Shown here piece after piece: positions 1-64,000 of a stretch of DNA of 64,000 nt. The notes beneath the pieces were generated by a model. The model was not told the origin of the DNA. It did no database searches and saw only the letters and a list, made by a program, of their open reading frames with translations. This stretch comes from an uncultured Acidobacteriota bacterium (lineage in GTDB: Bacteria; Acidobacteriota; Vicinamibacteria; Vicinamibacterales; JAKQTR01): positions 240,178-304,177 of the forward strand of contig CAWFQE010000013.1 in the NCBI GenBank assembly GCA_963817885.1. The letters run 5' to 3'. The stretch's first letter is position 1. Every line of letters begins with the position of its first letter. The position numbers and the translations under genes were made by a program.

Positions 1-1
1 G

Positions 2-193
2 CTGCTGAAACGAAAAGGGGTCCGGCCGTTCGACGCCCTGGGTACCGATTTCGATCCCCACCTGCACCAGGCCGTCACCTCCGAGCCGAGCCCGGACCAC
101 CGAGAGGGCGAAGTGATCGAAGAATTGCGGAAGGGCTATTTCCTGGGCGAGCGGCTGCTGAGGCCTGCCATGGTGAAGGTGGCCCGGGCGTGA
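2..193 (+). CDS. grpE: Nucleotide exchange factor GrpE, C-terminal part (5' truncated by window)
   Basis: Frame 2 reads ...FDPHLHQAV...GEVIEELRKGYFLGERLLRPAMVKVARA*; TGA 191-193 overlaps the dnaJ GTG (GTGA). Confidence 0.93.
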   Translation: MLKRKGVRPFDALGTDFDPHLHQAVTSEPSPDHREGEVIEELRKGYFLGERLLRPAMVKVARA

Positions 194-1338
194 GCAAGCG
201 CGATTACTACGACGTGCTGGGCGTTGCACGCGCGGCAACCGACCAGGAAATCAAGAGCGCCTACCGCAAGCTGGCGCTGCAACATCATCCGGATCGCAAC
301 GCCGGAGACAAGGCCGCCGAAGAGAAGTTCAAGGAGGCGGCCGAAGCCTACGCCGTTCTGGCCGATCGCGAGCGGCGCGCGGCCTACGACCGGTTCGGCC
401 ACGCAGGTGTTGGCGGCGCGGCCGGCCCCGGAGGCTTCGATCCGACCATCTTCTCGGATTTCGACGACATCCTCGGTGGCCTGGGCGACTTCTTCGGCTT
501 TGGCGATATTTTCGGCGGCGGCCGGCGAAGGCGAGGACCACAGCGGGGCGCGGACCTGCGGTACGATCTCGAAATCTCCTTCGAGGAATCGGCCCGCGGG
601 CTCGAAACGAGCATCCAGATTCCGAGGGTCGAGGCCTGCGAAGGATGCGGGGGCTCGGGCGCCGCGCCCGGCACCCAGTCGAGCAGGTGCCCGCAGTGCC
701 ACGGCCGCGGACAGGTCAGATACCAGCAGGGCTTCCTCGTCGTCGCGCGCACCTGCGGGCAATGCCAGGGAACGGGAACCATCATCGCGTCGCCCTGCAT
801 CAAGTGCCGCGGCACGGGACAGGTGCCCCGCGAGCGCAAGCTCACGGTGAAGATCCCGGCCGGCATCGCGTCGGGCCAGCGCCTTCGCCTGGTGGGTGAA
901 GGCGAGACCGGCGCGCTCGGCGGCCCGCCGGGCGATCTCTACGTCGTGGTCCAGGTTCAGGATCATGAGTTCTTCCGGCGGGAGGGCGACGACCTCATCT
1001 GCGAAGTCGCGGTGGGCTTCCCCACCCTGGTGCTCGGGGGCGAGATCAAGGTCGCCACGCTCGACGGCGAGACCTCCCTTCGAATTCCGGAAGGCACGGA
1101 AGCGGCCACGGTCTTCCGCCTGCGCGGGAAAGGCGTGCCCAACGTCAACGGACACGGACGCGGCGATCTCCACGTGGTCGTGCAGGTCAAGACGCCGAAG
1201 AAGCTCACGCGCGAGCAGCGATCGGCCCTCGAGCAGTTTGCGAAACTGCTCCCTGCCGAAAAGGCCGAAGCCCGCTCGATGGAACGCGAGTCCGATGATC
1301 GGGGCGTCTTCGGACGCGTCAAGGACCTCTTCAGCTAG
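190..1338 (+). CDS. dnaJ: Chaperone DnaJ
   Basis: J-domain with HPD, G/F-rich region, four CxxCxGxG zinc-finger repeats, C-terminal domain. Confidence 0.98.
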   Translation: MSKRDYYDVLGVARAATDQEIKSAYRKLALQHHPDRNAGDKAAEEKFKEAAEAYAVLADRERRAAYDRFGHAGVGGAAGPGGFDPTIFSDFDDILGGLGDFFGFGDIFGGGRRRRGPQRGADLRYDLEISFEESARGLETSIQIPRVEACEGCGGSGAAPGTQSSRCPQCHGRGQVRYQQGFLVVARTCGQCQGTGTIIASPCIKCRGTGQVPRERKLTVKIPAGIASGQRLRLVGEGETGALGGPPGDLYVVVQVQDHEFFRREGDDLICEVAVGFPTLVLGGEIKVATLDGETSLRIPEGTEAATVFRLRGKGVPNVNGHGRGDLHVVVQVKTPKKLTREQRSALEQFAKLLPAEKAEARSMERESDDRGVFGRVKDLFS

Positions 1339-1396
1339 GGCCGTGCCGATCTCGTCTCCCTCGACACCAGGCCTCGGGAGCCACGGGAACTGATCC

Positions 1397-2263
1397 ATGA
1401 GCAGCCCTGCGCCCGTGTGGCCGGCCCTCGAGCTGATCTTTCCGCCCGACGAACCCGGCCCGGTCTCGAACCAGGACCTCGCGCTCGCCGCACTCGACGG
1501 GCTCGAGCTGGTCGCCATCGAGGAGCTGACGCCGTCCGAGTGGCGTGTGTGCTTCCGCCGCGCCGTCGACCGGGACGCCGCCCGGCACGCGCTTTCAGAG
1601 GCCGCCGGCCTCAGCGTCGGCCTGCACGAGGTCGATGTCGAGGACGAGGACTGGGCCCGCCGCAGCCAGGCGGACATCCGATCGGTTCGGGTGGGCCGAT
1701 TCGTGATCGCTCCGCCGTGGGACGTGCCCGTCGGCCAGGCAGATGGGGACGTGGTGCTCGTCATCGAGCCGTCGATGGGATTCGGCACAGGCCACCACGC
1801 CTCGACTCGACTGTGCCTGGCGGCCCTTCAGCACATCGAAATCACGAACAGGCAGGTTCTCGACGTGGGCACGGGATCGGGGATCCTGGCCATGGCCGCC
1901 GCGCGCCTGGGTGCCTCGACGGTGACGGCGCTGGACATCGACCCGGATGCGATCTCTTCGGCCCGCGACAACCTGGTGTTGAACGGGCTGTCGGCGTCGA
2001 TCGAGTTGCGGGAGCTGGATTTCCGGAACGAGCGGCTCCCCCTGGCCGACGTCGTCGTTGCCAATCTGACCGGCGGCATGCTCTCGATGTCGGCGCCGCA
2101 GCTACTGGCCACCTGCAGGGCGGGCGGCAGCCTGATCGTGAGCGGCGTGCTGCGAACGGAAGAGGCCGAAGTCGTCGCGGCGTTCGGCGACCGCACGAGC
2201 ATCGGATGGCGCGGGACCGAAGACGAGTGGGTTGGCCTCGTGCTGATGAAGGCACGCGACTGA
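1397..2263 (+). CDS. prmA: Ribosomal protein L11 methyltransferase
   Basis: IEPSMGFGTGHHAST, VLDVGTGSGIL SAM motif; follows dnaJ. Confidence 0.93.
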   Translation: MSSPAPVWPALELIFPPDEPGPVSNQDLALAALDGLELVAIEELTPSEWRVCFRRAVDRDAARHALSEAAGLSVGLHEVDVEDEDWARRSQADIRSVRVGRFVIAPPWDVPVGQADGDVVLVIEPSMGFGTGHHASTRLCLAALQHIEITNRQVLDVGTGSGILAMAAARLGASTVTALDIDPDAISSARDNLVLNGLSASIELRELDFRNERLPLADVVVANLTGGMLSMSAPQLLATCRAGGSLIVSGVLRTEEAEVVAAFGDRTSIGWRGTEDEWVGLVLMKARD

Positions 2264-2286
2264 CCGATTTCGCGTCCGGCCCGCTG

Positions 2287-3032
2287 CTACAGATCACCCC
2301 ACAGGCTTTGCAGGACGGCGATGGCGACAAGCGGGGCTGCGTCCGCTCGAAGGGTCCGCCGTCCAAGCGTCAGCGTCACGCAGCCGTGTCGCCGCGCCGA
2401 TTCCACCTCGTCTTCCGTCCACCCGCCCTCAGGCCCGACCACGGCCAGCACGGAGTCAGGCACGGGCGCGGAGCGCAGCGCTTCCAACCCGGATGAGCTG
2501 TCGCTGGCGCCGGGCTCGACCAGCAGGATTCGCAGCGCCGACTGGTCCCGCTCGAGGCACTGGTCGAGGGAGCACGGCTGGCGCACCTCGGCCACCACGG
2601 CGCGCCCGCACTGCTTGACCGAGGCGACGGCGATTCGCTGCCATCGCTCGACGCGAAGCTGGCCCTGGAAGGCCCGCGGCGGCACGTCGGTGCGCGTGGT
2701 CAGCAGCGGCTGGATCGCCGAGACTCCCAGCATCACGGCATCCCTGACGACAGCGTCGAGCTTGTCGGCCTTGAGCACGGCCTGGGCGAGCGTCATCGCT
2801 CACGCGCGGTTCGGGCGCGGGCTCGACCCGGGCCGTCGGCTCGACGACGACCTCTCCGCGGCGCACCGAGGCAACGCGTGCTTCAACTTCCAGGCCGTGG
2901 CCGTCGAACACGCGGACCGCGTCACCGGCGCCAAGCCGCAGCACCCGCGTCAAGTGCAGGGCCTCCTGATCCGGCAGTCTGACCAGACCCAGGTCGGCGC
3001 GCAGCGCGGGGGCGTAGAATCGAGGCAGCCAT
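2287..3032 (-). CDS. rsmE: 16S rRNA m3U1498 methyltransferase RsmE (frameshifted near 2800 and near the start, probably sequence errors)
   Basis: N-part LPRFY...[15 protein letters not shown] in ORF 2456-3049; C-part VGPEGGWT...[13 protein letters not shown] in ORF 2287-2796. ATG at 3032 lies 6 nt after TATAAT. Confidence 0.88.
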
Positions 3033-3038
3033 GCGGCA

Positions 3039-3062
3039 ATTATAGTCAAGCCGATCTATACT
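3039..3062. promoter_or_regulatory. Back-to-back divergent -10 elements (TATAAT minus 3039-3044; TATACT plus 3057-3062)
   Basis: AT-rich hexamers in the 45-bp gap between divergent rsmE and kinase genes. Confidence 0.6.
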
Positions 3063-3077
3063 CCGGGTTGGCCGCGC

Positions 3078-4070
3078 ATGTTCTTTCGCGGACAGACCAT
3101 CGGCAAGTACAAGATCCTCTCAGCCCTGGGCAGCGGCGGGTTCGGCAGCGTCTACCTTGCCGAGGACACCTGGATCGGCAAGAAGGTCGCCATCAAGGTG
3201 CCGCACCGCCAGAACGTCGGACTTCGGCGAGCTGCTGCGCGAGCCCCGCCTGCTGGCCAGCCTGAGCCACCCGAACATCGTGTCGGTGCTGACGGCCGAG
3301 AAGCAGGACAACGTCTTCTTCATCGTGATGGAGTACGTCGCGGGCGAAACGCTCGAGAACATCATCGTGCGCGACGGCGCGATCGATCTGCACCGGGCGC
3401 TCGACTTCACGTGCCAGATCTGCAACGCGGTCGATCATGCGCACGGCCAGGGCGTCATCCACCGCGACCTGCGGCCGGCCAACGTGCTGATCACCGGCAG
3501 CGGCATGGTCAAGGTGGCCGACTTCGGCACGTCGCGGTTCCTCGAGCTGGCGGCCCACGGCACGACCGTGATCGGCAGCCCTCCCTACATGGCGCCCGAG
3601 CAGTTCCACGGCAAGGCGACCTTCGCCTCGGACATCTACTCGCTCGGCGTCACGATGTACCAGATGCTGACCGGCGCGCTGCCGTATCAGACGCCGGCGC
3701 CGGCCGATCTGGACAGGCTGATGAGCGGCGAGCTGGTCTCGCCGCCCCGGCTCGCGCAACGCGAGGATTCCGAAGGCGCATCAACGACATCATCCTGAAG
3801 GCGATGGCGCCCGACGTGACCGCCCGCTACCAGCGCGCCGGCGAGCTGCTCGCCGACCTGCTGCGGCTGCGGAGCAGGTCTCGCGCCAGGCGGACCGCAC
3901 GGGCGCAGCGCCCGGCCGGCCGTGACGCTCGCCCCGGAGACGCCGCCGGGACCTCAGCCTCAATCCCGTCCTGGGAACGGGACACGCCGCAGCCGCGGTT
4001 CTGCTGGCACTGTCACAAGCCGCTGCACGCGCGGTCGGACCGGTGCCCGTTCTGCGGCGAGGCACAGTAG
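3078..4070 (+). CDS. Hanks-type Ser/Thr protein kinase with C-terminal zinc ribbon (several apparent +1 frameshifts)
   Basis: [37 protein letters not shown] split across frames; ends [23 protein letters not shown]. Confidence 0.88.
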
Positions 4071-4093
4071 AATACGCGTTCAAGGAGACATTC

Positions 4094-5037
4094 ATGGCCT
4101 TTACCGGCACGGGCAAAGTCTGGATCAACGGGACGCTGGTCGACTGGGCCGACGCCAAGATCCATATCGCGTCGCACGTCATTCACTACGGCAGCGCCGT
4201 GTTCGAGGGGGCGCGCTGCTATGACACCGCCCAGGGCTCGGCGTGTTTCCGCCTGAACGCGCACAACACGCGCCTGATCAACTCCGCCAAGATCTACCGG
4301 ATGGACTGCGGGTACACGCTCGAACAGATCGAACAGCGCCGTCATCGAGACCATCAAGGCCAACGACTTCAAGGCGTGCTACATCCGGCCCATCGTCTAT
4401 CGCGGCTACGCGGCGCTCGGCGTGAACCCGTTCCCGTGCCCGGTCGACACGGCCATCCTGGTCTGGGAGTGGGGCGCCTACCTCGGCACCGACGCCGCTC
4501 GAGAAGGGCGTCGACGTCAAGGTCAGCTCGTGGACGCGCATGGCGCCCGACACGTTCCCGTCGCTCGCCAAGAGCAGCGCGAACTACGCCAACGCCGCGC
4601 TCATCAAGATGGAGGCGATCGTCGACGGGTACGCGGAGGGCGTGGCGCTCGACAGCTTCGGGTTCGTCAGCGAGGGCAGCGGCCAGAACATCTTCGTCGT
4701 GCGCGACGGCGTGCTCTACACGCCGCCGATGACCGCCTCGATCCTGCCCGGCATCACGCGCGACTCGGTGATCACGATCGCGCGAGGCCTCGGGTTACAA
4801 GGTCCGCGAGGAGATGATCCCGCGCGAGATGCTCTACATCGCCGACGAGGTCTTCTTCGCGGGCACCGCGGTCGAGATCACCCCGGTCCGCTCGGTCGAT
4901 CGCATCCAGATCGGCGCGGGCGCGCGCGGGCCCGATCACGCACCAGATTCAGCAGGCGTTCTTCGACATCGTCACCGGCCAGCGCTCCGACACGTACGAC
5001 TGGCTGACCTACCTGGATGGCGGCGCCGAGGGGCTGA
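4094..5037 (+). CDS. ilvE: Branched-chain amino acid aminotransferase (several apparent +1 frameshifts)
   Basis: RBS AAGGAG; [51 protein letters not shown] in successive frames. Confidence 0.9.
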
Positions 5038-5039
5038 GT

Positions 5040-6202
5040 ATGCACGTCAACGATCTGCTGCGAATCGCCGTCGAGCAGGGCGCGTCCGACCTTCACCTGA
5101 AGGTCGGCAGCTTCCCCATGATTCGGGTCGGCGGGCAGCTGGTGCCCGCCCTGCAGGACAAGCGGCTGACGCACGAGGACACGGTGGCGATGGCGGCGGC
5201 CGTCATGTCGGCGCCGCTGCGGGAGCGGTTCAAGGAAGCGCAGGAAGTCGACCTCGCCTACAGCGTGCCGGGCCTCGGACGCTTCCGGTGCAACGTGTTC
5301 CAGCAGCGCGGCACGATCGGCCTCGTGCTGCGCGTCATCCCGATGCAGATCCGGTCGATCGAGGAGCTCGGCCTGCCGACCGTGCTCTGACAAGATCGCC
5401 TCGGAAGAGCGCGGTCTGGTGCTCGTCACCGGCACGACCGGCAGCGGCAAGAGCACCACGCTGGCGGCGATGATCGATCACATCAACCGCAACCGGTGCG
5501 TCCACGTGATGACGGTCGAGGACCCGATCGAGTTCCTCCACCGCGACCACCTGGCGGTGATCAACCAGCGCGAGGTGCTGACCGACACCCGGGGCTTCGC
5601 CTATGCGCTGCGCAGCGCCCTGCGGCAGGACCCGGACGTCATCCTGGTCGGCGAGATGCGCGACTTCGAGACGATCGAGACGGCGCTGCTCGCGGCCGAG
5701 ACCGGGCACCTGGTGTTCTCGACGCTGCACACCCTGGATGCGACCGAGACGATCAACCGCATCATCGCGGTCTTCCCGCCCGCACCAGCAGAAGCAGGTC
5801 CGCCTGCAGCTGGCGAGCGTGCTCAAGGCCATCATCTCCCAGCGCCTGGTGCCCCGGGCCGACGGCGACGGCCGCTGCCCGGCCGTCGAGGTGCTCATCG
5901 CGACGCCGTTCATCCGCGACTGCATCGTCGACAAGGAGAAGACGCACCTCATCCAGGGCGCCATCGCCGCCGGCACGTCGCAGTACGGCATGCAGACGTT
6001 CGACCAGTCGCTGCTCGGCCTGCTGCAGCAGAAGAAGATCACCTACGACGAGGCGCTGCGTTGGGCCAGCAACGTCGACGAGTTCAAGCTGAAGGTCCAG
6101 GGCATCAGCACGGTCGGCGACGAGGCCCGCGATCAGATGGCCCGCACGGTGACGGGCGGCGGCGGCCCGATGCCCGACATCACGCAGCTTCTCGCGGCGT
6201 GA
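5040..6202 (+). CDS. pilT: Type IV pilus retraction ATPase PilT family (frameshifts near 5388 and 5780)
   Basis: [17 protein letters not shown], Walker [47 protein letters not shown]. Confidence 0.92.
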
Positions 6203-6211
6203 CCCGTTCCG

Positions 6212-6818
6212 ATGTTCCCGCGCGCCCCGCGACCCCGCCGCGCGCGGCCCGGCGGACCGCCGCCGGGCGATGATCCCAGCGCTCCTGTCGCCCGAGCAGC
6301 GCCGCCCGATCGGCCTACGCGACGGGCTTGCGCATGCTGGCCAGTCGCGAACTGTCGGAGCGCCGCGTCGCGCGATCGGCTGACGCGCACGGGGTTATCC
6401 CGCACGACGCCGTCGACCACGCCGCGGCGCGAACTGCGCGCGTCCGGAGCGCTCGACGACACAGCGCGCGGTGCGGGCCTGCGCGCGCACCCTCGTGCTG
6501 GTCCGGCGTCGCGGACGCCTGCGCGCCCGCCGCGAGCTGGAGCAGATGGGTTTCCGTCCGGCTCGTTGGTCGCCGTCCGTGCTCGACGAAATCCTCGATG
6601 CCCACAGCGGAGCAGGGCTTGCTCGATCACGCCGTGACCCGCCAGGTGCGCGGGCCGGAACGCCAACCTCGCCGATCCCGCCGTGTTCCGCCGCGTCCAG
6701 GGCGTCGCTCATTCGCCGCGGCTTCAGCCCGTCGCGCGTCCGCGCCGCCCTGCTCGCGCGCCTCAAGGGCCACGTGCCGGAGGAGATCGACTCCGACGCC
6801 GCGAGCGCGCCCGATTGA
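6212..6818 (+). CDS. recX: Recombination regulator RecX (multiply frameshifted; start uncertain)
   Basis: Fragments [42 protein letters not shown] in different frames; lies directly upstream of alaS. Confidence 0.72.
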
Positions 6819-6854
6819 GTCGACGAGTGAGGGCCCGGCCTGATGAATCTCGGC

Positions 6855-6863
6855 TGATACAAT
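6855..6863 (+). promoter_or_regulatory. Extended -10 (TGaTACAAT) 7 nt before alaS ATG, likely leaderless
   Basis: tgatacaat-agtccgc-ATG with no SD in between. Confidence 0.65.
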
Positions 6864-6870
6864 AGTCCGC

Positions 6871-9562
<2,692 letters not shown>

Positions 9563-9632
9563 CGCGCCAGGGCCGGCTTGGGGGCGGCCCGAATGCCGGG
9601 GCGCATGAACACTACTGCGACGGAGTCCTTGC

Positions 9633-9640
9633 GCCGATAA
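9633..9640 (+). promoter_or_regulatory. Possible sigma28-type -10 element GCCGATAA
   Basis: Perfect FliA -10 consensus about 60 nt upstream of the transglycosylase gene; the -35 match is poor. Confidence 0.35.
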
Positions 9641-9703
9641 CCAGGGTAGCGCACCAGCCGGGCGACCCGCCCGACGTGTATGCGCCCGAGTGCCCGAGTG
9701 AGC

Positions 9704-10408
9704 ATGCCACTGACCCGCATCCTGCCTGCCGTGGCCACCGTGGCGGTCTTCCTGCTCGGAGCGGCGTGGCCCGCCCGAGCCGACATCTACTCGTGCCGTG
9801 ACGACTCCGGCCAGCTCATGCTCTCCAATCGGCCGCTCTCCGGAAACGGCTGCACCGTCGTCGGCGGACCGTCGGCCGGCGTTCGGACCGCGCGCCCTGC
9901 CCAGGACCTCTACCCCAGCTCCTACGACGAGCACATCGAGCGGTATTCCAGGGACTACGGCGTCCGCCCCAACCTTGTGCGCGCGGTGATCCAGGTGGAG
10001 TCCGCCTACAATCCGCGGGCGGTCTCGCCAAAAGGCGCGATGGGCCTGATGCAGCTCATGCCGCAGACGGCCGCGGAGCACGGCGTCCGATTCCCGTTCA
10101 ATCCCGAGGACAATATCCGGGGCGGCGTCGCCTACCTGCGGTCGCTGCTCGACCGGTACAGCGGCAACGAGGAACTCTCGCTGGCGGCGTACAACGCCGG
10201 GCCCAGCGCCGTGGAGAAATACGGCAACACGGTTCCGCCCTACCGCGAGACGCAGCAGTATGTCAGCCGCGTCCGGAAAGCCTCGCCGGGGCTCTCATCC
10301 GGCGGACGGGTCGTCTACAAGTGGGTTGAGATGGTGGACGGCCGGCCGATTCCCAAGTACTCCAACACGAAACCCTCGTCCGGCCCGTACGAAATCCTGC
10401 AGCGGTAG
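9704..10408 (+). CDS. Secreted lytic transglycosylase (SLT domain)
   Basis: Signal peptide (ARA-D), VIQVES, AVSPKGAMGLMQLMP, LAAYNAG, ETQQYV. Confidence 0.92.
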   Translation: MPLTRILPAVATVAVFLLGAAWPARADIYSCRDDSGQLMLSNRPLSGNGCTVVGGPSAGVRTARPAQDLYPSSYDEHIERYSRDYGVRPNLVRAVIQVESAYNPRAVSPKGAMGLMQLMPQTAAEHGVRFPFNPEDNIRGGVAYLRSLLDRYSGNEELSLAAYNAGPSAVEKYGNTVPPYRETQQYVSRVRKASPGLSSGGRVVYKWVEMVDGRPIPKYSNTKPSSGPYEILQR

Positions 10409-10460
10409 AAGACCCGCCTCAGCGCCCGGCTGGCGCCCCGATTCCTGATCTGCCAGGCAT

Positions 10461-11132
10461 TCAGTTGCTGGCGGCCACCGCGTGCCACGGCTCGGTGGCG
10501 CGGCACGCTGCGTGGTGGCCAATGCCCTCCGGCGCGTAGATCTCCGATGTGTCGAGCACGGGCGGTTCCAGCAGGGCGGCCGGAAGCGACAGCAGCCCGC
10601 TCACGACCCACGGGCAGAACCTGCGGCCCGACTCCCTGGCAATCAGGATCCGCGCGGCGTCGACCGAGAGCGTCTCGCGGTAGCATCTCGGGCTGGTGAT
10701 GGCGTCGAACATGTCCATGACGCTGACGATCCGGACGGTCCAGTGCACCGCGCCCTGGGCCGACCCGTCAGGGTAGCCGGCCCCGTCCCACCGCTCGTGG
10801 TGGCACAGCACCACGCCGCACACTTCTTCGTCGAACCCTGCGCGGTGAGCGATTTCCATCCCCAGCTCGGGGTGAATCCTCAACTCCTGCCATTCGCGCT
10901 CGTTCGGACGCGCCGGCTTGCTGAGAATCCGTGCCGGCACGAGCATCTTGCCGACGTCGTGGAGCAACGCGCCGAGGCGAATCGTCTCGATGGCGTGCTG
11001 GTCCACGCCGAACTGCGTGGCGAGCCGGGTCGCATAGACCGCGACGCGGCGCGAATGGGCGGCGACCGAGGGGCGCGCCTGCTGCAATGTGGAGAAGATG
11101 GGCTCGATTCTGCCGAGATCGGTCTGGAGCAT
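10461..11132 (-). CDS. Stand-alone HD-GYP cyclic-dinucleotide phosphodiesterase
   Basis: HSRRV, LLHDVGK, HHERWDGAGYP, DMFDAIT.PR.YR; start placed at ATG 11132, downstream of the sigma54 site (the ORF extends to 11294). Confidence 0.88.
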   Translation of the reverse strand: MLQTDLGRIEPIFSTLQQARPSVAAHSRRVAVYATRLATQFGVDQHAIETIRLGALLHDVGKMLVPARILSKPARPNEREWQELRIHPELGMEIAHRAGFDEEVCGVVLCHHERWDGAGYPDGSAQGAVHWTVRIVSVMDMFDAITSPRCYRETLSVDAARILIARESGRRFCPWVVSGLLSLPAALLEPPVLDTSEIYAPEGIGHHAACRATEPWHAVAASN

Positions 11133-11217
11133 TGGCACCACGCGCGCGTCCCTGAGGAGATCTCGCCGTCCGCGCACCGCGCGCGGAAGCGTCCGGGACT
11201 TCCGTTCAGCCATCTTC

Positions 11218-11232
11218 GCAATGGCGATGCCA
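11218..11232 (-). promoter_or_regulatory. Sigma54 (-24/-12) promoter
   Basis: Minus strand TGGCATCGCCATTGC, an exact GG-N10-GC spacing, upstream of the HD-GYP gene. Confidence 0.7.
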
Positions 11233-11465
11233 CCGGGATCGGGCGCTCCGGCGTTCGCGGGCCCGCACGCGGCTGCACAGCATGGCAGTTGCACGGGCGA
11301 ATTCGCCGTTTGTGGCAGCTACACTTCTTGGAGCGGCGACACGCGAATCGTGTGGGCTGTGAGAAGCGGTGTGAAAGCCGTCATCGCTTGCGCGGATCGT
11401 CGGCGAACCGCCACCAGGCGTCGACGCTGGCGTCGGCCGGCCGTTCCAACGTAAGATCCCGCGAC

Positions 11466-14324
11466 ATGACCGTCGCCGAATTCATCGCGAAGTGGCGCCA
11501 TGTGCAATTGACGGAACGGTCGTCAGCACAGACGCACTTCATCGACCTGTGCCGGCTGGTCAGCCACCCCGATCCGGTAGCAGCAGATCCAGACGGCACC
11601 TGGTTCACCTTCGAGCGCGGAGCCGCGAAGGCCCTCGGCGGCGACGGATGGGCTGATGTCTGGAAAAAGGGCTTCTTTGGCTGGGAGTACAAAGGGCTCC
11701 ATCGGGATCTCGCAGCCGCCTACGGACAACTGCTCCTCTATCAAGGCGCCCTCGAAAATCCGCCGCTCCTCGTCACGTGCGACACCGATCGGATACTGGT
11801 GCACACGCACTTCCCGAATACGCCCAGCGTGACCCATGAGCTGACGCTCGAAGGGCTGGCCGACGCCGCGCAATTCTCGATTCTGCATGCGGTCTTCCAC
11901 GATCCCGATCGCCTGCGGCCTGGCAAGACCATCCAGGCCATCACTGAAGAAGCCGCAGGCAGGATCACGGACATCGCCCAGGCGTTGCGCGGCCGGGGCG
12001 TTCCGCCGACGAAGGTTGCGCGGTTTCTCGATCGCCTCGTGTTCTGCCTGTTCGCAGAAGATGTGGGGCTGCTCCCCGAGCGGACATTCAGCCGCGTGAT
12101 CGACAACACAAAGGGCGACCCTGAGCGCTTCCGTGTGGTGCTCGGGAGCCTCTTCGCGGCCATGGCCGGAGGCGGAGATTTTGGTGCCGATCGGATTGCT
12201 CATTTCGATGGCGACGTGTTCAAGGACGCTGACGTGCTCGACCTGACTGTCGATGAGATCAGGCAGCTCGCCGCCGTGACGGCGCTCGACTGGGCCGCTA
12301 TCGACCCCTCGATCTTCGGCACCTTGTTCGAGCGGGCGCTCGATCCCGACAAGCGGTCGCAGCTCGGAGCGCATTACACCAGCCGCGAAGACATCGAGAG
12401 GATCGTCGATCCGGTCGTCATGGAACCACTGCGCAACGAATGGACCACGGTGCGCGAGCAGGTGTCGGCCCTGCTGGAGGGCAAGGTCACGCCGAAGGGC
12501 CACAAGAAGGCCGAGCGCCTTCTCCGGGACTTTCTTGGCCGACTCCAGGCGGTCACCGTGCTCGACCCGGCCTGCGGGTCAGGGAACTTCCTCTACGTGA
12601 CGCTTCAGAAGCTCAAGGACCTGGAAAAGGAAGTCATCGTGTTCGCCGCGTCCCAGCACTTCGGGTTCTTTCCAGGTGTCGGACCCTGGCAGCTCCACGG
12701 CATCGAGCTGAATAAGTACGCGTTCGAGCTGGCGCAGATGACCGCGTGGATTGGCTATCTCCAATGGGTGAAGCTCAACGGCCTGGGCCAGCCCGACGAG
12801 CCCATTCTTCGACCATTGACCACGTTCGAGTGCAAGGACGCCGTCCTGGACCTCCAGCCGGACAACGTCGTCGTGGAGCCAGAGTGGCCGGCCGCGGAGT
12901 TCATCGTCAGCAATCCACCGTTCCTTGGGGTGCGGAAACTGCGCGACAACCTCGGCGACGAGTATGTCGAAGGCCTGTTCACTCTTTGGAATGGCCGGGT
13001 GCCGGCCGAGGCGGACTACTGCTGCTACTGGTTCGAGAAGGCTCGCGCGCAGGTAGAAGCAGGAAAGACGCGGCGGGCAGGGTTGCTCGCTACCCAGGGA
13101 ATCCGTTCTGGGGCGAATCGTGAAGTGCTGCGCCGCATCAAGCAGACAGGCGACATCTTCTTCGCGGTCAGCGACCGGGAGTGGGTCTTGGATGGCGCCA
13201 GCGTGCACGTGTCAATGGTGGGATTCGGCAACAGAGATGAGAGCATCCACGTGCTCGATGATCGTCACGTATCGGTGATTCATGCGGATCTGACATCGAA
13301 AGTCGACCTGACCACCGCAGTGAGGCTGCCTTCCGACCGCGGTGTTTCCTTCATGGCCGACACGAAGGGCGGCGCGTTCGACATCGAAGGGGAGACGGCG
13401 ACTGGTTGGCTCCAGGCGGTCAACCCGCATGGACGACCAAATAGTGATGTCGTTCGACCGTGGACGAATGGTTTCGATGTTACCCGCCGCTCAAGAGGAC
13501 GATGGATCATTGACTTCCCTCCCGATACGTCGCGGGCCGTCGCATCGAGGTACGAGATCCCATTTGAGCACCTGATGTCGAAGGTCAAACCTAGGCGCGA
13601 CGACCACAGAAATCATGTGCTGGCCGAGCGATGGTGGCAACACGAACGCCCTCGGCCCGAAATGCGGCTCGTACTGTCGAATCTGTCCAGATTCCTGGCG
13701 ACGCCAGAAGTCGCGAAGCATCGTCCGTTCGTATGGCTGTCTCCGGATGTTCTGGCAGACCATCAACTGATCGTATTCGCGACGAATGACGACCGTACGT
13801 TCGGTATCCTGCACTCACGGGTGCATGCGATATGGGCGCTAAGTATGGGGTCTCGACTGGAAACGCGCCCTCGTTATACTCCAACCAGCATATTCGAGAC
13901 TTTCGCCTTCCCTCAGTGTTCAGAGGCTAGATCTGCCGATATCGCGGCCGCTGCTTGCGAGTTGAATGTCGTCCGCGACCGATGGCTGAATCCGCCTGAG
14001 TGGACTCGCAAGCACAGCATCACGTTCCCAGCGAGCATCGAGGGGCCGTGGCGCCACATAGTCGAGGCCCCGAACGCCGATGGAATCGGCACCGCAAAGT
14101 ACACCCGACTGGTGCCCGTGGACGCCGGCGCGGAGAGGGCCCTGGCGAAGCGCACCCTAACCCATCTCTACAACGAGAAACCGACCTGGCTTCGGGATCT
14201 GCACGCCGCGCTCGACGACGCGGTGCTCGACGCCTATGGACTGCCACGAGACGCCGACGATCAGCTGATGGTCAGTCACCTGCTCGCGCTGAATCATTCG
14301 CGCGCCAAGGCTGAACAAGGCTAG
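11466..14324 (+). CDS. MmeI-like type IIL/IIG restriction-modification fusion (endonuclease, N6-adenine MTase, TRD)
   Basis: N-terminal ERSSAQTHFIDLC...ADV...WEYKG (PD-ExK); GAHYTS; motif I VLDPACGSGNFL; motif IV SNPPF; C-terminal RYTPTSIFETFAFP and TLTHLYNE...LDDAVLDAYG. TAAGAT lies 8 nt before ATG 11466. Confidence 0.92.
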   Translation: MTVAEFIAKWRHVQLTERSSAQTHFIDLCRLVSHPDPVAADPDGTWFTFERGAAKALGGDGWADVWKKGFFGWEYKGLHRDLAAAYGQLLLYQGALENPPLLVTCDTDRILVHTHFPNTPSVTHELTLEGLADAAQFSILHAVFHDPDRLRPGKTIQAITEEAAGRITDIAQALRGRGVPPTKVARFLDRLVFCLFAEDVGLLPERTFSRVIDNTKGDPERFRVVLGSLFAAMAGGGDFGADRIAHFDGDVFKDADVLDLTVDEIRQLAAVTALDWAAIDPSIFGTLFERALDPDKRSQLGAHYTSREDIERIVDPVVMEPLRNEWTTVREQVSALLEGKVTPKGHKKAERLLRDFLGRLQAVTVLDPACGSGNFLYVTLQKLKDLEKEVIVFAASQHFGFFPGVGPWQLHGIELNKYAFELAQMTAWIGYLQWVKLNGLGQPDEPILRPLTTFECKDAVLDLQPDNVVVEPEWPAAEFIVSNPPFLGVRKLRDNLGDEYVEGLFTLWNGRVPAEADYCCYWFEKARAQVEAGKTRRAGLLATQGIRSGANREVLRRIKQTGDIFFAVSDREWVLDGASVHVSMVGFGNRDESIHVLDDRHVSVIHADLTSKVDLTTAVRLPSDRGVSFMADTKGGAFDIEGETATGWLQAVNPHGRPNSDVVRPWTNGFDVTRRSRGRWIIDFPPDTSRAVASRYEIPFEHLMSKVKPRRDDHRNHVLAERWWQHERPRPEMRLVLSNLSRFLATPEVAKHRPFVWLSPDVLADHQLIVFATNDDRTFGILHSRVHAIWALSMGSRLETRPRYTPTSIFETFAFPQCSEARSADIAAAACELNVVRDRWLNPPEWTRKHSITFPASIEGPWRHIVEAPNADGIGTAKYTRLVPVDAGAERALAKRTLTHLYNEKPTWLRDLHAALDDAVLDAYGLPRDADDQLMVSHLLALNHSRAKAEQG

Positions 14325-14496
14325 CGCGACGCCGCCCCCGCTCCTTCGTGCCGGCGGTGGCAATTCCAGACCACCCCTCGTCAGTCGAATCGTATGTACC
14401 GGGCTGGCATCAGGACTCCAGTGACAGCCAGGATTGGCTGAGGCCGCCGCAGCGGAACGGCCTTGTGCTGATAACCGTCAGCTTGACTGGGAATCC

Positions 14497-14769
14497 TTAT
14501 GCGCCGGACGCGGTCGACCGAAGCCACGACCCGATTCGGTCGAGCGTGGCCGAGTCGAAGTCGCCGGCGTAGATGCGGCGGAATGTCTGCACCCTGAGTT
14601 CGACGGGATCGGTGATTCCCTGGGCCCGGAGGCTCGACTCGACGAGCCGTTTCGCTGCGTCCCACATGGCGCTGCTCATCCGGAGGCGCTCTTCACCCGA
14701 GCGGGACATCAGGATCCGGCGCTGGATCGCTTCAGCCTCCGGCGTAGTGTCGTGTGCCGCGCCGTTCAT
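14497..14769 (-). CDS. Small helical protein of the type paired with nucleotidyltransferases (putative TA partner)
   Basis: 90 aa DTTPEAEAIQ...SGEERLRM...; ATGA-coupled to the upstream nucleotidyltransferase remnant. Confidence 0.6.
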   Translation of the reverse strand: MNGAAHDTTPEAEAIQRRILMSRSGEERLRMSSAMWDAAKRLVESSLRAQGITDPVELRVQTFRRIYAGDFDSATLDRIGSWLRSTASGA

Positions 14770-14918
14770 GCCCGGAGTTCCCGGACGATGTCGATGTCGC
14801 GCGTCATGCGGGGCTGGGCGTAGTATCCCAGAGCCAGGGACCCGCTGAGCACGTAGGGGATGTCAGCCTCGTCCAAACGAGAGGTTACGATGCGAAGCAG
14901 ATCGAGGACGTCGTTCAT
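14766..14918 (-). pseudogene. Truncated Pol-beta-like nucleotidyltransferase
   Basis: 50 aa: IPYVLSGSLALGYYAQPRMTRDIDIV (GS...DxD motif), then RELRA* follows at once. Confidence 0.7.
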
Positions 14919-14939
14919 GCTGCCTGCCAGGGCGCTGAA

Positions 14940-14948
14940 AGTGTACCA
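14940..14948 (-). promoter_or_regulatory. Extended -10 TGgTACACT for the NTase/partner pair
   Basis: Minus strand tggTACACT, 21 nt upstream of ATG 14918. Confidence 0.5.
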
Positions 14949-15049
14949 CGGCGACGGTCCCGAACCCCTCCAGCCCTGCCTCCCACGACGGTCTCCCCTG
15001 CGGTTCCTCCGCCGCCGCGCATTTGCAGGGGGAACCAAGCCTAGTCTGG

Positions 15050-15370
15050 CGCGGCGAGGTCCGCTACAGCCCGGCACGGTGCCTCGCCACGAAGACCGAG
15101 ATCCTGACGTGCGACCCAGACCCGAAGCACATCAGCACGACCTACGTCGAACGCCAGAACCGCACGAGGCGCTTGTCGATGCGCCGGTTCACGCGGCTTA
15201 CGAACGCGTTCAGCAAGAAGATCGAAAACCACGTCGCGGCCGTGGCGCTCTGCTTCACGTATTACCCCTTCGGGCGAGTCCATCAGACGCTTCGCGTGCC
15301 CCCCGCAATGGAACCGGGTGTTGCCGATCACGTCCGGACGATCGCCGAAATCGTGGAACTCCCAGGATAG
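15050..15370 (+). pseudogene. IS1-family DDE transposase C-terminal remnant
   Basis: RYSP..C......DPDPKHISTTYVERQN.T.R.SMRRFTRLTNAFSKKIENH...R.HQTLR..PAM..GV.DH; the N-terminal part is missing and conserved positions are substituted. Confidence 0.85.
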
Positions 15371-15416
15371 ATTGGTGGACTCCACCGGAACAATGGCGAG
15401 TTCCGACGGAGCGTTT

Positions 15417-15926
15417 CTAACGAGCGTCGATCTTCTCACGTCTCCGCGGATGTGGCGGTTCAGCGAGGTCCTTTGCCGGCGTTGCCCTTACGGCATCCCC
15501 GATTCGGAACACTGGCGCCACGATTGGAGGGAGGTTCATTCGGACTGACATCGACTGAATGAACTCTCGTCCGAACGGCCATGCGTTGAAGACGCCATTG
15601 AGTTCTGCGAACTCTCCAAGTGTCTTCTTGGACGTCGTAACTTGACAGGGCACGCTATAGAGAAGCTCGAAGACCGCGCGGACATCCACGACCGGCTTTT
15701 CGGCTGGCCGGTCCTCTTGCACAACCTGTGCTTCCATGAACGCCGTCACATAGAAGTCATCGCCGCTGCGCTCACCCGCTTTCGCCCCGGAATTGATGTT
15801 CAGCCGGACCTTGCCGACTTCTCGGGGCGATCGAATCGACGTCTTGGCGATCCCTTCGATGAGCCTAACGCCCTTCAACTGCACAGCTCTGATGAGTTCG
15901 GCCAACTCGCTCTTCGTCTCAGTCAT
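15417..15926 (-). CDS. SecB-like chaperone (TAC chaperone)
   Basis: VQLKGVRL..., V.VRAVFELLY, FAELNGVFNAWPFGREFIQSMSVRMNLPPIVAP (SecB-fold C-terminal signature); ATGA overlap with the antitoxin stop. Confidence 0.85.
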   Translation of the reverse strand: MTETKSELAELIRAVQLKGVRLIEGIAKTSIRSPREVGKVRLNINSGAKAGERSGDDFYVTAFMEAQVVQEDRPAEKPVVDVRAVFELLYSVPCQVTTSKKTLGEFAELNGVFNAWPFGREFIQSMSVRMNLPPIVAPVFRIGDAVRATPAKDLAEPPHPRRREKIDAR

Positions 15927-16366
15927 GCCGCCACCCCGTCCCGATCGCCTGCGCGCTTGGACGCAACGAGTCGAAGGGTCGGCTTCGGCGACTCGTTGAT
16001 GCGCATGTTTGACCACCCGCCGCGGGGAGATTCCCAAATCCTGTGACTACCACTGAGCGTCGGTCTACGAACGGAAATTTCGATTCCGCAGTTCAAGGCA
16101 TCCGCCACGTCGGCGATCGTCCTAAGCGTCAGGTTCCGACTGCCGGAGAGCAGCTGCGAAACGAATCCTTTAGTCTTCCCAAGGCGTTGCGCCAGTTCCG
16201 TTCTTTTGACGCCTTCAGATTCCAGCGCATCACACAGAGCTTCAGTAACGTCAAGAATCAGTTCCTCTTGACGCAAGAGCCGGCGGTTCTGCGCGGAGGC
16301 TCCCTCGAACCGTTCGTAGTCGGTCATTTCAACGTCGGTTCGTGGTTCTCTGTTCATATTCATCAT
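15923..16366 (-). CDS. HigA-like XRE-HTH antitoxin with C-terminal extension (putative chaperone-addiction tail)
   Basis: TELAQRLGKTKGFVSQLLSGSRNLTLRTIADVADAL HTH, then a ~45-aa tail with IWESPRGGW; alternative starts at 16357 and 16327. Confidence 0.85.
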   Translation of the reverse strand: MMNMNREPRTDVEMTDYERFEGASAQNRRLLRQEELILDVTEALCDALESEGVKRTELAQRLGKTKGFVSQLLSGSRNLTLRTIADVADALNCGIEISVRRPTLSGSHRIWESPRGGWSNMRINESPKPTLRLVASKRAGDRDGVAA

Positions 16367-16733
16367 TCTCCTTTAGCACCCGGAGTGCCCTCTGGATGTC
16401 CTCAGGGGACAGCTTGTCTTTCTTTTTCCTGGTTCCAACAGCGACCAAAAATCGGCACCCGGGCCGAAAGCCTCCGATGAACCTAAGTTGGAAGCTCTTG
16501 AACTCCCATAGCTTCCGGCCCTCTCCGGCTGCGCGTTCGCCAAGCTGCCTGAACTGCTCTCGGTTCGATATGAGCCCGGTACCTGCGAATTTCCGAAACA
16601 AGGCGAGAATCTTAGCCTGGTCGCCCGGACCGAGGCCCTGAAAATAGTCGCGACTAGGCATCGTCCCGTGCGAGTCGGACGCCCATTCGACAGTGCCCCA
16701 TTCGCCCTTCGCCGCGATCTTCGGCGTATCCAC
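16329..16733 (-). CDS. HigB/RelE (Gp49-like) toxin
   Basis: PSRDYFQGL...KILALF...FRQL...LWEFK...LRFI.....FLV..G..KKKDKLS..DI.RA; first gene of a toxin-antitoxin-chaperone operon. Confidence 0.82.
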   Translation of the reverse strand: MDTPKIAAKGEWGTVEWASDSHGTMPSRDYFQGLGPGDQAKILALFRKFAGTGLISNREQFRQLGERAAGEGRKLWEFKSFQLRFIGGFRPGCRFLVAVGTRKKKDKLSPEDIQRALRVLKENDEYEQRTTNRR

Positions 16734-16741
16734 AGCGCATG

Positions 16742-16795
16742 AGTGTACATATAACTATACGACATGTCCACGAAAACGTTTAGTCTTATCTAAAC
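16742..16795 (-). promoter_or_regulatory. TAC operon promoter/operator region
   Basis: Minus strand TATAGT and TACACT hexamers (TACACT 8 nt before the toxin GTG); imperfect palindrome GTGTA-N8-TATAC (16743-16760) and inverted repeat GTTTAG-N6-CTAAAC (16778-16795). Confidence 0.5.
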
Positions 16796-16824
16796 AGTAC
16801 GTAAAGGACTTGGCATGGCGTTCC

Positions 16825-16841
16825 CAAACTGACCCGCTACC
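16825..16841. repeat. IS1-family-like terminal inverted repeat (CAAACTGACCCGCTACC; reverse complement GGTAGCGGGTCAGTTTG)
   Basis: Resembles from memory the GGTAGTGGGTCAGTTTG-type ends of this IS1 subgroup; sits at the edge of the AT-richer block just before the rpsT promoter region. Confidence 0.65.
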
Positions 16842-16942
16842 CTCTGCGGGTGCGGCTCGCGCAAAGGACCGTGAAATGCTATGATCAGAGATTCTTGGGC
16901 TGGTATGGGACCTGCCCGTCGGGCCTGTGTTCAGAGGTGACT

Positions 16943-17218
16943 GTGGCTACTCACGCATCGGCGCTCAAGGCGCATCGGCAGAACATCAAGCGGCGCGAGC
17001 ACAATCGGCAAATGCGTTCGAAGCTTCGCAACGCGCTCCGGGATATCCGCGCGACGATCGATCAGGACGACCTCGCCGGCGCCAAGAAGCAGCTCAAGGC
17101 GACCGTCTCGCTCATCGATAAGATGGTGGGCAAGGGCATCATCCACCGCAACGCCGCCGCCCGCTACAAGTCCCGGCTGGTCACCAAGATCGACAAGCCA
17201 GCGCAGCCGACGGCCTGA
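16943..17218 (+). CDS. rpsT: 30S ribosomal protein S20
   Basis: GTG start with GAGG RBS; ATHASALK..RQ...R..NR..RSKLR...IDK.VGKGIIHRN.AARYKSRL. Confidence 0.97.
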   Translation: MATHASALKAHRQNIKRREHNRQMRSKLRNALRDIRATIDQDDLAGAKKQLKATVSLIDKMVGKGIIHRNAAARYKSRLVTKIDKPAQPTA

Positions 17219-17404
17219 CCTTTCGGGGGACGCGCCGCCCGAGCGAGCGCGCGTTCCCTGGGGTCGCCGCCCGCCACGTGGCAGATCGTTTCCCGGGCGG
17301 GACACTTCGGCGCCGGAGCCCTCAGTGCTTCGACTCGCAAACACGGTTCCGCATGCGTGCCAGGCAACCGGTCCAATCGCTCGCTCACCACTGAGTCTCG
17401 GGCG

Positions 17405-17428
17405 CACGAGTTCGTCACCGAACTCGTG
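17405..17428. terminator. Perfect 10-bp hairpin after the holA stop
   Basis: CACGAGTTCG-tcac-CGAACTCGTG between convergent rpsT and holA; no clear U-tract. Confidence 0.55.
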
Positions 17429-17439
17429 AATCGAACGAC

Positions 17440-18381
17440 TCAGGAACACAATTCGACGACCAGCCGCTCGAGCAGGACCCGCGCATCGCCGCGCGAGGTC
17501 TTCAAGGCGAGGTCTGTGCGGAACACGGCCTCCACGGCCGTCCCGGCCTTGGCCGGCGCCATCTTCGTGCGAACGAACCAGGCCAGCTGGCCGAGGACCA
17601 TCACCGGGAACTCCCCCGCTTCCAGCCGCAGTGCCAACTCGCGCAGCGCTTCGCCGCGCTCCCCCCGCTCGATCGCGTTGACCATGGCCCAGGGATCCTG
17701 CGAGGTGGCCGCGCCCGCCACTTCCTGGACCGCCGACTCGGTCACGATGCCGTCGGGACCGGTGAACATCAGCGCCCGTTCGAATTCCGCGCGCAGCCGG
17801 CCAATATCGTTCCCGGCAAGTTTCGAGAGCCGGCGCGCCGCTCCAGGCTCGATGCGGACGCCCTCGCGAGCGGCCTCGGCACGTATCCACGCGGCCGCCC
17901 CGTCCGCGCCTGCGAGCGGATCGCAATCGACCAGCGTGCCGTGCTTCTCGAGGAGCGTGCTCGCCTTCAACCGCCGGTCCAGTCCTTCCCCGACGACGAA
18001 CACCACGACGGCGTGCGGCGCAGGCGACTTGAGATACTCCTCGAAGGCGGCCAGCTCCGCTCCGCCCCCCTCGGAGTCCTTCAAAACGGCCAGCAGCTTC
18101 TCGGCCTGGTGAATGATCACCATCCGGACCGGAGCCATCATCGGCAGCGTTCGCGCCAGGTCGAGCAGCGCCCACAGCTGCCTGCGCGCCTCCGGCTTCG
18201 AGTCACTCCCGAAGAGCCGGTCGAGGTTGAACGGGCGCAGGCCTTCGTCGAGCGTGTCGGAGAGCATCGAGCCCAGGCGGGACTTTCGCTCATCGTCCCG
18301 GCCGGTGATCAGGTAGACCCGGTCGAGGCGTCCGGCCTGTATCTGCTGTTCGAACGCGTCGGGTGTGAGTCGTGTGGCCAC
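17440..18381 (-). CDS. holA: DNA polymerase III delta subunit
   Basis: VYLITG.D, FNLD, ARTLPMMAP.RMVII, TDLALKTS; canonical leuS-lptE-holA order. Confidence 0.9.
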   Translation of the reverse strand: MATRLTPDAFEQQIQAGRLDRVYLITGRDDERKSRLGSMLSDTLDEGLRPFNLDRLFGSDSKPEARRQLWALLDLARTLPMMAPVRMVIIHQAEKLLAVLKDSEGGGAELAAFEEYLKSPAPHAVVVFVVGEGLDRRLKASTLLEKHGTLVDCDPLAGADGAAAWIRAEAAREGVRIEPGAARRLSKLAGNDIGRLRAEFERALMFTGPDGIVTESAVQEVAGAATSQDPWAMVNAIERGERGEALRELALRLEAGEFPVMVLGQLAWFVRTKMAPAKAGTAVEAVFRTDLALKTSRGDARVLLERLVVELCS

Positions 18382-18408
18382 GTGACGCTCCGAAACGGGG
18401 TTCGCGAA

Positions 18409-18945
18409 TCAGAAGGCTTCGAGGATGGCGCTCACGACCGAGCGGGCGAAGTCGTTGGCGACCCGGTCCAGGGCATTCGAGCTCTGGCCGAAGAACGCCT
18501 TCGGGTCGCCGGCCGCGGTATCAGGCGGGAGATCATACTCCTCGCGAAAAATCATGCTCGGGTTGTCCCACAGCGTCTTGTCCGTCTTCGCGTCGATGAA
18601 CTCGATCTTCGTGGCGATGGTGATGACGTAGCGCGTCGCCTGCTGGTTCTGGTTGAAGTTGGTCGGGGTGATGGACAGGCTCATGATGGAACCGCGCAGG
18701 ATGGCATCGACATTCGTGTCCTGCGGCAGGACCTGGTACTTCCCCCGGCCGATGAACTCGGCGCGCACGCGCTCGGTGAAACGCTGTTCCACGTCCGGGA
18801 CCTGCGTGCTGTTGACGAACTGCGGGATCCCGATCGCCTTGATCGACGCCGGCAGAAACGTGCCTCGGCCGGCCAGCGAGTAGCCGCACGCCGGCAACAG
18901 CAGCGTCACGACCAGGACGAGGCACGCATCGACTCGGGTTCGCAT
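18409..18945 (-). CDS. lptE: LPS assembly lipoprotein LptE family
   Basis: Lipobox LLPA-CGY; lies between leuS and holA. Confidence 0.85.
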   Translation of the reverse strand: MRTRVDACLVLVVTLLLPACGYSLAGRGTFLPASIKAIGIPQFVNSTQVPDVEQRFTERVRAEFIGRGKYQVLPQDTNVDAILRGSIMSLSITPTNFNQNQQATRYVITIATKIEFIDAKTDKTLWDNPSMIFREEYDLPPDTAAGDPKAFFGQSSNALDRVANDFARSVVSAILEAF

Positions 18946-18956
18946 GGCCCCCACCC

Positions 18957-21518
18957 CTATTGCACCACGATGCTGACGAGCTTCCCGCGAGCCACGATGA
19001 CCTTCTTCACGGTCCGGCCCTGCGTGTGGAGCATCACCGCCGGATCGGCCAGCGCACGGGCCCGGATTTCATCTTCGCTGTCCTCGACCGGCACGATCAG
19101 CCGCGCCCGCAGCTTGCCGTTGACCTGGACCGGCACGACGATCTCGGCGGCCTTCGCCACGTCCGGATCATACGACGGCCACGGCGCGTGCACCAGGCCG
19201 CCCGCCTTGCCGAACTGCTCCCAGATCTCCTCGGACATGTGCGGCGTGAAGGGCGCCATCATGAGCACCAGGGCCTCGATGGCTTCCTTCAGCACGGCGA
19301 CGGTCTGGCCCCGCTCGGCCACGGCCTCCCGCTCCTGATCGCCGCGCCGGCCCGGGGCGCCGGTCTTCGTCTCCTGCTCCGAGAACAGGTAGAGCGCATT
19401 AACCAGCTCCATCATCGCGGACACGGCCGTGTTCAGGTGGACTCTCGGATCGAGATCCTGCGTCACCCGCCGGATCGTCTCGTGCGTCTTGCGCCTCAGT
19501 GCACGCTCGCCATCGGTCAGCGCGGCCGGATCGATCGCCGGTACGCCCGGCGCCGAGATCGCGGCGCTCCAGGACTGCACCAGGCGCCACACCCGCAGCA
19601 GGAAGCGGAACGCGCCTTCGAGGCCGTCATCGGTCCACTCGATCTCCTTTTCGATCGGAGCGACGAACATGATGTAGAGCCGCAGCGCGTCGGCGCCGTA
19701 TCTCGCGATCATGTCGTCCGGATCGACGACGTTGCCCTTCGACTTCGACATCACCGCGCCGTCCTTCAGCACCATGCCCTGCGTCAGCAGGCGGCTGAAC
19801 GGTTCGTCGTGGGAGACCAGGCCGAGGTCGCGGTACACCCGGGCGAAGAATCGCGAGTAGATCAGGTGGAGGATGGCGTGCTCGATCCCGCCACTATAGA
19901 AGTCGACGGGGCACCAGTAGGCGACCGCGGCCGGATCGAACGGTTTCGAATCGTTGGTCGGATCGCAGAACCGGTAGAAGTACCAGGACGAGTCGACGAA
20001 GGTGTCCATGGTGTCCGTTTCGCGACGGGCCGGCCGGCCGCACTTTGGACACGTGGTGTTCACGAACTCGGGCACGCTCGCCAGCGGGGAGTCGCCGCGA
20101 CCGGTGAACTCGGCGATCTTCGGCAGCTCGACCGGAAGCTGATCGTCCGGCACGGCGACCAGGCCGTCGTGCTCGCAGTGGATGATGGGGATCGGCGTGC
20201 CCCAGTACCGCTGCCGCGAGATGCCCCAGTCCTTCAGCCTGTACTGGACGGTGCGCTGGCCCGTGCCGCGCCGTTCCGCCCGCTCGGCCATCTGCACGGC
20301 CGCCTCGGTCGACCACAGCCCCGTGTACTCGCCGGACTCGACGCTGCGGCCCGTATCCGAGTACGCCGCGGTCATCGTCGCGGCGTCGAGGCGCTCCGCG
20401 CCCTCACCCTCGGGCTGGACGACCACCCGGATCGGCAGGCCGTACTTCCGCGCGAACTCGAAATCGCGCTCGTCGTGCGCGGGCACGCCCATGACCGCCC
20501 CGGTGCCGTACTCGCCGAGCACGAAGTTGGCGATCCAGATCGGCACCTGCTCGCCGGTGAACGGATTGAAGGCGAACCTCCCGGTCGGGAACCCTTCCTT
20601 CTCGATCTCGCCGCTCACTCTGGCGTTTCGCTCCTGCCGCCGGAACCGGTCCGCCGCCGCACGCAGCGCCGCGGGATCGGCGGACTCGGACGCGAAGCGA
20701 TCGACCAGCTCGTGCTCCGGCGCCAGCAGGACGAACATCGCCCCATAAATCGTGTCGATGCGGGTCGTGAAGACCTCGATGTCGAGCGAGCCGCCTTCCG
20801 CGCTCCGCGTGACCACCGGAAACCGGACGCGAGCGCCCTCCGAGCGCCCGATCCAGTTCCGCTGCATGGTCAGCACTTTCTCGGGCCACCCGGACAGGCC
20901 CTCGATCGACGTCAGCAGCTCATCGGCGTAGTGCGTGATCCGCAGGAACCACTGTTCCAGGTTGCGGCTGGTCACCAGCGTCCCGCACCGCCAGCACCCG
21001 CCGTCGACGACCTGCTCGTTGGCGAGGACGGTCTTGCAGGAGTCGCACCAGTTGACGGTCGAGCGCTTGCGGTAGGCCAGATCGCGCTCGAACATCCGCA
21101 GGAACAGCCACTGGTTCCATTTGTAATAAGGTGCCAGGCACGTGGCGAGCTCCCGCTCCCACGCGTAGCTGATCCCCAGGCGCTGCAGCTGTCCTTTCAT
21201 GTGCTCGATGTTGGCGAGCGTCGAGGTCTCGGGATGGATGCCGTTCTTGATGGCCGCGTTCTCGGCCGGCAGGCCGAAGGCGTCCCACCCGAAGGGGTGC
21301 AGCACGTTGAAGCCCCGCATCCGCTTCATGCGCGCCGTCACGTCGCCAATCATGTAGTTGCGCACGTGGCCGACGTGCGCGTGACCTGACGGGTACGCAA
21401 ACATCTCGAGGCAGTAGAATTTCGGCTTCGAACGGTCCTCGGTCACCTCGAAGGCGCGCTGCTCGCTCCACCGCTGCTGCCACTTCTGCTCTATGGCCTG
21501 GGGCTTGTAGTCAGTCAT
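18957..21518 (-). CDS. leuS: Leucine--tRNA ligase
   Basis: [53 protein letters not shown]; TATAAT 9 nt before ATG 21518. Confidence 0.98.
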
Positions 21519-21528
21519 AAAGGATTCA

Positions 21529-22585
21529 TTATAGCCCACGCCAGTAGCGGGCCTGGGCCGCGCGCACCCGGGCGAGCGCGGCTTCGGCGCGAGCGGCGTG
21601 CGGTGACGACAGTGCCTGGCGCGAATCGGCGCCGACCGTCCCGCCTGCGGCATCAGGCGCGTTCACCATCGCGCGCAGGGTGACGTCGAGCGAGGCCGCC
21701 AGCGCCGTCAGGTGATAGCCCCCCTCGGTCATCATCACGAGCCGTCCCGAGCAGCACGACTCGGCCGCCGCCACCAGTTGCGCTCCCACGCCGGCGAACC
21801 CGCCGGTCGTGACTCTCATCCCGCCCAAGTGGATCCAGCTCGTGCGCGTCGTAGCCTGCCGACACCACGATCACATCCGGACTGAACTCCAGCAGGAGAG
21901 GCACCACGAGGGCCCGGAAGACCAGGTCGTAGTCGGGATCGCCGGCCCCGGCGTCCAGCGGAACGTTGACGGTGTACCCGGCCCCGTCTCCAACGCCGAC
22001 ATCAGAGGCCAACCCGGTTCCGGGGTAGTGCGGAAACTGATGCAGCGACACGTACAGCACTCGCGGATCGGCGTGGAAGATCTCCTGGGTCCCGTTCCCG
22101 TGGTGGACGTCGAAGTCGACCACGGCCACCCGCGACGCGCCCGCCGCCAGCGCGTGCGCCGCCGCCACGGCGACATTGTTGAACACGCAGAACCCGCGGG
22201 CCGCACTCCGGCCGGCGTGGTGGCCTGGCGGGCGAACCAGCGCGGCCGCCCGCACTCGCGATCCGCGAAGCACGCGCTCCACGGCGTCGACGCCTGCGCC
22301 CGCCGCAAGCCGCGCAACGTCGAACGACTCGGGCGAGGTGAACGTGTCCTCGTCGAGCCGCGTCGCGCGACCGGAGGTCGCCGCGATCGCCTCGACATAT
22401 GACTCGTCGTGGACCCGGCAGAGCTCCTGCATGGTCGCAGGCCGCGGCGCCACGATCTCGGCGCCGTTGCGCCGCCAGGTGCTCGCGACCGCCTCCATGA
22501 CCTCGGCGCGCTCCGGCCGCTCGGCGTGGCCAGGCGGCGGTTCATGACCGGCGAATCGATCGGACGAGAAGATCAGCAGCCTCAT
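21529..22585 (-). CDS. Histone-deacetylase-family Zn hydrolase (one +1 frameshift near 21826)
   Basis: [43 protein letters not shown], then EGGY in the second frame. Confidence 0.9.
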
Positions 22586-23265
22586 CAGCGCCCTTTTCCC
22601 AGGAGCTGCAGCGCGCGAGCTTCCAGCCCGGCCAGCGAGCGCTCGAGCTCGGCCCGATGCGTTTCCACGGCCTCCGCCTCGCGGCGGGGCACCATGATCG
22701 GCGCGCCGATGACCAGCGCGACACGGCTGAACGGCTTCGGAACCTGTGTCCGGTCCCAGCTGTTGACCGTCCAGTGGCGCTCCGCCTCCGCATGCAGGGG
22801 GATGACCGGGACCGAGGTCGCCATGGCCAGCCACACCGCCCCGTCCTTGGCCTGCCTGGCCGGCCCGCGGGGGCCATCGAGCGCGAACAGGGTGGACCTG
22901 CCGGCCCTGGTGTCCCTGATGAGCTGGCGCATGGCGATGCCGCCGTCGCGGGAGCTCGACCCGCGAACGGTGTCGTATCCCAGTCGCGTGATGATCCTGG
23001 CGATCCATTCGCCATCGAAGTTCTGGCTGACCAGGGCGACCAGTCGATGATCCCGGAAGTAGACGATCGTCGGCAGGATGCGGCCGTGCCAGAAGCCGAA
23101 CACGGCGGGCTGACCGTCCGCCCGAAGGCGCTCGAGGTGTTCGAGGCCTTCGACGCGCCAGCGGTAGGTGCGGCCGAGCAGGGAAACCAGCGGGGAGCCG
23201 AGGCCGGCGATGGCCGCCACCTGCAGCCGCTTGCCCGGCGAGCGCTGCCAGGGCGGGTCGGTCAC
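22585..23265 (-). CDS. DUF374 / LPLAT-superfamily acyltransferase (LpxJ-like)
   Basis: FWHGRI, LVSQNFDGE.I, VRGSSSR, DGPRGP, SWDR..VPKPFS. Confidence 0.85.
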   Translation of the reverse strand: MTDPPWQRSPGKRLQVAAIAGLGSPLVSLLGRTYRWRVEGLEHLERLRADGQPAVFGFWHGRILPTIVYFRDHRLVALVSQNFDGEWIARIITRLGYDTVRGSSSRDGGIAMRQLIRDTRAGRSTLFALDGPRGPARQAKDGAVWLAMATSVPVIPLHAEAERHWTVNSWDRTQVPKPFSRVALVIGAPIMVPRREAEAVETHRAELERSLAGLEARALQLLGKGR

Positions 23266-25094
23266 GGCCCGGACCCGGCGCCGGCTTTCAGCCGGTCGGC
23301 GACGAATGTCATCAGATCGACCATCCCGGTGGTCGCATTCGAGCTGGCCTGCGCGCCCTTGAGCATGATGGTGCAGAACGGGCACGCGGTCACCACGGTG
23401 GCCGCTCCGGTCGCCTGCAGCTGCTCGAACCGCTGCTGGCTGATCCGCTTGCCTTCCTCGTGTTCCTCGAACAGCAGCCCGCCGCCGGCGCCGCAGCAGA
23501 ACGGGTTGTGCCCCGACCGGGCCGGCTCGGACACCCGCGCCCCGAGCTGCTTCAGCAGCGCCCTCGGCTCCTCGGTGTGCCCGGCGTAGCGGCCAAGGTA
23601 GCACGGGTCATGGAAGGTGACCGATTCTGCCCCGTCGATCTTCACCCCGCCGAGCAGCGATGCCACCAGCACCGCCGAGTGCGTGATCTCGACGTCGAAC
23701 CCGAATGCCCGGTAGTCGGTGCCGATGGTCTGCAGGCAGTGGGGGCACGAGGTGATGATCTTCGTGACCGCCGACGCCCGGAACTCGGCAATGTTGGTCT
23801 GCGCGAGCTCCTGGAACAGGTACTCGTTCCCGGCGCGTTTGGCGACATCACCCGTGCAGCGCTCCTTGGCCAGCACGCCGAAGGTGACGCCACGGGCCCT
23901 GAGGATCTGGAACAGCGACCGCAAGGCCTTCTGAAAATCCGCTTCGAAGGCTCCGGCGCACCCGAGCCACACCAGGTATTCGTGCTTCCCGGCGTCGAAC
24001 GTCTCGAGCCCGGCCGAGTCCACGAACTTCTGGCGCTGATCGTAGGTCAGGCCCCAGATGTTCCCGCGGCGTTCGAGGTGGTTGAAGACCGCGCCCAGCG
24101 CGGCAGGCGCCTCCCCGTTCGAGACCAGGCCCCGGCGCGCGCCGATGATGAGCGGCAGGTGTTCGATCCCGACGGGGCACTGGTTCTCGCAGGCGCCGCA
24201 CGTCGTGCACTGCCACAGCACCCCGGGATCGTACAGGTCGGCCAGCTTCGCGCCGAGCTTGCCGGCGAGCAGCGCGTCCTCGTTGGTCAGGATGAGCGCC
24301 TTCGGATTCAGCAGCTTTCCCGTCGCGTAGGCGGGACAGTTCATCTGGCACCGGCCGCACTCGACGCACGTGAACGCGTCGAGCACCTGCTTGCGCTCGA
24401 CATCCTTCAGGGTCTCGAGGCCGACTTCCTCTTTTTCGAAGTCCAGGTTCGGAACCGTCGCGAGCCTCGGGGACTTCAGGAAGACGGTGACCGGCGAGAG
24501 CACCAGGTGGAAGTGCTTCGATCCCGGGATGAGCACGAGGAAACAGAGGATGACCAGCTCGTGCACCCACCAGTTGACGCGAGCTCCCACCCCCTCGACC
24601 AGCGTGAAGTCGAGCAGGAAGGTGACCATCAGGATGGCGATGAACAGGCCGATCACCACCGACTCGACCGACAGGGTCTTCCCGAGCGCCTCGGGCCGGA
24701 CCAGCACGCGCCTCGCCACGAGGCCGATGATGCCGCCGAGCACGCCGATCGCGAACGGGATGAGCGCCGCCGCGTAGATCCTGAACCAGCCGCTGGAGGT
24801 GAGATCGGCGATCCCGAGGCCCTTCAGGAACTGGACGAGGCTGAAGCCGGCAAACGCCACGAACCCCCAGAACACCAGGGCGTGGGCGACGCCGACCGCA
24901 GGTTTCTCGGCGATGACCTTGGACTGGAACACGACCTCCCGCAGGAACCGCCAGGCGCGGAGATCGAGGCGCTGGACCGAGATGTTGTTGCGGGCCCGCA
25001 GGACGAGACGGACGCGGGTGGCCACTTGCGCGGCAAATGCCGCCACGAAGGCGACGAAGACCGCCCGGAACACCCACGTCTCGGCGGAAGGCAC
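23262..25094 (-). CDS. Membrane Fe-S oxidoreductase (FadF/EtfD-like, ETF:quinone link)
   Basis: N-terminal TM helices, two 4Fe-4S motifs (CVECGRC...CP, CTTCGAC...CP), CCG domains (HDPCYLGR, CCGAGGG, ACPFC); follows etfA. Confidence 0.88.
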   Translation of the reverse strand: MPSAETWVFRAVFVAFVAAFAAQVATRVRLVLRARNNISVQRLDLRAWRFLREVVFQSKVIAEKPAVGVAHALVFWGFVAFAGFSLVQFLKGLGIADLTSSGWFRIYAAALIPFAIGVLGGIIGLVARRVLVRPEALGKTLSVESVVIGLFIAILMVTFLLDFTLVEGVGARVNWWVHELVILCFLVLIPGSKHFHLVLSPVTVFLKSPRLATVPNLDFEKEEVGLETLKDVERKQVLDAFTCVECGRCQMNCPAYATGKLLNPKALILTNEDALLAGKLGAKLADLYDPGVLWQCTTCGACENQCPVGIEHLPLIIGARRGLVSNGEAPAALGAVFNHLERRGNIWGLTYDQRQKFVDSAGLETFDAGKHEYLVWLGCAGAFEADFQKALRSLFQILRARGVTFGVLAKERCTGDVAKRAGNEYLFQELAQTNIAEFRASAVTKIITSCPHCLQTIGTDYRAFGFDVEITHSAVLVASLLGGVKIDGAESVTFHDPCYLGRYAGHTEEPRALLKQLGARVSEPARSGHNPFCCGAGGGLLFEEHEEGKRISQQRFEQLQATGAATVVTACPFCTIMLKGAQASSNATTGMVDLMTFVADRLKAGAGSGP

Positions 25095-26056
25095 TAGCCC
25101 TGGAGCTCCTTGATGATGGCCGGGACGATCTCGAACAGGTCTCCCACGATTCCGTAATCGGCGATCTCGAACACCGGGGCCTCGGGGTCCTTGTTGATCG
25201 CCACGATGGTCCGGGATCCCTTCATACCGACCAGGTGCTGAATGGCGCCCGAGATACCGAGCGCCACATAGAGCTTCGGCGCCACGGTCTGGCCCGAGCT
25301 GCCGATCTGGCGATCCATGGGCAGCCAGCCGGAATCGCAAATGGGGCGCGACGCGCCGAGCTCCGCGCCGATGGCATCCGCCAGCTGGCGCGCGATGCCA
25401 ATCTTCTCCTGGTCCTTGATCCCTCGCCCGACCGCGACGATGCGCTCGGCCTGGGTGAGGTCCACGGCCTGCTTGGCTTCGCGGAACGGCGCCTCGGGCT
25501 TCTGCCGGATGGACGCCTCGTCGATATCGACCACGAGCGCCGTGATCGGCGCCGGCGCGCTGCCGTGCACCGCCGAATCCGCCCTGAACGCCCCCACCTG
25601 GAACGTGGCCATCGCGGGCCCGGGGCCGCTGACGGCGACATCCGCCATCAGTCGCCCCTGGAACACCGGGCGCACGAAGATCAGGCTGTTTCCTTGCGGC
25701 TTGGTGCCGACGCAATCGGAGACCAGCGCGCCGTCGAGCCTGGCGGCCAGCGCCGGAGCGAAATCGCGCGTCTGGTAGGTATGCGGCAGGAACACGTGCG
25801 AGGGCTTGATCTCTTTCACGATCGCGCCGAGCGCGGCCAGATACCCGTCGAACGTGTAGCGGGCGAGCGCCGGCGACCGGACGGTCAGGATCGATTCGAC
25901 CTTCGCCGACTGAAGCTCGGACGCGGCGGCGGCGACCTCCGCCCCGATGACGGCGACGGCAATGGGCGACAACCCGGACTGCTGCGCGGCCGCCACGACC
26001 TCCCAGCTCGCCCGGTTCAGCTTCCCGTCTGTCTGCTCGGCGACGACCAGGATCAT
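25094..26056 (-). CDS. etfA: Electron transfer flavoprotein alpha subunit
   Basis: GRG, GASRP, QIGSSGQTVAP.LY.A.GISGAIQH.VGM, AINKDPEAPVF. Confidence 0.97.
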   Translation of the reverse strand: MILVVAEQTDGKLNRASWEVVAAAQQSGLSPIAVAVIGAEVAAAASELQSAKVESILTVRSPALARYTFDGYLAALGAIVKEIKPSHVFLPHTYQTRDFAPALAARLDGALVSDCVGTKPQGNSLIFVRPVFQGRLMADVAVSGPGPAMATFQVGAFRADSAVHGSAPAPITALVVDIDEASIRQKPEAPFREAKQAVDLTQAERIVAVGRGIKDQEKIGIARQLADAIGAELGASRPICDSGWLPMDRQIGSSGQTVAPKLYVALGISGAIQHLVGMKGSRTIVAINKDPEAPVFEIADYGIVGDLFEIVPAIIKELQG

Positions 26057-26817
26057 GACAGCACCCGCGCTTCCTCACGCAGCCGGCGAATCAGGTCCTT
26101 CGCCGCCTCGGCCGGGGTCCCGCCGATCATGTGGGTTTCCTTCTTCTTCTCGGGCGCGTAGAGCTTCACGATGTGCTGGCGCGCCAGGAGGCCCGCGGGC
26201 GGAGCGGCCTTGCGGACTTCTTTCTTCTTGGCCGCCATGATGCCCTTGAGGGTCGCGTAGCGGAGCTGATTGATGCCGCTCTGGATCATCAGCAGCGCGG
26301 GCAGCGGCAGCGTCAGCCACTGGAACCAGCCGCCCTCGAGCTCGCGCTTGACGCGTACCGATCCGGGCTGGACCTGGACGTCCATGATGATCGTGCTCGA
26401 CGCCACGCCCAGCTGCTCGGCGAGCAGGACGCCGGTCTGGGCGAAGCCCTGGTCGTCGGACTGCAGCCCGGTCAGCACGAGGTCGAAGTGCTCCTCGCGC
26501 ATGGCGAAGGCGAGCGCGGCGGCCACCGACCCGGCGTCTGCCGTGGCAAGCGCCTCGTCCTCGACGTGGATGGCCCGGTCGGCCCCGCGTGCCAGCGCCT
26601 CGCGCAGCGCCTGGCCCACTCGCGGCGGACCGGCGGAGCAGACCACCACTTCCCCGCCGTGCTGCTCCTTCAGCCTGAGGCCCGCTTCCAGGGCGTAGGC
26701 GTCGGGCTCGTTGACCTCGAAGGTGGCGTCCTGGTCGCGGACCCACGTTCCCGCCTCGTTGACACGCGGCTGGGAGTCTCGCGCCGGAACTTGCTTGATG
26801 CAGACGGCAATCTTCAT
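26053..26817 (-). CDS. etfB: Electron transfer flavoprotein beta subunit
   Basis: MKIAVCIKQVP, DAYALEA, ALARGADRA, G.QS.D, RELEGG. Confidence 0.97.
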   Translation of the reverse strand: MKIAVCIKQVPARDSQPRVNEAGTWVRDQDATFEVNEPDAYALEAGLRLKEQHGGEVVVCSAGPPRVGQALREALARGADRAIHVEDEALATADAGSVAAALAFAMREEHFDLVLTGLQSDDQGFAQTGVLLAEQLGVASSTIIMDVQVQPGSVRVKRELEGGWFQWLTLPLPALLMIQSGINQLRYATLKGIMAAKKKEVRKAAPPAGLLARQHIVKLYAPEKKKETHMIGGTPAEAAKDLIRRLREEARVLS

Positions 26818-26836
26818 ACGGGTCTGGCCCGTGTTC

Positions 26837-28078
26837 TCACGCGTCGTACCGGCGGAGCAACAGGGCGGCGTTGGTGCCGCCGAACCCGAACGAGTTGGAC
26901 ATCGCGTAGGTGATGGGCGCGCGTCGCGCCTTCCACGGCACGTAGTCCAGATCGCACTCGGGGTCTGGCGTCTCCTGGTTGATCGTCGGGGGCATGATCT
27001 GGTGATAGATCGCGAGCGAGGTCAGCGCCCCTTCCACGCCTCCCGACGCGCCGAGCAGATGGCCGGTCATCGACTTGGTCGACGACACCGCGAGCTTGTC
27101 GGCGTGCCCGCCGAACAGCCGCCGGATGGCGAGTGTCTCGAGCTTGTCGTTGAAGGGGGTCGAGGTCCCGTGGGCGTTGATGTACTGCACCTGTTCCGGG
27201 CCGATGCCGGCCGACTCGAGGGCCATCTTCATGACCCGCATCGCCCCGTCGCCGTCCTCGGAGGGGGCGGTGATGTGGAACGCGTCGGCCGTCGCGCCGT
27301 ACCCCACGACCTCGGAGTAGATCCGGGCGCCGCGCTGCCGCGCGTGCTCGAGTTCCTCGATGATCAGGATCCCGGCGCCCTCGCCCATCACGAAGCCGTC
27401 CCGATCCTTGTCGAAGGGCCGGCTGGCGTGGCTCGGATCGTCGTTGCGGGTGGAGAGCGCCCGCATGGCGGCGAACCCGCCGACGCCCATGGGCGTGATG
27501 GCGGCTTCCGATCCGCCGACGATCATCACGTCGGCCGATCCGCGCTTGATGATCTCCGCCCCTTCGCCGATGGCGTGGGCCGAGGCGGAGCAGGCCGTGC
27601 ACGTCGCGAGGTTCGGCCCCTTGGCGCCGAACCGGATGGACACCTGCCCTGCCGCGAGATTGATGATGGTGGCCGGAATGAAGAACGGCGAGATCCTGCG
27701 CGGCCCCCCGGTGAGCAGCGCCTCGTGTTCGCGTTCGATCGTCGCGAACCCGCCGATCCCGGAGGCGATGAACACGCCGACCCGGCAGGCTTCGTCCGGA
27801 CGGATGGTCAACGCCGCATCATCGACCGCGAACTGGGACGCCGCGATGGCGTACTGGATGAAGACGTCGAGCTTCTTGACGTCCTTCTTCTCGACGAACT
27901 GGATGGGATCGAAGTCCTTGACCTCGCCTGCAATCTGCGCCGCAAACGCCGAGGCGTCGAACCGCGTGATGCGGCCGATTCCGCTGCGTCCGGCACAGAT
28001 CGCCTCCCAGTTGGCCGCGGTGCCGACGCCGAGCGGCGACACCAGACCGAGCCCCGTAACAACGACGCGCCTGTTCAA
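26837..28078 (-). CDS. fabF: 3-oxoacyl-ACP synthase II
   Basis: [43 protein letters not shown]. Confidence 0.97.
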
Positions 28079-28152
28079 TATGCCTCCGAAGGGTCCGCGC
28101 GGCTGGCCCGGACGCCAGAGTGCACGGCAGGGCCCGGGCGCCGCACGAGCGA

Positions 28153-28398
28153 CTACTTCTTGGTCTTGGCGTGCGACTCGATGTAGTCGACCGCTTCCTT
28201 GACGCGGGTGATCTTCTCGGCGTCCTCGTCGGGAATCTCGATCCCGAATTCCTCTTCGAACGCCATCACCAGTTCGACCGTGTCGAGCGAGTCGGCCCCG
28301 AGATCGTCCACGAACGAGGCGTCCGCCGTGACCTCTTCTTCGTCGACCCCGAGCTGCTCCACGATGATGCTCTTGACCTTGTCAGCAACCGCAGCCAT
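28153..28398 (-). CDS. acpP: Acyl carrier protein
   Basis: [20 protein letters not shown]; AGGAGG RBS. Confidence 0.98.
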
Positions 28399-28406
28399 TC
28401 ATCCTC

Positions 28407-29156
28407 CTACGTGTACATCCCGCCGTTGACGGCCAGGACCTGCCCTGTAATGTACGCTGCCTCTTCCGTCGCCAGGTAGCAAACGGCCGACGCCACGTCT
28501 TCCGCTGTTCCGAACCGGTTCAACGGCACCTTGGACACCCACTCGGTGCGCACCTCTGCAGGCAGCGCGCGCGTCATGTCGGTGTCGATGAGCCCGGGCG
28601 CCACGACGTTGACCGTGATCCCGCGCGAGGCCACCTCGCGCGCCACTGACTTGCTGAACCCAATCAGGCCGGCTTTCGACGCCGCGTAGTTGGTCTGCCC
28701 GGCGTTCCCCATCTGCCCGACCACGGAGCTGATGCTGATGATCCGGCCGGACCGCTGCTTCATCATCGGCCGCAGGACGGCCTGCGTGCAGGTGAAGGCG
28801 CCGGTCAGGTTGACGAGCAGGACCAGGTCCCAGTCCTCCCGCTTGAGCCGCATCAGGAGCTGGTCGCGCGTGATCCCGGCGTTGTTGACCAGGATGTCGA
28901 TCTTGCCGTGCTTCTGGAGCGTGCCGTCAACGGCGGCCTGGACGGTCGCGGGATCGGTGACGTTCATCACCAGCCCCTCGGCCTTGCCGCCTGCTGCGGC
29001 AATCGCCGCCGGGGTGGGCGCCACCGCGTCGGCCGACACGTCGGTCGCCACGATGGTGGCGCCGGCTCGAGAAAGCGCGAAGCTGATCGCCTGCCCGATG
29101 CCCCGTCCGGCTCCGGTCACCAGCGCGACTTTACCCGTCAGATCGAACATCGCCAC
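28407..29156 (-). CDS. fabG: 3-oxoacyl-ACP reductase
   Basis: TGAGRGIG, NNAGITRD, YAASK. Confidence 0.96.
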   Translation of the reverse strand: MAMFDLTGKVALVTGAGRGIGQAISFALSRAGATIVATDVSADAVAPTPAAIAAAGGKAEGLVMNVTDPATVQAAVDGTLQKHGKIDILVNNAGITRDQLLMRLKREDWDLVLLVNLTGAFTCTQAVLRPMMKQRSGRIISISSVVGQMGNAGQTNYAASKAGLIGFSKSVAREVASRGITVNVVAPGLIDTDMTRALPAEVRTEWVSKVPLNRFGTAEDVASAVCYLATEEAAYITGQVLAVNGGMYT

Positions 29157-29172
29157 CTGTGGTCTCCGCGTG

Positions 29173-30105
29173 TCACGCTGTCGCCAAAGCGGCGCCGGCA
29201 GCGTCGAGACCGCGCGGATCTTCGACGTTCAGGAACACCGCCTCGCGCACGATTTTTTTGCCGAGGCCGCACAGCACCGCCCCAGGGCCCACCTCAACAT
29301 ACTTGCTGACGCCTTCGGATGCAAGCCGTTGGCAGATGTCCTCCCAGCGTACCGGCGAGGAGACCTGGCGGATGAGCGCGTCGATCGCGGAGGCCGCATC
29401 CCGCTTCGGCTCGGCATCCACGTTGGCCACCACCGGCACCCTCGGATCGGCGACCGTCAACGCCCGCAGCACGGGCGCGAGCCGCTCCTCGGCGGGTTTC
29501 ATCAGCGCGCAGTGGAAGGGGGCGCTCACCGGGAGCACGATCGCCCGCCTGGCGCCCAGCGCCTTCGCGCGCTCGATGGCCCGCGCCACCGCGGCGGTCG
29601 ATCCGGCAATCACGATCTGGCCGGGCGCGTTCAGATTGGCGGGGCTCACCACCTCGCCCTGCGCGGCCTCTTCGCAGGCCTGCGCGACCTTCGCCCGATC
29701 CAGCCCGAGCAGCGCCGCCATCGCGCCCTGCCCCACCGGCACGGCCTCCTGCATGAACTGGCCGCGGCGGCGGACCGTCCGCAGCGCATCGGCGAACGAA
29801 AACGTGCCGGCCGCCACGTGCGCCGAGTACTCGCCGAGACTGTGCCCCGCGACCCAGGCCGGCGTGATCCCGCGCGAGGCGAGCGTCCGGTACGTCGCCA
29901 CGCTGACGGCGAGGATGGCCGGCTGGGTGTTCTCGGTCAGCATCAGCCGATCGTCGGGTCCCTCGAAGCACAGCGCGCTGAGCTTCTCGCCCAGTGCCTC
30001 GTCGGCTTCTTCCATGGTCCGGCGGAATTCCGGGAACGCGTCGGCGAGCGCCTTGCCCATGCCGACCTTCTGCGATCCCTGTCCCGGAAAGATGAAGGCA
30101 ATCAC
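29173..30105 (-). CDS. fabD: Malonyl-CoA:ACP transacylase
   Basis: FIFPGQGSQ, TENTQPAI, GHSLGEY, VSAPFH. Confidence 0.97.
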   Translation of the reverse strand: MIAFIFPGQGSQKVGMGKALADAFPEFRRTMEEADEALGEKLSALCFEGPDDRLMLTENTQPAILAVSVATYRTLASRGITPAWVAGHSLGEYSAHVAAGTFSFADALRTVRRRGQFMQEAVPVGQGAMAALLGLDRAKVAQACEEAAQGEVVSPANLNAPGQIVIAGSTAAVARAIERAKALGARRAIVLPVSAPFHCALMKPAEERLAPVLRALTVADPRVPVVANVDAEPKRDAASAIDALIRQVSSPVRWEDICQRLASEGVSKYVEVGPGAVLCGLGKKIVREAVFLNVEDPRGLDAAGAALATA

Positions 30106-31106
30106 GTCGATGAACCCCTGGTGGCCAGCAACTCTTCTTCGATCCGCGTCAGCACGTGATCGGTCGCGAACCGGTGCGCGAGCAGGATCGCCGCCCGCAC
30201 CGCCCGCGCCGAGGAACGCCCGTGGCCGATGATGCACGGCCCGGCGACGCCGAGCAGCGGCGCACCGCCGTATTCCGAGTAGTCCAGCCGTTGCCGGAAC
30301 CGCCGCAGGGCGTCCCGCCCGAGCAGCGAGCGAAGGCGGGTCCGCATCGCCAGCGAGAACTCGTCGCGCACCAGCGCCTCGACCATCCCGACCATGCCTT
30401 CGCTGAACTTCAACGCCACGTTTCCCGTAAATCCGTCACACACCCCGACGTCGGCGGCTCCGCCGTAGACATCGCGGGCCTCGACGTTGCCGATGAACCG
30501 CACGGGCGCGGCGCGCAGCAGCTGATGGGCCTCACGGGTCAACTCGTTGCCCTTGGTCGCTTCCTCGCCGATCGACAGCAGGCCGACCCGCGGTTCGGCG
30601 ATCCCGAGCACGACGCGCGCATAAACGGTGCCCATCACGGCGAATTGCACCAGGTGCTGGGCCCGGCAATCGGCGTTGGCGCCCACGTCCAGCAGCACCG
30701 CGGCTCCCTGCCGCGTGGGAATGGTCGCGGCCAGCGCCGGGCGATCCACGCCGGCAATCAGCCCGAGCGCCCCGAAGGCGGCGACCACGGTCGCGCCGGT
30801 GGGCCCGGCGCTGAACAGCGCTGACGCCTCGCCGCGGGCGACCAGCTCGGCGGCGACCTTGATGGACGCGCCAGGCTTCCTGCGCAGCGCGTTGGTCGGC
30901 GACTCGGTGTCGCCGATGGCGGCGTCGGCAGGGACTATGGTGAGGTCGAGATCGCGCCAATCGTCATGGCGCGCCAGTGCGGCCTCCACGTGATCGGAAC
31001 GGCCGACCAGGCTGACGGCGATGCCGCGGCGGGCGGCGGCGACGGCTCCGTCCACCACTACGCGCGGGGCATGATCGCCCCCCATCGCATCGACGGCTAT
31101 CCGCAT
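30102..31106 (-). CDS. plsX: Phosphate acyltransferase PlsX
   Basis: IAVDAMGGDHAP, LDVGAN, GEEATKG, CDGFTGNVALK, GHGRS. Confidence 0.97.
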   Translation of the reverse strand: MRIAVDAMGGDHAPRVVVDGAVAAARRGIAVSLVGRSDHVEAALARHDDWRDLDLTIVPADAAIGDTESPTNALRRKPGASIKVAAELVARGEASALFSAGPTGATVVAAFGALGLIAGVDRPALAATIPTRQGAAVLLDVGANADCRAQHLVQFAVMGTVYARVVLGIAEPRVGLLSIGEEATKGNELTREAHQLLRAAPVRFIGNVEARDVYGGAADVGVCDGFTGNVALKFSEGMVGMVEALVRDEFSLAMRTRLRSLLGRDALRRFRQRLDYSEYGGAPLLGVAGPCIIGHGRSSARAVRAAILLAHRFATDHVLTRIEEELLATRGSST

Positions 31107-31151
31107 CAGCGATGCCCGTGGCTCACGCTTGCGTGGTCGGCCCCGGCGGGG

Positions 31152-31334
31152 CTAGACCTCTTCGACTTCACGAACCTGACGTCCCCGGTAAAAGCCGCAA
31201 TGCGGGCAGACCTGGTGGCCGGCCTTGGCTTCGTGGCATTGGGGGCATTCCCCGAGCTTCACCGGTGTGAGCGCATCGTGCGTCCGGCGCTTCGAGGTCC
31301 GGCTCTTGGAGTGTCGTCGTTTCGGATTCGGCAT
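31152..31334 (-). CDS. rpmF: 50S ribosomal protein L32
   Basis: MPNPKRRHSKSR..KRRTH, CPQC...HQVCPHCGFY. Confidence 0.97.
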   Translation of the reverse strand: MPNPKRRHSKSRTSKRRTHDALTPVKLGECPQCHEAKAGHQVCPHCGFYRGRQVREVEEV

Positions 31335-31370
31335 GGTCGTCCTTCTCGTGTGTCAGCAGCCGTCCACGCG

Positions 31371-31913
31371 TCACTTGCGCGGGGGCTGGTTGGTTTTCAT
31401 CTCGCGCAGGGCGGCCAGCCGGGGGTCCTCCCAGACGGGCCGACAGTCGCAGGATCCGCTGTTCAGGTCGATTCCGCACATCGGGCACAGGCCGCGGCAC
31501 GATTCCCTGCACAAAGGCTTCATCGGGACCGCGAGCTGAAACTGCTCCTGCATGATCTGGCCGAGGTCGATGGCCTGGTTCCGATAGTACGCTGTTGTCA
31601 GGTCATCCTCTTCGATTTCCTGCTCGTCCTCGCCGACATTCTTCGCGTGGGGGAGGTACAGGAGATCCACCGGCTCGTCGAGCGGAATCGAGAAGCTCTC
31701 GAGGCAACGGCAGCACGACAGCTCGATCGTGGCCCTGACCCGGCCGATCAGGTGGAACTGATCCTTGTCCTTGTTGACCTCCAGCGTGAGCACGACCGGG
31801 CCCGCGAGATGAAACACTTCACCCGTCAGGTCGAACGCACCCGGTTGGTACGTGCGCTCGATCCGGTCGCGCGCTTCGCGCATCCGGCTGATATCCAGCA
31901 GCAGCTCGCTCAT
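31371..31913 (-). CDS. DUF177/YceD family protein
   Basis: C.RCL, PMKPLC...C.GLCP.CG..LN...C.C....DPRL..L; upstream of rpmF, with tgcTATAAT upstream. Confidence 0.93.
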   Translation of the reverse strand: MSELLLDISRMREARDRIERTYQPGAFDLTGEVFHLAGPVVLTLEVNKDKDQFHLIGRVRATIELSCCRCLESFSIPLDEPVDLLYLPHAKNVGEDEQEIEEDDLTTAYYRNQAIDLGQIMQEQFQLAVPMKPLCRESCRGLCPMCGIDLNSGSCDCRPVWEDPRLAALREMKTNQPPRK

Positions 31914-32005
31914 CTACGAGGAATCCCGCCAAAAGACAGACTTTTGATTATAGCACGGTCAGGACGGCCCGCCGCGGCCCGTTCAACGCCGGGGCGCACG
32001 GGCGT

Positions 32006-33079
32006 TCAGGCGCCCGGGCCCTCCCATCGCCCCGAGACGTCCATGAAGGGCTTCGGGATGAAGAGGTGCTCGAACAGCGAAACCGCGTAGCGGTCGGTCA
32101 TCCCGGCGAGAAAGTCCAGGGCCGCGATGTCGACCCCGTCGGTGTCGAGCGTACGGCGGTCGAGAAACTGGACCGGACGCTCCCGCACCTTCTCCCACAG
32201 GCCGCCGAGAATTCCCGCGGCCTTGCCGAATTCCGACATGGAGAGCTCGTTCTCGTACACCGCCGCGAAGAGGAACGCCCGCAGGTCCAGGGTGGCCTGC
32301 AACACGTCGTGGCTCATGCTGATCTCGGTGCAGTCGACCTTCAGCGTCTCGACCACGACGTCTTTGACCATGTGGCCGATCCGCGCGGAGTGGCTGGCGC
32401 CCAGCACGGCCACCGCCTCGGCCGGCAGATCGTCGTGCTGCAGGATTCCGGCCCGTGTCGCATCGTCAATGTCGTGATTGACGTATGCGATGAGATCCGC
32501 CACGCGCGCAATCTGCCCTTCGAGCGTGGCAGGGCGCTTAAGGACATCCGGGCCGACCGGTGCGCCCCGCTTGCCCTTGGAGTGCGTCGCGATGCCGTCG
32601 CGCACCTCCCAGGTGAGATTGAGGCCCTGCCCGTCGTTCTCGAGCACGTCCACGATCCGCAGGCTCTGCTCGTAGTGCGTGAACCCGCCCGGAACCAGCT
32701 TCGACAGCACGCGCTCTCCGTGATGGCCGAACGGGGTGTGACCCATGTCATGGCCGAGCGCGATGGCCTCGGTCAGCTCCTCGTGCAGCGCGAGAGCCTT
32801 GGCAATGGTGCGGGCGATTTGCGAGACCTCGAGCGTGTGCGTGAGCCGGGTGCGATAGTGATCGCCGGTCGGCGAGAAGAACACCTGCGTCTTGTGCTTC
32901 AGCCGCCGGAACGCCTTGCAGTGGACGATGCGGTCCCGATCCCGCTGGTACACCGGCCGAATCTCATCGTCAGGCTCGGGCCGAAGGCGTCCCCGCGTCT
33001 CGAGGCTGTGCGCGGCGTGCGGGCTCAACGCGCCCGTCTCGCGCTGCTCCAGCTGCTCGCGAATCGTCATCGTGTTCAT
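32006..33079 (-). CDS. dgt: Deoxyguanosinetriphosphate triphosphohydrolase-like HD protein
   Basis: QRDRDRI.H..AFRRLKHKTQV, RTRLTHTLEV, HDMGHTPFGH.GE. Confidence 0.93.
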   Translation of the reverse strand: MNTMTIREQLEQRETGALSPHAAHSLETRGRLRPEPDDEIRPVYQRDRDRIVHCKAFRRLKHKTQVFFSPTGDHYRTRLTHTLEVSQIARTIAKALALHEELTEAIALGHDMGHTPFGHHGERVLSKLVPGGFTHYEQSLRIVDVLENDGQGLNLTWEVRDGIATHSKGKRGAPVGPDVLKRPATLEGQIARVADLIAYVNHDIDDATRAGILQHDDLPAEAVAVLGASHSARIGHMVKDVVVETLKVDCTEISMSHDVLQATLDLRAFLFAAVYENELSMSEFGKAAGILGGLWEKVRERPVQFLDRRTLDTDGVDIAALDFLAGMTDRYAVSLFEHLFIPKPFMDVSGRWEGPGA

Positions 33080-34281
33080 CCCTCCCCCGCCACCGGGACG
33101 CGGCCGACCGCCTCGGGCAGAAAGCTCGTGCCGTTGGCCAGCGGCGCGAGACGGAAGACGTCGGCCAGGGTCTGGCCAAGATCCGAAAAGCTCTTCCGGG
33201 TGCCGAGGTCCACGCCGGCCCTCACCCGGGCCCCGTAGACGAGCAGCGGCACGTACTCCCTGGAATGATCGGTGCTCGGCGTGGTCGGGTCGTTGCCGTG
33301 ATCGGCGGTCAGCACCAGCAGGTCGTCTTCTCGAAGCATCGGCAGGAGGTCCGCAATCTTCGCGTCGATCTGTTCGAGGTTCGCCCCGTAGCCGGCGACG
33401 TCGTTCCGATGCCCGAACTTGGTGTCGAAGTCGACCAGGTTCGCGAAGATCAGGCCAGCGGGCACCTCGCCCAGGGTCTTCCCGACCGCGTCCATCCCAT
33501 CGGCATCCGACACGGTGTGAATCGCGCGGTTGATCCCCTTGCCGGCGAACAGATCCGCGATCTTGCCGATCGCCACCACCATCACGCCCGACGCCGTCAG
33601 CCGATCGAGCAGGGTCTCTTTCATCGGCGACAACGCGTAGTCGTGCCTGTTCGACGTGCGGGTGAAGTGGCCGGGCGCGCCGACAAACGGCCGGGCAATC
33701 ACGCGTCCGAGCCCCATGCCGTGCACGAACATGTCGTAGGCGACCTCGCAGATCCGGTAGAGCTCGGGCACCGGAACGACGTCTTCGTGTGCCGCGATCT
33801 GGAACACGCTGTCGGCGGAGGTATACACGATGGGCCGGCCCGTCCGCATGTGTTCGGCCCCGAGATCGTCGAGGATCTGCGTGCCCGAGGCGACGATGTT
33901 GCCCAGCGTGCGGCGGCCGATCCGCCGCTCGAATTCCCGGATCGAGTCCTCGGGAAACCCGTGAGGAAAGACCGGGAACGCACGTTCGAGCACCAGGCCC
34001 ATCAGCTCCCAGTGCCCGGTCACCGAGTCCTTTCCCGGGGACCGTTCGGCCATGCGCCCGTACGCCGCCGCGGGCACCGCGGGCTTCTCGAGATGGGCCA
34101 GCGGAACGACGTGACCCATGCCGAGCCGGTTGAGCGTGGGAATCCGAAGCGGCACCCGGGCCGCGATGTGGCCGAGCGTGTTGCTGCCCTCATCACCGTA
34201 GTCGGCGGCGTCGGGCAGTTCGCCGACACCCAGCGAGTCGAGCACGACCACGATGGCGCGGCGAAATGGTGTGGCTGGCAT
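33076..34281 (-). CDS. deoB: Phosphopentomutase
   Basis: VLDSLGVG..PDA, GKDSVTGHWE, YTSADSVFQ, NLVDFD..FGHRND, TADHGNDP. Confidence 0.97.
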   Translation of the reverse strand: MPATPFRRAIVVVLDSLGVGELPDAADYGDEGSNTLGHIAARVPLRIPTLNRLGMGHVVPLAHLEKPAVPAAAYGRMAERSPGKDSVTGHWELMGLVLERAFPVFPHGFPEDSIREFERRIGRRTLGNIVASGTQILDDLGAEHMRTGRPIVYTSADSVFQIAAHEDVVPVPELYRICEVAYDMFVHGMGLGRVIARPFVGAPGHFTRTSNRHDYALSPMKETLLDRLTASGVMVVAIGKIADLFAGKGINRAIHTVSDADGMDAVGKTLGEVPAGLIFANLVDFDTKFGHRNDVAGYGANLEQIDAKIADLLPMLREDDLLVLTADHGNDPTTPSTDHSREYVPLLVYGARVRAGVDLGTRKSFSDLGQTLADVFRLAPLANGTSFLPEAVGRVPVAGEG

Positions 34282-34328
34282 GGATGCAGATCCCCAAGGC
34301 GGAAGCGACGCGAGGCCGCCGTCGCGAG

Positions 34329-34589
34329 TCAGGATTGGTGGTGGCCGAAGTAGTTGCCGACCGATCGCGGCGACCGGATGTAGGCGATCGCGTGCTTGAA
34401 GATCAGCTGATCGCCGCCGTCCTGCTCGACGACCACCGCGAACCGATCGAAGTTCTTGATGCGCGCTTCGACGTCCGAGCCGTCCATCAAATGGAACCTG
34501 ACCGACAACCGCTCGCGGCGGACGAAGTTCAGAAACGCGTCCTGGATGTTGGGCTGGGCTGGCGTCTTGGGTTCAGCACTCTGCGGCAT
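34329..34589 (-). CDS. hfq: RNA chaperone Hfq
   Basis: NIQDAFLN, IKNFDRF, QLIFKHAI; AGGAGG RBS; follows miaA. Confidence 0.95.
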   Translation of the reverse strand: MPQSAEPKTPAQPNIQDAFLNFVRRERLSVRFHLMDGSDVEARIKNFDRFAVVVEQDGGDQLIFKHAIAYIRSPRSVGNYFGHHQS

Positions 34590-35586
34590 GCCGTGGGTCC
34601 TCCTGCTGTCGCGCAACCGCGCCGTCACGCGCCAGTCGTGACGCGACGATCCGAACGCCGTCGGCGATCGTCTCGCGATGTTCTCCGACTCGCTGAATCC
34701 ACTTTAGATTAGGCTCTTTGCGGAACCAGATCAACTGCCGCCGCGCATAGCGGCGCACCTGCTGCACGACCAGCGCGCGCGCGGCCGGCTCGTCGATCTC
34801 CCCGCGCAGGTGCTGCATGACCTGCCCGTAGACGAGGCCGGAGAGCGATCGCGCATCGGCCGGCACGCCGGCGGCAAGCAGCGCCCGCACCTCGTCCACC
34901 ACGCCGCGTTCGAATTGCTCTTCGACGCGCCGCGCGACGCGGCCGCAGATCTCGAGCCACGGCGGATTCAGACCGATCGCGCACACGCCCCAGCCTTCGA
35001 TGGGCGACGCGGTCTCGGCGAAGTGCTCGGTGAGCGTGCGGCCCGTCAGCAGGTAGACCTCGAGGGCGCGCACGATGCGCATCAGGTCGCGCGGCTGGAT
35101 TCGGGCCCCGGAGTCGGGGTCCACGCGCGCCAGCTTCCTGTGCAGTCGCTCGACGCCGTAACGGCTGGCCATCTTCACCAGGCGTGATCGCAGCGCCTCG
35201 TCCCGGCCAGGGCCCGGAAACAGCCCCCGGGTCAGTGCGCGATAGTAGAAGCCGGTTCCGCCGACCAGGATCGGCACCCGTTCCCGGCCGTGCACGTCGC
35301 GCAGGACGGCGGAGGCGGCCCGCACGTAGTCCGCGGCCGTGAACGCGGCGGTCGGATCCACCAGATCGAGGAGGTGATGGGGAATGCCCCGGCGCTCGGC
35401 CTGCGAGACCTTGTCGGTGCCGATGTCGAGACCGCGGTAGACGGCGGTGGAATCGCAGCTGATGATCTCTCCGCCAAAGCGCTCGGCCAGCGCGAGACCG
35501 AGCGCGCTCTTGCCCGTGGCGGTCGGGCCGAGGATCGCAATCAGGATCGGGGCCGAAACGGGGCGGCCGGTCACAGCGGCAGTCAC
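34573..35586 (-). CDS. miaA: tRNA dimethylallyltransferase
   Basis: GPTATGKS, DS..VYRGLDIGTDK, VGGTGFY, RALEV, YARRQ..WF. Confidence 0.97.
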   Translation of the reverse strand: MTAAVTGRPVSAPILIAILGPTATGKSALGLALAERFGGEIISCDSTAVYRGLDIGTDKVSQAERRGIPHHLLDLVDPTAAFTAADYVRAASAVLRDVHGRERVPILVGGTGFYYRALTRGLFPGPGRDEALRSRLVKMASRYGVERLHRKLARVDPDSGARIQPRDLMRIVRALEVYLLTGRTLTEHFAETASPIEGWGVCAIGLNPPWLEICGRVARRVEEQFERGVVDEVRALLAAGVPADARSLSGLVYGQVMQHLRGEIDEPAARALVVQQVRRYARRQLIWFRKEPNLKWIQRVGEHRETIADGVRIVASRLARDGAVARQQEDPRHAAEC

Positions 35587-35669
35587 CGGAGTTTCAGGAG
35601 CACCCACACCACGAGTGCCGTCAGCAGGACGAGCCAGCCGAGTTGTTGCGTCCTGGTCGGCAGCCCCAT
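35583..35669 (-). CDS. 28-aa single-TM small protein
   Basis: MGLPTRTQQLGWLVLLTALVVWVLLKLR*; starts 2 nt after the tonB stop and its TGA overlaps the miaA GTG (GTGA). Confidence 0.6.
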   Translation of the reverse strand: MGLPTRTQQLGWLVLLTALVVWVLLKLR

Positions 35670-35671
35670 GA

Positions 35672-36631
35672 TCAACCAGGAGGATTCTCGTTGTAGTAGA
35701 ACGTCACCGTGAAGAACGCCTTGTCCGCCGGGTACTCGGGCGGCAGCGGATAGGTCGGATTCGAGGCGGCCAGCGCATTGAACGACGAGTTGTTGAACCC
35801 TTCGACGGGGCACGGTCCGACGACCGTCAGGTCGGTGACGCGGCCGTCCTTGTGCACGTTGAAGGTCACCACCACGTGGCCGCGCATCGACATCGCCGCG
35901 TAGGGGATGTCCCAGTTCCGCTTGATCTGTGCGATGAAGCGGCGGACCCACGGCCCGAATTCCACACCCTTGGTGTCGAACTGGATGGCCGGGCCGAAAC
36001 TGTTCGTGCCGCCTTGCGGATTGTCGAACATCTCGCCCGGCACATAGCGCTGGATGTTCCGGAGCGCATCGCTCAGCCCGCCGCGACCCGTGCCACCGCC
36101 AGCCGCGGCGGCACGTGTGCCGGGCTCCAGGGCCTTTCGGATGCCGGCAAGGACATCGCCATCAGGCGTTGTACCGGGCCCGGGCGGCGGCGACCCGTTG
36201 TTCGTGTCCTGCGTGGGCGGCGGGTCGGTCTGTTGCGGCGGGGGCGTGGGACTCACCTCGACACGCTCCGGCGTGTTGCCGCGCGAGAACGGCATGGAGT
36301 TCCTCGGATCGGGTGCCCGTTCCACCGTGCGCGCGTTGCGATCCTTGTCGGAGTCGTCGGCCCGCGGCTGCGGAGCCCGGGTGGCCGGCGTGTCGAGCCG
36401 GGGCTGCACGAACACGAACCGCCGCGCTTCGTTCTCGCGCTGGCGCGCCAGGGCCTGCTGCTGCTCGAGGGTGAGGGTTTCGGCCTTCGTCCGCTCGACC
36501 GGAGGCATCAGGACGAAGGTCAGGATGGCGAGCAGGTGGATCACGAAGGCAAGGAGAATCCCCTCCCGCCATGACATGGCGGAGCCGATGCCGTATATAT
36601 CTGGGTGTCCTTCTTCGAGATCGAAGTACAT
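35672..36631 (-). CDS. TonB/TolA-family energy transducer
   Basis: N-terminal TM with conserved His (FVIHL), Pro-rich linker, TonB-C-like domain; tggTATACT upstream. Confidence 0.85.
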   Translation of the reverse strand: MYFDLEEGHPDIYGIGSAMSWREGILLAFVIHLLAILTFVLMPPVERTKAETLTLEQQQALARQRENEARRFVFVQPRLDTPATRAPQPRADDSDKDRNARTVERAPDPRNSMPFSRGNTPERVEVSPTPPPQQTDPPPTQDTNNGSPPPGPGTTPDGDVLAGIRKALEPGTRAAAAGGGTGRGGLSDALRNIQRYVPGEMFDNPQGGTNSFGPAIQFDTKGVEFGPWVRRFIAQIKRNWDIPYAAMSMRGHVVVTFNVHKDGRVTDLTVVGPCPVEGFNNSSFNALAASNPTYPLPPEYPADKAFFTVTFYYNENPPG

Positions 36632-36680
36632 TGCGGGCCTTCAAGAAGTATACCACCGCGGTAGATCCGGGCAGGTCCGG

Positions 36681-37457
36681 CTAGCCGCGCGCTGCCACGG
36701 CCCGGTTGTCGGCACTCGCCCGCCGAGTCTCGCTTTTCCGGCCCGTATAGAGATAGACGACGCCGAGGGTCAAAGGGTCGGCCCGGACGCTGTCGAATCC
36801 TGCGGCGAGCAGCGATTCGGTGATTCGACCCGGCTCCGGAAACGTCGAGACGGAGGCAGGCAGGTAGGTGTAAGCGGACTGATGTCCGGAAACGATACGG
36901 CCGACAAGGGGCAGGACGTGGCGGAAATACCAGAGATAGAGCGGCCTCAGCACGGGGCTGCGCGGCAATCCGAACTCCAGCATCGCGAACCGCCCGCCGG
37001 GAGCGAGAACCCGATGGACCTCGGCGAACACCCGATCCGGCGATTCAACGTTTCGGATCCCGAACGCCACCGTCGCCGCGTGAATCGAGGCCGGCCGCAC
37101 GGGAATCGCCATCACGTCGGCCTGGGCAAGGTGCACGACACCGCTGCGGCCGCGACGAGCGATCTTGGCGAGCCCAAGGGCCAGCATGCGGCCCGCAAAG
37201 TCCAGCCCGATGACACGCCCGGGTCCAGGCTTGCTGCCGGCGGCGGCCAGGGCGAGATCCGCGGTTCCCGTGCACAGGTCCAGGACGGTCTCGCCTCCCC
37301 GAAGTTCAAGCGCCCTGATGGCCTGCCTGCGCCAGTGCAGATCCAGCCCGGCGCTCAGGACGTGGTTCAGCAGGTCGTAGCGGGACGCGATCGCGTCGAA
37401 CATCCCGGCGATGCGCCGCGGCTCCTTGTCGGTCCCGAGGGCGGAGGCATCATTCAC
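36681..37457 (-). CDS. ubiE: UbiE/MenG quinone methyltransferase
   Basis: MFDAIA.RYDLLN..LS.G, LDLCTGTADL, FGIRNV, AYTYLP.SV. Confidence 0.95.
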   Translation of the reverse strand: MNDASALGTDKEPRRIAGMFDAIASRYDLLNHVLSAGLDLHWRRQAIRALELRGGETVLDLCTGTADLALAAAGSKPGPGRVIGLDFAGRMLALGLAKIARRGRSGVVHLAQADVMAIPVRPASIHAATVAFGIRNVESPDRVFAEVHRVLAPGGRFAMLEFGLPRSPVLRPLYLWYFRHVLPLVGRIVSGHQSAYTYLPASVSTFPEPGRITESLLAAGFDSVRADPLTLGVVYLYTGRKSETRRASADNRAVAARG

Positions 37458-38089
37458 CGGGCCACCTGTCCGGTCCAGGCGGGCAAGAGGCGCTGTTCGA
37501 GGCCCAACCCCGAGAGAATCTTGCCCGCGATGAAATCCGCCAGGTCATCCAGCGTCCGGGGCAGATGGTAGAACGCCGGCATCGCGGGCAGCAGCATCGC
37601 GCCGGCTTCCGCGCAGAGCACCATGTTGCGCAGCTGGGGCAGGCTCATCGGCGTTTCGCGCGGCACCAGCACCAGGCGCCTGCGTTCTTTCAGCACCACG
37701 TCTGCCGCGCGCTCGATGAGGCTTCGTGACAGCCCGTTTGCGACGCCGGCCAGAGTCTTCATCGAGCAGGGCACGATGGCCATGCCGTCGGTGGCGTGGC
37801 TGCCGCTGGCAATCGACGCGCCCAGGTCGCGGTTGCTGTGAACCCGGACGGTTCCCTTCCGGACGGCTTCTCCGTACCTGGACGCCAGGTAGGGGATCAG
37901 ATCTTCGACCCTCGCCTCGGGACCGAGCTCGTCGTGCATCAGGCGACGTCCGAAATCGCTGAAGATCAGGTCGAGCGCGCATCCCTGCTCGAGCAGGGCC
38001 GCAATGGTGCGCACGGCGTAGATCGCGCCGCTGGCGCCGGTGATGGCGACGATGAACCTGCCCGCGCGAGGTGAGGAGTTATCCAGCAT
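37454..38089 (-). CDS. ubiX: Flavin prenyltransferase UbiX
   Basis: ITGASGA, ASGS, PCSMKTLA, RAADV.LKERR.LVLVPRETP. Confidence 0.95.
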   Translation of the reverse strand: MLDNSSPRAGRFIVAITGASGAIYAVRTIAALLEQGCALDLIFSDFGRRLMHDELGPEARVEDLIPYLASRYGEAVRKGTVRVHSNRDLGASIASGSHATDGMAIVPCSMKTLAGVANGLSRSLIERAADVVLKERRRLVLVPRETPMSLPQLRNMVLCAEAGAMLLPAMPAFYHLPRTLDDLADFIAGKILSGLGLEQRLLPAWTGQVAR

Positions 38090-38933
38090 AGACGGCTGCC
38101 GCTGTCGTCAGGAAATACAGAATGCCCACGTACCCGTTCAAATCGAACGCTCGCTTGACTTGAGAAAGATCATCCGCCGACACGAGCGACTGCTCGTAGG
38201 CGAGCAGCAACGCCACGCCCCCGACGCCGGCCAGGTAGATCGGGCCGAGACCGGCAATCCACGTGAGCAATGCCAGGCAGGCCACCGTGACTACGTGCAT
38301 GAGTCGAGAGATCGTCAGCGAAACGGGCACGCCGAAGTGCTGCGGCACCGACTTGAGCCCATGCGCGCGATCGAACTCGAGGTCCTGGCACGCATAGAGA
38401 ATGTCGAACCCGCCGACCCACGTGCCGATGGCCAGCGCCAGCACCCATGGCTCCCATCCCTGGCGGCCGCCTGCCGCCAGCCATCCCCCGATGGGCGCAA
38501 CACCCATGGCCAGCCCGAGAAATGCCTGGGTGGACCACGTCACGCGCTTGGCCAGCGAATACCAGAAGACGATGGCGAGCGCGACGGGAGACAGCGCAAA
38601 GCACAGGGGCCCGAGCGCGTACGCCGAGCCGATGAACACCGCGGCCGATACGACAACGAACACCAGGGCGTCACGCTGCGACAGCCGGCCTGTCGGCAGC
38701 TCGCGTGATGCGGTGCGCGGGTTGAGCGCGTCGAAGCGCGCATCCACCATCCGGTTGAAGCCCATGGCCGCACTTCGCGCCGCCACCATGGCGACCAGGA
38801 TCCAGACGACACGAACCAGGGTCATCTCCACGTGGCGCGCAGCCAGCATCGCGCCGGTCAGCGCGAAGGGCAACGCGAACACCGTATGGCCGATCCGCAC
38901 GAACGAGGCGAGAACCCGGACCTTCGCCCACAC
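38079..38933 (-). CDS. UbiA-like polyprenyltransferase (MqnP-like)
   Basis: HTVFALPFA, ARSAAMGFNR.VD..FD..NPRT..RELP, GFDILYACQD. Confidence 0.93.
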   Translation of the reverse strand: MWAKVRVLASFVRIGHTVFALPFALTGAMLAARHVEMTLVRVVWILVAMVAARSAAMGFNRMVDARFDALNPRTASRELPTGRLSQRDALVFVVVSAAVFIGSAYALGPLCFALSPVALAIVFWYSLAKRVTWSTQAFLGLAMGVAPIGGWLAAGGRQGWEPWVLALAIGTWVGGFDILYACQDLEFDRAHGLKSVPQHFGVPVSLTISRLMHVVTVACLALLTWIAGLGPIYLAGVGGVALLLAYEQSLVSADDLSQVKRAFDLNGYVGILYFLTTAAAVYAG

Positions 38934-38935
38934 GT

Positions 38936-40168
38936 TCAGGTCTGCTCCTCCAGCCAGTGCACCTGGCCCGGTTCGATGCCGCCCACCAGGTATTCTTCCA
39001 CATCACGCACGCCCCGCGGCACGTCAACCGTGATCAGCCGCGCCTCCGCCCCCGGCGCAATCACGCCCAGCTCGGCCCCGAACCCGAGCGCCTCGGCGCC
39101 AGCCCGCGTCGCGCACGCGAGCAGGGCCCGCGGCGTGACGCCGGGAGCCATCCGGTGCAGCTCGGCGACTTCCTGGAACAGGTTCAGGTCCTCCACGCTG
39201 GCGAGGCTGTCGGTTCCGATCGCCACGCGCACCCCCGAGGCGAAGAACGACTCGATCGGCGGCACACCGGTCCCGACGTAGCGGTTGCTCCGGGGACAGG
39301 CGACCACGGTGGCGCCACGTTCCGAGAGCGTCCGCAGGGCGGCCGGCGTGAGGTGGACGCCGTGAACGGCCAGCGTCGATCCCTGCCAGAACCCCAGTGA
39401 ATCGAGGTACTCGACAGGACCGCACCGTGGGGCCTGGAACCCCGGGTTCCAGCTGCCGACGCGCTCGAGCGCCATCCGCCACCTGCCCGTTCCGCGCTCC
39501 AGAAGCTCGAGCTCATCCTGAGACTCCGCCACATGAACCGTTGTCGGCGACTTCAGCCCTTCAGCCCTTCGCCGGGCCGAGAGCGCCTGGAACAGGCCAG
39601 GCGCCACCGAATAGGGCGCATGAGGCGCCACCGTCGCGCGCAGGCGCGGTCCAAGCTCCAGCGCGCGGACTCGATCGAATGCGTCATCGACGATCCGGGT
39701 GGGATCGTCCGGGTTGAACCCGATCACCTCGTGAAAGATCACCCCCGCCAGGCCGCTGTCGCGCAGCAGGTCGGTGACCTCCAGCGTGTTGGTGACGTCG
39801 CCCACAACGCCGGTGCCGCTCGCCTTCATCGCGGCGATGGCACTCGACGCACGCTCGCGGACCACAGCCGCCGCTGCGGGGTCTTTCCGGCGGATCCGCA
39901 TCTGCTCGACGATCCAATCGATCAGGTTCGTCGAGGGCGGCACCCGGCCGCCGAGCCACGACAGCTCGAGATGTGTGTGGGCGTTGACGAGCGCGGGGAG
40001 AACGGCGACCTCGCCCAGATCCACAGGGGCCGTTCGGTCCGAAGGCGCGGCGGGTTGATCCGGCCCCGAGCCGATCGCCGCAATGCGGCCGGCCTCGGTT
40101 CGGACCCAGCCGTCCGGTATGGGTGGAGTCGTGATCGGCAGGACCCAGCGAGCTCTGTAGACGGGCAT
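38936..40168 (-). CDS. Amidohydrolase, probable aminodeoxyfutalosine deaminase
   Basis: NAHTHLELS, PHAPYS, HVAES, HGV, GTDS; lies within the mqn cluster. Confidence 0.8.
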   Translation of the reverse strand: MPVYRARWVLPITTPPIPDGWVRTEAGRIAAIGSGPDQPAAPSDRTAPVDLGEVAVLPALVNAHTHLELSWLGGRVPPSTNLIDWIVEQMRIRRKDPAAAAVVRERASSAIAAMKASGTGVVGDVTNTLEVTDLLRDSGLAGVIFHEVIGFNPDDPTRIVDDAFDRVRALELGPRLRATVAPHAPYSVAPGLFQALSARRRAEGLKSPTTVHVAESQDELELLERGTGRWRMALERVGSWNPGFQAPRCGPVEYLDSLGFWQGSTLAVHGVHLTPAALRTLSERGATVVACPRSNRYVGTGVPPIESFFASGVRVAIGTDSLASVEDLNLFQEVAELHRMAPGVTPRALLACATRAGAEALGFGAELGVIAPGAEARLITVDVPRGVRDVEEYLVGGIEPGQVHWLEEQT

Positions 40169-40190
40169 GGTTGCGGAGAAAATGGCGCGT

Positions 40191-41402
40191 CTACGAGGCT
40201 GGACGAGCGCGGCGCGCGCGCTCAGCCCGGCTGCGGGCCGCGTACTTCGCGAGCTCGGCCGGCATGGCGGTGTCGGCATCGGCCTGCGTCGACGCCAGCT
40301 CGAGCGTGCGGGGCACGTCCCGCAGCCGCACGACCGGCTCGCCGAGCACCTCGTAGTGCATGTTCCGGCGCTTCGGCACGAACCCCGCGTCCTCGATGTT
40401 GCGCACGATCTCGAGCTCGTCCATGCAGTAGACCGCGCCGGCCGCCCGCACGACGTTCTCTTCGATCATGACGCTGCCCATGTCGTTGGCGCCGAAGGCG
40501 AGCGACAGCTGCCCCACCTTCCCGCCCTGCGTCACCCAGGACGCCTGCACGTTCTCGACGTTGTCGAGCACCAGCCTCGAGAGCGCCAGCGTCCGGAGAT
40601 ACTCGATCGCCGTCGCCTCCTGCCCCATGAGCGCCGTGTGATCGGGCTGGTAACTCCAGCTGATGAACGCGGTGAACCCGTGTGTCTCATCCTGCAGGCC
40701 GCGAATCCGCATCATGTGTTCGATGCGCTCGGCCGGCGTTTCCACCGACCCGAACATCATCGTCGCGGTCGTCCGCAATCCGGCCTGGTGGGCCCGCCGC
40801 ATGACGTCGATCCACTCGTCGGAGGTGGCCTTGCCGTAGCAGTTGAGCAGCTTGCGGACTCGATCGACCAGGATTTCGGCGCCGCCCCCCGGAATGCTGT
40901 CGAGCCCGGCGTCAACCAGGCGGCCGATGACCTCCGTCGTCGACAGCCCCGAGAGCCGCGAGAGGTGGACGATTTCGGGCGGCGAGAGCGCATGGAGGCG
41001 GAAGGCCGGGTAGCGCTGCTTCACGGCCCGGAACACATCCTCGTACCAGGCGAGCGGCAGGTCCGGGTTGTGACCGCCCTGCATCAGCAGCTGCCCGCCG
41101 CCGAGCTCGATGGTCTCGTCGATCTTGCGGAAGATCTCGTCGAGCGCCAGCACGTAGCCTTCCGGCGAGCCGACCGGCCGGTAGAACGCGCAGAAGCTGC
41201 ACCGCGCGACACAGACGTTCGTGTAGTTGATGTTGCGATCGATGATGTAGGTGACCACCCTCTGCGGATGCATGCGCATCCGCACCTGGTGGGCAAGAGA
41301 GCCCAGCAGGCTGGTCGGGGCGTCCAGATACAGTTCCACGGCCTCGCTCGCATCGAGACGGCCGCCGGAACGTATCTTCTCTGCGCTGGACTGGATCGAC
41401 AT
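40191..41402 (-). CDS. mqnC: Cyclic dehypoxanthinyl futalosine synthase (radical SAM)
   Basis: DRNINYTNVCVARCSFCAF (CX3CX2C), QGG.NP, PGGGAEIL, QASWVTQG, GANDMGS.MIEENVV. Confidence 0.93.
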   Translation of the reverse strand: MSIQSSAEKIRSGGRLDASEAVELYLDAPTSLLGSLAHQVRMRMHPQRVVTYIIDRNINYTNVCVARCSFCAFYRPVGSPEGYVLALDEIFRKIDETIELGGGQLLMQGGHNPDLPLAWYEDVFRAVKQRYPAFRLHALSPPEIVHLSRLSGLSTTEVIGRLVDAGLDSIPGGGAEILVDRVRKLLNCYGKATSDEWIDVMRRAHQAGLRTTATMMFGSVETPAERIEHMMRIRGLQDETHGFTAFISWSYQPDHTALMGQEATAIEYLRTLALSRLVLDNVENVQASWVTQGGKVGQLSLAFGANDMGSVMIEENVVRAAGAVYCMDELEIVRNIEDAGFVPKRRNMHYEVLGEPVVRLRDVPRTLELASTQADADTAMPAELAKYAARSRAERARRARPAS

Positions 41403-41406
41403 CGTC

Positions 41407-42198
41407 TCAGAAGAATCGGGGTTCGCGGTATGCCGGCGCGAGACCGAGATCGCAGGCTTCACGGTAGAAGCGCGTCAGCCCGGCCAATTGTGGTTCGCCC
41501 AGCCCGTACTGAATATTATCGCGCAGGTAACGGGCCCCGATGGCGGACTTTCGCTCGTCTCCGCCGAAATGCAGCCGCGCCACCGCCGCGACGTCGGCCA
41601 CGCCGCCATCTCGCGCGGCGCGGAGCAGCTCGAGATCCCCGTCCTCGAGGACGCCCGGGCGCCCGAACCAGCAGGCGTACACGAACGGCAGCCCGGTCCA
41701 CGCCGTCCACTCGGCGCCCAGATCGGTTTTCTGCACGCCGGCCCGCTCGTGATCGAACAGCAGCGCGATGTCTCCGATCAGGAGCGCGGCGTCGCAACGC
41801 GCGAGCATCGCTGAGGGATCGGGCGGCAGCGTCACGAACTCTGGCGTGATCCCGAATTTCCGCGCGCAGAGCACTCGAAGCAGCGCCACCGAGGTGCGGG
41901 AACTGGCGTCGAGCGCAATCGTCCGGATCCGGTCGAGCGGCAGGGAGCCGAAAAGCGCCACGGAGGCCACCGGCCCGTTCGACCCGATGCCGATCCCCGG
42001 CACGATGCGGTAATCGGGTCCGCGCAACCCCTCGATCGAGGGAATCAGCCCGAGATCCACTTCTCCGCCTTCCAGAAGGCGCGCGCAGACCGCGGGGATG
42101 TCGAACCGGATCGAGAACCGATCGGGGTGCCGCTCGAGGCCCCAGACGTGGGGACGGGCGTTGAGATACTCGACTGCGCCGAGCCGCCGGAGATTCAT
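41407..42198 (-). CDS. mqnA: Chorismate dehydratase (futalosine pathway)
   Basis: V.YLNARP, G.VASV, SRTSV.L, LLIGD.AL, DLG.EW...TGLPFVYA.W. Confidence 0.92.
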   Translation of the reverse strand: MNLRRLGAVEYLNARPHVWGLERHPDRFSIRFDIPAVCARLLEGGEVDLGLIPSIEGLRGPDYRIVPGIGIGSNGPVASVALFGSLPLDRIRTIALDASSRTSVALLRVLCARKFGITPEFVTLPPDPSAMLARCDAALLIGDIALLFDHERAGVQKTDLGAEWTAWTGLPFVYACWFGRPGVLEDGDLELLRAARDGGVADVAAVARLHFGGDERKSAIGARYLRDNIQYGLGEPQLAGLTRFYREACDLGLAPAYREPRFF

Positions 42199-43097
42199 CG
42201 CACGATTCGCTGATAACGGCCATCGCGCTCGACAGGCTCGAGCGAGGCGGCCTTGATGTTCCTGCGCACTTCCTCGAGGGGCGCCCGCCGCGGTCCCTGG
42301 TGCGTGTCGTCGACGGCCGAGACCGCGTCGATGTCGTCGGCGCCGCAGGTCAGGGCAACCTGCGCCAGCTTGGGGCCGTATCGCGACCAGTCGACCTGGA
42401 TGGACGGCACGTTGTCCACCAGGAGACGGGTCGCCGCCACGAAGCGCACGTCCTCGTAGCCGGTGGTCGGCGAAGAGGCGTCAAATTCGCGGGGGAGCGG
42501 CGCCAGGCTCTGGATCGAGCCGAGCTCGCCCTGCAGGCTCGCCGCCAGGCGCATCAACGCCAGCCGCGAAGCGACTGGTGCAGGATGCGTGATCGTGACG
42601 CGCGCGATCGGCAGCCCGGCTTCCCGCGCGGCCAGGAACGCCGCTCGCACGTCGAGCAGTTCATCGAGCGGCGCCTCGGCCACCAGATCGAGGCCAGCGT
42701 CACGCAGCGCGCGCAGGCAGTCGACGAGCCGCGTGCCTTCCCGTTCGGCCAGGGCGGAAATGGCGGAAAGCGAGAAGGCCGACACGGGCACGCCCTTCGC
42801 AATCCCGACCACCCGCCGCACCGCGTCGACGGCCGAGCCGCAGGAGGCCGCGACGCCGACCAGCCGGATCTCTCCGGCTGCTGGAGGGGCCGCGAGCGGG
42901 CCCTCCTCAACGGGCAGGTTCACGTCAAAGACGCGGACGAACGTCGTGACGACGCCATGCTTCCGCCGCCTGGCCTCGTCGGCCAGCAGCCCGAGCGACA
43001 GGATGTCGGTGGTGGTCGCCAGCGCGTTCGCGTCGGCGTCGGAGAGCGTTTCGCCCGCGGCGGTTCTCGCCGCGAGCTCTGCGAGGGGTTCGGTCAT
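42195..43097 (-). CDS. MqnE/CofH-like protein lacking the radical-SAM CX3CX2C motif
   Basis: N-terminal DILSLGLLADEARRRKHG..TTFVR and C-terminal TTGYED...VA..RLLVDNVPSIQVDW...GPKLAQVAL..GADD...ERDG.Y; ATGA overlaps on both sides. Confidence 0.78.
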   Translation of the reverse strand: MTEPLAELAARTAAGETLSDADANALATTTDILSLGLLADEARRRKHGVVTTFVRVFDVNLPVEEGPLAAPPAAGEIRLVGVAASCGSAVDAVRRVVGIAKGVPVSAFSLSAISALAEREGTRLVDCLRALRDAGLDLVAEAPLDELLDVRAAFLAAREAGLPIARVTITHPAPVASRLALMRLAASLQGELGSIQSLAPLPREFDASSPTTGYEDVRFVAATRLLVDNVPSIQVDWSRYGPKLAQVALTCGADDIDAVSAVDDTHQGPRRAPLEEVRRNIKAASLEPVERDGRYQRIVR

Positions 43098-44572
43098 GAC
43101 CGTTTCGCGGGAGCCGGCCCGGGCTGCGGGGGCCTGGTGATTCGATTCCATATCTCGAGCGCTCGGCGCCCGGCCGCCTCGGTGGTGACCACGCGGCCGG
43201 GCCACCGACGGGAGAAGCCTTCGGACGGCCATTTCCGCGTCGCGTCGATGCCCATCTTGCTGCCATACGCCGGCAGGTCCGAGGCGTTCTCGAGGTCGTC
43301 CATCGGCCCGCGCGTGAACTGAATGTCGCGCTGCGGATCGACGTGCGTGCCGACGATCCACGCCACCTGCCGAACGTCCTGCACGTCCACGTCCTTGTCG
43401 ACCACGACCACCATCTTCGAGAACATCATCTGGCCGAGGCCCCAGCAGGCGTTCATGATCTTGCGCGCGTGGCCGGGATACCGCTTGTCGATCGAGATGA
43501 TCACGAGGTTGTGGAAGATGCCCTCCGGCGGAAAATTCATGTCGACGATCTCGGGCAGCGTCTTGCGGAGCACCGGCAGGAAGATCCGCTCGCTGGCCTT
43601 CCCGAGATACACGTCTTCCTGCGGCGGGATCCCGACCACGGTCGTGTGATAGATCGGCGCGCGCCTCAGCGTGAGGCACGTCAGGTGGAAGACCGGGAAA
43701 TCGTCGGCCAGCGAGTAGAAGCCGGTGTGATCCCCGAACGGGCCTTCACGCCGGCGCTCGCCGGGCTCGACGTAGCCCTCGAGCACGATGTTGGCGGCGG
43801 CGGGCACTTCCAGATCGACGGTCCGCGCTTTCACGAGCTCGATCCGGCGGCGGGCCAGGAACCCGGCCAGCAGCAGTTCATCCAGACCTTCGGGCATCGG
43901 CGCCGTCGCGGCATAGCAGAGGGCCGGTTCCGCACCGATTGCCACGGCAACCTCGAGCCGCCGGCCCAGACGTTCCGCGACGCGGTAATGCTGGGCGCCG
44001 CCCTTGTGCTGCTGCCAGTGCATGCCCGTCGTGCGCCCGTCGAACACCTGCATGCGATACATGCCGATGTTGCGAACGCCGGTCTCGGGATCCTTCGTGA
44101 TGACGAGCGGGAAGGTGATGTAGCGCCCGCCGTCTTCCGGCCAGGTCCGTAGAATCGGCAGCTCATCGAGCGACCCGTCCGGCCGGACGACCTCCTGGCA
44201 AGGGCCGTCCTTGACGGTCTTGGGCATCAGGTCGCGCAGCCGCCCGAGCATGGGCAGCATCTTGACCGCGTCCATCAACCCTGCGGGCATCGAGGGCGTC
44301 ATCAGCCCGTCGATCTCGGTGGCGAGGTCGTCCAGCGAGGTGACGCCGAGCGCGAGGCAGATGCGCGCCATCGATCCGAACAGGTTGGTGGCCACCGGCA
44401 TGTCGAACCCGGTCGGGCGCTGGAACAACAACGCCGGCCCGCCTTCAGGCGCCTTGCACGCCAGGTCCGTGAGGGCGGCAATCTCGAGGTCCGGACTGAC
44501 CGGCTCCTCCACGTTCGCGAGCCAGCCTCGCTTGGCCACCGCGTCGATGAACCCTCGCAGGTCGTCAGGCAT
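43094..44572 (-). CDS. UbiD-family decarboxylase (menaquinone, MqnL-like)
   Basis: GPALLF, WPEDGGRYIT, NIGMYRMQ, EGPFGDHTGFY, GSKMGIDAT. Confidence 0.93.
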   Translation of the reverse strand: MPDDLRGFIDAVAKRGWLANVEEPVSPDLEIAALTDLACKAPEGGPALLFQRPTGFDMPVATNLFGSMARICLALGVTSLDDLATEIDGLMTPSMPAGLMDAVKMLPMLGRLRDLMPKTVKDGPCQEVVRPDGSLDELPILRTWPEDGGRYITFPLVITKDPETGVRNIGMYRMQVFDGRTTGMHWQQHKGGAQHYRVAERLGRRLEVAVAIGAEPALCYAATAPMPEGLDELLLAGFLARRRIELVKARTVDLEVPAAANIVLEGYVEPGERRREGPFGDHTGFYSLADDFPVFHLTCLTLRRAPIYHTTVVGIPPQEDVYLGKASERIFLPVLRKTLPEIVDMNFPPEGIFHNLVIISIDKRYPGHARKIMNACWGLGQMMFSKMVVVVDKDVDVQDVRQVAWIVGTHVDPQRDIQFTRGPMDDLENASDLPAYGSKMGIDATRKWPSEGFSRRWPGRVVTTEAAGRRALEIWNRITRPPQPGPAPAKRS

Positions 44573-45503
44573 GTCCCATTCGCTCGGTGATGCGTTGCGC
44601 CAGCTCGACGGCGCGTCTGCCGTCCTCGGCCCCGACGCCCGGCCGGCTGCCGGTCGCGGCGCTCCTGACGAAATCCGCCAGTTCCAGCTTCAGCGGTTCG
44701 CCCGACACGACATCCATCTTGCCACCTTCGATGGTGGGACGCGCGCCGGGGTGGCGGACCAGGCGGTAGATCTCGGCTTCCTGCGTGCCGTAATCGATGG
44801 ACAGGTAGGCATCCTGCTGAAAGAACCGGATCTTCCGGACGCGGTCGCGGCTGATGCGGCTCGCCGTGATGTTCGCCACGCAGCCGGAGGCGAACCGGAG
44901 GCGCGCGTTGGCGATGTCCACCCGGCCGGTCAGCACCGGCACGCCGACCGCTTCGAGCGACACGACCTCCGAGCGCACGGCGGCGAGCACGATGTCGAGA
45001 TCGTGGATCATCAGGTCGAACACGACGTCGATGTCGAGGCTGCGCTCCGGAAACGTCCCGAGCCGGTGCACCTCGATGAAGCGCGGCTCCTGGATCGCAT
45101 GCCACGAGGCCGCCACCGCTGGATTGAAGCGCTCGGTGTGCCCGACGGCCAGAGCGGCGCCGGATTTTCGCGCCGCCGCGATGATGCGGTCCGCCTCCTC
45201 GACCGACCGCGCCAGCGGTTTCTCGACCAGCACCGGGATGCCCCGCTCGAGGAACGGGATGGCGACCTCGGCGTGCGCTTCGGTGGGCACGGCGACGGTG
45301 ACCATGTCGACCTGGTCGATCAGGCTCTCGGCGGAGATGAAGGCCCTGGTGCCGTGCGCGGCAGCGATCTCCCCCGCCCTCGCCTCGTTGAGGTCCGCCA
45401 CGCCCACCAGCGTGACGCCTTCGAGTTCCGCCATGATCCGGGCGTGGTGCCGACCGAGATGCCCGACGCCGATCACCGCCGCCCTCATTGTCCGCTCCGC
45501 CAT
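44565..45503 (-). CDS. Gfo/Idh/MocA oxidoreductase (GnnA-like)
   Basis: IGVGHLG..H, VEKP, GHTERFNPA, DVVFDLMIHDLD, ASRIS; follows lpxI. Confidence 0.85.
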   Translation of the reverse strand: MAERTMRAAVIGVGHLGRHHARIMAELEGVTLVGVADLNEARAGEIAAAHGTRAFISAESLIDQVDMVTVAVPTEAHAEVAIPFLERGIPVLVEKPLARSVEEADRIIAAARKSGAALAVGHTERFNPAVAASWHAIQEPRFIEVHRLGTFPERSLDIDVVFDLMIHDLDIVLAAVRSEVVSLEAVGVPVLTGRVDIANARLRFASGCVANITASRISRDRVRKIRFFQQDAYLSIDYGTQEAEIYRLVRHPGARPTIEGGKMDVVSGEPLKLELADFVRSAATGSRPGVGAEDGRRAVELAQRITERMGHA

Positions 45504-45508
45504 GAGTG

Positions 45509-46372
45509 TCACTTCCCCTGCTGCTCGATCGGGCGGCCGACAATCGCGATGCCCGCGCGATCGGCCGCGCGCAGGATCTCGTCGCCGTCGAGCATCAGCG
45601 TGCGGCCGGCATCGACCGACAGGACCGACGCCCGGGCCGCTTCCATGGCGCCGATGGTCGCCACGCCCACCACCGGCACGTCGAACCGCATGTCCTGCTG
45701 CGGCTTGGCCACTTTGATGACGCACACGCCGGGCCCGGCCAGCCGCCCGGCCCGCGCAATGACCTCGTCGGTGCCCTCCATGGCCTCCACCGCCACCACG
45801 GCCGAAGCCTTGACGGCGATCGTCTGACCGATGTCGAGCGCGGCGATCCTGTCCGCCATCGTGTAACCGAACGCGATGTCGGCGCGCTCGTCGTCAGTCA
45901 GCGCGCGGACGGTGAGGCCGCCCGGCCGCGCCAGCAGCGGCGAAAGGAACCTCGTCGAGTCGATCAGCTCGATGCCCCGATCGCGCAGGACGTCGGCAAT
46001 GGCCGAAATCAGCGCGTCGGTGTTCCGCGACCGAAGCCGCATCAGGACGGAGAGCAGCGTGCGATCCGGCACGATGTTCGAGAACAGCTTGGCGTGCTTC
46101 ACCTGGCCTGCCATCACGGCATGCGAGACCCCGGCTTCCCGCAGGATCTCGATCGCCCGGCCGAGCTGGCCGAGCGAGACCCAGTGCAGTTCGGCCCTGG
46201 GCTCGCGGTCGGCCTCGGCCTGGAGCTTGCCTGACGCCTCTTCCTGGACCGCGATGATCGTGACGCGATGGCCGAGGCTGCGCGCCGCCTCGAGCACGCG
46301 GAACGGGAACATCCCGTTGCCGGCGATGAGGCCGAGATGCATGCGGCCCGGCGCGGCCTGTTCACTCGTCAA
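45509..46372 (-). CDS. lpxI: UDP-2,3-diacylglucosamine diphosphatase LpxI
   Basis: [37 protein letters not shown]. Confidence 0.93.
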
Positions 46373-47636
46373 TCGTGGTGTCCTCGGATCGCCGCACGGT
46401 GTGCTTCAGCACGACGCCGCGGCGGGCGCTCCTGATGAACTCGACCATGTACCGCACTTCCGCGCAGTCCAGCTCGGGATCGGCGCTGATGCGGGCCACC
46501 GCGCGCGTCGTGTTCAGCTTGGACTGCAGCAGGACCCGGTAGGCCGACTTCAGTTTGCGGACCACGTCGGGCGGAAACCCGCGCCGGACCAGCCCGATGG
46601 TGTTCAGGCTGTAGATCCGCGCCCGGTTGCCGACCGTCTTCGAATACGGCAGCACGTCCTTGGTGCACACCGAGAAACCGCCGATGAAGCCGTGCTTCCC
46701 GACCCGGCAGAACTGATGGATCCCGGAGTAGGCGCCCACGGTGGCGAAGTCGCCCACCTCGACGTGACCGGCCAGGGTCGCCCCGTTGGCGAAGATGACC
46801 TCGTCGCCGATGTGGCAGTCGTGCGCCACATGCGAGTACGCCATGAAGTAGCTCCGGTGGCCGATCGTGGTGTGGCCGCCTCCGCCCTTGGTGCCGCGGT
46901 GAATCGCGACGTGCTCGCGGAACGTGTTGCCGTTGCCGATCGACAGCCTGGTCTGCTCGCCGCGGAACTTGAGATCCTGCGGCGGCAGCCCGAACGACCC
47001 GAACGGATAGATCGTGTTGTTGTCGCCAATCTCGGTCCAGCCGTCGATGACGCACGACGCGCCAATCCGGTTGTGGCGTCCGATTCGGACGTTCGCCCCG
47101 ATGATCGTATACGGCCCGATGCTGCTGCCCGCGCCGATCTGGGCTGCCGGATGGACGATGGCGGTCGGATGCACCGTGGCCGCGGCCGCGGTCAGCGCCA
47201 TGGTCAGCTCGGCTTCCACCACGATCTGACCGTCGATCCGGCCCTCGCCCTGGACGCGCACCAGCGGGCCGCGTGTGCGGCCGGCGGTCACCTGGAGCTC
47301 CAGCCGATCGCCGGGCCCGATCTGGCGCCGGAACTTCCCGCGCCGCAGCGTGCGCAGCGCGACCCTGGCGTTGAGCATGCCGTCCTCGCCGTGGAGGAGC
47401 ATGACCGCCGAGAGCTGCGCCAGCGCGTCCATCATCAGCACGCCCGGCATGACCGGCATGCGCGGGAAGTGCCCCTGGAAGAAGTCCTCGTTGACCGAGA
47501 CGTTCTTGACGGCGCAGGCCCGGCGCCCGGGTTCGACCTCGGTGACCGCATCGATGAGGAACGCCGGATAGTGATGGGAGAACCGGCTGAGCACCGCGGG
47601 AACGTCAACTGAGAGATCGCGAGTGGTCGCAGGCAC
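46362..47636 (-). CDS. lpxA: FabZ-LpxA fusion (hotdog dehydratase domain plus UDP-GlcNAc acyltransferase)
   Basis: N-terminal H.YP...[24 protein letters not shown]; then [33 protein letters not shown]; one ORF with no internal stop. Confidence 0.9.
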
Positions 47637-47656
47637 GCGTGGGTGGTCCTTTTGCA

Positions 47657-47697
47657 GAAAATCGCCAGGGCCCGCCTTCGGGAGGCAGGCCCTGGCG
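47657..47697 (-). terminator. Intrinsic terminator downstream of skp
   Basis: Long GC stem cgccagggcc...ggccctggcg followed by ATTTTC on the minus strand. Confidence 0.7.
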
Positions 47698-47734
47698 TCA
47701 TGGGAATGGCCGGGGTCCGAAGCGCGCGCGCCGG

Positions 47735-48412
47735 CTAGTTCTTGGGCGCCGGTGTGGGCGCCTTCGGCTTGGCCGCCGACGCGTCGAATCGCCGGATGAG
47801 CTCGGCGGTCAGGTCCAGTCCCGGATCGGCCCAGACAATGCCGCTGTCGGTCTGGCTGAAGAGGATCATCAGGCCCTTCTCGACCGCCAGCTGCTGGACG
47901 ATCGGCCCGAGCTTGCGCTGGAATTCCAGCTGCAGCTCGTTCTGCAGGTCCTGCAACTCGGTCTGGGCATCCTGCGTCATGCGCTGGATGTCGACCTGGG
48001 CCTTTTCGATCTCGCGCTGAATCTGCGCCTGGGCGTCGGCGGCGAGCACCGAGCTCGTGAGTTTCTTCTGGTTCGCCTCGACCTGCCGATTCTTCTCGGC
48101 GAGCTCACTGGCCTTCTTCGTGCGAAGAGCCTCCAACCTTGACGTCGATGCCTTCCCCTCGACCGAGTTCCCGGCGATAGCCTGGATATTGATGTATGCG
48201 TATTTCGCGCCTTCAGGGAACTTGGCAGCCGGGGCGGGCGGGGTCGCCGGCTGTGCCGGGGCCTGCGCCGCAGGGGGCGTTGCTGGCGGCACCTGCGGGG
48301 CCGCTGGCTTGGGGACCGGGGGCTTCTGCACGGGAGGCTGCTGTTGTGCGGATGCCAGGCCGGCGATCAAAATCACGCCGAGCAATGTTGAGGCTACCGT
48401 AGAAACTTTCAT
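47735..48412 (-). CDS. skp: Skp/OmpH periplasmic chaperone
   Basis: Signal peptide, Pro/Ala linker, YAYINIQ, coiled coil, DLTAELI; follows bamA. Confidence 0.88.
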   Translation of the reverse strand: MKVSTVASTLLGVILIAGLASAQQQPPVQKPPVPKPAAPQVPPATPPAAQAPAQPATPPAPAAKFPEGAKYAYINIQAIAGNSVEGKASTSRLEALRTKKASELAEKNRQVEANQKKLTSSVLAADAQAQIQREIEKAQVDIQRMTQDAQTELQDLQNELQLEFQRKLGPIVQQLAVEKGLMILFSQTDSGIVWADPGLDLTAELIRRFDASAAKPKAPTPAPKN

Positions 48413-48499
48413 GCGTCGATTCCCTTTCCTCTGAATCCGGATCGTTCTTGTCGAGCGGCCGCCCCGGTCCGGCTCCAGCGCCGCGCTACAGTATGGTCG

Positions 48500-51394
48500 C
48501 TAGAATGTCGAGCCCACCGCAAACCTGAACGTGAAGGCCTTCTGAGGCGCCAGTTGATTGTCGAAGATACCCTTCCGTTGCGGATTCCACGCGAAGATCA
48601 GCCGGAACGGCACGTTGAGCACGGGCATGAAGAACCGGATCTCGCTTCCCGTGGAGGTCTTGAAGTCCGACCACTTCATCTTCTGCTTGTCGCCCTGGAC
48701 CTGGCCGGTATCGTAGAAGAGCACCAGCCGGACCGGCCCGGCAATCGAGATCAGGTACTCCACGTTGAACAGCAGGCTCGTGTTGCCGCCGAGCACCAGG
48801 CCCGAGGTCGCATCGCGCGGGCCGATGCTTCGCAGATCGAATCCCCTGATGCTGTATTCGCCCCCCAGGAAGAGGCGCTCGAAGATGGGCAGCGACTTGG
48901 TGTGCCCCGTCGGCTGGACCTGGATGTACTGCGCGCGCAGGCCGAGCGAGGTGCGCTTGGTGTGCTGGAAGTACCAGACGCCCTCGAGGGTCGGCTTGAT
49001 GAAGCTGGTGTCGCCGCCAAGGCCCGCCAGGTCGAGCGAGAGCGTGTATCGCTTGCCGGTGTTGGGGAAGATGGGGTTGTCGACCGTGTTGTAGACCAGG
49101 CTGGGCGTCACCTTGCTCACCGTCCGCCGGCCGCCCTGGTTGAGCAGCAGCGAGTCGGCCAGATAGGGATTCGACGCCGTCAGCTCGGCCTGCGTCAGCT
49201 GGCCGTAGGTCACCGGCTGATAGTCGGTCAACGTGTAGCCGGGCGTGGTTCCCGTCGTGTCCACGGTGAACATCGGCAGCGACTTCAGGAAGTAATCATG
49301 GTTCAGGTCCTTGATCTGCACGCGCTCGAGGCTGTAGTTCATGAACAGGCGCGTGTAGTCCTGAACCTGGAACCCGCCGACCAGATTCATCCCCGTCGAG
49401 GCTTCGGTGTAGACGCCGACGTACTTGAGCTCCCGTTTGAACACGTCGAACCCGGCGGTGATCGGCCGGTCGAAGAGGAACGGCTCGGTGAACGCCAGCT
49501 GGTACATCTTCGCGCGCGAGCCCTGCTGGAGCGAGAGCGTCAGGGTTTCGCCGCGTCCCATGAAGTTCGCGGTCTGGAACGACATCTGGCCGAACACGCC
49601 TTCGTACTGGGACACGCCGGCACCGAAGTTGATCTGGTTCCGGTTCTGTTCCTCGAGCTTGAGCTTGACGTCGACCTTGTTGTCGGCGCCGGGCGTCTTG
49701 TCGACGCTCAGGTCCTTGCCGCCCTCGAGCTGCTTGAAGTATCCCAGCTGGTTGAGGCGCTTGATGCTCATCTTCAGCGCCTCGGTGTTGAACACGCCAC
49801 CCTCGTAGAGCCTCACTTCGCGCCGGATGACCGGGTCGCGCGTGGTCGTGTTCCCGGTGAAGGTGATCCGGTTCACGAAGTACTGCTTGCCTTCCTGCAT
49901 CCGCATCGTGACGTCGACAATCGGCTGCGCAGGTTTCCGAGCGGCTGATGCGGGCGCCGCCGCGGCACTCTTGCCGGTCCCGGGCTTCTGACTGGCCGCA
50001 GCGGGCTTCTTGCCGTCGGCCCCCTCGCTCGGTGGGGTCGCGGGCCTGGCGGCGGGCTCGGCAGCGGGCGGTGTCGCAGCCGGCGCCGCAGCCGGTGGCG
50101 CGGCCGGTGGCGCGGCAGAGGCGGCGGGAGCAGCAGCCGGTGTGGCCGCCGGCGCCGCAGCGGAGGCATTGGGCGCGGCGGAAGCCGCGGCCGACTGGTC
50201 GGCCGCCTCAGGTGGCACCAGGTCGAGTGGCTTGAGATCGGGATAGCCCGTGAACTCCCAGTAGCCGACCGACCCGTAGATCTCGCGTGCCTTGTCGAGC
50301 GCCTTCCTGATCTTCTTCTCGTTGTAGAACTCGCCGGCCTTGACCTTGAAGATGTCGCGCAGCGCCTCCGGCTTGAGCACCGTCACGCCATCGAAATCGA
50401 ACTTCCCGACACGGTAGCGATTGCCCTCCTGGACCGGGATCCGCAGCTGGACGTAGCGGGTCTTGCCGTCCTTCGAGTCCTGGAGGTATTTCAGCTCCGG
50501 CTGGCCGACCCGCGCGGCCACATAGCCCAGGCCGCGGTAGTACTCCGTCACCAGGTCCGCGTCCTCCTCGAACTTTGACGCCTGGTAGGTGCCGTGGCCC
50601 GTGACGAACGACAGGAATCCCAACTGCTTGTTGCTCTTCATCTGGCGCCGAAGCGCGCCGGATGAGACGGCCTTGTTGCCCGTGAACACGATGCTGCGAA
50701 TCCGGACTTTGGGCCCCTCGTCCATCTGGAAGGTGAGGTGCACCAGCTTCGGCCCCCCCGGCATCTCGGCGATGGAGTGCGTCACCTTGGCGTACTCGAA
50801 GCCCTTCTCGGAGAACATCTGGCGGATGATGCCCTCCACCCGCCGGATGAGGCCCGGATCGATGAAGGAGTCGAGGCGGATCTGCACGCCCTCGTCACGC
50901 AGCTTCTCTTCGATCTTCGACTGCTCCAGCTTCTTGCTTCCCGTGTAGTCGACGATCTTGACGCGCTGCCGCTCTTCCATGTTGAAGATGACGTGCTTGG
51001 CCTGCACGCCATTCGGATAGGGCGCGTCCTTCACCTCGACCCAGAGGTTGTCGAGGAAGTTGGTGGCCCACAACCGCCGGAAATCATCGAGGATCGACTG
51101 TTCGTTGTAGGGAACCCAGACGCCGTCAGACGACCGGCTGGGCTGGGTCTGGATGTAGTACTGGTAGGTCGACGCGTCGATGACCGAGGTGTTGCCCTGG
51201 GTCGGAAACCGGAGTTCGATGTATCGGAGCAGCACCGGCGAATCCAGCGGAGGCAGCCGGGTCGCCTGAGGCGCCGGCGCCTGCCCGGCGGGAGTTGCCG
51301 CCTGTCCGGTGGGCGCCGCCGTCTGGGCCCACGCAGAACCGGCGCATCCCGCCAGCACTGCCACGAAGACAAGTGAACGTCCGAACCTGTTCAT
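48500..51394 (-). CDS. bamA: Outer-membrane protein assembly factor BamA
   Basis: Signal peptide, POTRA repeats (I.FTGN, TRDPVIRRE, RLNQLGYF), NFMGRGE, IRGF loop, C-terminal F. Confidence 0.96.
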   Translation of the reverse strand: MNRFGRSLVFVAVLAGCAGSAWAQTAAPTGQAATPAGQAPAPQATRLPPLDSPVLLRYIELRFPTQGNTSVIDASTYQYYIQTQPSRSSDGVWVPYNEQSILDDFRRLWATNFLDNLWVEVKDAPYPNGVQAKHVIFNMEERQRVKIVDYTGSKKLEQSKIEEKLRDEGVQIRLDSFIDPGLIRRVEGIIRQMFSEKGFEYAKVTHSIAEMPGGPKLVHLTFQMDEGPKVRIRSIVFTGNKAVSSGALRRQMKSNKQLGFLSFVTGHGTYQASKFEEDADLVTEYYRGLGYVAARVGQPELKYLQDSKDGKTRYVQLRIPVQEGNRYRVGKFDFDGVTVLKPEALRDIFKVKAGEFYNEKKIRKALDKAREIYGSVGYWEFTGYPDLKPLDLVPPEAADQSAAASAAPNASAAAPAATPAAAPAASAAPPAAPPAAAPAATPPAAEPAARPATPPSEGADGKKPAAASQKPGTGKSAAAAPASAARKPAQPIVDVTMRMQEGKQYFVNRITFTGNTTTRDPVIRREVRLYEGGVFNTEALKMSIKRLNQLGYFKQLEGGKDLSVDKTPGADNKVDVKLKLEEQNRNQINFGAGVSQYEGVFGQMSFQTANFMGRGETLTLSLQQGSRAKMYQLAFTEPFLFDRPITAGFDVFKRELKYVGVYTEASTGMNLVGGFQVQDYTRLFMNYSLERVQIKDLNHDYFLKSLPMFTVDTTGTTPGYTLTDYQPVTYGQLTQAELTASNPYLADSLLLNQGGRRTVSKVTPSLVYNTVDNPIFPNTGKRYTLSLDLAGLGGDTSFIKPTLEGVWYFQHTKRTSLGLRAQYIQVQPTGHTKSLPIFERLFLGGEYSIRGFDLRSIGPRDATSGLVLGGNTSLLFNVEYLISIAGPVRLVLFYDTGQVQGDKQKMKWSDFKTSTGSEIRFFMPVLNVPFRLIFAWNPQRKGIFDNQLAPQKAFTFRFAVGSTF

Positions 51395-51522
51395 CGCAAA
51401 GGATCCCTGTCGCCTGTAAAGGCGCCACGCCTGATTGACGGCCCCAAACACGGACCGGCACGCGACGCCCCCTGTTGCCCCGGCGCCGCGCAGCAGACCC
51501 GATCAGGTTAGTTTACTAGGTT

Positions 51523-53964
<2,442 letters not shown>

Positions 53965-54013
53965 CCGACTACTCTCGGAAGTGCTGAGGTTGTGAGTGAC
54001 GGCTCTAGTCTTG

Positions 54014-54019
54014 ATTATA
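54014..54019 (-). promoter_or_regulatory. -10 element TATAAT for clpC
   Basis: Consensus hexamer about 50 nt upstream of the clpC ATG. Confidence 0.65.
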
Positions 54020-54025
54020 CGGCAA

Positions 54026-54162
54026 AGACCGGTGCGGAGAAACGCGACTGGAACTGGTCCGGCTTCCAGACCAGCGAGGAGAAGCGCGACTGGCACTGGT
54101 CCGGGTTCCAGACCAGTGGAGAGAAACGCGCATGGCACGGGTCCGGCTTCGAGAGCCGGGCC
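54026..54162. repeat. Imperfect tandem repeat, ~3.2 x 42 bp
   Basis: Units start at 54037, 54079 and 54121: GAGAA(A/G)CGCG...TGG(A/C)AC(T/G)GGTCCGG(C/G)TTC(C/G)AGA... Confidence 0.9.
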
Positions 54163-54211
54163 CGGGTCGATGAGAGATCTCCGGCCGCCAGCCGCCAGCC
54201 GCGAGCCGGTC

Positions 54212-54895
54212 TCAGGCCGGTTCGAGACGGCCGTCCACCAGGCGCAGCACCCGATCGCAGGTGCCGGCCAGCCGCATGTTGTGGGTCGCAATCACCGAGG
54301 TGAGCCCGTGTTCCCGGTGCATCTCGCGCAACAGGTCGTGCAGCTGATCTGCCGTCTGCTCGTCGAGATCGCCGGTCGGCTCGTCAGCCAGCAGCAGCGA
54401 CGGGTGGGTCACCAGCGCGCGCGCCAGCGCCACGCGTTGCTGCTCGCCCCCCGAAAGCGTGCCCGGCCGGTGGGCCAGGCGGTCGCTCAGGCCGACCCGC
54501 GCCAGCAGGGCGCGGGCACGTTCTCGCGCCTCGGCAATCGGCCGGCGGGCAATCCGAAGCGGCATCTCGGCGTTTTCGAGCGCGCTGAACTCCGGCAGCA
54601 GGTGATGGAACTGAAAGACGAACCCGATGTGCCGGTTGCGGAACGCGACCAGCTCCGAGTCGCGCATCGTCTCGAGCACGCTGTCGCCCAGCTTCACCGA
54701 TCCGCGATCCAGCCGATCCAGGCCGCCGAGCACGTGGAGCAGCGTGCTCTTGCCCACGCCCGACGCCCCGACGATCGCCACCATCTCCCCCGACGCGACC
54801 GACAGATCGAGGCGGCGCAGCACGTCGAGGCGGGCCGGGCCGGCCGCGTAGCTCTTGTGAAGATCCGTGACGGTGAGGAACGGCGGCCTATCCAT
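54212..54895 (-). CDS. lolD: Lipoprotein-releasing ABC ATPase
   Basis: [47 protein letters not shown]. Confidence 0.93.
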
Positions 54896-56114
54896 ATCGG
54901 AGGGCCTCGGCCGGATCGAGCTTGGCGGCCTGACGCGACGGGTAGAGCGTCGCCACGAAACAGACGATCACGGCACAGGCGATCACGACGGCGAAGTCGA
55001 GCGGCAGAATCACGAACGGGACGTAGGCAATCTGATACACGTCCATCGGGACCCGAATCAGCCTGTAGTAATCGAGCGCGAAACTGAGCCCGTACCCGGC
55101 GACGGCGCCGATCGAGGTGCCCACCAGGCCGATGATCAGGCCCTGCAGCATGAAGATGATCATGATGGCGCGCGAGGAGGCGCCCATGGTCTTCAGGATC
55201 GCGATGTCCCGGCTCTTCTCCATCACCAGCAGCACGAGCGACGCCACGATGTTGAGCGCCGCCACCATGACGATGAGGCCGATGGTGATGGAGATCGCCA
55301 TCTTCTCGAGCCAGAGGGCCGAGAAGAGCGCGCGATTCATCTCGGCCCACGTCTGCGTGATGTACTGCGATCCCAGGCGCGCCACGATCGATTCGGCGAT
55401 CGCCGGCGCCTGGTAGATGTCGTCCACGCGCAGCTCGATCATCTCCACCTGCTGCCGATCGAGGAGACGCCGCGCACTGGTCAGCGAGACGAAGCCATAG
55501 GTGCTGTCGAACTCGTAGAGCCCGAGGCTGAACTGCCCCACCACCCGGAACCGGCGCTGCCGGGGCATCACGCCCATCGGGGTCAGGGTGCCCTGTGGCG
55601 TCAGCAGCGTGACCTCCTCGCCGTCCTTCACGTCGAGCGATTTCGCCAGGTCGACGCCGATCACGATCCCCGGCAGGCGATCCTCGCCCGTGTCGGTCGC
55701 GATCGCGTCGAAGCGGCCGCTCTTCATGGCGCCGGTGATGTCCGTCACGCTGCGTTCGAGCGCCGGATCGACGCCCTTGAGCGTGATGAAGGCGTCGCCC
55801 CTCGCGCTCGAGATCATCGCCTTGCCCAGCACGGCGGGCGCGGCCCCGACGACGTGCGGCACCGCGCGCAGCTTCGCCGATTCGGACTGGTAGTCCTGGA
55901 TGCCGCCGGCCCGCCACACGAAGACGTGGGCGGTCGCTCCCAGGATGCGGTTGCGCAGCTCCTGCTGGAGGCCCGTCATCAGGGCCAGCGCGACCACCAG
56001 CGCCATCACGCCGACGGTGACGCCGAGGGTCGAGATGAAGGAGATCACCGAGATGAACGCCTGCTTCCGGCGCGCGATGAGGTAGCGGAGCGCGACGTGC
56101 AGTTCGAATGGCAC
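54888..56114 (-). CDS. Lipoprotein-releasing permease LolC/E
   Basis: [53 protein letters not shown]. Confidence 0.93.
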   Translation of the reverse strand: MPFELHVALRYLIARRKQAFISVISFISTLGVTVGVMALVVALALMTGLQQELRNRILGATAHVFVWRAGGIQDYQSESAKLRAVPHVVGAAPAVLGKAMISSARGDAFITLKGVDPALERSVTDITGAMKSGRFDAIATDTGEDRLPGIVIGVDLAKSLDVKDGEEVTLLTPQGTLTPMGVMPRQRRFRVVGQFSLGLYEFDSTYGFVSLTSARRLLDRQQVEMIELRVDDIYQAPAIAESIVARLGSQYITQTWAEMNRALFSALWLEKMAISITIGLIVMVAALNIVASLVLLVMEKSRDIAILKTMGASSRAIMIIFMLQGLIIGLVGTSIGAVAGYGLSFALDYYRLIRVPMDVYQIAYVPFVILPLDFAVVIACAVIVCFVATLYPSRQAAKLDPAEALRYG

Positions 56115-56118
56115 CTGG

Positions 56119-57621
56119 CTACTCCGTGATCGGCTTCATCAGCGGAAACAGGATGACATCGCGAATCGACGGGCTGCCCGTGAGCACCATCACGAGGCGG
56201 TCGATGCCGATGCCCTCCCCTCCGGTGGGCGGCAGGCCGAACTCGAGCGCGGTGATGTAGTCGTCGTCCATCCGGTGCGCCTCGTCGTCGCCCAGCTGCC
56301 GGCTGGCGAGCTGCTGCTCGAAGCGGCGGCGCTGCTCGGCCGGATCGTTCAGCTCGCTGAAGGCGTTGGCGACCTCGAAGCCGCCGATGTAGAGCTCGAA
56401 GCGCTCGACCGTGTCCGGATCGTCGGGCCGCTGCTTCGAGAGAGGCGAGACCTCGGTTGGAAAGTCGTAGACGAAGGTCGGCTGGATGAGCGACTCCTCG
56501 CAGAGCGTCTCGAAGATCAGCGCCGTGATCTGGCCGGCGCCCGCGCCGGGCGGTATCCCGATCCCGAGGCTCGCCGCCAGGGCGGCCGCCCGGGCGGGAT
56601 CACGAAGGTCCGCAGCCGGCACCTCGACGCCGAGCCGTGTCGACGCCGCTTCGCGCGCCGCGTCCCGCAGCGAAAGCCGGGCCCAGGGCGCGGCCAGGCT
56701 GATCGTGTGTCCGCCGAAGGTGCAGGTGTCGGAGCCAATCGCCTCGGCTGCCACCGCCCCGATGAGCTGCTCGGTCATGTCCATCAGGTCGAGGTAGTCG
56801 CTGTAGGCCTGATAGAACTCCATCATGGTGAACTCGGGATTGTGCTGCGTCGAGATGCCCTCGTTCCGGAAGTTCCGGTTGATCTCGTAGACGCGCTCGA
56901 TCCCGCCCACCGTGAGGCGCTTGAGGTAGAGTTCCGGCGCAATCCGCAGGTAGAGATCGAGGTCGAGCGCGTTGTGATGGGTCACAAACGGCCGGGCGAT
57001 CGCCCCGCCGGCGATGGACTGCATCATCGGCGTCTCGACCTCGAGGTAGCCGCGGGCATCCATGAACCGGCGGATCGCCGCGAGCACCCGGCATCGGACC
57101 TCGAACACGCGCCTCGAGTCGGGATTGACGATGAGATCGAGGTACCGCTGGCGGTACCGCGTCTCGATGTCCTGCAGGCCGTGCCACTTCTCGGGCAGCG
57201 GCCGGAGACACTTCGAGAGGAAGACCACGCGCGACGCCCAGATCGTCAGCTCGTTGGTCTTGGTGCGGAACACCCGGCCCGACACCCCGACGAAGTCGCC
57301 GACATCGAGCAGCTTGAAGATCTTGAAGTCCAGTTCGGGCAGCGCGTCCTGGCGGATATAGGCCTGGATGCGCGCCCGGCCGTCGGTCAGGACGAGAAAA
57401 TTGGCCTTGCCGAAACTGCGCAGCGCCAGGATGCGCCCGCTGGCGGTGGTCTCGGGCCGTGAGGCCTCCAGCTCGTCGTGGGTCCGGCTTCCGTGCGCGT
57501 TCACCAGCGCTTCGATGGTGTCGGTGCGCGTGAACGACCGGGGATAGATCTCGACGCCCAGGCGCGCGAGATCGGCCATGTTCGAGAGGCGCTGCTGGTA
57601 CTGTTCGTTGTCGTCGCTCAT
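56119..57621 (-). CDS. lysS: Lysine--tRNA ligase (class II)
   Basis: LPEKWHGL.D.E.RYRQRYLDL, RIAPELYLK, FRNEG, ERFEL, GIGIDRL. Confidence 0.98.
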   Translation of the reverse strand: MSDDNEQYQQRLSNMADLARLGVEIYPRSFTRTDTIEALVNAHGSRTHDELEASRPETTASGRILALRSFGKANFLVLTDGRARIQAYIRQDALPELDFKIFKLLDVGDFVGVSGRVFRTKTNELTIWASRVVFLSKCLRPLPEKWHGLQDIETRYRQRYLDLIVNPDSRRVFEVRCRVLAAIRRFMDARGYLEVETPMMQSIAGGAIARPFVTHHNALDLDLYLRIAPELYLKRLTVGGIERVYEINRNFRNEGISTQHNPEFTMMEFYQAYSDYLDLMDMTEQLIGAVAAEAIGSDTCTFGGHTISLAAPWARLSLRDAAREAASTRLGVEVPAADLRDPARAAALAASLGIGIPPGAGAGQITALIFETLCEESLIQPTFVYDFPTEVSPLSKQRPDDPDTVERFELYIGGFEVANAFSELNDPAEQRRRFEQQLASRQLGDDEAHRMDDDYITALEFGLPPTGGEGIGIDRLVMVLTGSPSIRDVILFPLMKPITE

Positions 57622-58097
57622 GCCGTCGAATCCGTGAGCCCGTGTTGAATGGCGTCGAGCACGCCGTTGATGAATCGAATCGCGTCCGCCTCGCTGAAGG
57701 TCCTCGCCAGCTCCAGCGCCTCGTCCATCACGACCTTCGGCGGGTTGTCCCGATCGTGCGCCAGTTCGAACACCGCCAGGCGGAGAATCAGCCGATCCAT
57801 GACCGCCATGCGGGACAGACGCCAGTTCGCCGCGTGGGACTCGATGAGCGGGTCGATCTCCGCCACGTGATCGACGGTCCCCTGCACGAGGTGCTCGGCA
57901 AACGTGCGGGCCGAGAGCGGGAGCGGCGCCTCGGCCGGGTCGGCCATCGACCAGTAGGCGGCCGCGATCTCGCGGGGCGGCGTCTGCGTCAGTTCCCAGC
58001 CGTAGAGCATCTGAAGGGCGGCCTCGCGCGCGCGACGACGCTGCCCGCGCCGCCGCGTGGCGGTCCCGTCCGATCCCGGCTTCCGTGCTGAGGTCAC
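57618..58097 (-). CDS. nusB: Transcription antitermination factor NusB
   Basis: RRRAREAALQMLY, NWRLSRM..MDR.ILR, EALELA..F, FINGVLD. Confidence 0.95.
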   Translation of the reverse strand: MTSARKPGSDGTATRRRGQRRRAREAALQMLYGWELTQTPPREIAAAYWSMADPAEAPLPLSARTFAEHLVQGTVDHVAEIDPLIESHAANWRLSRMAVMDRLILRLAVFELAHDRDNPPKVVMDEALELARTFSEADAIRFINGVLDAIQHGLTDSTA

Positions 58098-58597
58098 TCC
58101 CGGGCTCCCGCCTGTCCCGACGGGTCGGGCCCGGACCGCAATCGTCGTGCGAGCGTGGCCATCTGCACCGCCGCCATCGCCGCCTCCCACCCCTTGTTGG
58201 ACGGTCCCGCCCCCGCGCGCTCGAGCGCCTCCTCGGCGGCGTTGGTCGTCAGCACGCCGAAGGTCATCGGAACGCCCGTGGCCGCCGACGCGTTCATGAT
58301 GCCATGCGACACGGCCAGCGAGATGTACTCGAAGTGAGGCGTCTCGCCGCGGATGAGGCAGCCGAGGCAGATGACTGCGTCGAACCGGCCCGTGGCGGCG
58401 GCCGCCTGCGCGGCCTGCGGGATTTCGTAGGCCCCTGGCACTTTGATCACCTCGACGGCCCCGGCAGGCGCTCCCGCCGCGGCCAGCGCCTCGAGCGCGC
58501 CGGCCTGGAGCCGGTCGGTGACGAAATCGTTGAAGCGCGACACCACCAGCGCCAGGCGCAGGCCTCGCGCGTCGTCGGATCCTTCGAGCAGCATCAT
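58094..58597 (-). CDS. ribH: 6,7-dimethyl-8-ribityllumazine synthase
   Basis: SRFN, VPGAYEIP, IRGETPHFEY, FGVLT, NKG.EAA. Confidence 0.96.
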   Translation of the reverse strand: MMLLEGSDDARGLRLALVVSRFNDFVTDRLQAGALEALAAAGAPAGAVEVIKVPGAYEIPQAAQAAAATGRFDAVICLGCLIRGETPHFEYISLAVSHGIMNASAATGVPMTFGVLTTNAAEEALERAGAGPSNKGWEAAMAAVQMATLARRLRSGPDPSGQAGARE

Positions 58598-58626
58598 GGG
58601 AGACCGTGTCCGGCTTGCAGGTCGCT

Positions 58627-59409
58627 CTACCGACCCTTGAATTCGGGCTTGCGTTTCTCGAGGAAGGCTGCCGTGCCTTCGCGCATGTCCGCGGTGGACG
58701 CCACGAGGCCGAACAACGACGCCTCGAGCCGGCACCCTTCCGCCTGTGTCATCTCCAACCCGTGCCCGACCGCCTCCATCGCGCAGCGCAGGGCGATGGG
58801 CGGGCCCGCCGACAGCGCCTGCGCCAGCGCACGCGCCTCACCCGCGAGCGCCGGGAGCGGCACGACGCGGCTGACGAGGCCGATTCGATACGCTTCCTGC
58901 GCGTCGATGGTCGCCCCGGTCAGGACCAGCTCCATCGCGCGCCCTCGCCCAACCAGTCTCGCCAGGCGCTGCGTGCCGGCAAAGCCGGGAATCAGGCCCA
59001 GCTTGACCTCCGGCTGACCGAATTTCGCCGAGTCCGCGGCCAGGCGGATCGTGCACGCCATGGCGAGCTCGCACCCGCCGCCCAGCGCAAACCCGTTCAC
59101 CGCCGCGATGACGGGCTTGCCCAGATGCTCGATGCGGTCGAGCAGCCGCTGGCCCTTCAGCGCGTAGTCGGTCGCGGCAACCGGCGTCAGCGTCGCCAGC
59201 TCGTTGATGTCAGCCCCGGCGACGAAGGCCTTCTCACCGGCGCCCGTGAGGATGATCGCGCGAACGACCGGATCGTCCGCCAGGCGCTGGAAGGCCGCGC
59301 CCAGCTCGTCGAGCGTGGCGTGATTCAACGCGTTCAGCACACGCGGCCGGTTGACGGTCACGACCGCCACGCGGTCGTCGCGCTCCACGATCAGTGGTTC
59401 ATCACTCAT
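58627..59409 (-). CDS. Enoyl-CoA hydratase / crotonase family
   Basis: NRP..LNAL, AFVAGADI, ALGGGCELA, GQPEVKLGLIPG. Confidence 0.93.
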   Translation of the reverse strand: MSDEPLIVERDDRVAVVTVNRPRVLNALNHATLDELGAAFQRLADDPVVRAIILTGAGEKAFVAGADINELATLTPVAATDYALKGQRLLDRIEHLGKPVIAAVNGFALGGGCELAMACTIRLAADSAKFGQPEVKLGLIPGFAGTQRLARLVGRGRAMELVLTGATIDAQEAYRIGLVSRVVPLPALAGEARALAQALSAGPPIALRCAMEAVGHGLEMTQAEGCRLEASLFGLVASTADMREGTAAFLEKRKPEFKGR

Positions 59410-59842
59410 GGCGTTGTCGGCTCCCGCGCGAGAGTATACCCCACGCCCACACCGCGCCCGAGACGAGGAATCCGCCGGTCGCATCGGCGGCCATGTCCTT
59501 CAGATCGTAGTCCCGGCCTGGCACGAATCGCTGGTGGAATTCATCCGAATAGCCGTACGCCGCGCAGATCACGGTCACCACGAGGACCGTCCTGGCGCTG
59601 ATGCCCCGCAGCCGGCCCTTCGAGAGCGCCCAGACGAGCAGCAGCCCGAGAATCCCGAAGGCCACCGCATGCTCCAGCTTGTCGGACGGATTGCCCGGCA
59701 GGGTGGGCAATTTCGAGGTCGACGAGAGGGCGAAGAGGAAGGCCATGTAGGCCACGGCCACCGCCCAGCGGTGCCACGTGCGCAGCACCGGCCCGGTCGG
59801 AGCGCCGGCGGCCGGCGCCTGAGTCTGTGCCGTATCTGTCAC
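59402..59842 (-). CDS. VanZ-family membrane protein
   Basis: YM..LF.LSS, DKLEH...FG.L, SDEFHQRFVPGR.....D...D. Confidence 0.85.
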   Translation of the reverse strand: MTDTAQTQAPAAGAPTGPVLRTWHRWAVAVAYMAFLFALSSTSKLPTLPGNPSDKLEHAVAFGILGLLLVWALSKGRLRGISARTVLVVTVICAAYGYSDEFHQRFVPGRDYDLKDMAADATGGFLVSGAVWAWGILSRGSRQRHE

Positions 59843-59852
59843 AAGGGTCCCA

Positions 59853-60032
59853 TCAGAGCGGAAACAGGTAAAGAAGCCACCCGGCCGCGATGGCCGCGCC
59901 AATCAGGCCACCGGCGATCTTCCCGGCCGTGCGCACCTGATCACGGACGTCGTCCTTGAGCAGCGCGCCGGCGACGACGCCCACGCAGATCGCGAAGACT
60001 GCCATGAACAGAATGTGACTGTGCAGCGCCAT
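59853..60032 (-). CDS. 59-aa two-TM small membrane protein (absent from the ORF track)
   Basis: GGAG RBS; MALHSHILFMAVFAICVGVVAGALLKDDVRDQVRTAGKIAGGLIGAAIAAGWLLYLFPL*; fills the gap between neighbours. Confidence 0.75.
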   Translation of the reverse strand: MALHSHILFMAVFAICVGVVAGALLKDDVRDQVRTAGKIAGGLIGAAIAAGWLLYLFPL

Positions 60033-60061
60033 GGTTCTCCAGCGTCGAACGGGATCGGGAC

Positions 60062-60496
60062 CTACTTGCGACCGAGCGCGATGTCGTACGCGTCGATCAC
60101 CACCAGGGAGTTCAGCAGCCCGGCGACGATGATGAAGGCGTTCCCGTACTCATAGGTGACCGCCACCACCTGGCCGGCACCGAGGCCAAAGCCCTTTGCC
60201 GCGAAGTACATCAGTCCCGTGCCGAGATCGGCCAGCGCCGCCAGCGCCACCAGCGGTTCCGTGAGATCGAGCGGGAGCAGGCTGAACACGCGCCCCTTCA
60301 TCCCGATGCCGATCGCGAACATCACCGTCAGCGTCACGAGGAACACCAGTCCCTTCTGCCTCCGGCCCTGCCACAGGTGGCCCGCTCCCGGCACGAGCCA
60401 CGAGAGCAGGCACACGAGCGTGATCGCTCCGGCCGGAGTGGTCGGAGCAGCCGGCGCAGACGGCCTGACGGTACCCTTCGGCTTACGTGATGCCAT
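60062..60496 (-). CDS. Membrane protein (DUF6677-like)
   Basis: LSWLVPGAGHLW.GR..KG, EYG..F..VAGLLN.LV..DAYD; TAAACT 6 nt before ATG. Confidence 0.75.
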   Translation of the reverse strand: MASRKPKGTVRPSAPAAPTTPAGAITLVCLLSWLVPGAGHLWQGRRQKGLVFLVTLTVMFAIGIGMKGRVFSLLPLDLTEPLVALAALADLGTGLMYFAAKGFGLGAGQVVAVTYEYGNAFIIVAGLLNSLVVIDAYDIALGRK

Positions 60497-60500
60497 TCTT

Positions 60501-61028
60501 TCAGTTTACCCCAGAGCGCGGAACGCTGTCGCCGAGGCGCGGGACGAGCAGCGCGGCGGTGATGAGCGCGGAAATGGCGGCCCCAAGCGGCAGGGCCCAG
60601 CCTGCCCGCATCAGGTCGGACGGATGGATGGCTCCTGCCCATTCACCAGCCCACAGACAGAGGGTCGGGACCGCACTGGCGGCCAGGACCACGCGCGGCC
60701 AGCGCCCGTGGAGGCTCCTGCGACGCCGGTCGGATGCGATCAGGACGAGGATTGCGCCGAGTGGAGCGCCGGCGTAGAGGCCCGTGCAGCGGGCGCAGAC
60801 CGGCAACTGCGCGCCGGACAGATGGAACGACCGATCCGCGCGCTGGTGACAGATGACGGCGCCCGTCCGGTAGACGACCCCGGCCAGGACGAAATCCACG
60901 CGGCCCGGGCGGGAATGGATCGCCACCCACGGCGCGGCGGCCAGCAGCGATACCCAGACAAGGCTCGCGCAGAGCCATGCGATCGCCAGAACGGTTCGCG
61001 CCGTGCCTTCAGCCACCTGCCCCCGCAC
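60501..61028 (-). CDS. DUF2085 membrane protein (start uncertain)
   Basis: ICHQRADRSF...G.QLPVCARCTGLYAG motif plus TM helices. Confidence 0.8.
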   Translation of the reverse strand: MRGQVAEGTARTVLAIAWLCASLVWVSLLAAAPWVAIHSRPGRVDFVLAGVVYRTGAVICHQRADRSFHLSGAQLPVCARCTGLYAGAPLGAILVLIASDRRRRSLHGRWPRVVLAASAVPTLCLWAGEWAGAIHPSDLMRAGWALPLGAAISALITAALLVPRLGDSVPRSGVN

Positions 61029-61055
61029 CTCGTGGCAAGAATTCCCGGTCCTGAT

Positions 61056-61118
61056 CCCGGGGCTCACTTGTATTGAGCTCGTGAGCCCCGGGCACGCGGG
61101 CTGAAGCCCACGTGCTCC
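61056..61118. repeat. Two adjacent inverted repeats; the second is REP-like
   Basis: CCCGGGGCTCAC-N13-GTGAGCCCCGGG (61056-61092) and GCACGcGGGC-TGAA-GCCCaCGTGC (61092-61115). Confidence 0.6.
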
Positions 61119-61155
61119 ATTCCCGGCGTGTCCTCAATTCAACCGAGCGCCGGGA

Positions 61156-62067
61156 TTAGAAGTGCGTCAGTTTCCGGAACTGCTCGAACCGCTCGTCGAC
61201 CTCTGCGGGCTTCAGGCGCAGGAGACGGTCGAGACTGAAATCCTCGACGGCGAACGACGCCATCACGCTTCCATAGACGATGGCCCTCGCCATGGCATCG
61301 TCGCTGGTCTCGCGACGGGACGCCAGGTAGCCCATGAATCCCCCGCCGAACGTGTCGCCCGCCCCGGTCGGGTCGACGACGTGTTCGAGCGGCATGGCCG
61401 GGACGGCGAAGAATCCTCCGTCGGAGCGCGCCATCAGCACGCCGTACTCGCCGCGCTTGATGATCAGCGTCTTCGGTCCCATCGCGCGGATGGTCCGGGC
61501 CGCCGCCACCAGGCTCGATTGGCCCGATAGCTGACGGGCTTCCGAATCGTTGATCACCAGCACGTCAACGCGCCTGATCACGGCCTTCAGCGCGTCGAGC
61601 GAGCCCTCGATCCAGAAATTCATCGTGTCCAGGCCGACGAACCGCGGCGTGCGGACCTGGTCCAGCACCTGGGACTGCAACTGCGGCTGGATGTTGCCGA
61701 GGAAGAGGAACGGGGTGTCCCGGTACCCTTCCGGGATTTCCGGCTTGAAGTCGGCGAACACGTTGAGGTGCGTGTAGATCGTCTCTCGCGAATTCAGGTC
61801 GTCGCCGTAGACGCCCTTCCACCGGAAGGTCTCCCCCGCGACGTGCTGCAGGCCGGCGAGGTCGATGCGCCGCCCCGCGAACACCCGCGCGGCGGTGTCG
61901 CCGAAGTCTGTCCCCACCACGGCGACCATGCGCACGTCGGTGAAGAACGAGGCGGCGACGCTGAAGTATGTCGCGGCCCCGCCGACCACGCGGGACACTT
62001 CCCCTGTGGGGGTCTTGATGGAATCGAACGCGACGGAACCGACGACGAGAACCGGATCAGTAGGCAT
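61156..62067 (-). CDS. PfkB-family carbohydrate/nucleoside kinase
   Basis: VGSVAFD, GGAATY, IND.EA, VDPTGAGDTFGGG. Confidence 0.92.
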   Translation of the reverse strand: MPTDPVLVVGSVAFDSIKTPTGEVSRVVGGAATYFSVAASFFTDVRMVAVVGTDFGDTAARVFAGRRIDLAGLQHVAGETFRWKGVYGDDLNSRETIYTHLNVFADFKPEIPEGYRDTPFLFLGNIQPQLQSQVLDQVRTPRFVGLDTMNFWIEGSLDALKAVIRRVDVLVINDSEARQLSGQSSLVAAARTIRAMGPKTLIIKRGEYGVLMARSDGGFFAVPAMPLEHVVDPTGAGDTFGGGFMGYLASRRETSDDAMARAIVYGSVMASFAVEDFSLDRLLRLKPAEVDERFEQFRKLTHF

Positions 62068-62111
62068 GGGTGTCGCTCTGGACAGGTGATGAGGACAGTT
62101 CGGATTTCGGG

Positions 62112-62975
62112 TTACGCCTTGACGTACTTGCCGATGATCGGCGCGAGTTCCTGCCTCACCGAGGCAGGGATCAGGTTCATGCGCGTGATGATCGCCGACT
62201 GGAGCGCCGACTGGCACGCGCAGCTTCTTTGCCTGGGCATCCGGCTGACGGATTCGGAAATGATGCGCTGGGCGTTCTCCGCGTTCCTGGCGAGGTTGGC
62301 GACCACCATGTCGACGGTGACCTGGCTGTGGTCCGGGTACCAGCAGTCGTAGTCCGTGACGAGCGCGATGGTCGCGTAGCAGATCTCCGCTTCGCGGGCG
62401 AGCTTCGCCTCCTGGAGGTTCGTCATGCCGATCACGTGGAACCCCCACGACCGGTAGAGCGTCGACTCGGCGAGCGTCGAGAACTGCGGCCCCTCCATGC
62501 AGAGATAGGTGCCGCCCTGGTGCACACGCGCGCCGATGTCGCGTCCGGACTCGTACGCGATGGCGCAGAGATCCGGACAGACGGGTTGCGCGAACGCCAC
62601 GTGCACGGCGATGCCGTTTCCGAAGAACGTGCTGGCGCGCCCCCTGGTCCGATCGAAGAACTGATCGGGGATCACGATGTCGAGCGGCCTGATCTCCTCT
62701 CGCAGCGACCCGACGGCGCTGGCCGAGAGGATGCGTTGCACGCCGAGCAGCTTGAACCCGAAGATGTTCGCGCGGAAGTTGAGCTCCGACGGCAGGATGC
62801 GGTGCCCTTCCCCGTGGCGCGCCAGGAAGGCGACGCGCCGGCCCTGCAGCGTGGCGGTGACGTAGGGACCGGAGGGAGCCCCGAACGGGGTCGTCAGGGT
62901 GACTTCTTCACGGTCCTGCAGCTCCGCCATGTCGTAGAGGCCGCTGCCGCCGATGATCCCGATTTCGATCGACAT
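62112..62975 (-). CDS. mtnP: S-methyl-5'-thioadenosine phosphorylase
   Basis: GIIGGSGLY, FLARHG, EGPQFSTLAES, IGMT..EAKLAREAE, TDYDCW. Confidence 0.95.
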   Translation of the reverse strand: MSIEIGIIGGSGLYDMAELQDREEVTLTTPFGAPSGPYVTATLQGRRVAFLARHGEGHRILPSELNFRANIFGFKLLGVQRILSASAVGSLREEIRPLDIVIPDQFFDRTRGRASTFFGNGIAVHVAFAQPVCPDLCAIAYESGRDIGARVHQGGTYLCMEGPQFSTLAESTLYRSWGFHVIGMTNLQEAKLAREAEICYATIALVTDYDCWYPDHSQVTVDMVVANLARNAENAQRIISESVSRMPRQRSCACQSALQSAIITRMNLIPASVRQELAPIIGKYVKA

Positions 62976-62980
62976 GAACG

Positions 62981-63385
62981 CTATCCTCTCGCCTGCTTGA
63001 GTTCCACCAGCACGCCGTGGGCGCTCTCCGGGTGCACGAAGGCGACGAGCGACCCGCCCGCGCCCTGCCGGGGCACCTCGTCGATCAACCTGGCGCCGCC
63101 CGCCTTGAGCCGCGCCAGCGCCGCGTGGATGTCGTCGACCCGGAGCGTCAGATGATGAATGCCCGGGCCCCGCTTCTGGACGAACTTCGCAATGGGAGAA
63201 TCGGGAGATGTGGCCTCGAGCAGCTCGAGGTCGGCGCCCCCGACCGGAACCAGGTGAGCCCGGACCCGCTGCGAGGCGATGACCTCGGGCGCTTCGATCT
63301 CGAGCCCGAGCAGGTCACGGTAGAAGGCCAGCGCCTGCTGCAGGTCCCCGACGGCGATGCCAACGTGATCGAGCGTCGCTTTCAT
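62981..63385 (-). CDS. mce: Methylmalonyl-CoA epimerase
   Basis: DHVGIAV, ELLE, GIHH, AFVHP....GVLVEL; follows meaB. Confidence 0.9.
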   Translation of the reverse strand: MKATLDHVGIAVGDLQQALAFYRDLLGLEIEAPEVIASQRVRAHLVPVGGADLELLEATSPDSPIAKFVQKRGPGIHHLTLRVDDIHAALARLKAGGARLIDEVPRQGAGGSLVAFVHPESAHGVLVELKQARG

Positions 63386-63415
63386 GCCGAGGCTCCTTTC
63401 CGCTCCGGCCGAAGG

Positions 63416-64000
63416 TCACGTCCGGGCGGCGCGCGCGAGGATGTCGGCGGCGGCCGTGTAGGGATCCACCGCGCGATCGGCCAGCCGGTCGAGCAGCGCC
63501 TCGAACTCACCCGGCTGGAGGACGTGCCGCTCGACGTGTTCCATGAACCGCTCCATCAGGATCTCGCGCAGGCGTGATTCGTGCCGGATCCGCCGGCGCG
63601 CCGCCTGCTTGGTGACCTCGTGGGCCCGGAACCGTCCGATCGTGTCCAAGAGCTCCGCGACGCCCGCACCGGTGGTCGCCTGCGTGCGGAGAATGGGCGG
63701 CACCCACTCGTCGGGTCCGAAATCCTCGAGCGCGAGCATCGCCTCGATCGAGCTCACGAGGCGATCGGCGCCATCCCGGTCGGACTTGTTGACCACGAAG
63801 ATGTCGGCGATCTCCATGATGCCGGCCTTGAGGGCCTGCACTTCGTCGCCCGTACCCGGCACCAGCGTCAGGATCGACACGTCGGCGGTCCGGACGATGT
63901 CCACTTCGTCCTGACCGACGCCCACCGTCTCGATCACGATCCAGTCCTTGCCGGCGGCGTCGAGCACGTAAGCCGCTTCATGGGTTGCCCTGGCGAGGCC
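63416..64000 (-). CDS. meaB: MeaB/ArgK GTPase (5' truncated by window)
   Basis: IETVGVGQDE, GDEVQALKAGIMEIAD..VVNKSD, DPYTAA. Confidence 0.93.
   Translation of the reverse strand, partial: GLARATHEAAYVLDAAGKDWIVIETVGVGQDEVDIVRTADVSILTLVPGTGDEVQALKAGIMEIADIFVVNKSDRDGADRLVSSIEAMLALEDFGPDEWVPPILRTQATTGAGVAELLDTIGRFRAHEVTKQAARRRIRHESRLREILMERFMEHVERHVLQPGEFEALLDRLADRAVDPYTAAADILARAART

Follow-up and report, generated by a model that had tools for sequence, protein, structure and literature searches.

A HigB-HigA-SecB-like toxin-antitoxin-chaperone operon, probably the stranded cargo of a decayed IS1-family element, in an Acidobacteriota chromosome

The window analysed here, a stretch of 64,000 nucleotides from the chromosome of an uncultured Acidobacteriota bacterium, holds three intact genes for a HigB-type toxin, a HigA-type antitoxin and a SecB-like chaperone, set between the 3' end of an IS1-family transposase gene and a terminal inverted repeat (Table 1). 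The genes are co-directional and tightly coupled in the toxin-antitoxin-chaperone (T-A-C) order of TAC systems. A single nucleotide separates the toxin stop codon (16329-16331) from the antitoxin ATG at 16327, and an ATGA at 15923-15926 joins the antitoxin stop to the chaperone start. An earlier note, made from the sequence alone, had described three coupled minus-strand ORFs that are AT-richer than the host, with 27 G+C in the 60 nucleotides at 16321-16380. All three ORFs lie at or near the positions it gave, the recount returns exactly 27/60, and the GC content of the three genes is 58.0%, against 68.7% (1-11279) and 67.6% (16870-64000) in the flanks. A promoter-like site upstream of the toxin gene is oriented inward from the IS end; it is a pattern match from a consensus scan, with one site found and 0.3 expected.

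Table 1. Features of the insertion and its TAC operon (window coordinates)
Feature	Position	Strand	Details
MmeI-like type IIL restriction-modification (RM) gene	11514..14324	+	936 aa; Pfam MmeI_Mtase 1e-26, MmeI_hel 5.5e-11, MmeI_TRD 2.5e-10
Two small ORFs between RM gene and transposase fragment	14497..14915	-	14766-14915 and 14497-14769
3' fragment of IS1-family DDE transposase gene	15029..15370	+	residues 165-274 of 274; N-terminal 60% missing
Three-gene TAC operon	15417-16733	-	toxin, antitoxin and chaperone ORFs, intact
SecB-like TAC chaperone	15417..15926	-	169 aa; start overlaps antitoxin stop (ATGA)
HigA-type XRE-HTH antitoxin	15923..16327	-	134 aa from ATG 16327
HigB-type (Gp49-like, RelE superfamily) toxin	16329..16733	-	134 aa, GTG start
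Promoter-like site upstream of toxin gene	16742..16770	-	-35 TGGACA, 17 nt spacer, -10 TACACT
Right terminal inverted repeat (IRR)	16823..16841	-	outer end 16841; 17-mer 16825-16841
8 bp abutting the IS end, expected target-site copy	16842..16849	.	CTCTGCGG; partner lost

Assignment of the chaperone needed a profile, as single-sequence searches were too weak: alone, the protein matched nothing in Pfam (SecB included) or NCBIfam, and phmmer against the PDB reached M. tuberculosis Rv1957 only at E 0.42. A profile of 14 sequences finds Rv1957 (5mtw_C) at E 1.4e-10 over positions 9-138. The AF2 model (pLDDT 84, pTM 0.74) points the same way, with 5mtw as its top Foldseek match (E 1.6e-9, TM 0.65/0.78); the four 5mtw chains are followed by SecB structures 1ozb, 1qyn and 1fx3 among 23 matches at E ≤ 0.001. 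By profile and predicted structure, the third protein is of SecB fold, as the earlier note had proposed, and closest to TAC chaperones. Its homologues also occur in the expected setting: 49 of 80 loci place them 3' of an antitoxin-like gene, 35 in T-A-C order and 14 as antitoxin-chaperone pairs, and most of the T-A-C loci have ATGA overlaps.

The toxin on its own falls just short of the gathering score of Pfam Gp49 (PF05973; 23.0 bits, cut-off 23.9), a family matched by 29 of 30 aligned members of the toxin family (E ≤ 0.01). A profile of 30 homologues searched against the PDB finds HigB 6af3_A at E 1.1e-13 and M. tuberculosis HigB1 at E ~0.09. The AF2 model (pLDDT 92.9) has a long C-terminal helix (110-133), and its best Foldseek matches are HigB structures 6af4 and 6af3, then HigB1 (7nbu_Y, 7awk). 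An ABC-transporter match from the single-sequence PDB search was discarded as spurious. Residues E77, K79, R84 and K103 are invariant or nearly so in the family and all retained in the window toxin; they align to E66, R68, R77 and K95 of HigB1, and mutation of R68, R77 or K95 is reported to abolish HigB1 toxicity (PMC9098466). The predicted protein combines a RelE-like fold, a long C-terminal helix and conserved basic catalytic residues.

The antitoxin ORF measured from its first ATG spans 15923-16366 on the minus strand (147 aa), with upstream ATGs at 16357, 16363 and 16366. The start is more likely ATG 16327, since alignments to homologues begin at residue 14-15. The protein matches Pfam HTH_3 (E 2.7e-8), and an alignment of 25 homologues shows a conserved N-terminus and HTH, followed by a variable C-terminal tail of ~45 residues (...HRIWESPRGGWSNMRINE...DRDGVAA), a candidate chaperone-addiction (ChAD) extension. 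At the position of W105, 11 of the 25 have Trp and 16 an aromatic residue, and 15 of them end in -AA, where the window protein ends in VAA. In M. tuberculosis HigA1, the chaperone-binding motifs are described as Trp/Arg-based (PMC6377645) and the C-terminus as a ClpX degron (PMC8165232). Complex prediction with four chaperone copies and antitoxin residues 85-134 scored 0.09 against a mark of 0.32, which is no evidence on binding in either direction.

The folds and families of the three proteins and the coupling of their genes establish the triad as a HigB-HigA-SecB-like TAC operon. The earlier note's reading of a TAC with a Gp49-like toxin, an XRE antitoxin and a SecB-fold third protein is upheld by the HTH_3 match and by the profile and structural matches; the antitoxin also has the C-terminal extension that the note described. 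Is the operon itself, like the element around it, decaying? It could be a remnant with a weakened toxin, kept only as a recent or neutral arrival: besides the decay of the host element and the marginal Pfam score, V99 (VAVGT) of the toxin replaces the His of an 'HGF' motif that 24 of 30 aligned homologues have. We regard this as unlikely, as active M. tuberculosis HigB1 likewise lacks that His, the four conserved toxin residues are kept, the toxin is modelled with high AF2 confidence, and the three ORFs, none of them truncated, are coupled through their start and stop codons. The window chaperone also keeps every invariant column of its family, with invariance computed with the window sequence included.

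Among known systems, M. tuberculosis HigB1-HigA1-SecB^TA (Rv1955-Rv1956-Rv1957) has the same T-A-C order, a Gp49-like HigB toxin with a long C-terminal helix (PMC9098466), an XRE-HTH antitoxin with a Trp/Arg-bearing C-terminal extension and a small aliphatic end (PMC6377645, PMC8165232), and, in Rv1957, the best profile and fold match of the window chaperone. Identity in structural alignments is low (chaperone 17-19%, toxin 15-16%), and the tail motif WESPRGGWSNMR stands where M. tuberculosis has WHRLSSYR and WARHISVR. Unlike the M. tuberculosis system, the window operon has an Acidobacteriota host and probably lies inside an IS1-family element. The anti-phage TAC HigBAC of E. coli NT1F31 also places HigB, HigA and SecB-like genes on a mobile element. 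Its mechanism has been tested: the phage protein gpV of lambda is reported to use aromatic residues to compete for the chaperone with the tail of the antitoxin (bioRxiv 10.1101/2024.02.24.581848). The likeness is one of architecture, and the carrier described there is a prophage, not a transposable element. PADLOC made no system-level call for the operon. The window chaperone weakly matches PD-T4-9_C (E 5.4e-4), but the toxin of CmdTAC/PD-T4-9 (PMC11618068) is the ADP-ribosyltransferase CmdT, whereas the window toxin is of the HigB RNase type and has no PADLOC match.

The transposase fragment was delineated by tblastn with full-length relatives, whose residues 165-274 align to 15029-15367 with 76% identity to one relative (L001) and 59% to another (L010). 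The same search found no other transposase piece within the 64-kb window. The match of the fragment alone to PF03400 (E 0.031) does not reach the cut-off. With Pfam DDE_Tnp_IS1 (cut-off 24.1) the full-length relatives obtain 30.7-38.3 bits, and their best NCBIfam match is transpos_IS1 at 55-59 bits, below its cut-off of 100. These transposases are encoded by a single long ORF, in contrast to the InsA/InsB frameshift pair of classical IS1; the ISMhu11 subgroup of ISfinder presumably has the same single-ORF form and size range.

The related elements define the ends to be expected. At 66 of 80 related transposase loci both the left (IRL) and right (IRR) inverted repeats were found, with consensus GGTAGTGGGTCAGTTTG, bounding elements of 1.8-5.4 kb. 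Perfect 8-bp target duplications flank 56 of 64 testable elements and fix the exact outer end; of the other eight, three have duplications with one mismatch, one has a duplication of 7 bp and four have none. Both ends read GGTAGTG, and GGnnnTG ends with duplications of 8-9 bp are given as traits of the IS1 family (PMC6807381, PMC10425158). Most of these elements carry passenger DNA, and in 41 of the 66 the transposase stop and IRR lie 400 bp or more apart. A transporter IS (tIS) is defined as an IS derivative with passenger genes (PMC9330008). The relatives carry passengers between inverted repeats that move with the element, and for the window the same status is read from its geometry.

That geometry is as follows. 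The window repeat GGTAGCGGGTCAGTTTG differs by one base from the consensus GGTAGTGGGTCAGTTTG and lies 1,471 bp downstream of the transposase fragment in matching orientation. The 5.57-Mb genome as a whole has only two sites within one mismatch of GGTAGTGGGTCAGTTTG, and both adjoin a transposase 3' fragment in the correct orientation. Judged from these matches, the 17-mer at 16825-16841 is a real IS end and not a chance occurrence. No left inverted repeat was found within the 64-kb window, and CTCTGCGG has no exact second copy in 11000-15200, where two copies with one mismatch are about the number expected by chance. Besides the window fragment, the genome holds no intact copy of the transposase but only a second fragment, on C4, which belongs to a decayed copy of the same layout, with a transposase 3' fragment, cargo (a methyltransferase) and IRR. 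Survival of cargo and IRR beyond the transposase is a pattern of decay seen twice in this genome, in the window and on C4.

Three intact relatives (L128, L136 and L148; complete elements of 3,673, 4,024 and 2,802 bp) enclose a T-A-C operon within their repeats, and all three are flanked by perfect 8-bp target duplications. These sequence comparisons show that elements of this group transpose as a whole, cargo included, and that some of the cargo is TAC. We conclude that the window operon is likely a passenger of an IS1-family transporter IS that has since decayed, leaving its cargo stranded. The earlier note had likewise placed the triad inside a decayed, passenger-carrying IS1 element, between an eroded transposase C-terminus and an IS1-like end. 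Its case is supported by the transposase alignment, by an end that matches those of elements related to this transposase, by the 56 of 64 perfect duplications and by the three TAC-carrying relatives. Several observations run against this reading: the cargo of L128, L136 and L148 lies upstream of the transposase and that of the window downstream, a TAC is absent from all 80 of the closest transposase loci (0/80), and the window end reads GGTAGCG, with CG where the family-defining TG stands. Because the left repeat and the target duplication are missing, the common origin of operon and transposase fragment is not directly demonstrable.

An alternative involves two events. A second IS1 element might lie on the minus strand, with the repeat at 16841 for its left end and the TAC for upstream, same-strand cargo, and a deletion would have fused it tail-to-tail with the 3' end of another copy. 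L128 has just this order on one strand (IRL, small ORF, T-A-C, transposase), and the locus is clearly mosaic, with an RM gene and truncated ORFs. The 17-bp core is common to left and right repeats and so cannot separate them. This history would require two elements and a deletion that took precisely the IRR from one and the transposase from the other, whereas a single element with downstream cargo is a common architecture (41/66) and recurs in the decayed copy on C4. The small ORF beside IRL, conserved in L128 and L148, is absent from the window, where the toxin start lies only 91 bp from the repeat. Also absent is a TTG located 29-36 nt inward, which 31 of 66 left ends and 15 of 66 right ends have; it is a weak discriminator. 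On balance we consider the two-event history improbable, and the single transporter IS with downstream cargo remains the preferred reading.

A 5.45-kb insertion holds the element, which lies ~100 bp upstream of rpsT. Two genomes of the same genus (G001 and G002) are without the insertion, and their left flank joins rpsT directly. The MmeI-like gene lies within the same insertion, its status as IS cargo not being established. Of the two small ORFs beside it, 14766-14915 encodes a 49-aa nucleotidyltransferase-like N-terminus and 14497-14769 a 90-aa protein with no family assigned; the pair gave only a weak Pfam match (Aminoglyc_resit, E 0.0036), and their protein-atlas matches are unnamed clusters. 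Rfam and tRNA scans of 9-20 kb gave no matches. In four soil-metagenome DNA runs from two studies, small shares of the locus were recovered as short contigs with 0-1 differences each: one across the start of the transposase fragment (14928-15154), one within the antitoxin gene (15933-16140) and one within rpsT (16927-17190). No contig from these runs spans the whole operon.

The distribution of the chaperone bears on whether it is a general export or holdase chaperone of the cell, only incidentally adjacent to HigBA. Canonical SecB (PF02556) was not found in the host genome (0/1; completeness 100%), and some TAC chaperones are reported to replace SecB in E. coli (PMC3581621). However, of 151 genomes sampled from the host's order only 5 have the chaperone family, and of 12 other genomes of the host's own taxonomic family none has it; a gene missing from both same-genus genomes and from 146 of the 151 cannot serve a core function. 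With a start codon that overlaps the antitoxin stop, and homologues 3' of antitoxin-like genes in 49 of 80 loci, a merely incidental neighbour is very improbable.

Under the transporter IS reading, an IS1-family element with its TAC would have inserted ~100 bp upstream of rpsT, with the left end and the first 60% of the transposase lost at a later stage. This loss would leave the cargo immobile in the chromosome. From the M. tuberculosis TAC and E. coli HigBAC, HigB would be expected to act as a ribosome-dependent mRNA endonuclease. As in characterised relatives, HigA would bind and neutralise HigB and repress the operon through its HTH. The HigA tail, with its conserved Trp and a terminal VAA that resembles a ClpX degron, may make the protein unstable unless a SecB-like tetramer binds it. 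Titration of the chaperone by a phage structural protein or by unfolded proteins would then lead to degradation of HigA, release of HigB and arrest of translation. Chaperone dependence and an anti-phage role, the latter also proposed in the earlier note, are both suggested by analogy with these relatives. The beneficiary may be either the host, through abortive infection, or the element, through stabilisation after insertion.

TAC systems spread horizontally, and the carriers described for them are prophages, plasmids and genomic islands. Transposons of the Tn3 family also have toxin-antitoxin (TA) modules as integral passengers (PMC7157771, PMC9330008), but these are two-gene TA pairs in a different transposon class, unlike the three-gene TAC of an IS1-type tIS. 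We found no paper in which TAC systems or SecB-like chaperones are connected to insertion sequences or to passengers of IS1, in a search that did not cover ISfinder/TnPedia or the supplementary tables of TAC surveys (e.g. PMC3581621 Table S1), and the IS1-TAC pairing appears to be undescribed. The earlier note's tentative remark that the arrangement might be undescribed in Acidobacteria stands only for this pairing; homologous T-A-C operons are common in Acidobacteriota, occurring in many records.

The IS1 subgroup defined here is well marked and rich in TA and defence-type cargo, with XRE/ImmA pairs, Fic, AbiEii-like ATPases, a dCTP-deaminase-like protein, methyltransferases, PIN and SocA-Panacea. 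In its TAC-carrying members, cargo and transposase relationships are discordant: L136 and L148 have toxins 53% identical but transposase C-termini 36% identical, whereas L128 and L148 have transposases 61% identical and unrelated toxins. TAC would on this account have been captured at least three times independently. We tentatively speculate that this single-ORF subgroup, with its GGTAGTGGGTCAGTTTG ends and 8-bp duplication, is a widespread and repeatedly re-loaded vehicle for TA and defence genes in soil phyla, and that the TAC serves first as the element's addiction module. If so, that role would explain why cargo and IRR outlived the transposase. No new mechanism is revealed, as the TAC and the IS1 element are each of a known kind. 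The operon offers a small, tractable three-gene module, from a little-studied phylum, on which the generality of chaperone addiction could be tested. A simple IS-type element emerges as a TAC carrier, its boundaries established by the target duplications of three intact relatives, and the window, as what is probably a stranded copy in an Acidobacteriota chromosome, points to a concrete vehicle for the dispersal of TAC systems in soil bacteria.

Three ORFs arranged head to tail on the minus strand, for a toxin, an antitoxin and a third protein, make up the operon (see table). The antitoxin stop and the ATG of the third gene overlap as ATGA, and 1 nt separates the toxin stop from the ATG at 16327. 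Alignments to homologues begin at residue 14-15 of the longer ORF, which makes 16327 the more probable start of the antitoxin. The operon has a GC content of 58.0%, compared with 67.6-68.7% in its flanks and 66-67% in every contig of its own genome. The earlier note had described three coupled ORFs that are AT-richer than the host, and this description is borne out; its count of 27 GC in 60 nucleotides at 16321-16380 was exact on recount. By pattern match, a promoter-like site directed inward from the IS end precedes the toxin start by 8 nt.

Features of the window and of related elements, with positions in the window or in the named locus
Feature	Position	Strand	Details
MmeI-like type IIL restriction-modification enzyme	11514-14324	+	936 aa; MmeI_Mtase, MmeI_hel, MmeI_TRD
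Two small ORFs	14497-14915	-	49-aa nucleotidyltransferase-like N-terminus (GS...DIDIV), then 90-aa ORF
Transposase 3' fragment	15023-15370	+	Aligns to residues 165-274 of 274-residue transposases, <=76% identity
Chaperone (third) gene	15926-15417	-	169 aa
Antitoxin gene	16366 or 16327 to 15923	-	Two candidate starts
Toxin gene	16733-16329	-	134 aa, GTG start
Right terminal inverted repeat (IRR) motif	16825-16841	-	Reads GGTAGCGGGTCAGTTTG, one base off relatives' consensus
L128 element	3777-7449		3,673 bp; duplication ACAAATCA
L136 element	535-4558		4,024 bp; duplication TGCCCGGC
L148 element	3844-6645		2,802 bp; duplication AACCCCTC
Small ORF inside left repeat, L010	4899-5159
Small ORF inside left repeat, L148	6312-6569	-
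Small ORF inside left repeat, L128	4477-4851

As a single sequence, the third protein has no match in Pfam or NCBIfam and weakly matches the PADLOC chaperone model PD-T4-9_C (E 5.4e-4) and PDB 5mtw_C (E 0.42). Besides the protein itself, a database search returned 13 homologues (34-51% identity), and the profile from their alignment matches a single PDB protein, Rv1957, the chaperone of the M. tuberculosis toxin-antitoxin-chaperone (TAC) system HigB1-HigA1-Rv1957, over nearly the whole length (E 1.4e-10). In the AlphaFold2 model (pLDDT 84, pTM 0.74), a helix at the N-terminus precedes four long strands, a helix of 30 residues and a short helix at the C-terminus. The best four Foldseek matches are the 5mtw chains (E 1.6e-9 to 1.5e-8, target TM <=0.80), followed by E. 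coli and H. influenzae SecB. Because profile and structure searches, the checks proposed in the earlier note, both reach Rv1957, the SecB fold suggested for this ORF holds. Canonical SecB (PF02556) has no match in the host genome, whose completeness is scored at 100%; among the searches made, the TAC chaperone is the sole SecB-fold gene detected there.

The toxin scores 23.0 bits on Pfam Gp49, below the 23.9 cut-off, and 29 of the 30 aligned toxin-family members match Gp49. Against the PDB, the family profile matches S. pneumoniae HigB (E 1.1e-13) and M. tuberculosis HigB1 (E ~0.09), as does the toxin model (pLDDT 92.9). Residues E77, K79, R84 and K103 show little or no variation across the family and align to HigB1 E66, R68, R77 and K95; R68, R77 and K95 are reported to be required for HigB1 toxicity (PMC9098466). 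Of 25 antitoxin homologues, 11 have Trp and 16 an aromatic residue at the tail position W105, and 15 end in -AA (VAA in the window). The chaperone-binding motifs of M. tuberculosis HigA1 are described as Trp/Arg-based (PMC6377645), and its hydrophobic C-terminus as a ClpX degron located in the chaperone-binding region together with the binding site (PMC8165232).

The window TAC has an established parts list and established folds. We infer by analogy that its binding, chaperone dependence and trigger are as in the M. tuberculosis TAC and HigBAC, the anti-phage TAC of an E. coli prophage. HigB would cleave mRNA on the ribosome and be neutralised by HigA, whose tail would be held by a SecB-like tetramer and so shielded from proteolysis; loss of chaperone availability would release the toxin. 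The trigger of HigBAC is reported to be a phage tail protein with a similar aromatic pattern that competes for the chaperone (bioRxiv 10.1101/2024.02.24.581848).

Scanning the chaperone alignment over one genome per species gave 142 pattern matches, of which 91 were confirmed and 80 loci kept, with partners called by tblastn (E<=1e-3). Window-like toxin, antitoxin and chaperone genes occur in the same order at 35 of these loci, mostly with 4-nt overlaps. Another 14 have antitoxin and chaperone only and 31 the chaperone only, where partners may come from other families. Many records are labelled Acidobacteriota (Bryobacterales, Terriglobales, others), Binatia, Planctomycetota or Gemmatimonadota. 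LeuS identities of 67-72% place the host within Acidobacteriota, close to Vicinamibacterales. The chaperone family occurs in 5 of 151 sampled genomes of the host's order, its own included, and in 0 of 12 other sampled genomes of its family.

The operon adjoins the remains of an IS1-family element. A search with full-length relatives found the 3' fragment, the eroded transposase C-terminus of the earlier note, and no other transposase piece in the window. These relatives exceed the Pfam IS1 cut-off (their best NCBIfam match is transpos_IS1, below its cut-off). At least 504 loci were confirmed among the 600 pattern matches listed, and 80 were kept. In 66 of them, a terminal-repeat pair with consensus GGTAGTGGGTCAGTTTG surrounds the transposase (pairing allowed <=4 mismatches, required one of a short list of outer 7-mers and took the closest site to either side). 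The paired-repeat elements are 1,814-5,390 bp long, with a transposase gene of only ~830 bp. Direct repeats of 8 bp immediately outside both ends are perfect in 56 of the 64 elements with flanks in the locus (3 others have one mismatch, 1 has 7 bp and 4 have no duplication); the elements, together with their cargo, therefore moved as single units. The IS1-family signature is reported to be GGnnnTG ends with 8-9 bp duplications (PMC6807381, PMC10425158).

The window motif has the orientation expected of a right end for a plus-strand transposase. At <=1 mismatch, the consensus occurs in the whole host genome only here and once on contig C4, and both sites adjoin a transposase 3' fragment. Given these neighbours, the orientation and the one-base difference, the motif matches the ends of related elements, as the earlier note had proposed. 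From transposase stop to IRR the window has 1,471 bp, occupied by the operon; this gap is >=400 bp in 41 of the 66 intact relatives (maximum 4,153 bp).

The C4 site is part of another decayed element of this IS1 subgroup (C4:311427-313259; L172 1928-3760), with IRR GGTGGTGGGTCAGTTTG, a ~1.65 kb cargo region and the last ~57 transposase residues, in the same layout of 3' stub, downstream cargo and retained IRR. Its cargo includes a 444-aa ORF that by eye looks like a DNA methyltransferase (DPPFNSN motif).

Across the transposase-based loci (L001-L080), the first ~35 nt inside left ends show a subterminal consensus with TTGAC at ~position 31-35, a candidate -35 box for a promoter pointing inward; TTG falls within positions 29-36 in 31/66 left ends versus 15/66 right ends. 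Just inside the left repeat, 34 of the 66 complete elements carry a conserved small ORF of ~85-125 aa (...AVALGRLGG.KGG.ARA..L....R.EIA.KAA..RW) that has no Pfam match, is missing from the window and could encode an accessory or regulatory protein.

Toxin or chaperone matches occur in 0 of the 80 transposase-based loci, which gave a single weak HTH match. Among the 80 chaperone-based loci, 3 have a transposase of the same kind beside the operon, and all three (L128, L136, L148) enclose it between paired repeats flanked by a perfect 8-bp duplication; these are the intact two-ended relatives with similar cargo that the earlier note suggested seeking. Their layout differs from that in the window: the TAC is found upstream of the transposase, sharing its strand in L128 and oppositely oriented in L136 and L148. 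Toxins of L136 and L148 are 53% identical and their transposase C-termini 36%, whereas L128 and L148 share 61% transposase identity and have unrelated toxins; the window toxin has no BLASTP match to any of the three. By these comparisons the cargoes are not one lineage, and the disagreement between cargo and transposase identities points to repeated TAC capture by IS1-family elements.

Other cargo was tallied from the 150 longest of 176 cargo ORFs >=95 aa in 66 elements (Pfam E<=1e-5): HTH_3 (11 matches), Peptidase_M78 (5), P63C and Fic (4 each), AbiEii-type AAA_21 and DUF3800 (3 each), N6_N4_Mtase, SDH_protease and dCTP-deaminase-like (2 each), and SocA_Panacea, PIN and RhuM (1 each), along with some nested IS genes. 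The 257 ORFs come from a crude call (the longest that do not overlap, in GC-rich DNA), and 150 of them were singletons on clustering; many are probably not real genes.

Two same-genus genomes are collinear with the window from 1 to ~11280 and again from 16870 on, restarting ~15-30 bp from the IS end. Since just ~130-280 bp separate their collinear blocks, ~11400-16850 (5.45 kb) is, by this comparison, inserted DNA, lying in the intergenic region that separates rpsT from a divergently transcribed HD-domain gene. The MmeI-like gene shares this insertion with the TAC and is likewise missing from both genomes, so the locus upstream of rpsT reads as a small defence-type island. The gene may be former upstream cargo, a replacement of the IS left half or a separate arrival. 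At the transposase-truncation junction, the two small ORFs, also part of the insertion, overlap stop to start and could represent either one disrupted gene or a small TA-like pair; the nearest protein-atlas clusters of the 90-aa ORF are unnamed. Searches found neither a left repeat for the window element nor a second copy of the 8 bp abutting the IS end (CTCTGCGG). Because no intact transposase of this kind was found in its own genome, the element is judged unable to move on its own.

Between rpsT and a holA-like gene (~17320-17444) lies a ~125-bp repeat that recurs in the host genome (C6, C10, C3, C9) and in related genomes (~17 copies in G012) and resembles a MITE or other small dispersed repeat. 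In a same-family genome (L171, G007:C4:135200-152600), different and larger content separates the HD-domain-gene homologue from rpsT. Possibly this site is a hotspot for recurrent insertion.

Toxin-antitoxin pairs are reportedly known as passengers of Tn3-family transposons. TAC systems and their horizontal spread (PMC3581621) and transporter ISs, which carry passenger genes (PMC9330008), have each been described. In a literature search, with ISfinder and supplementary tables outside it, no paper connected TAC systems to insertion sequences. What is added here is an IS1 subgroup with TACs among its bona fide passengers.
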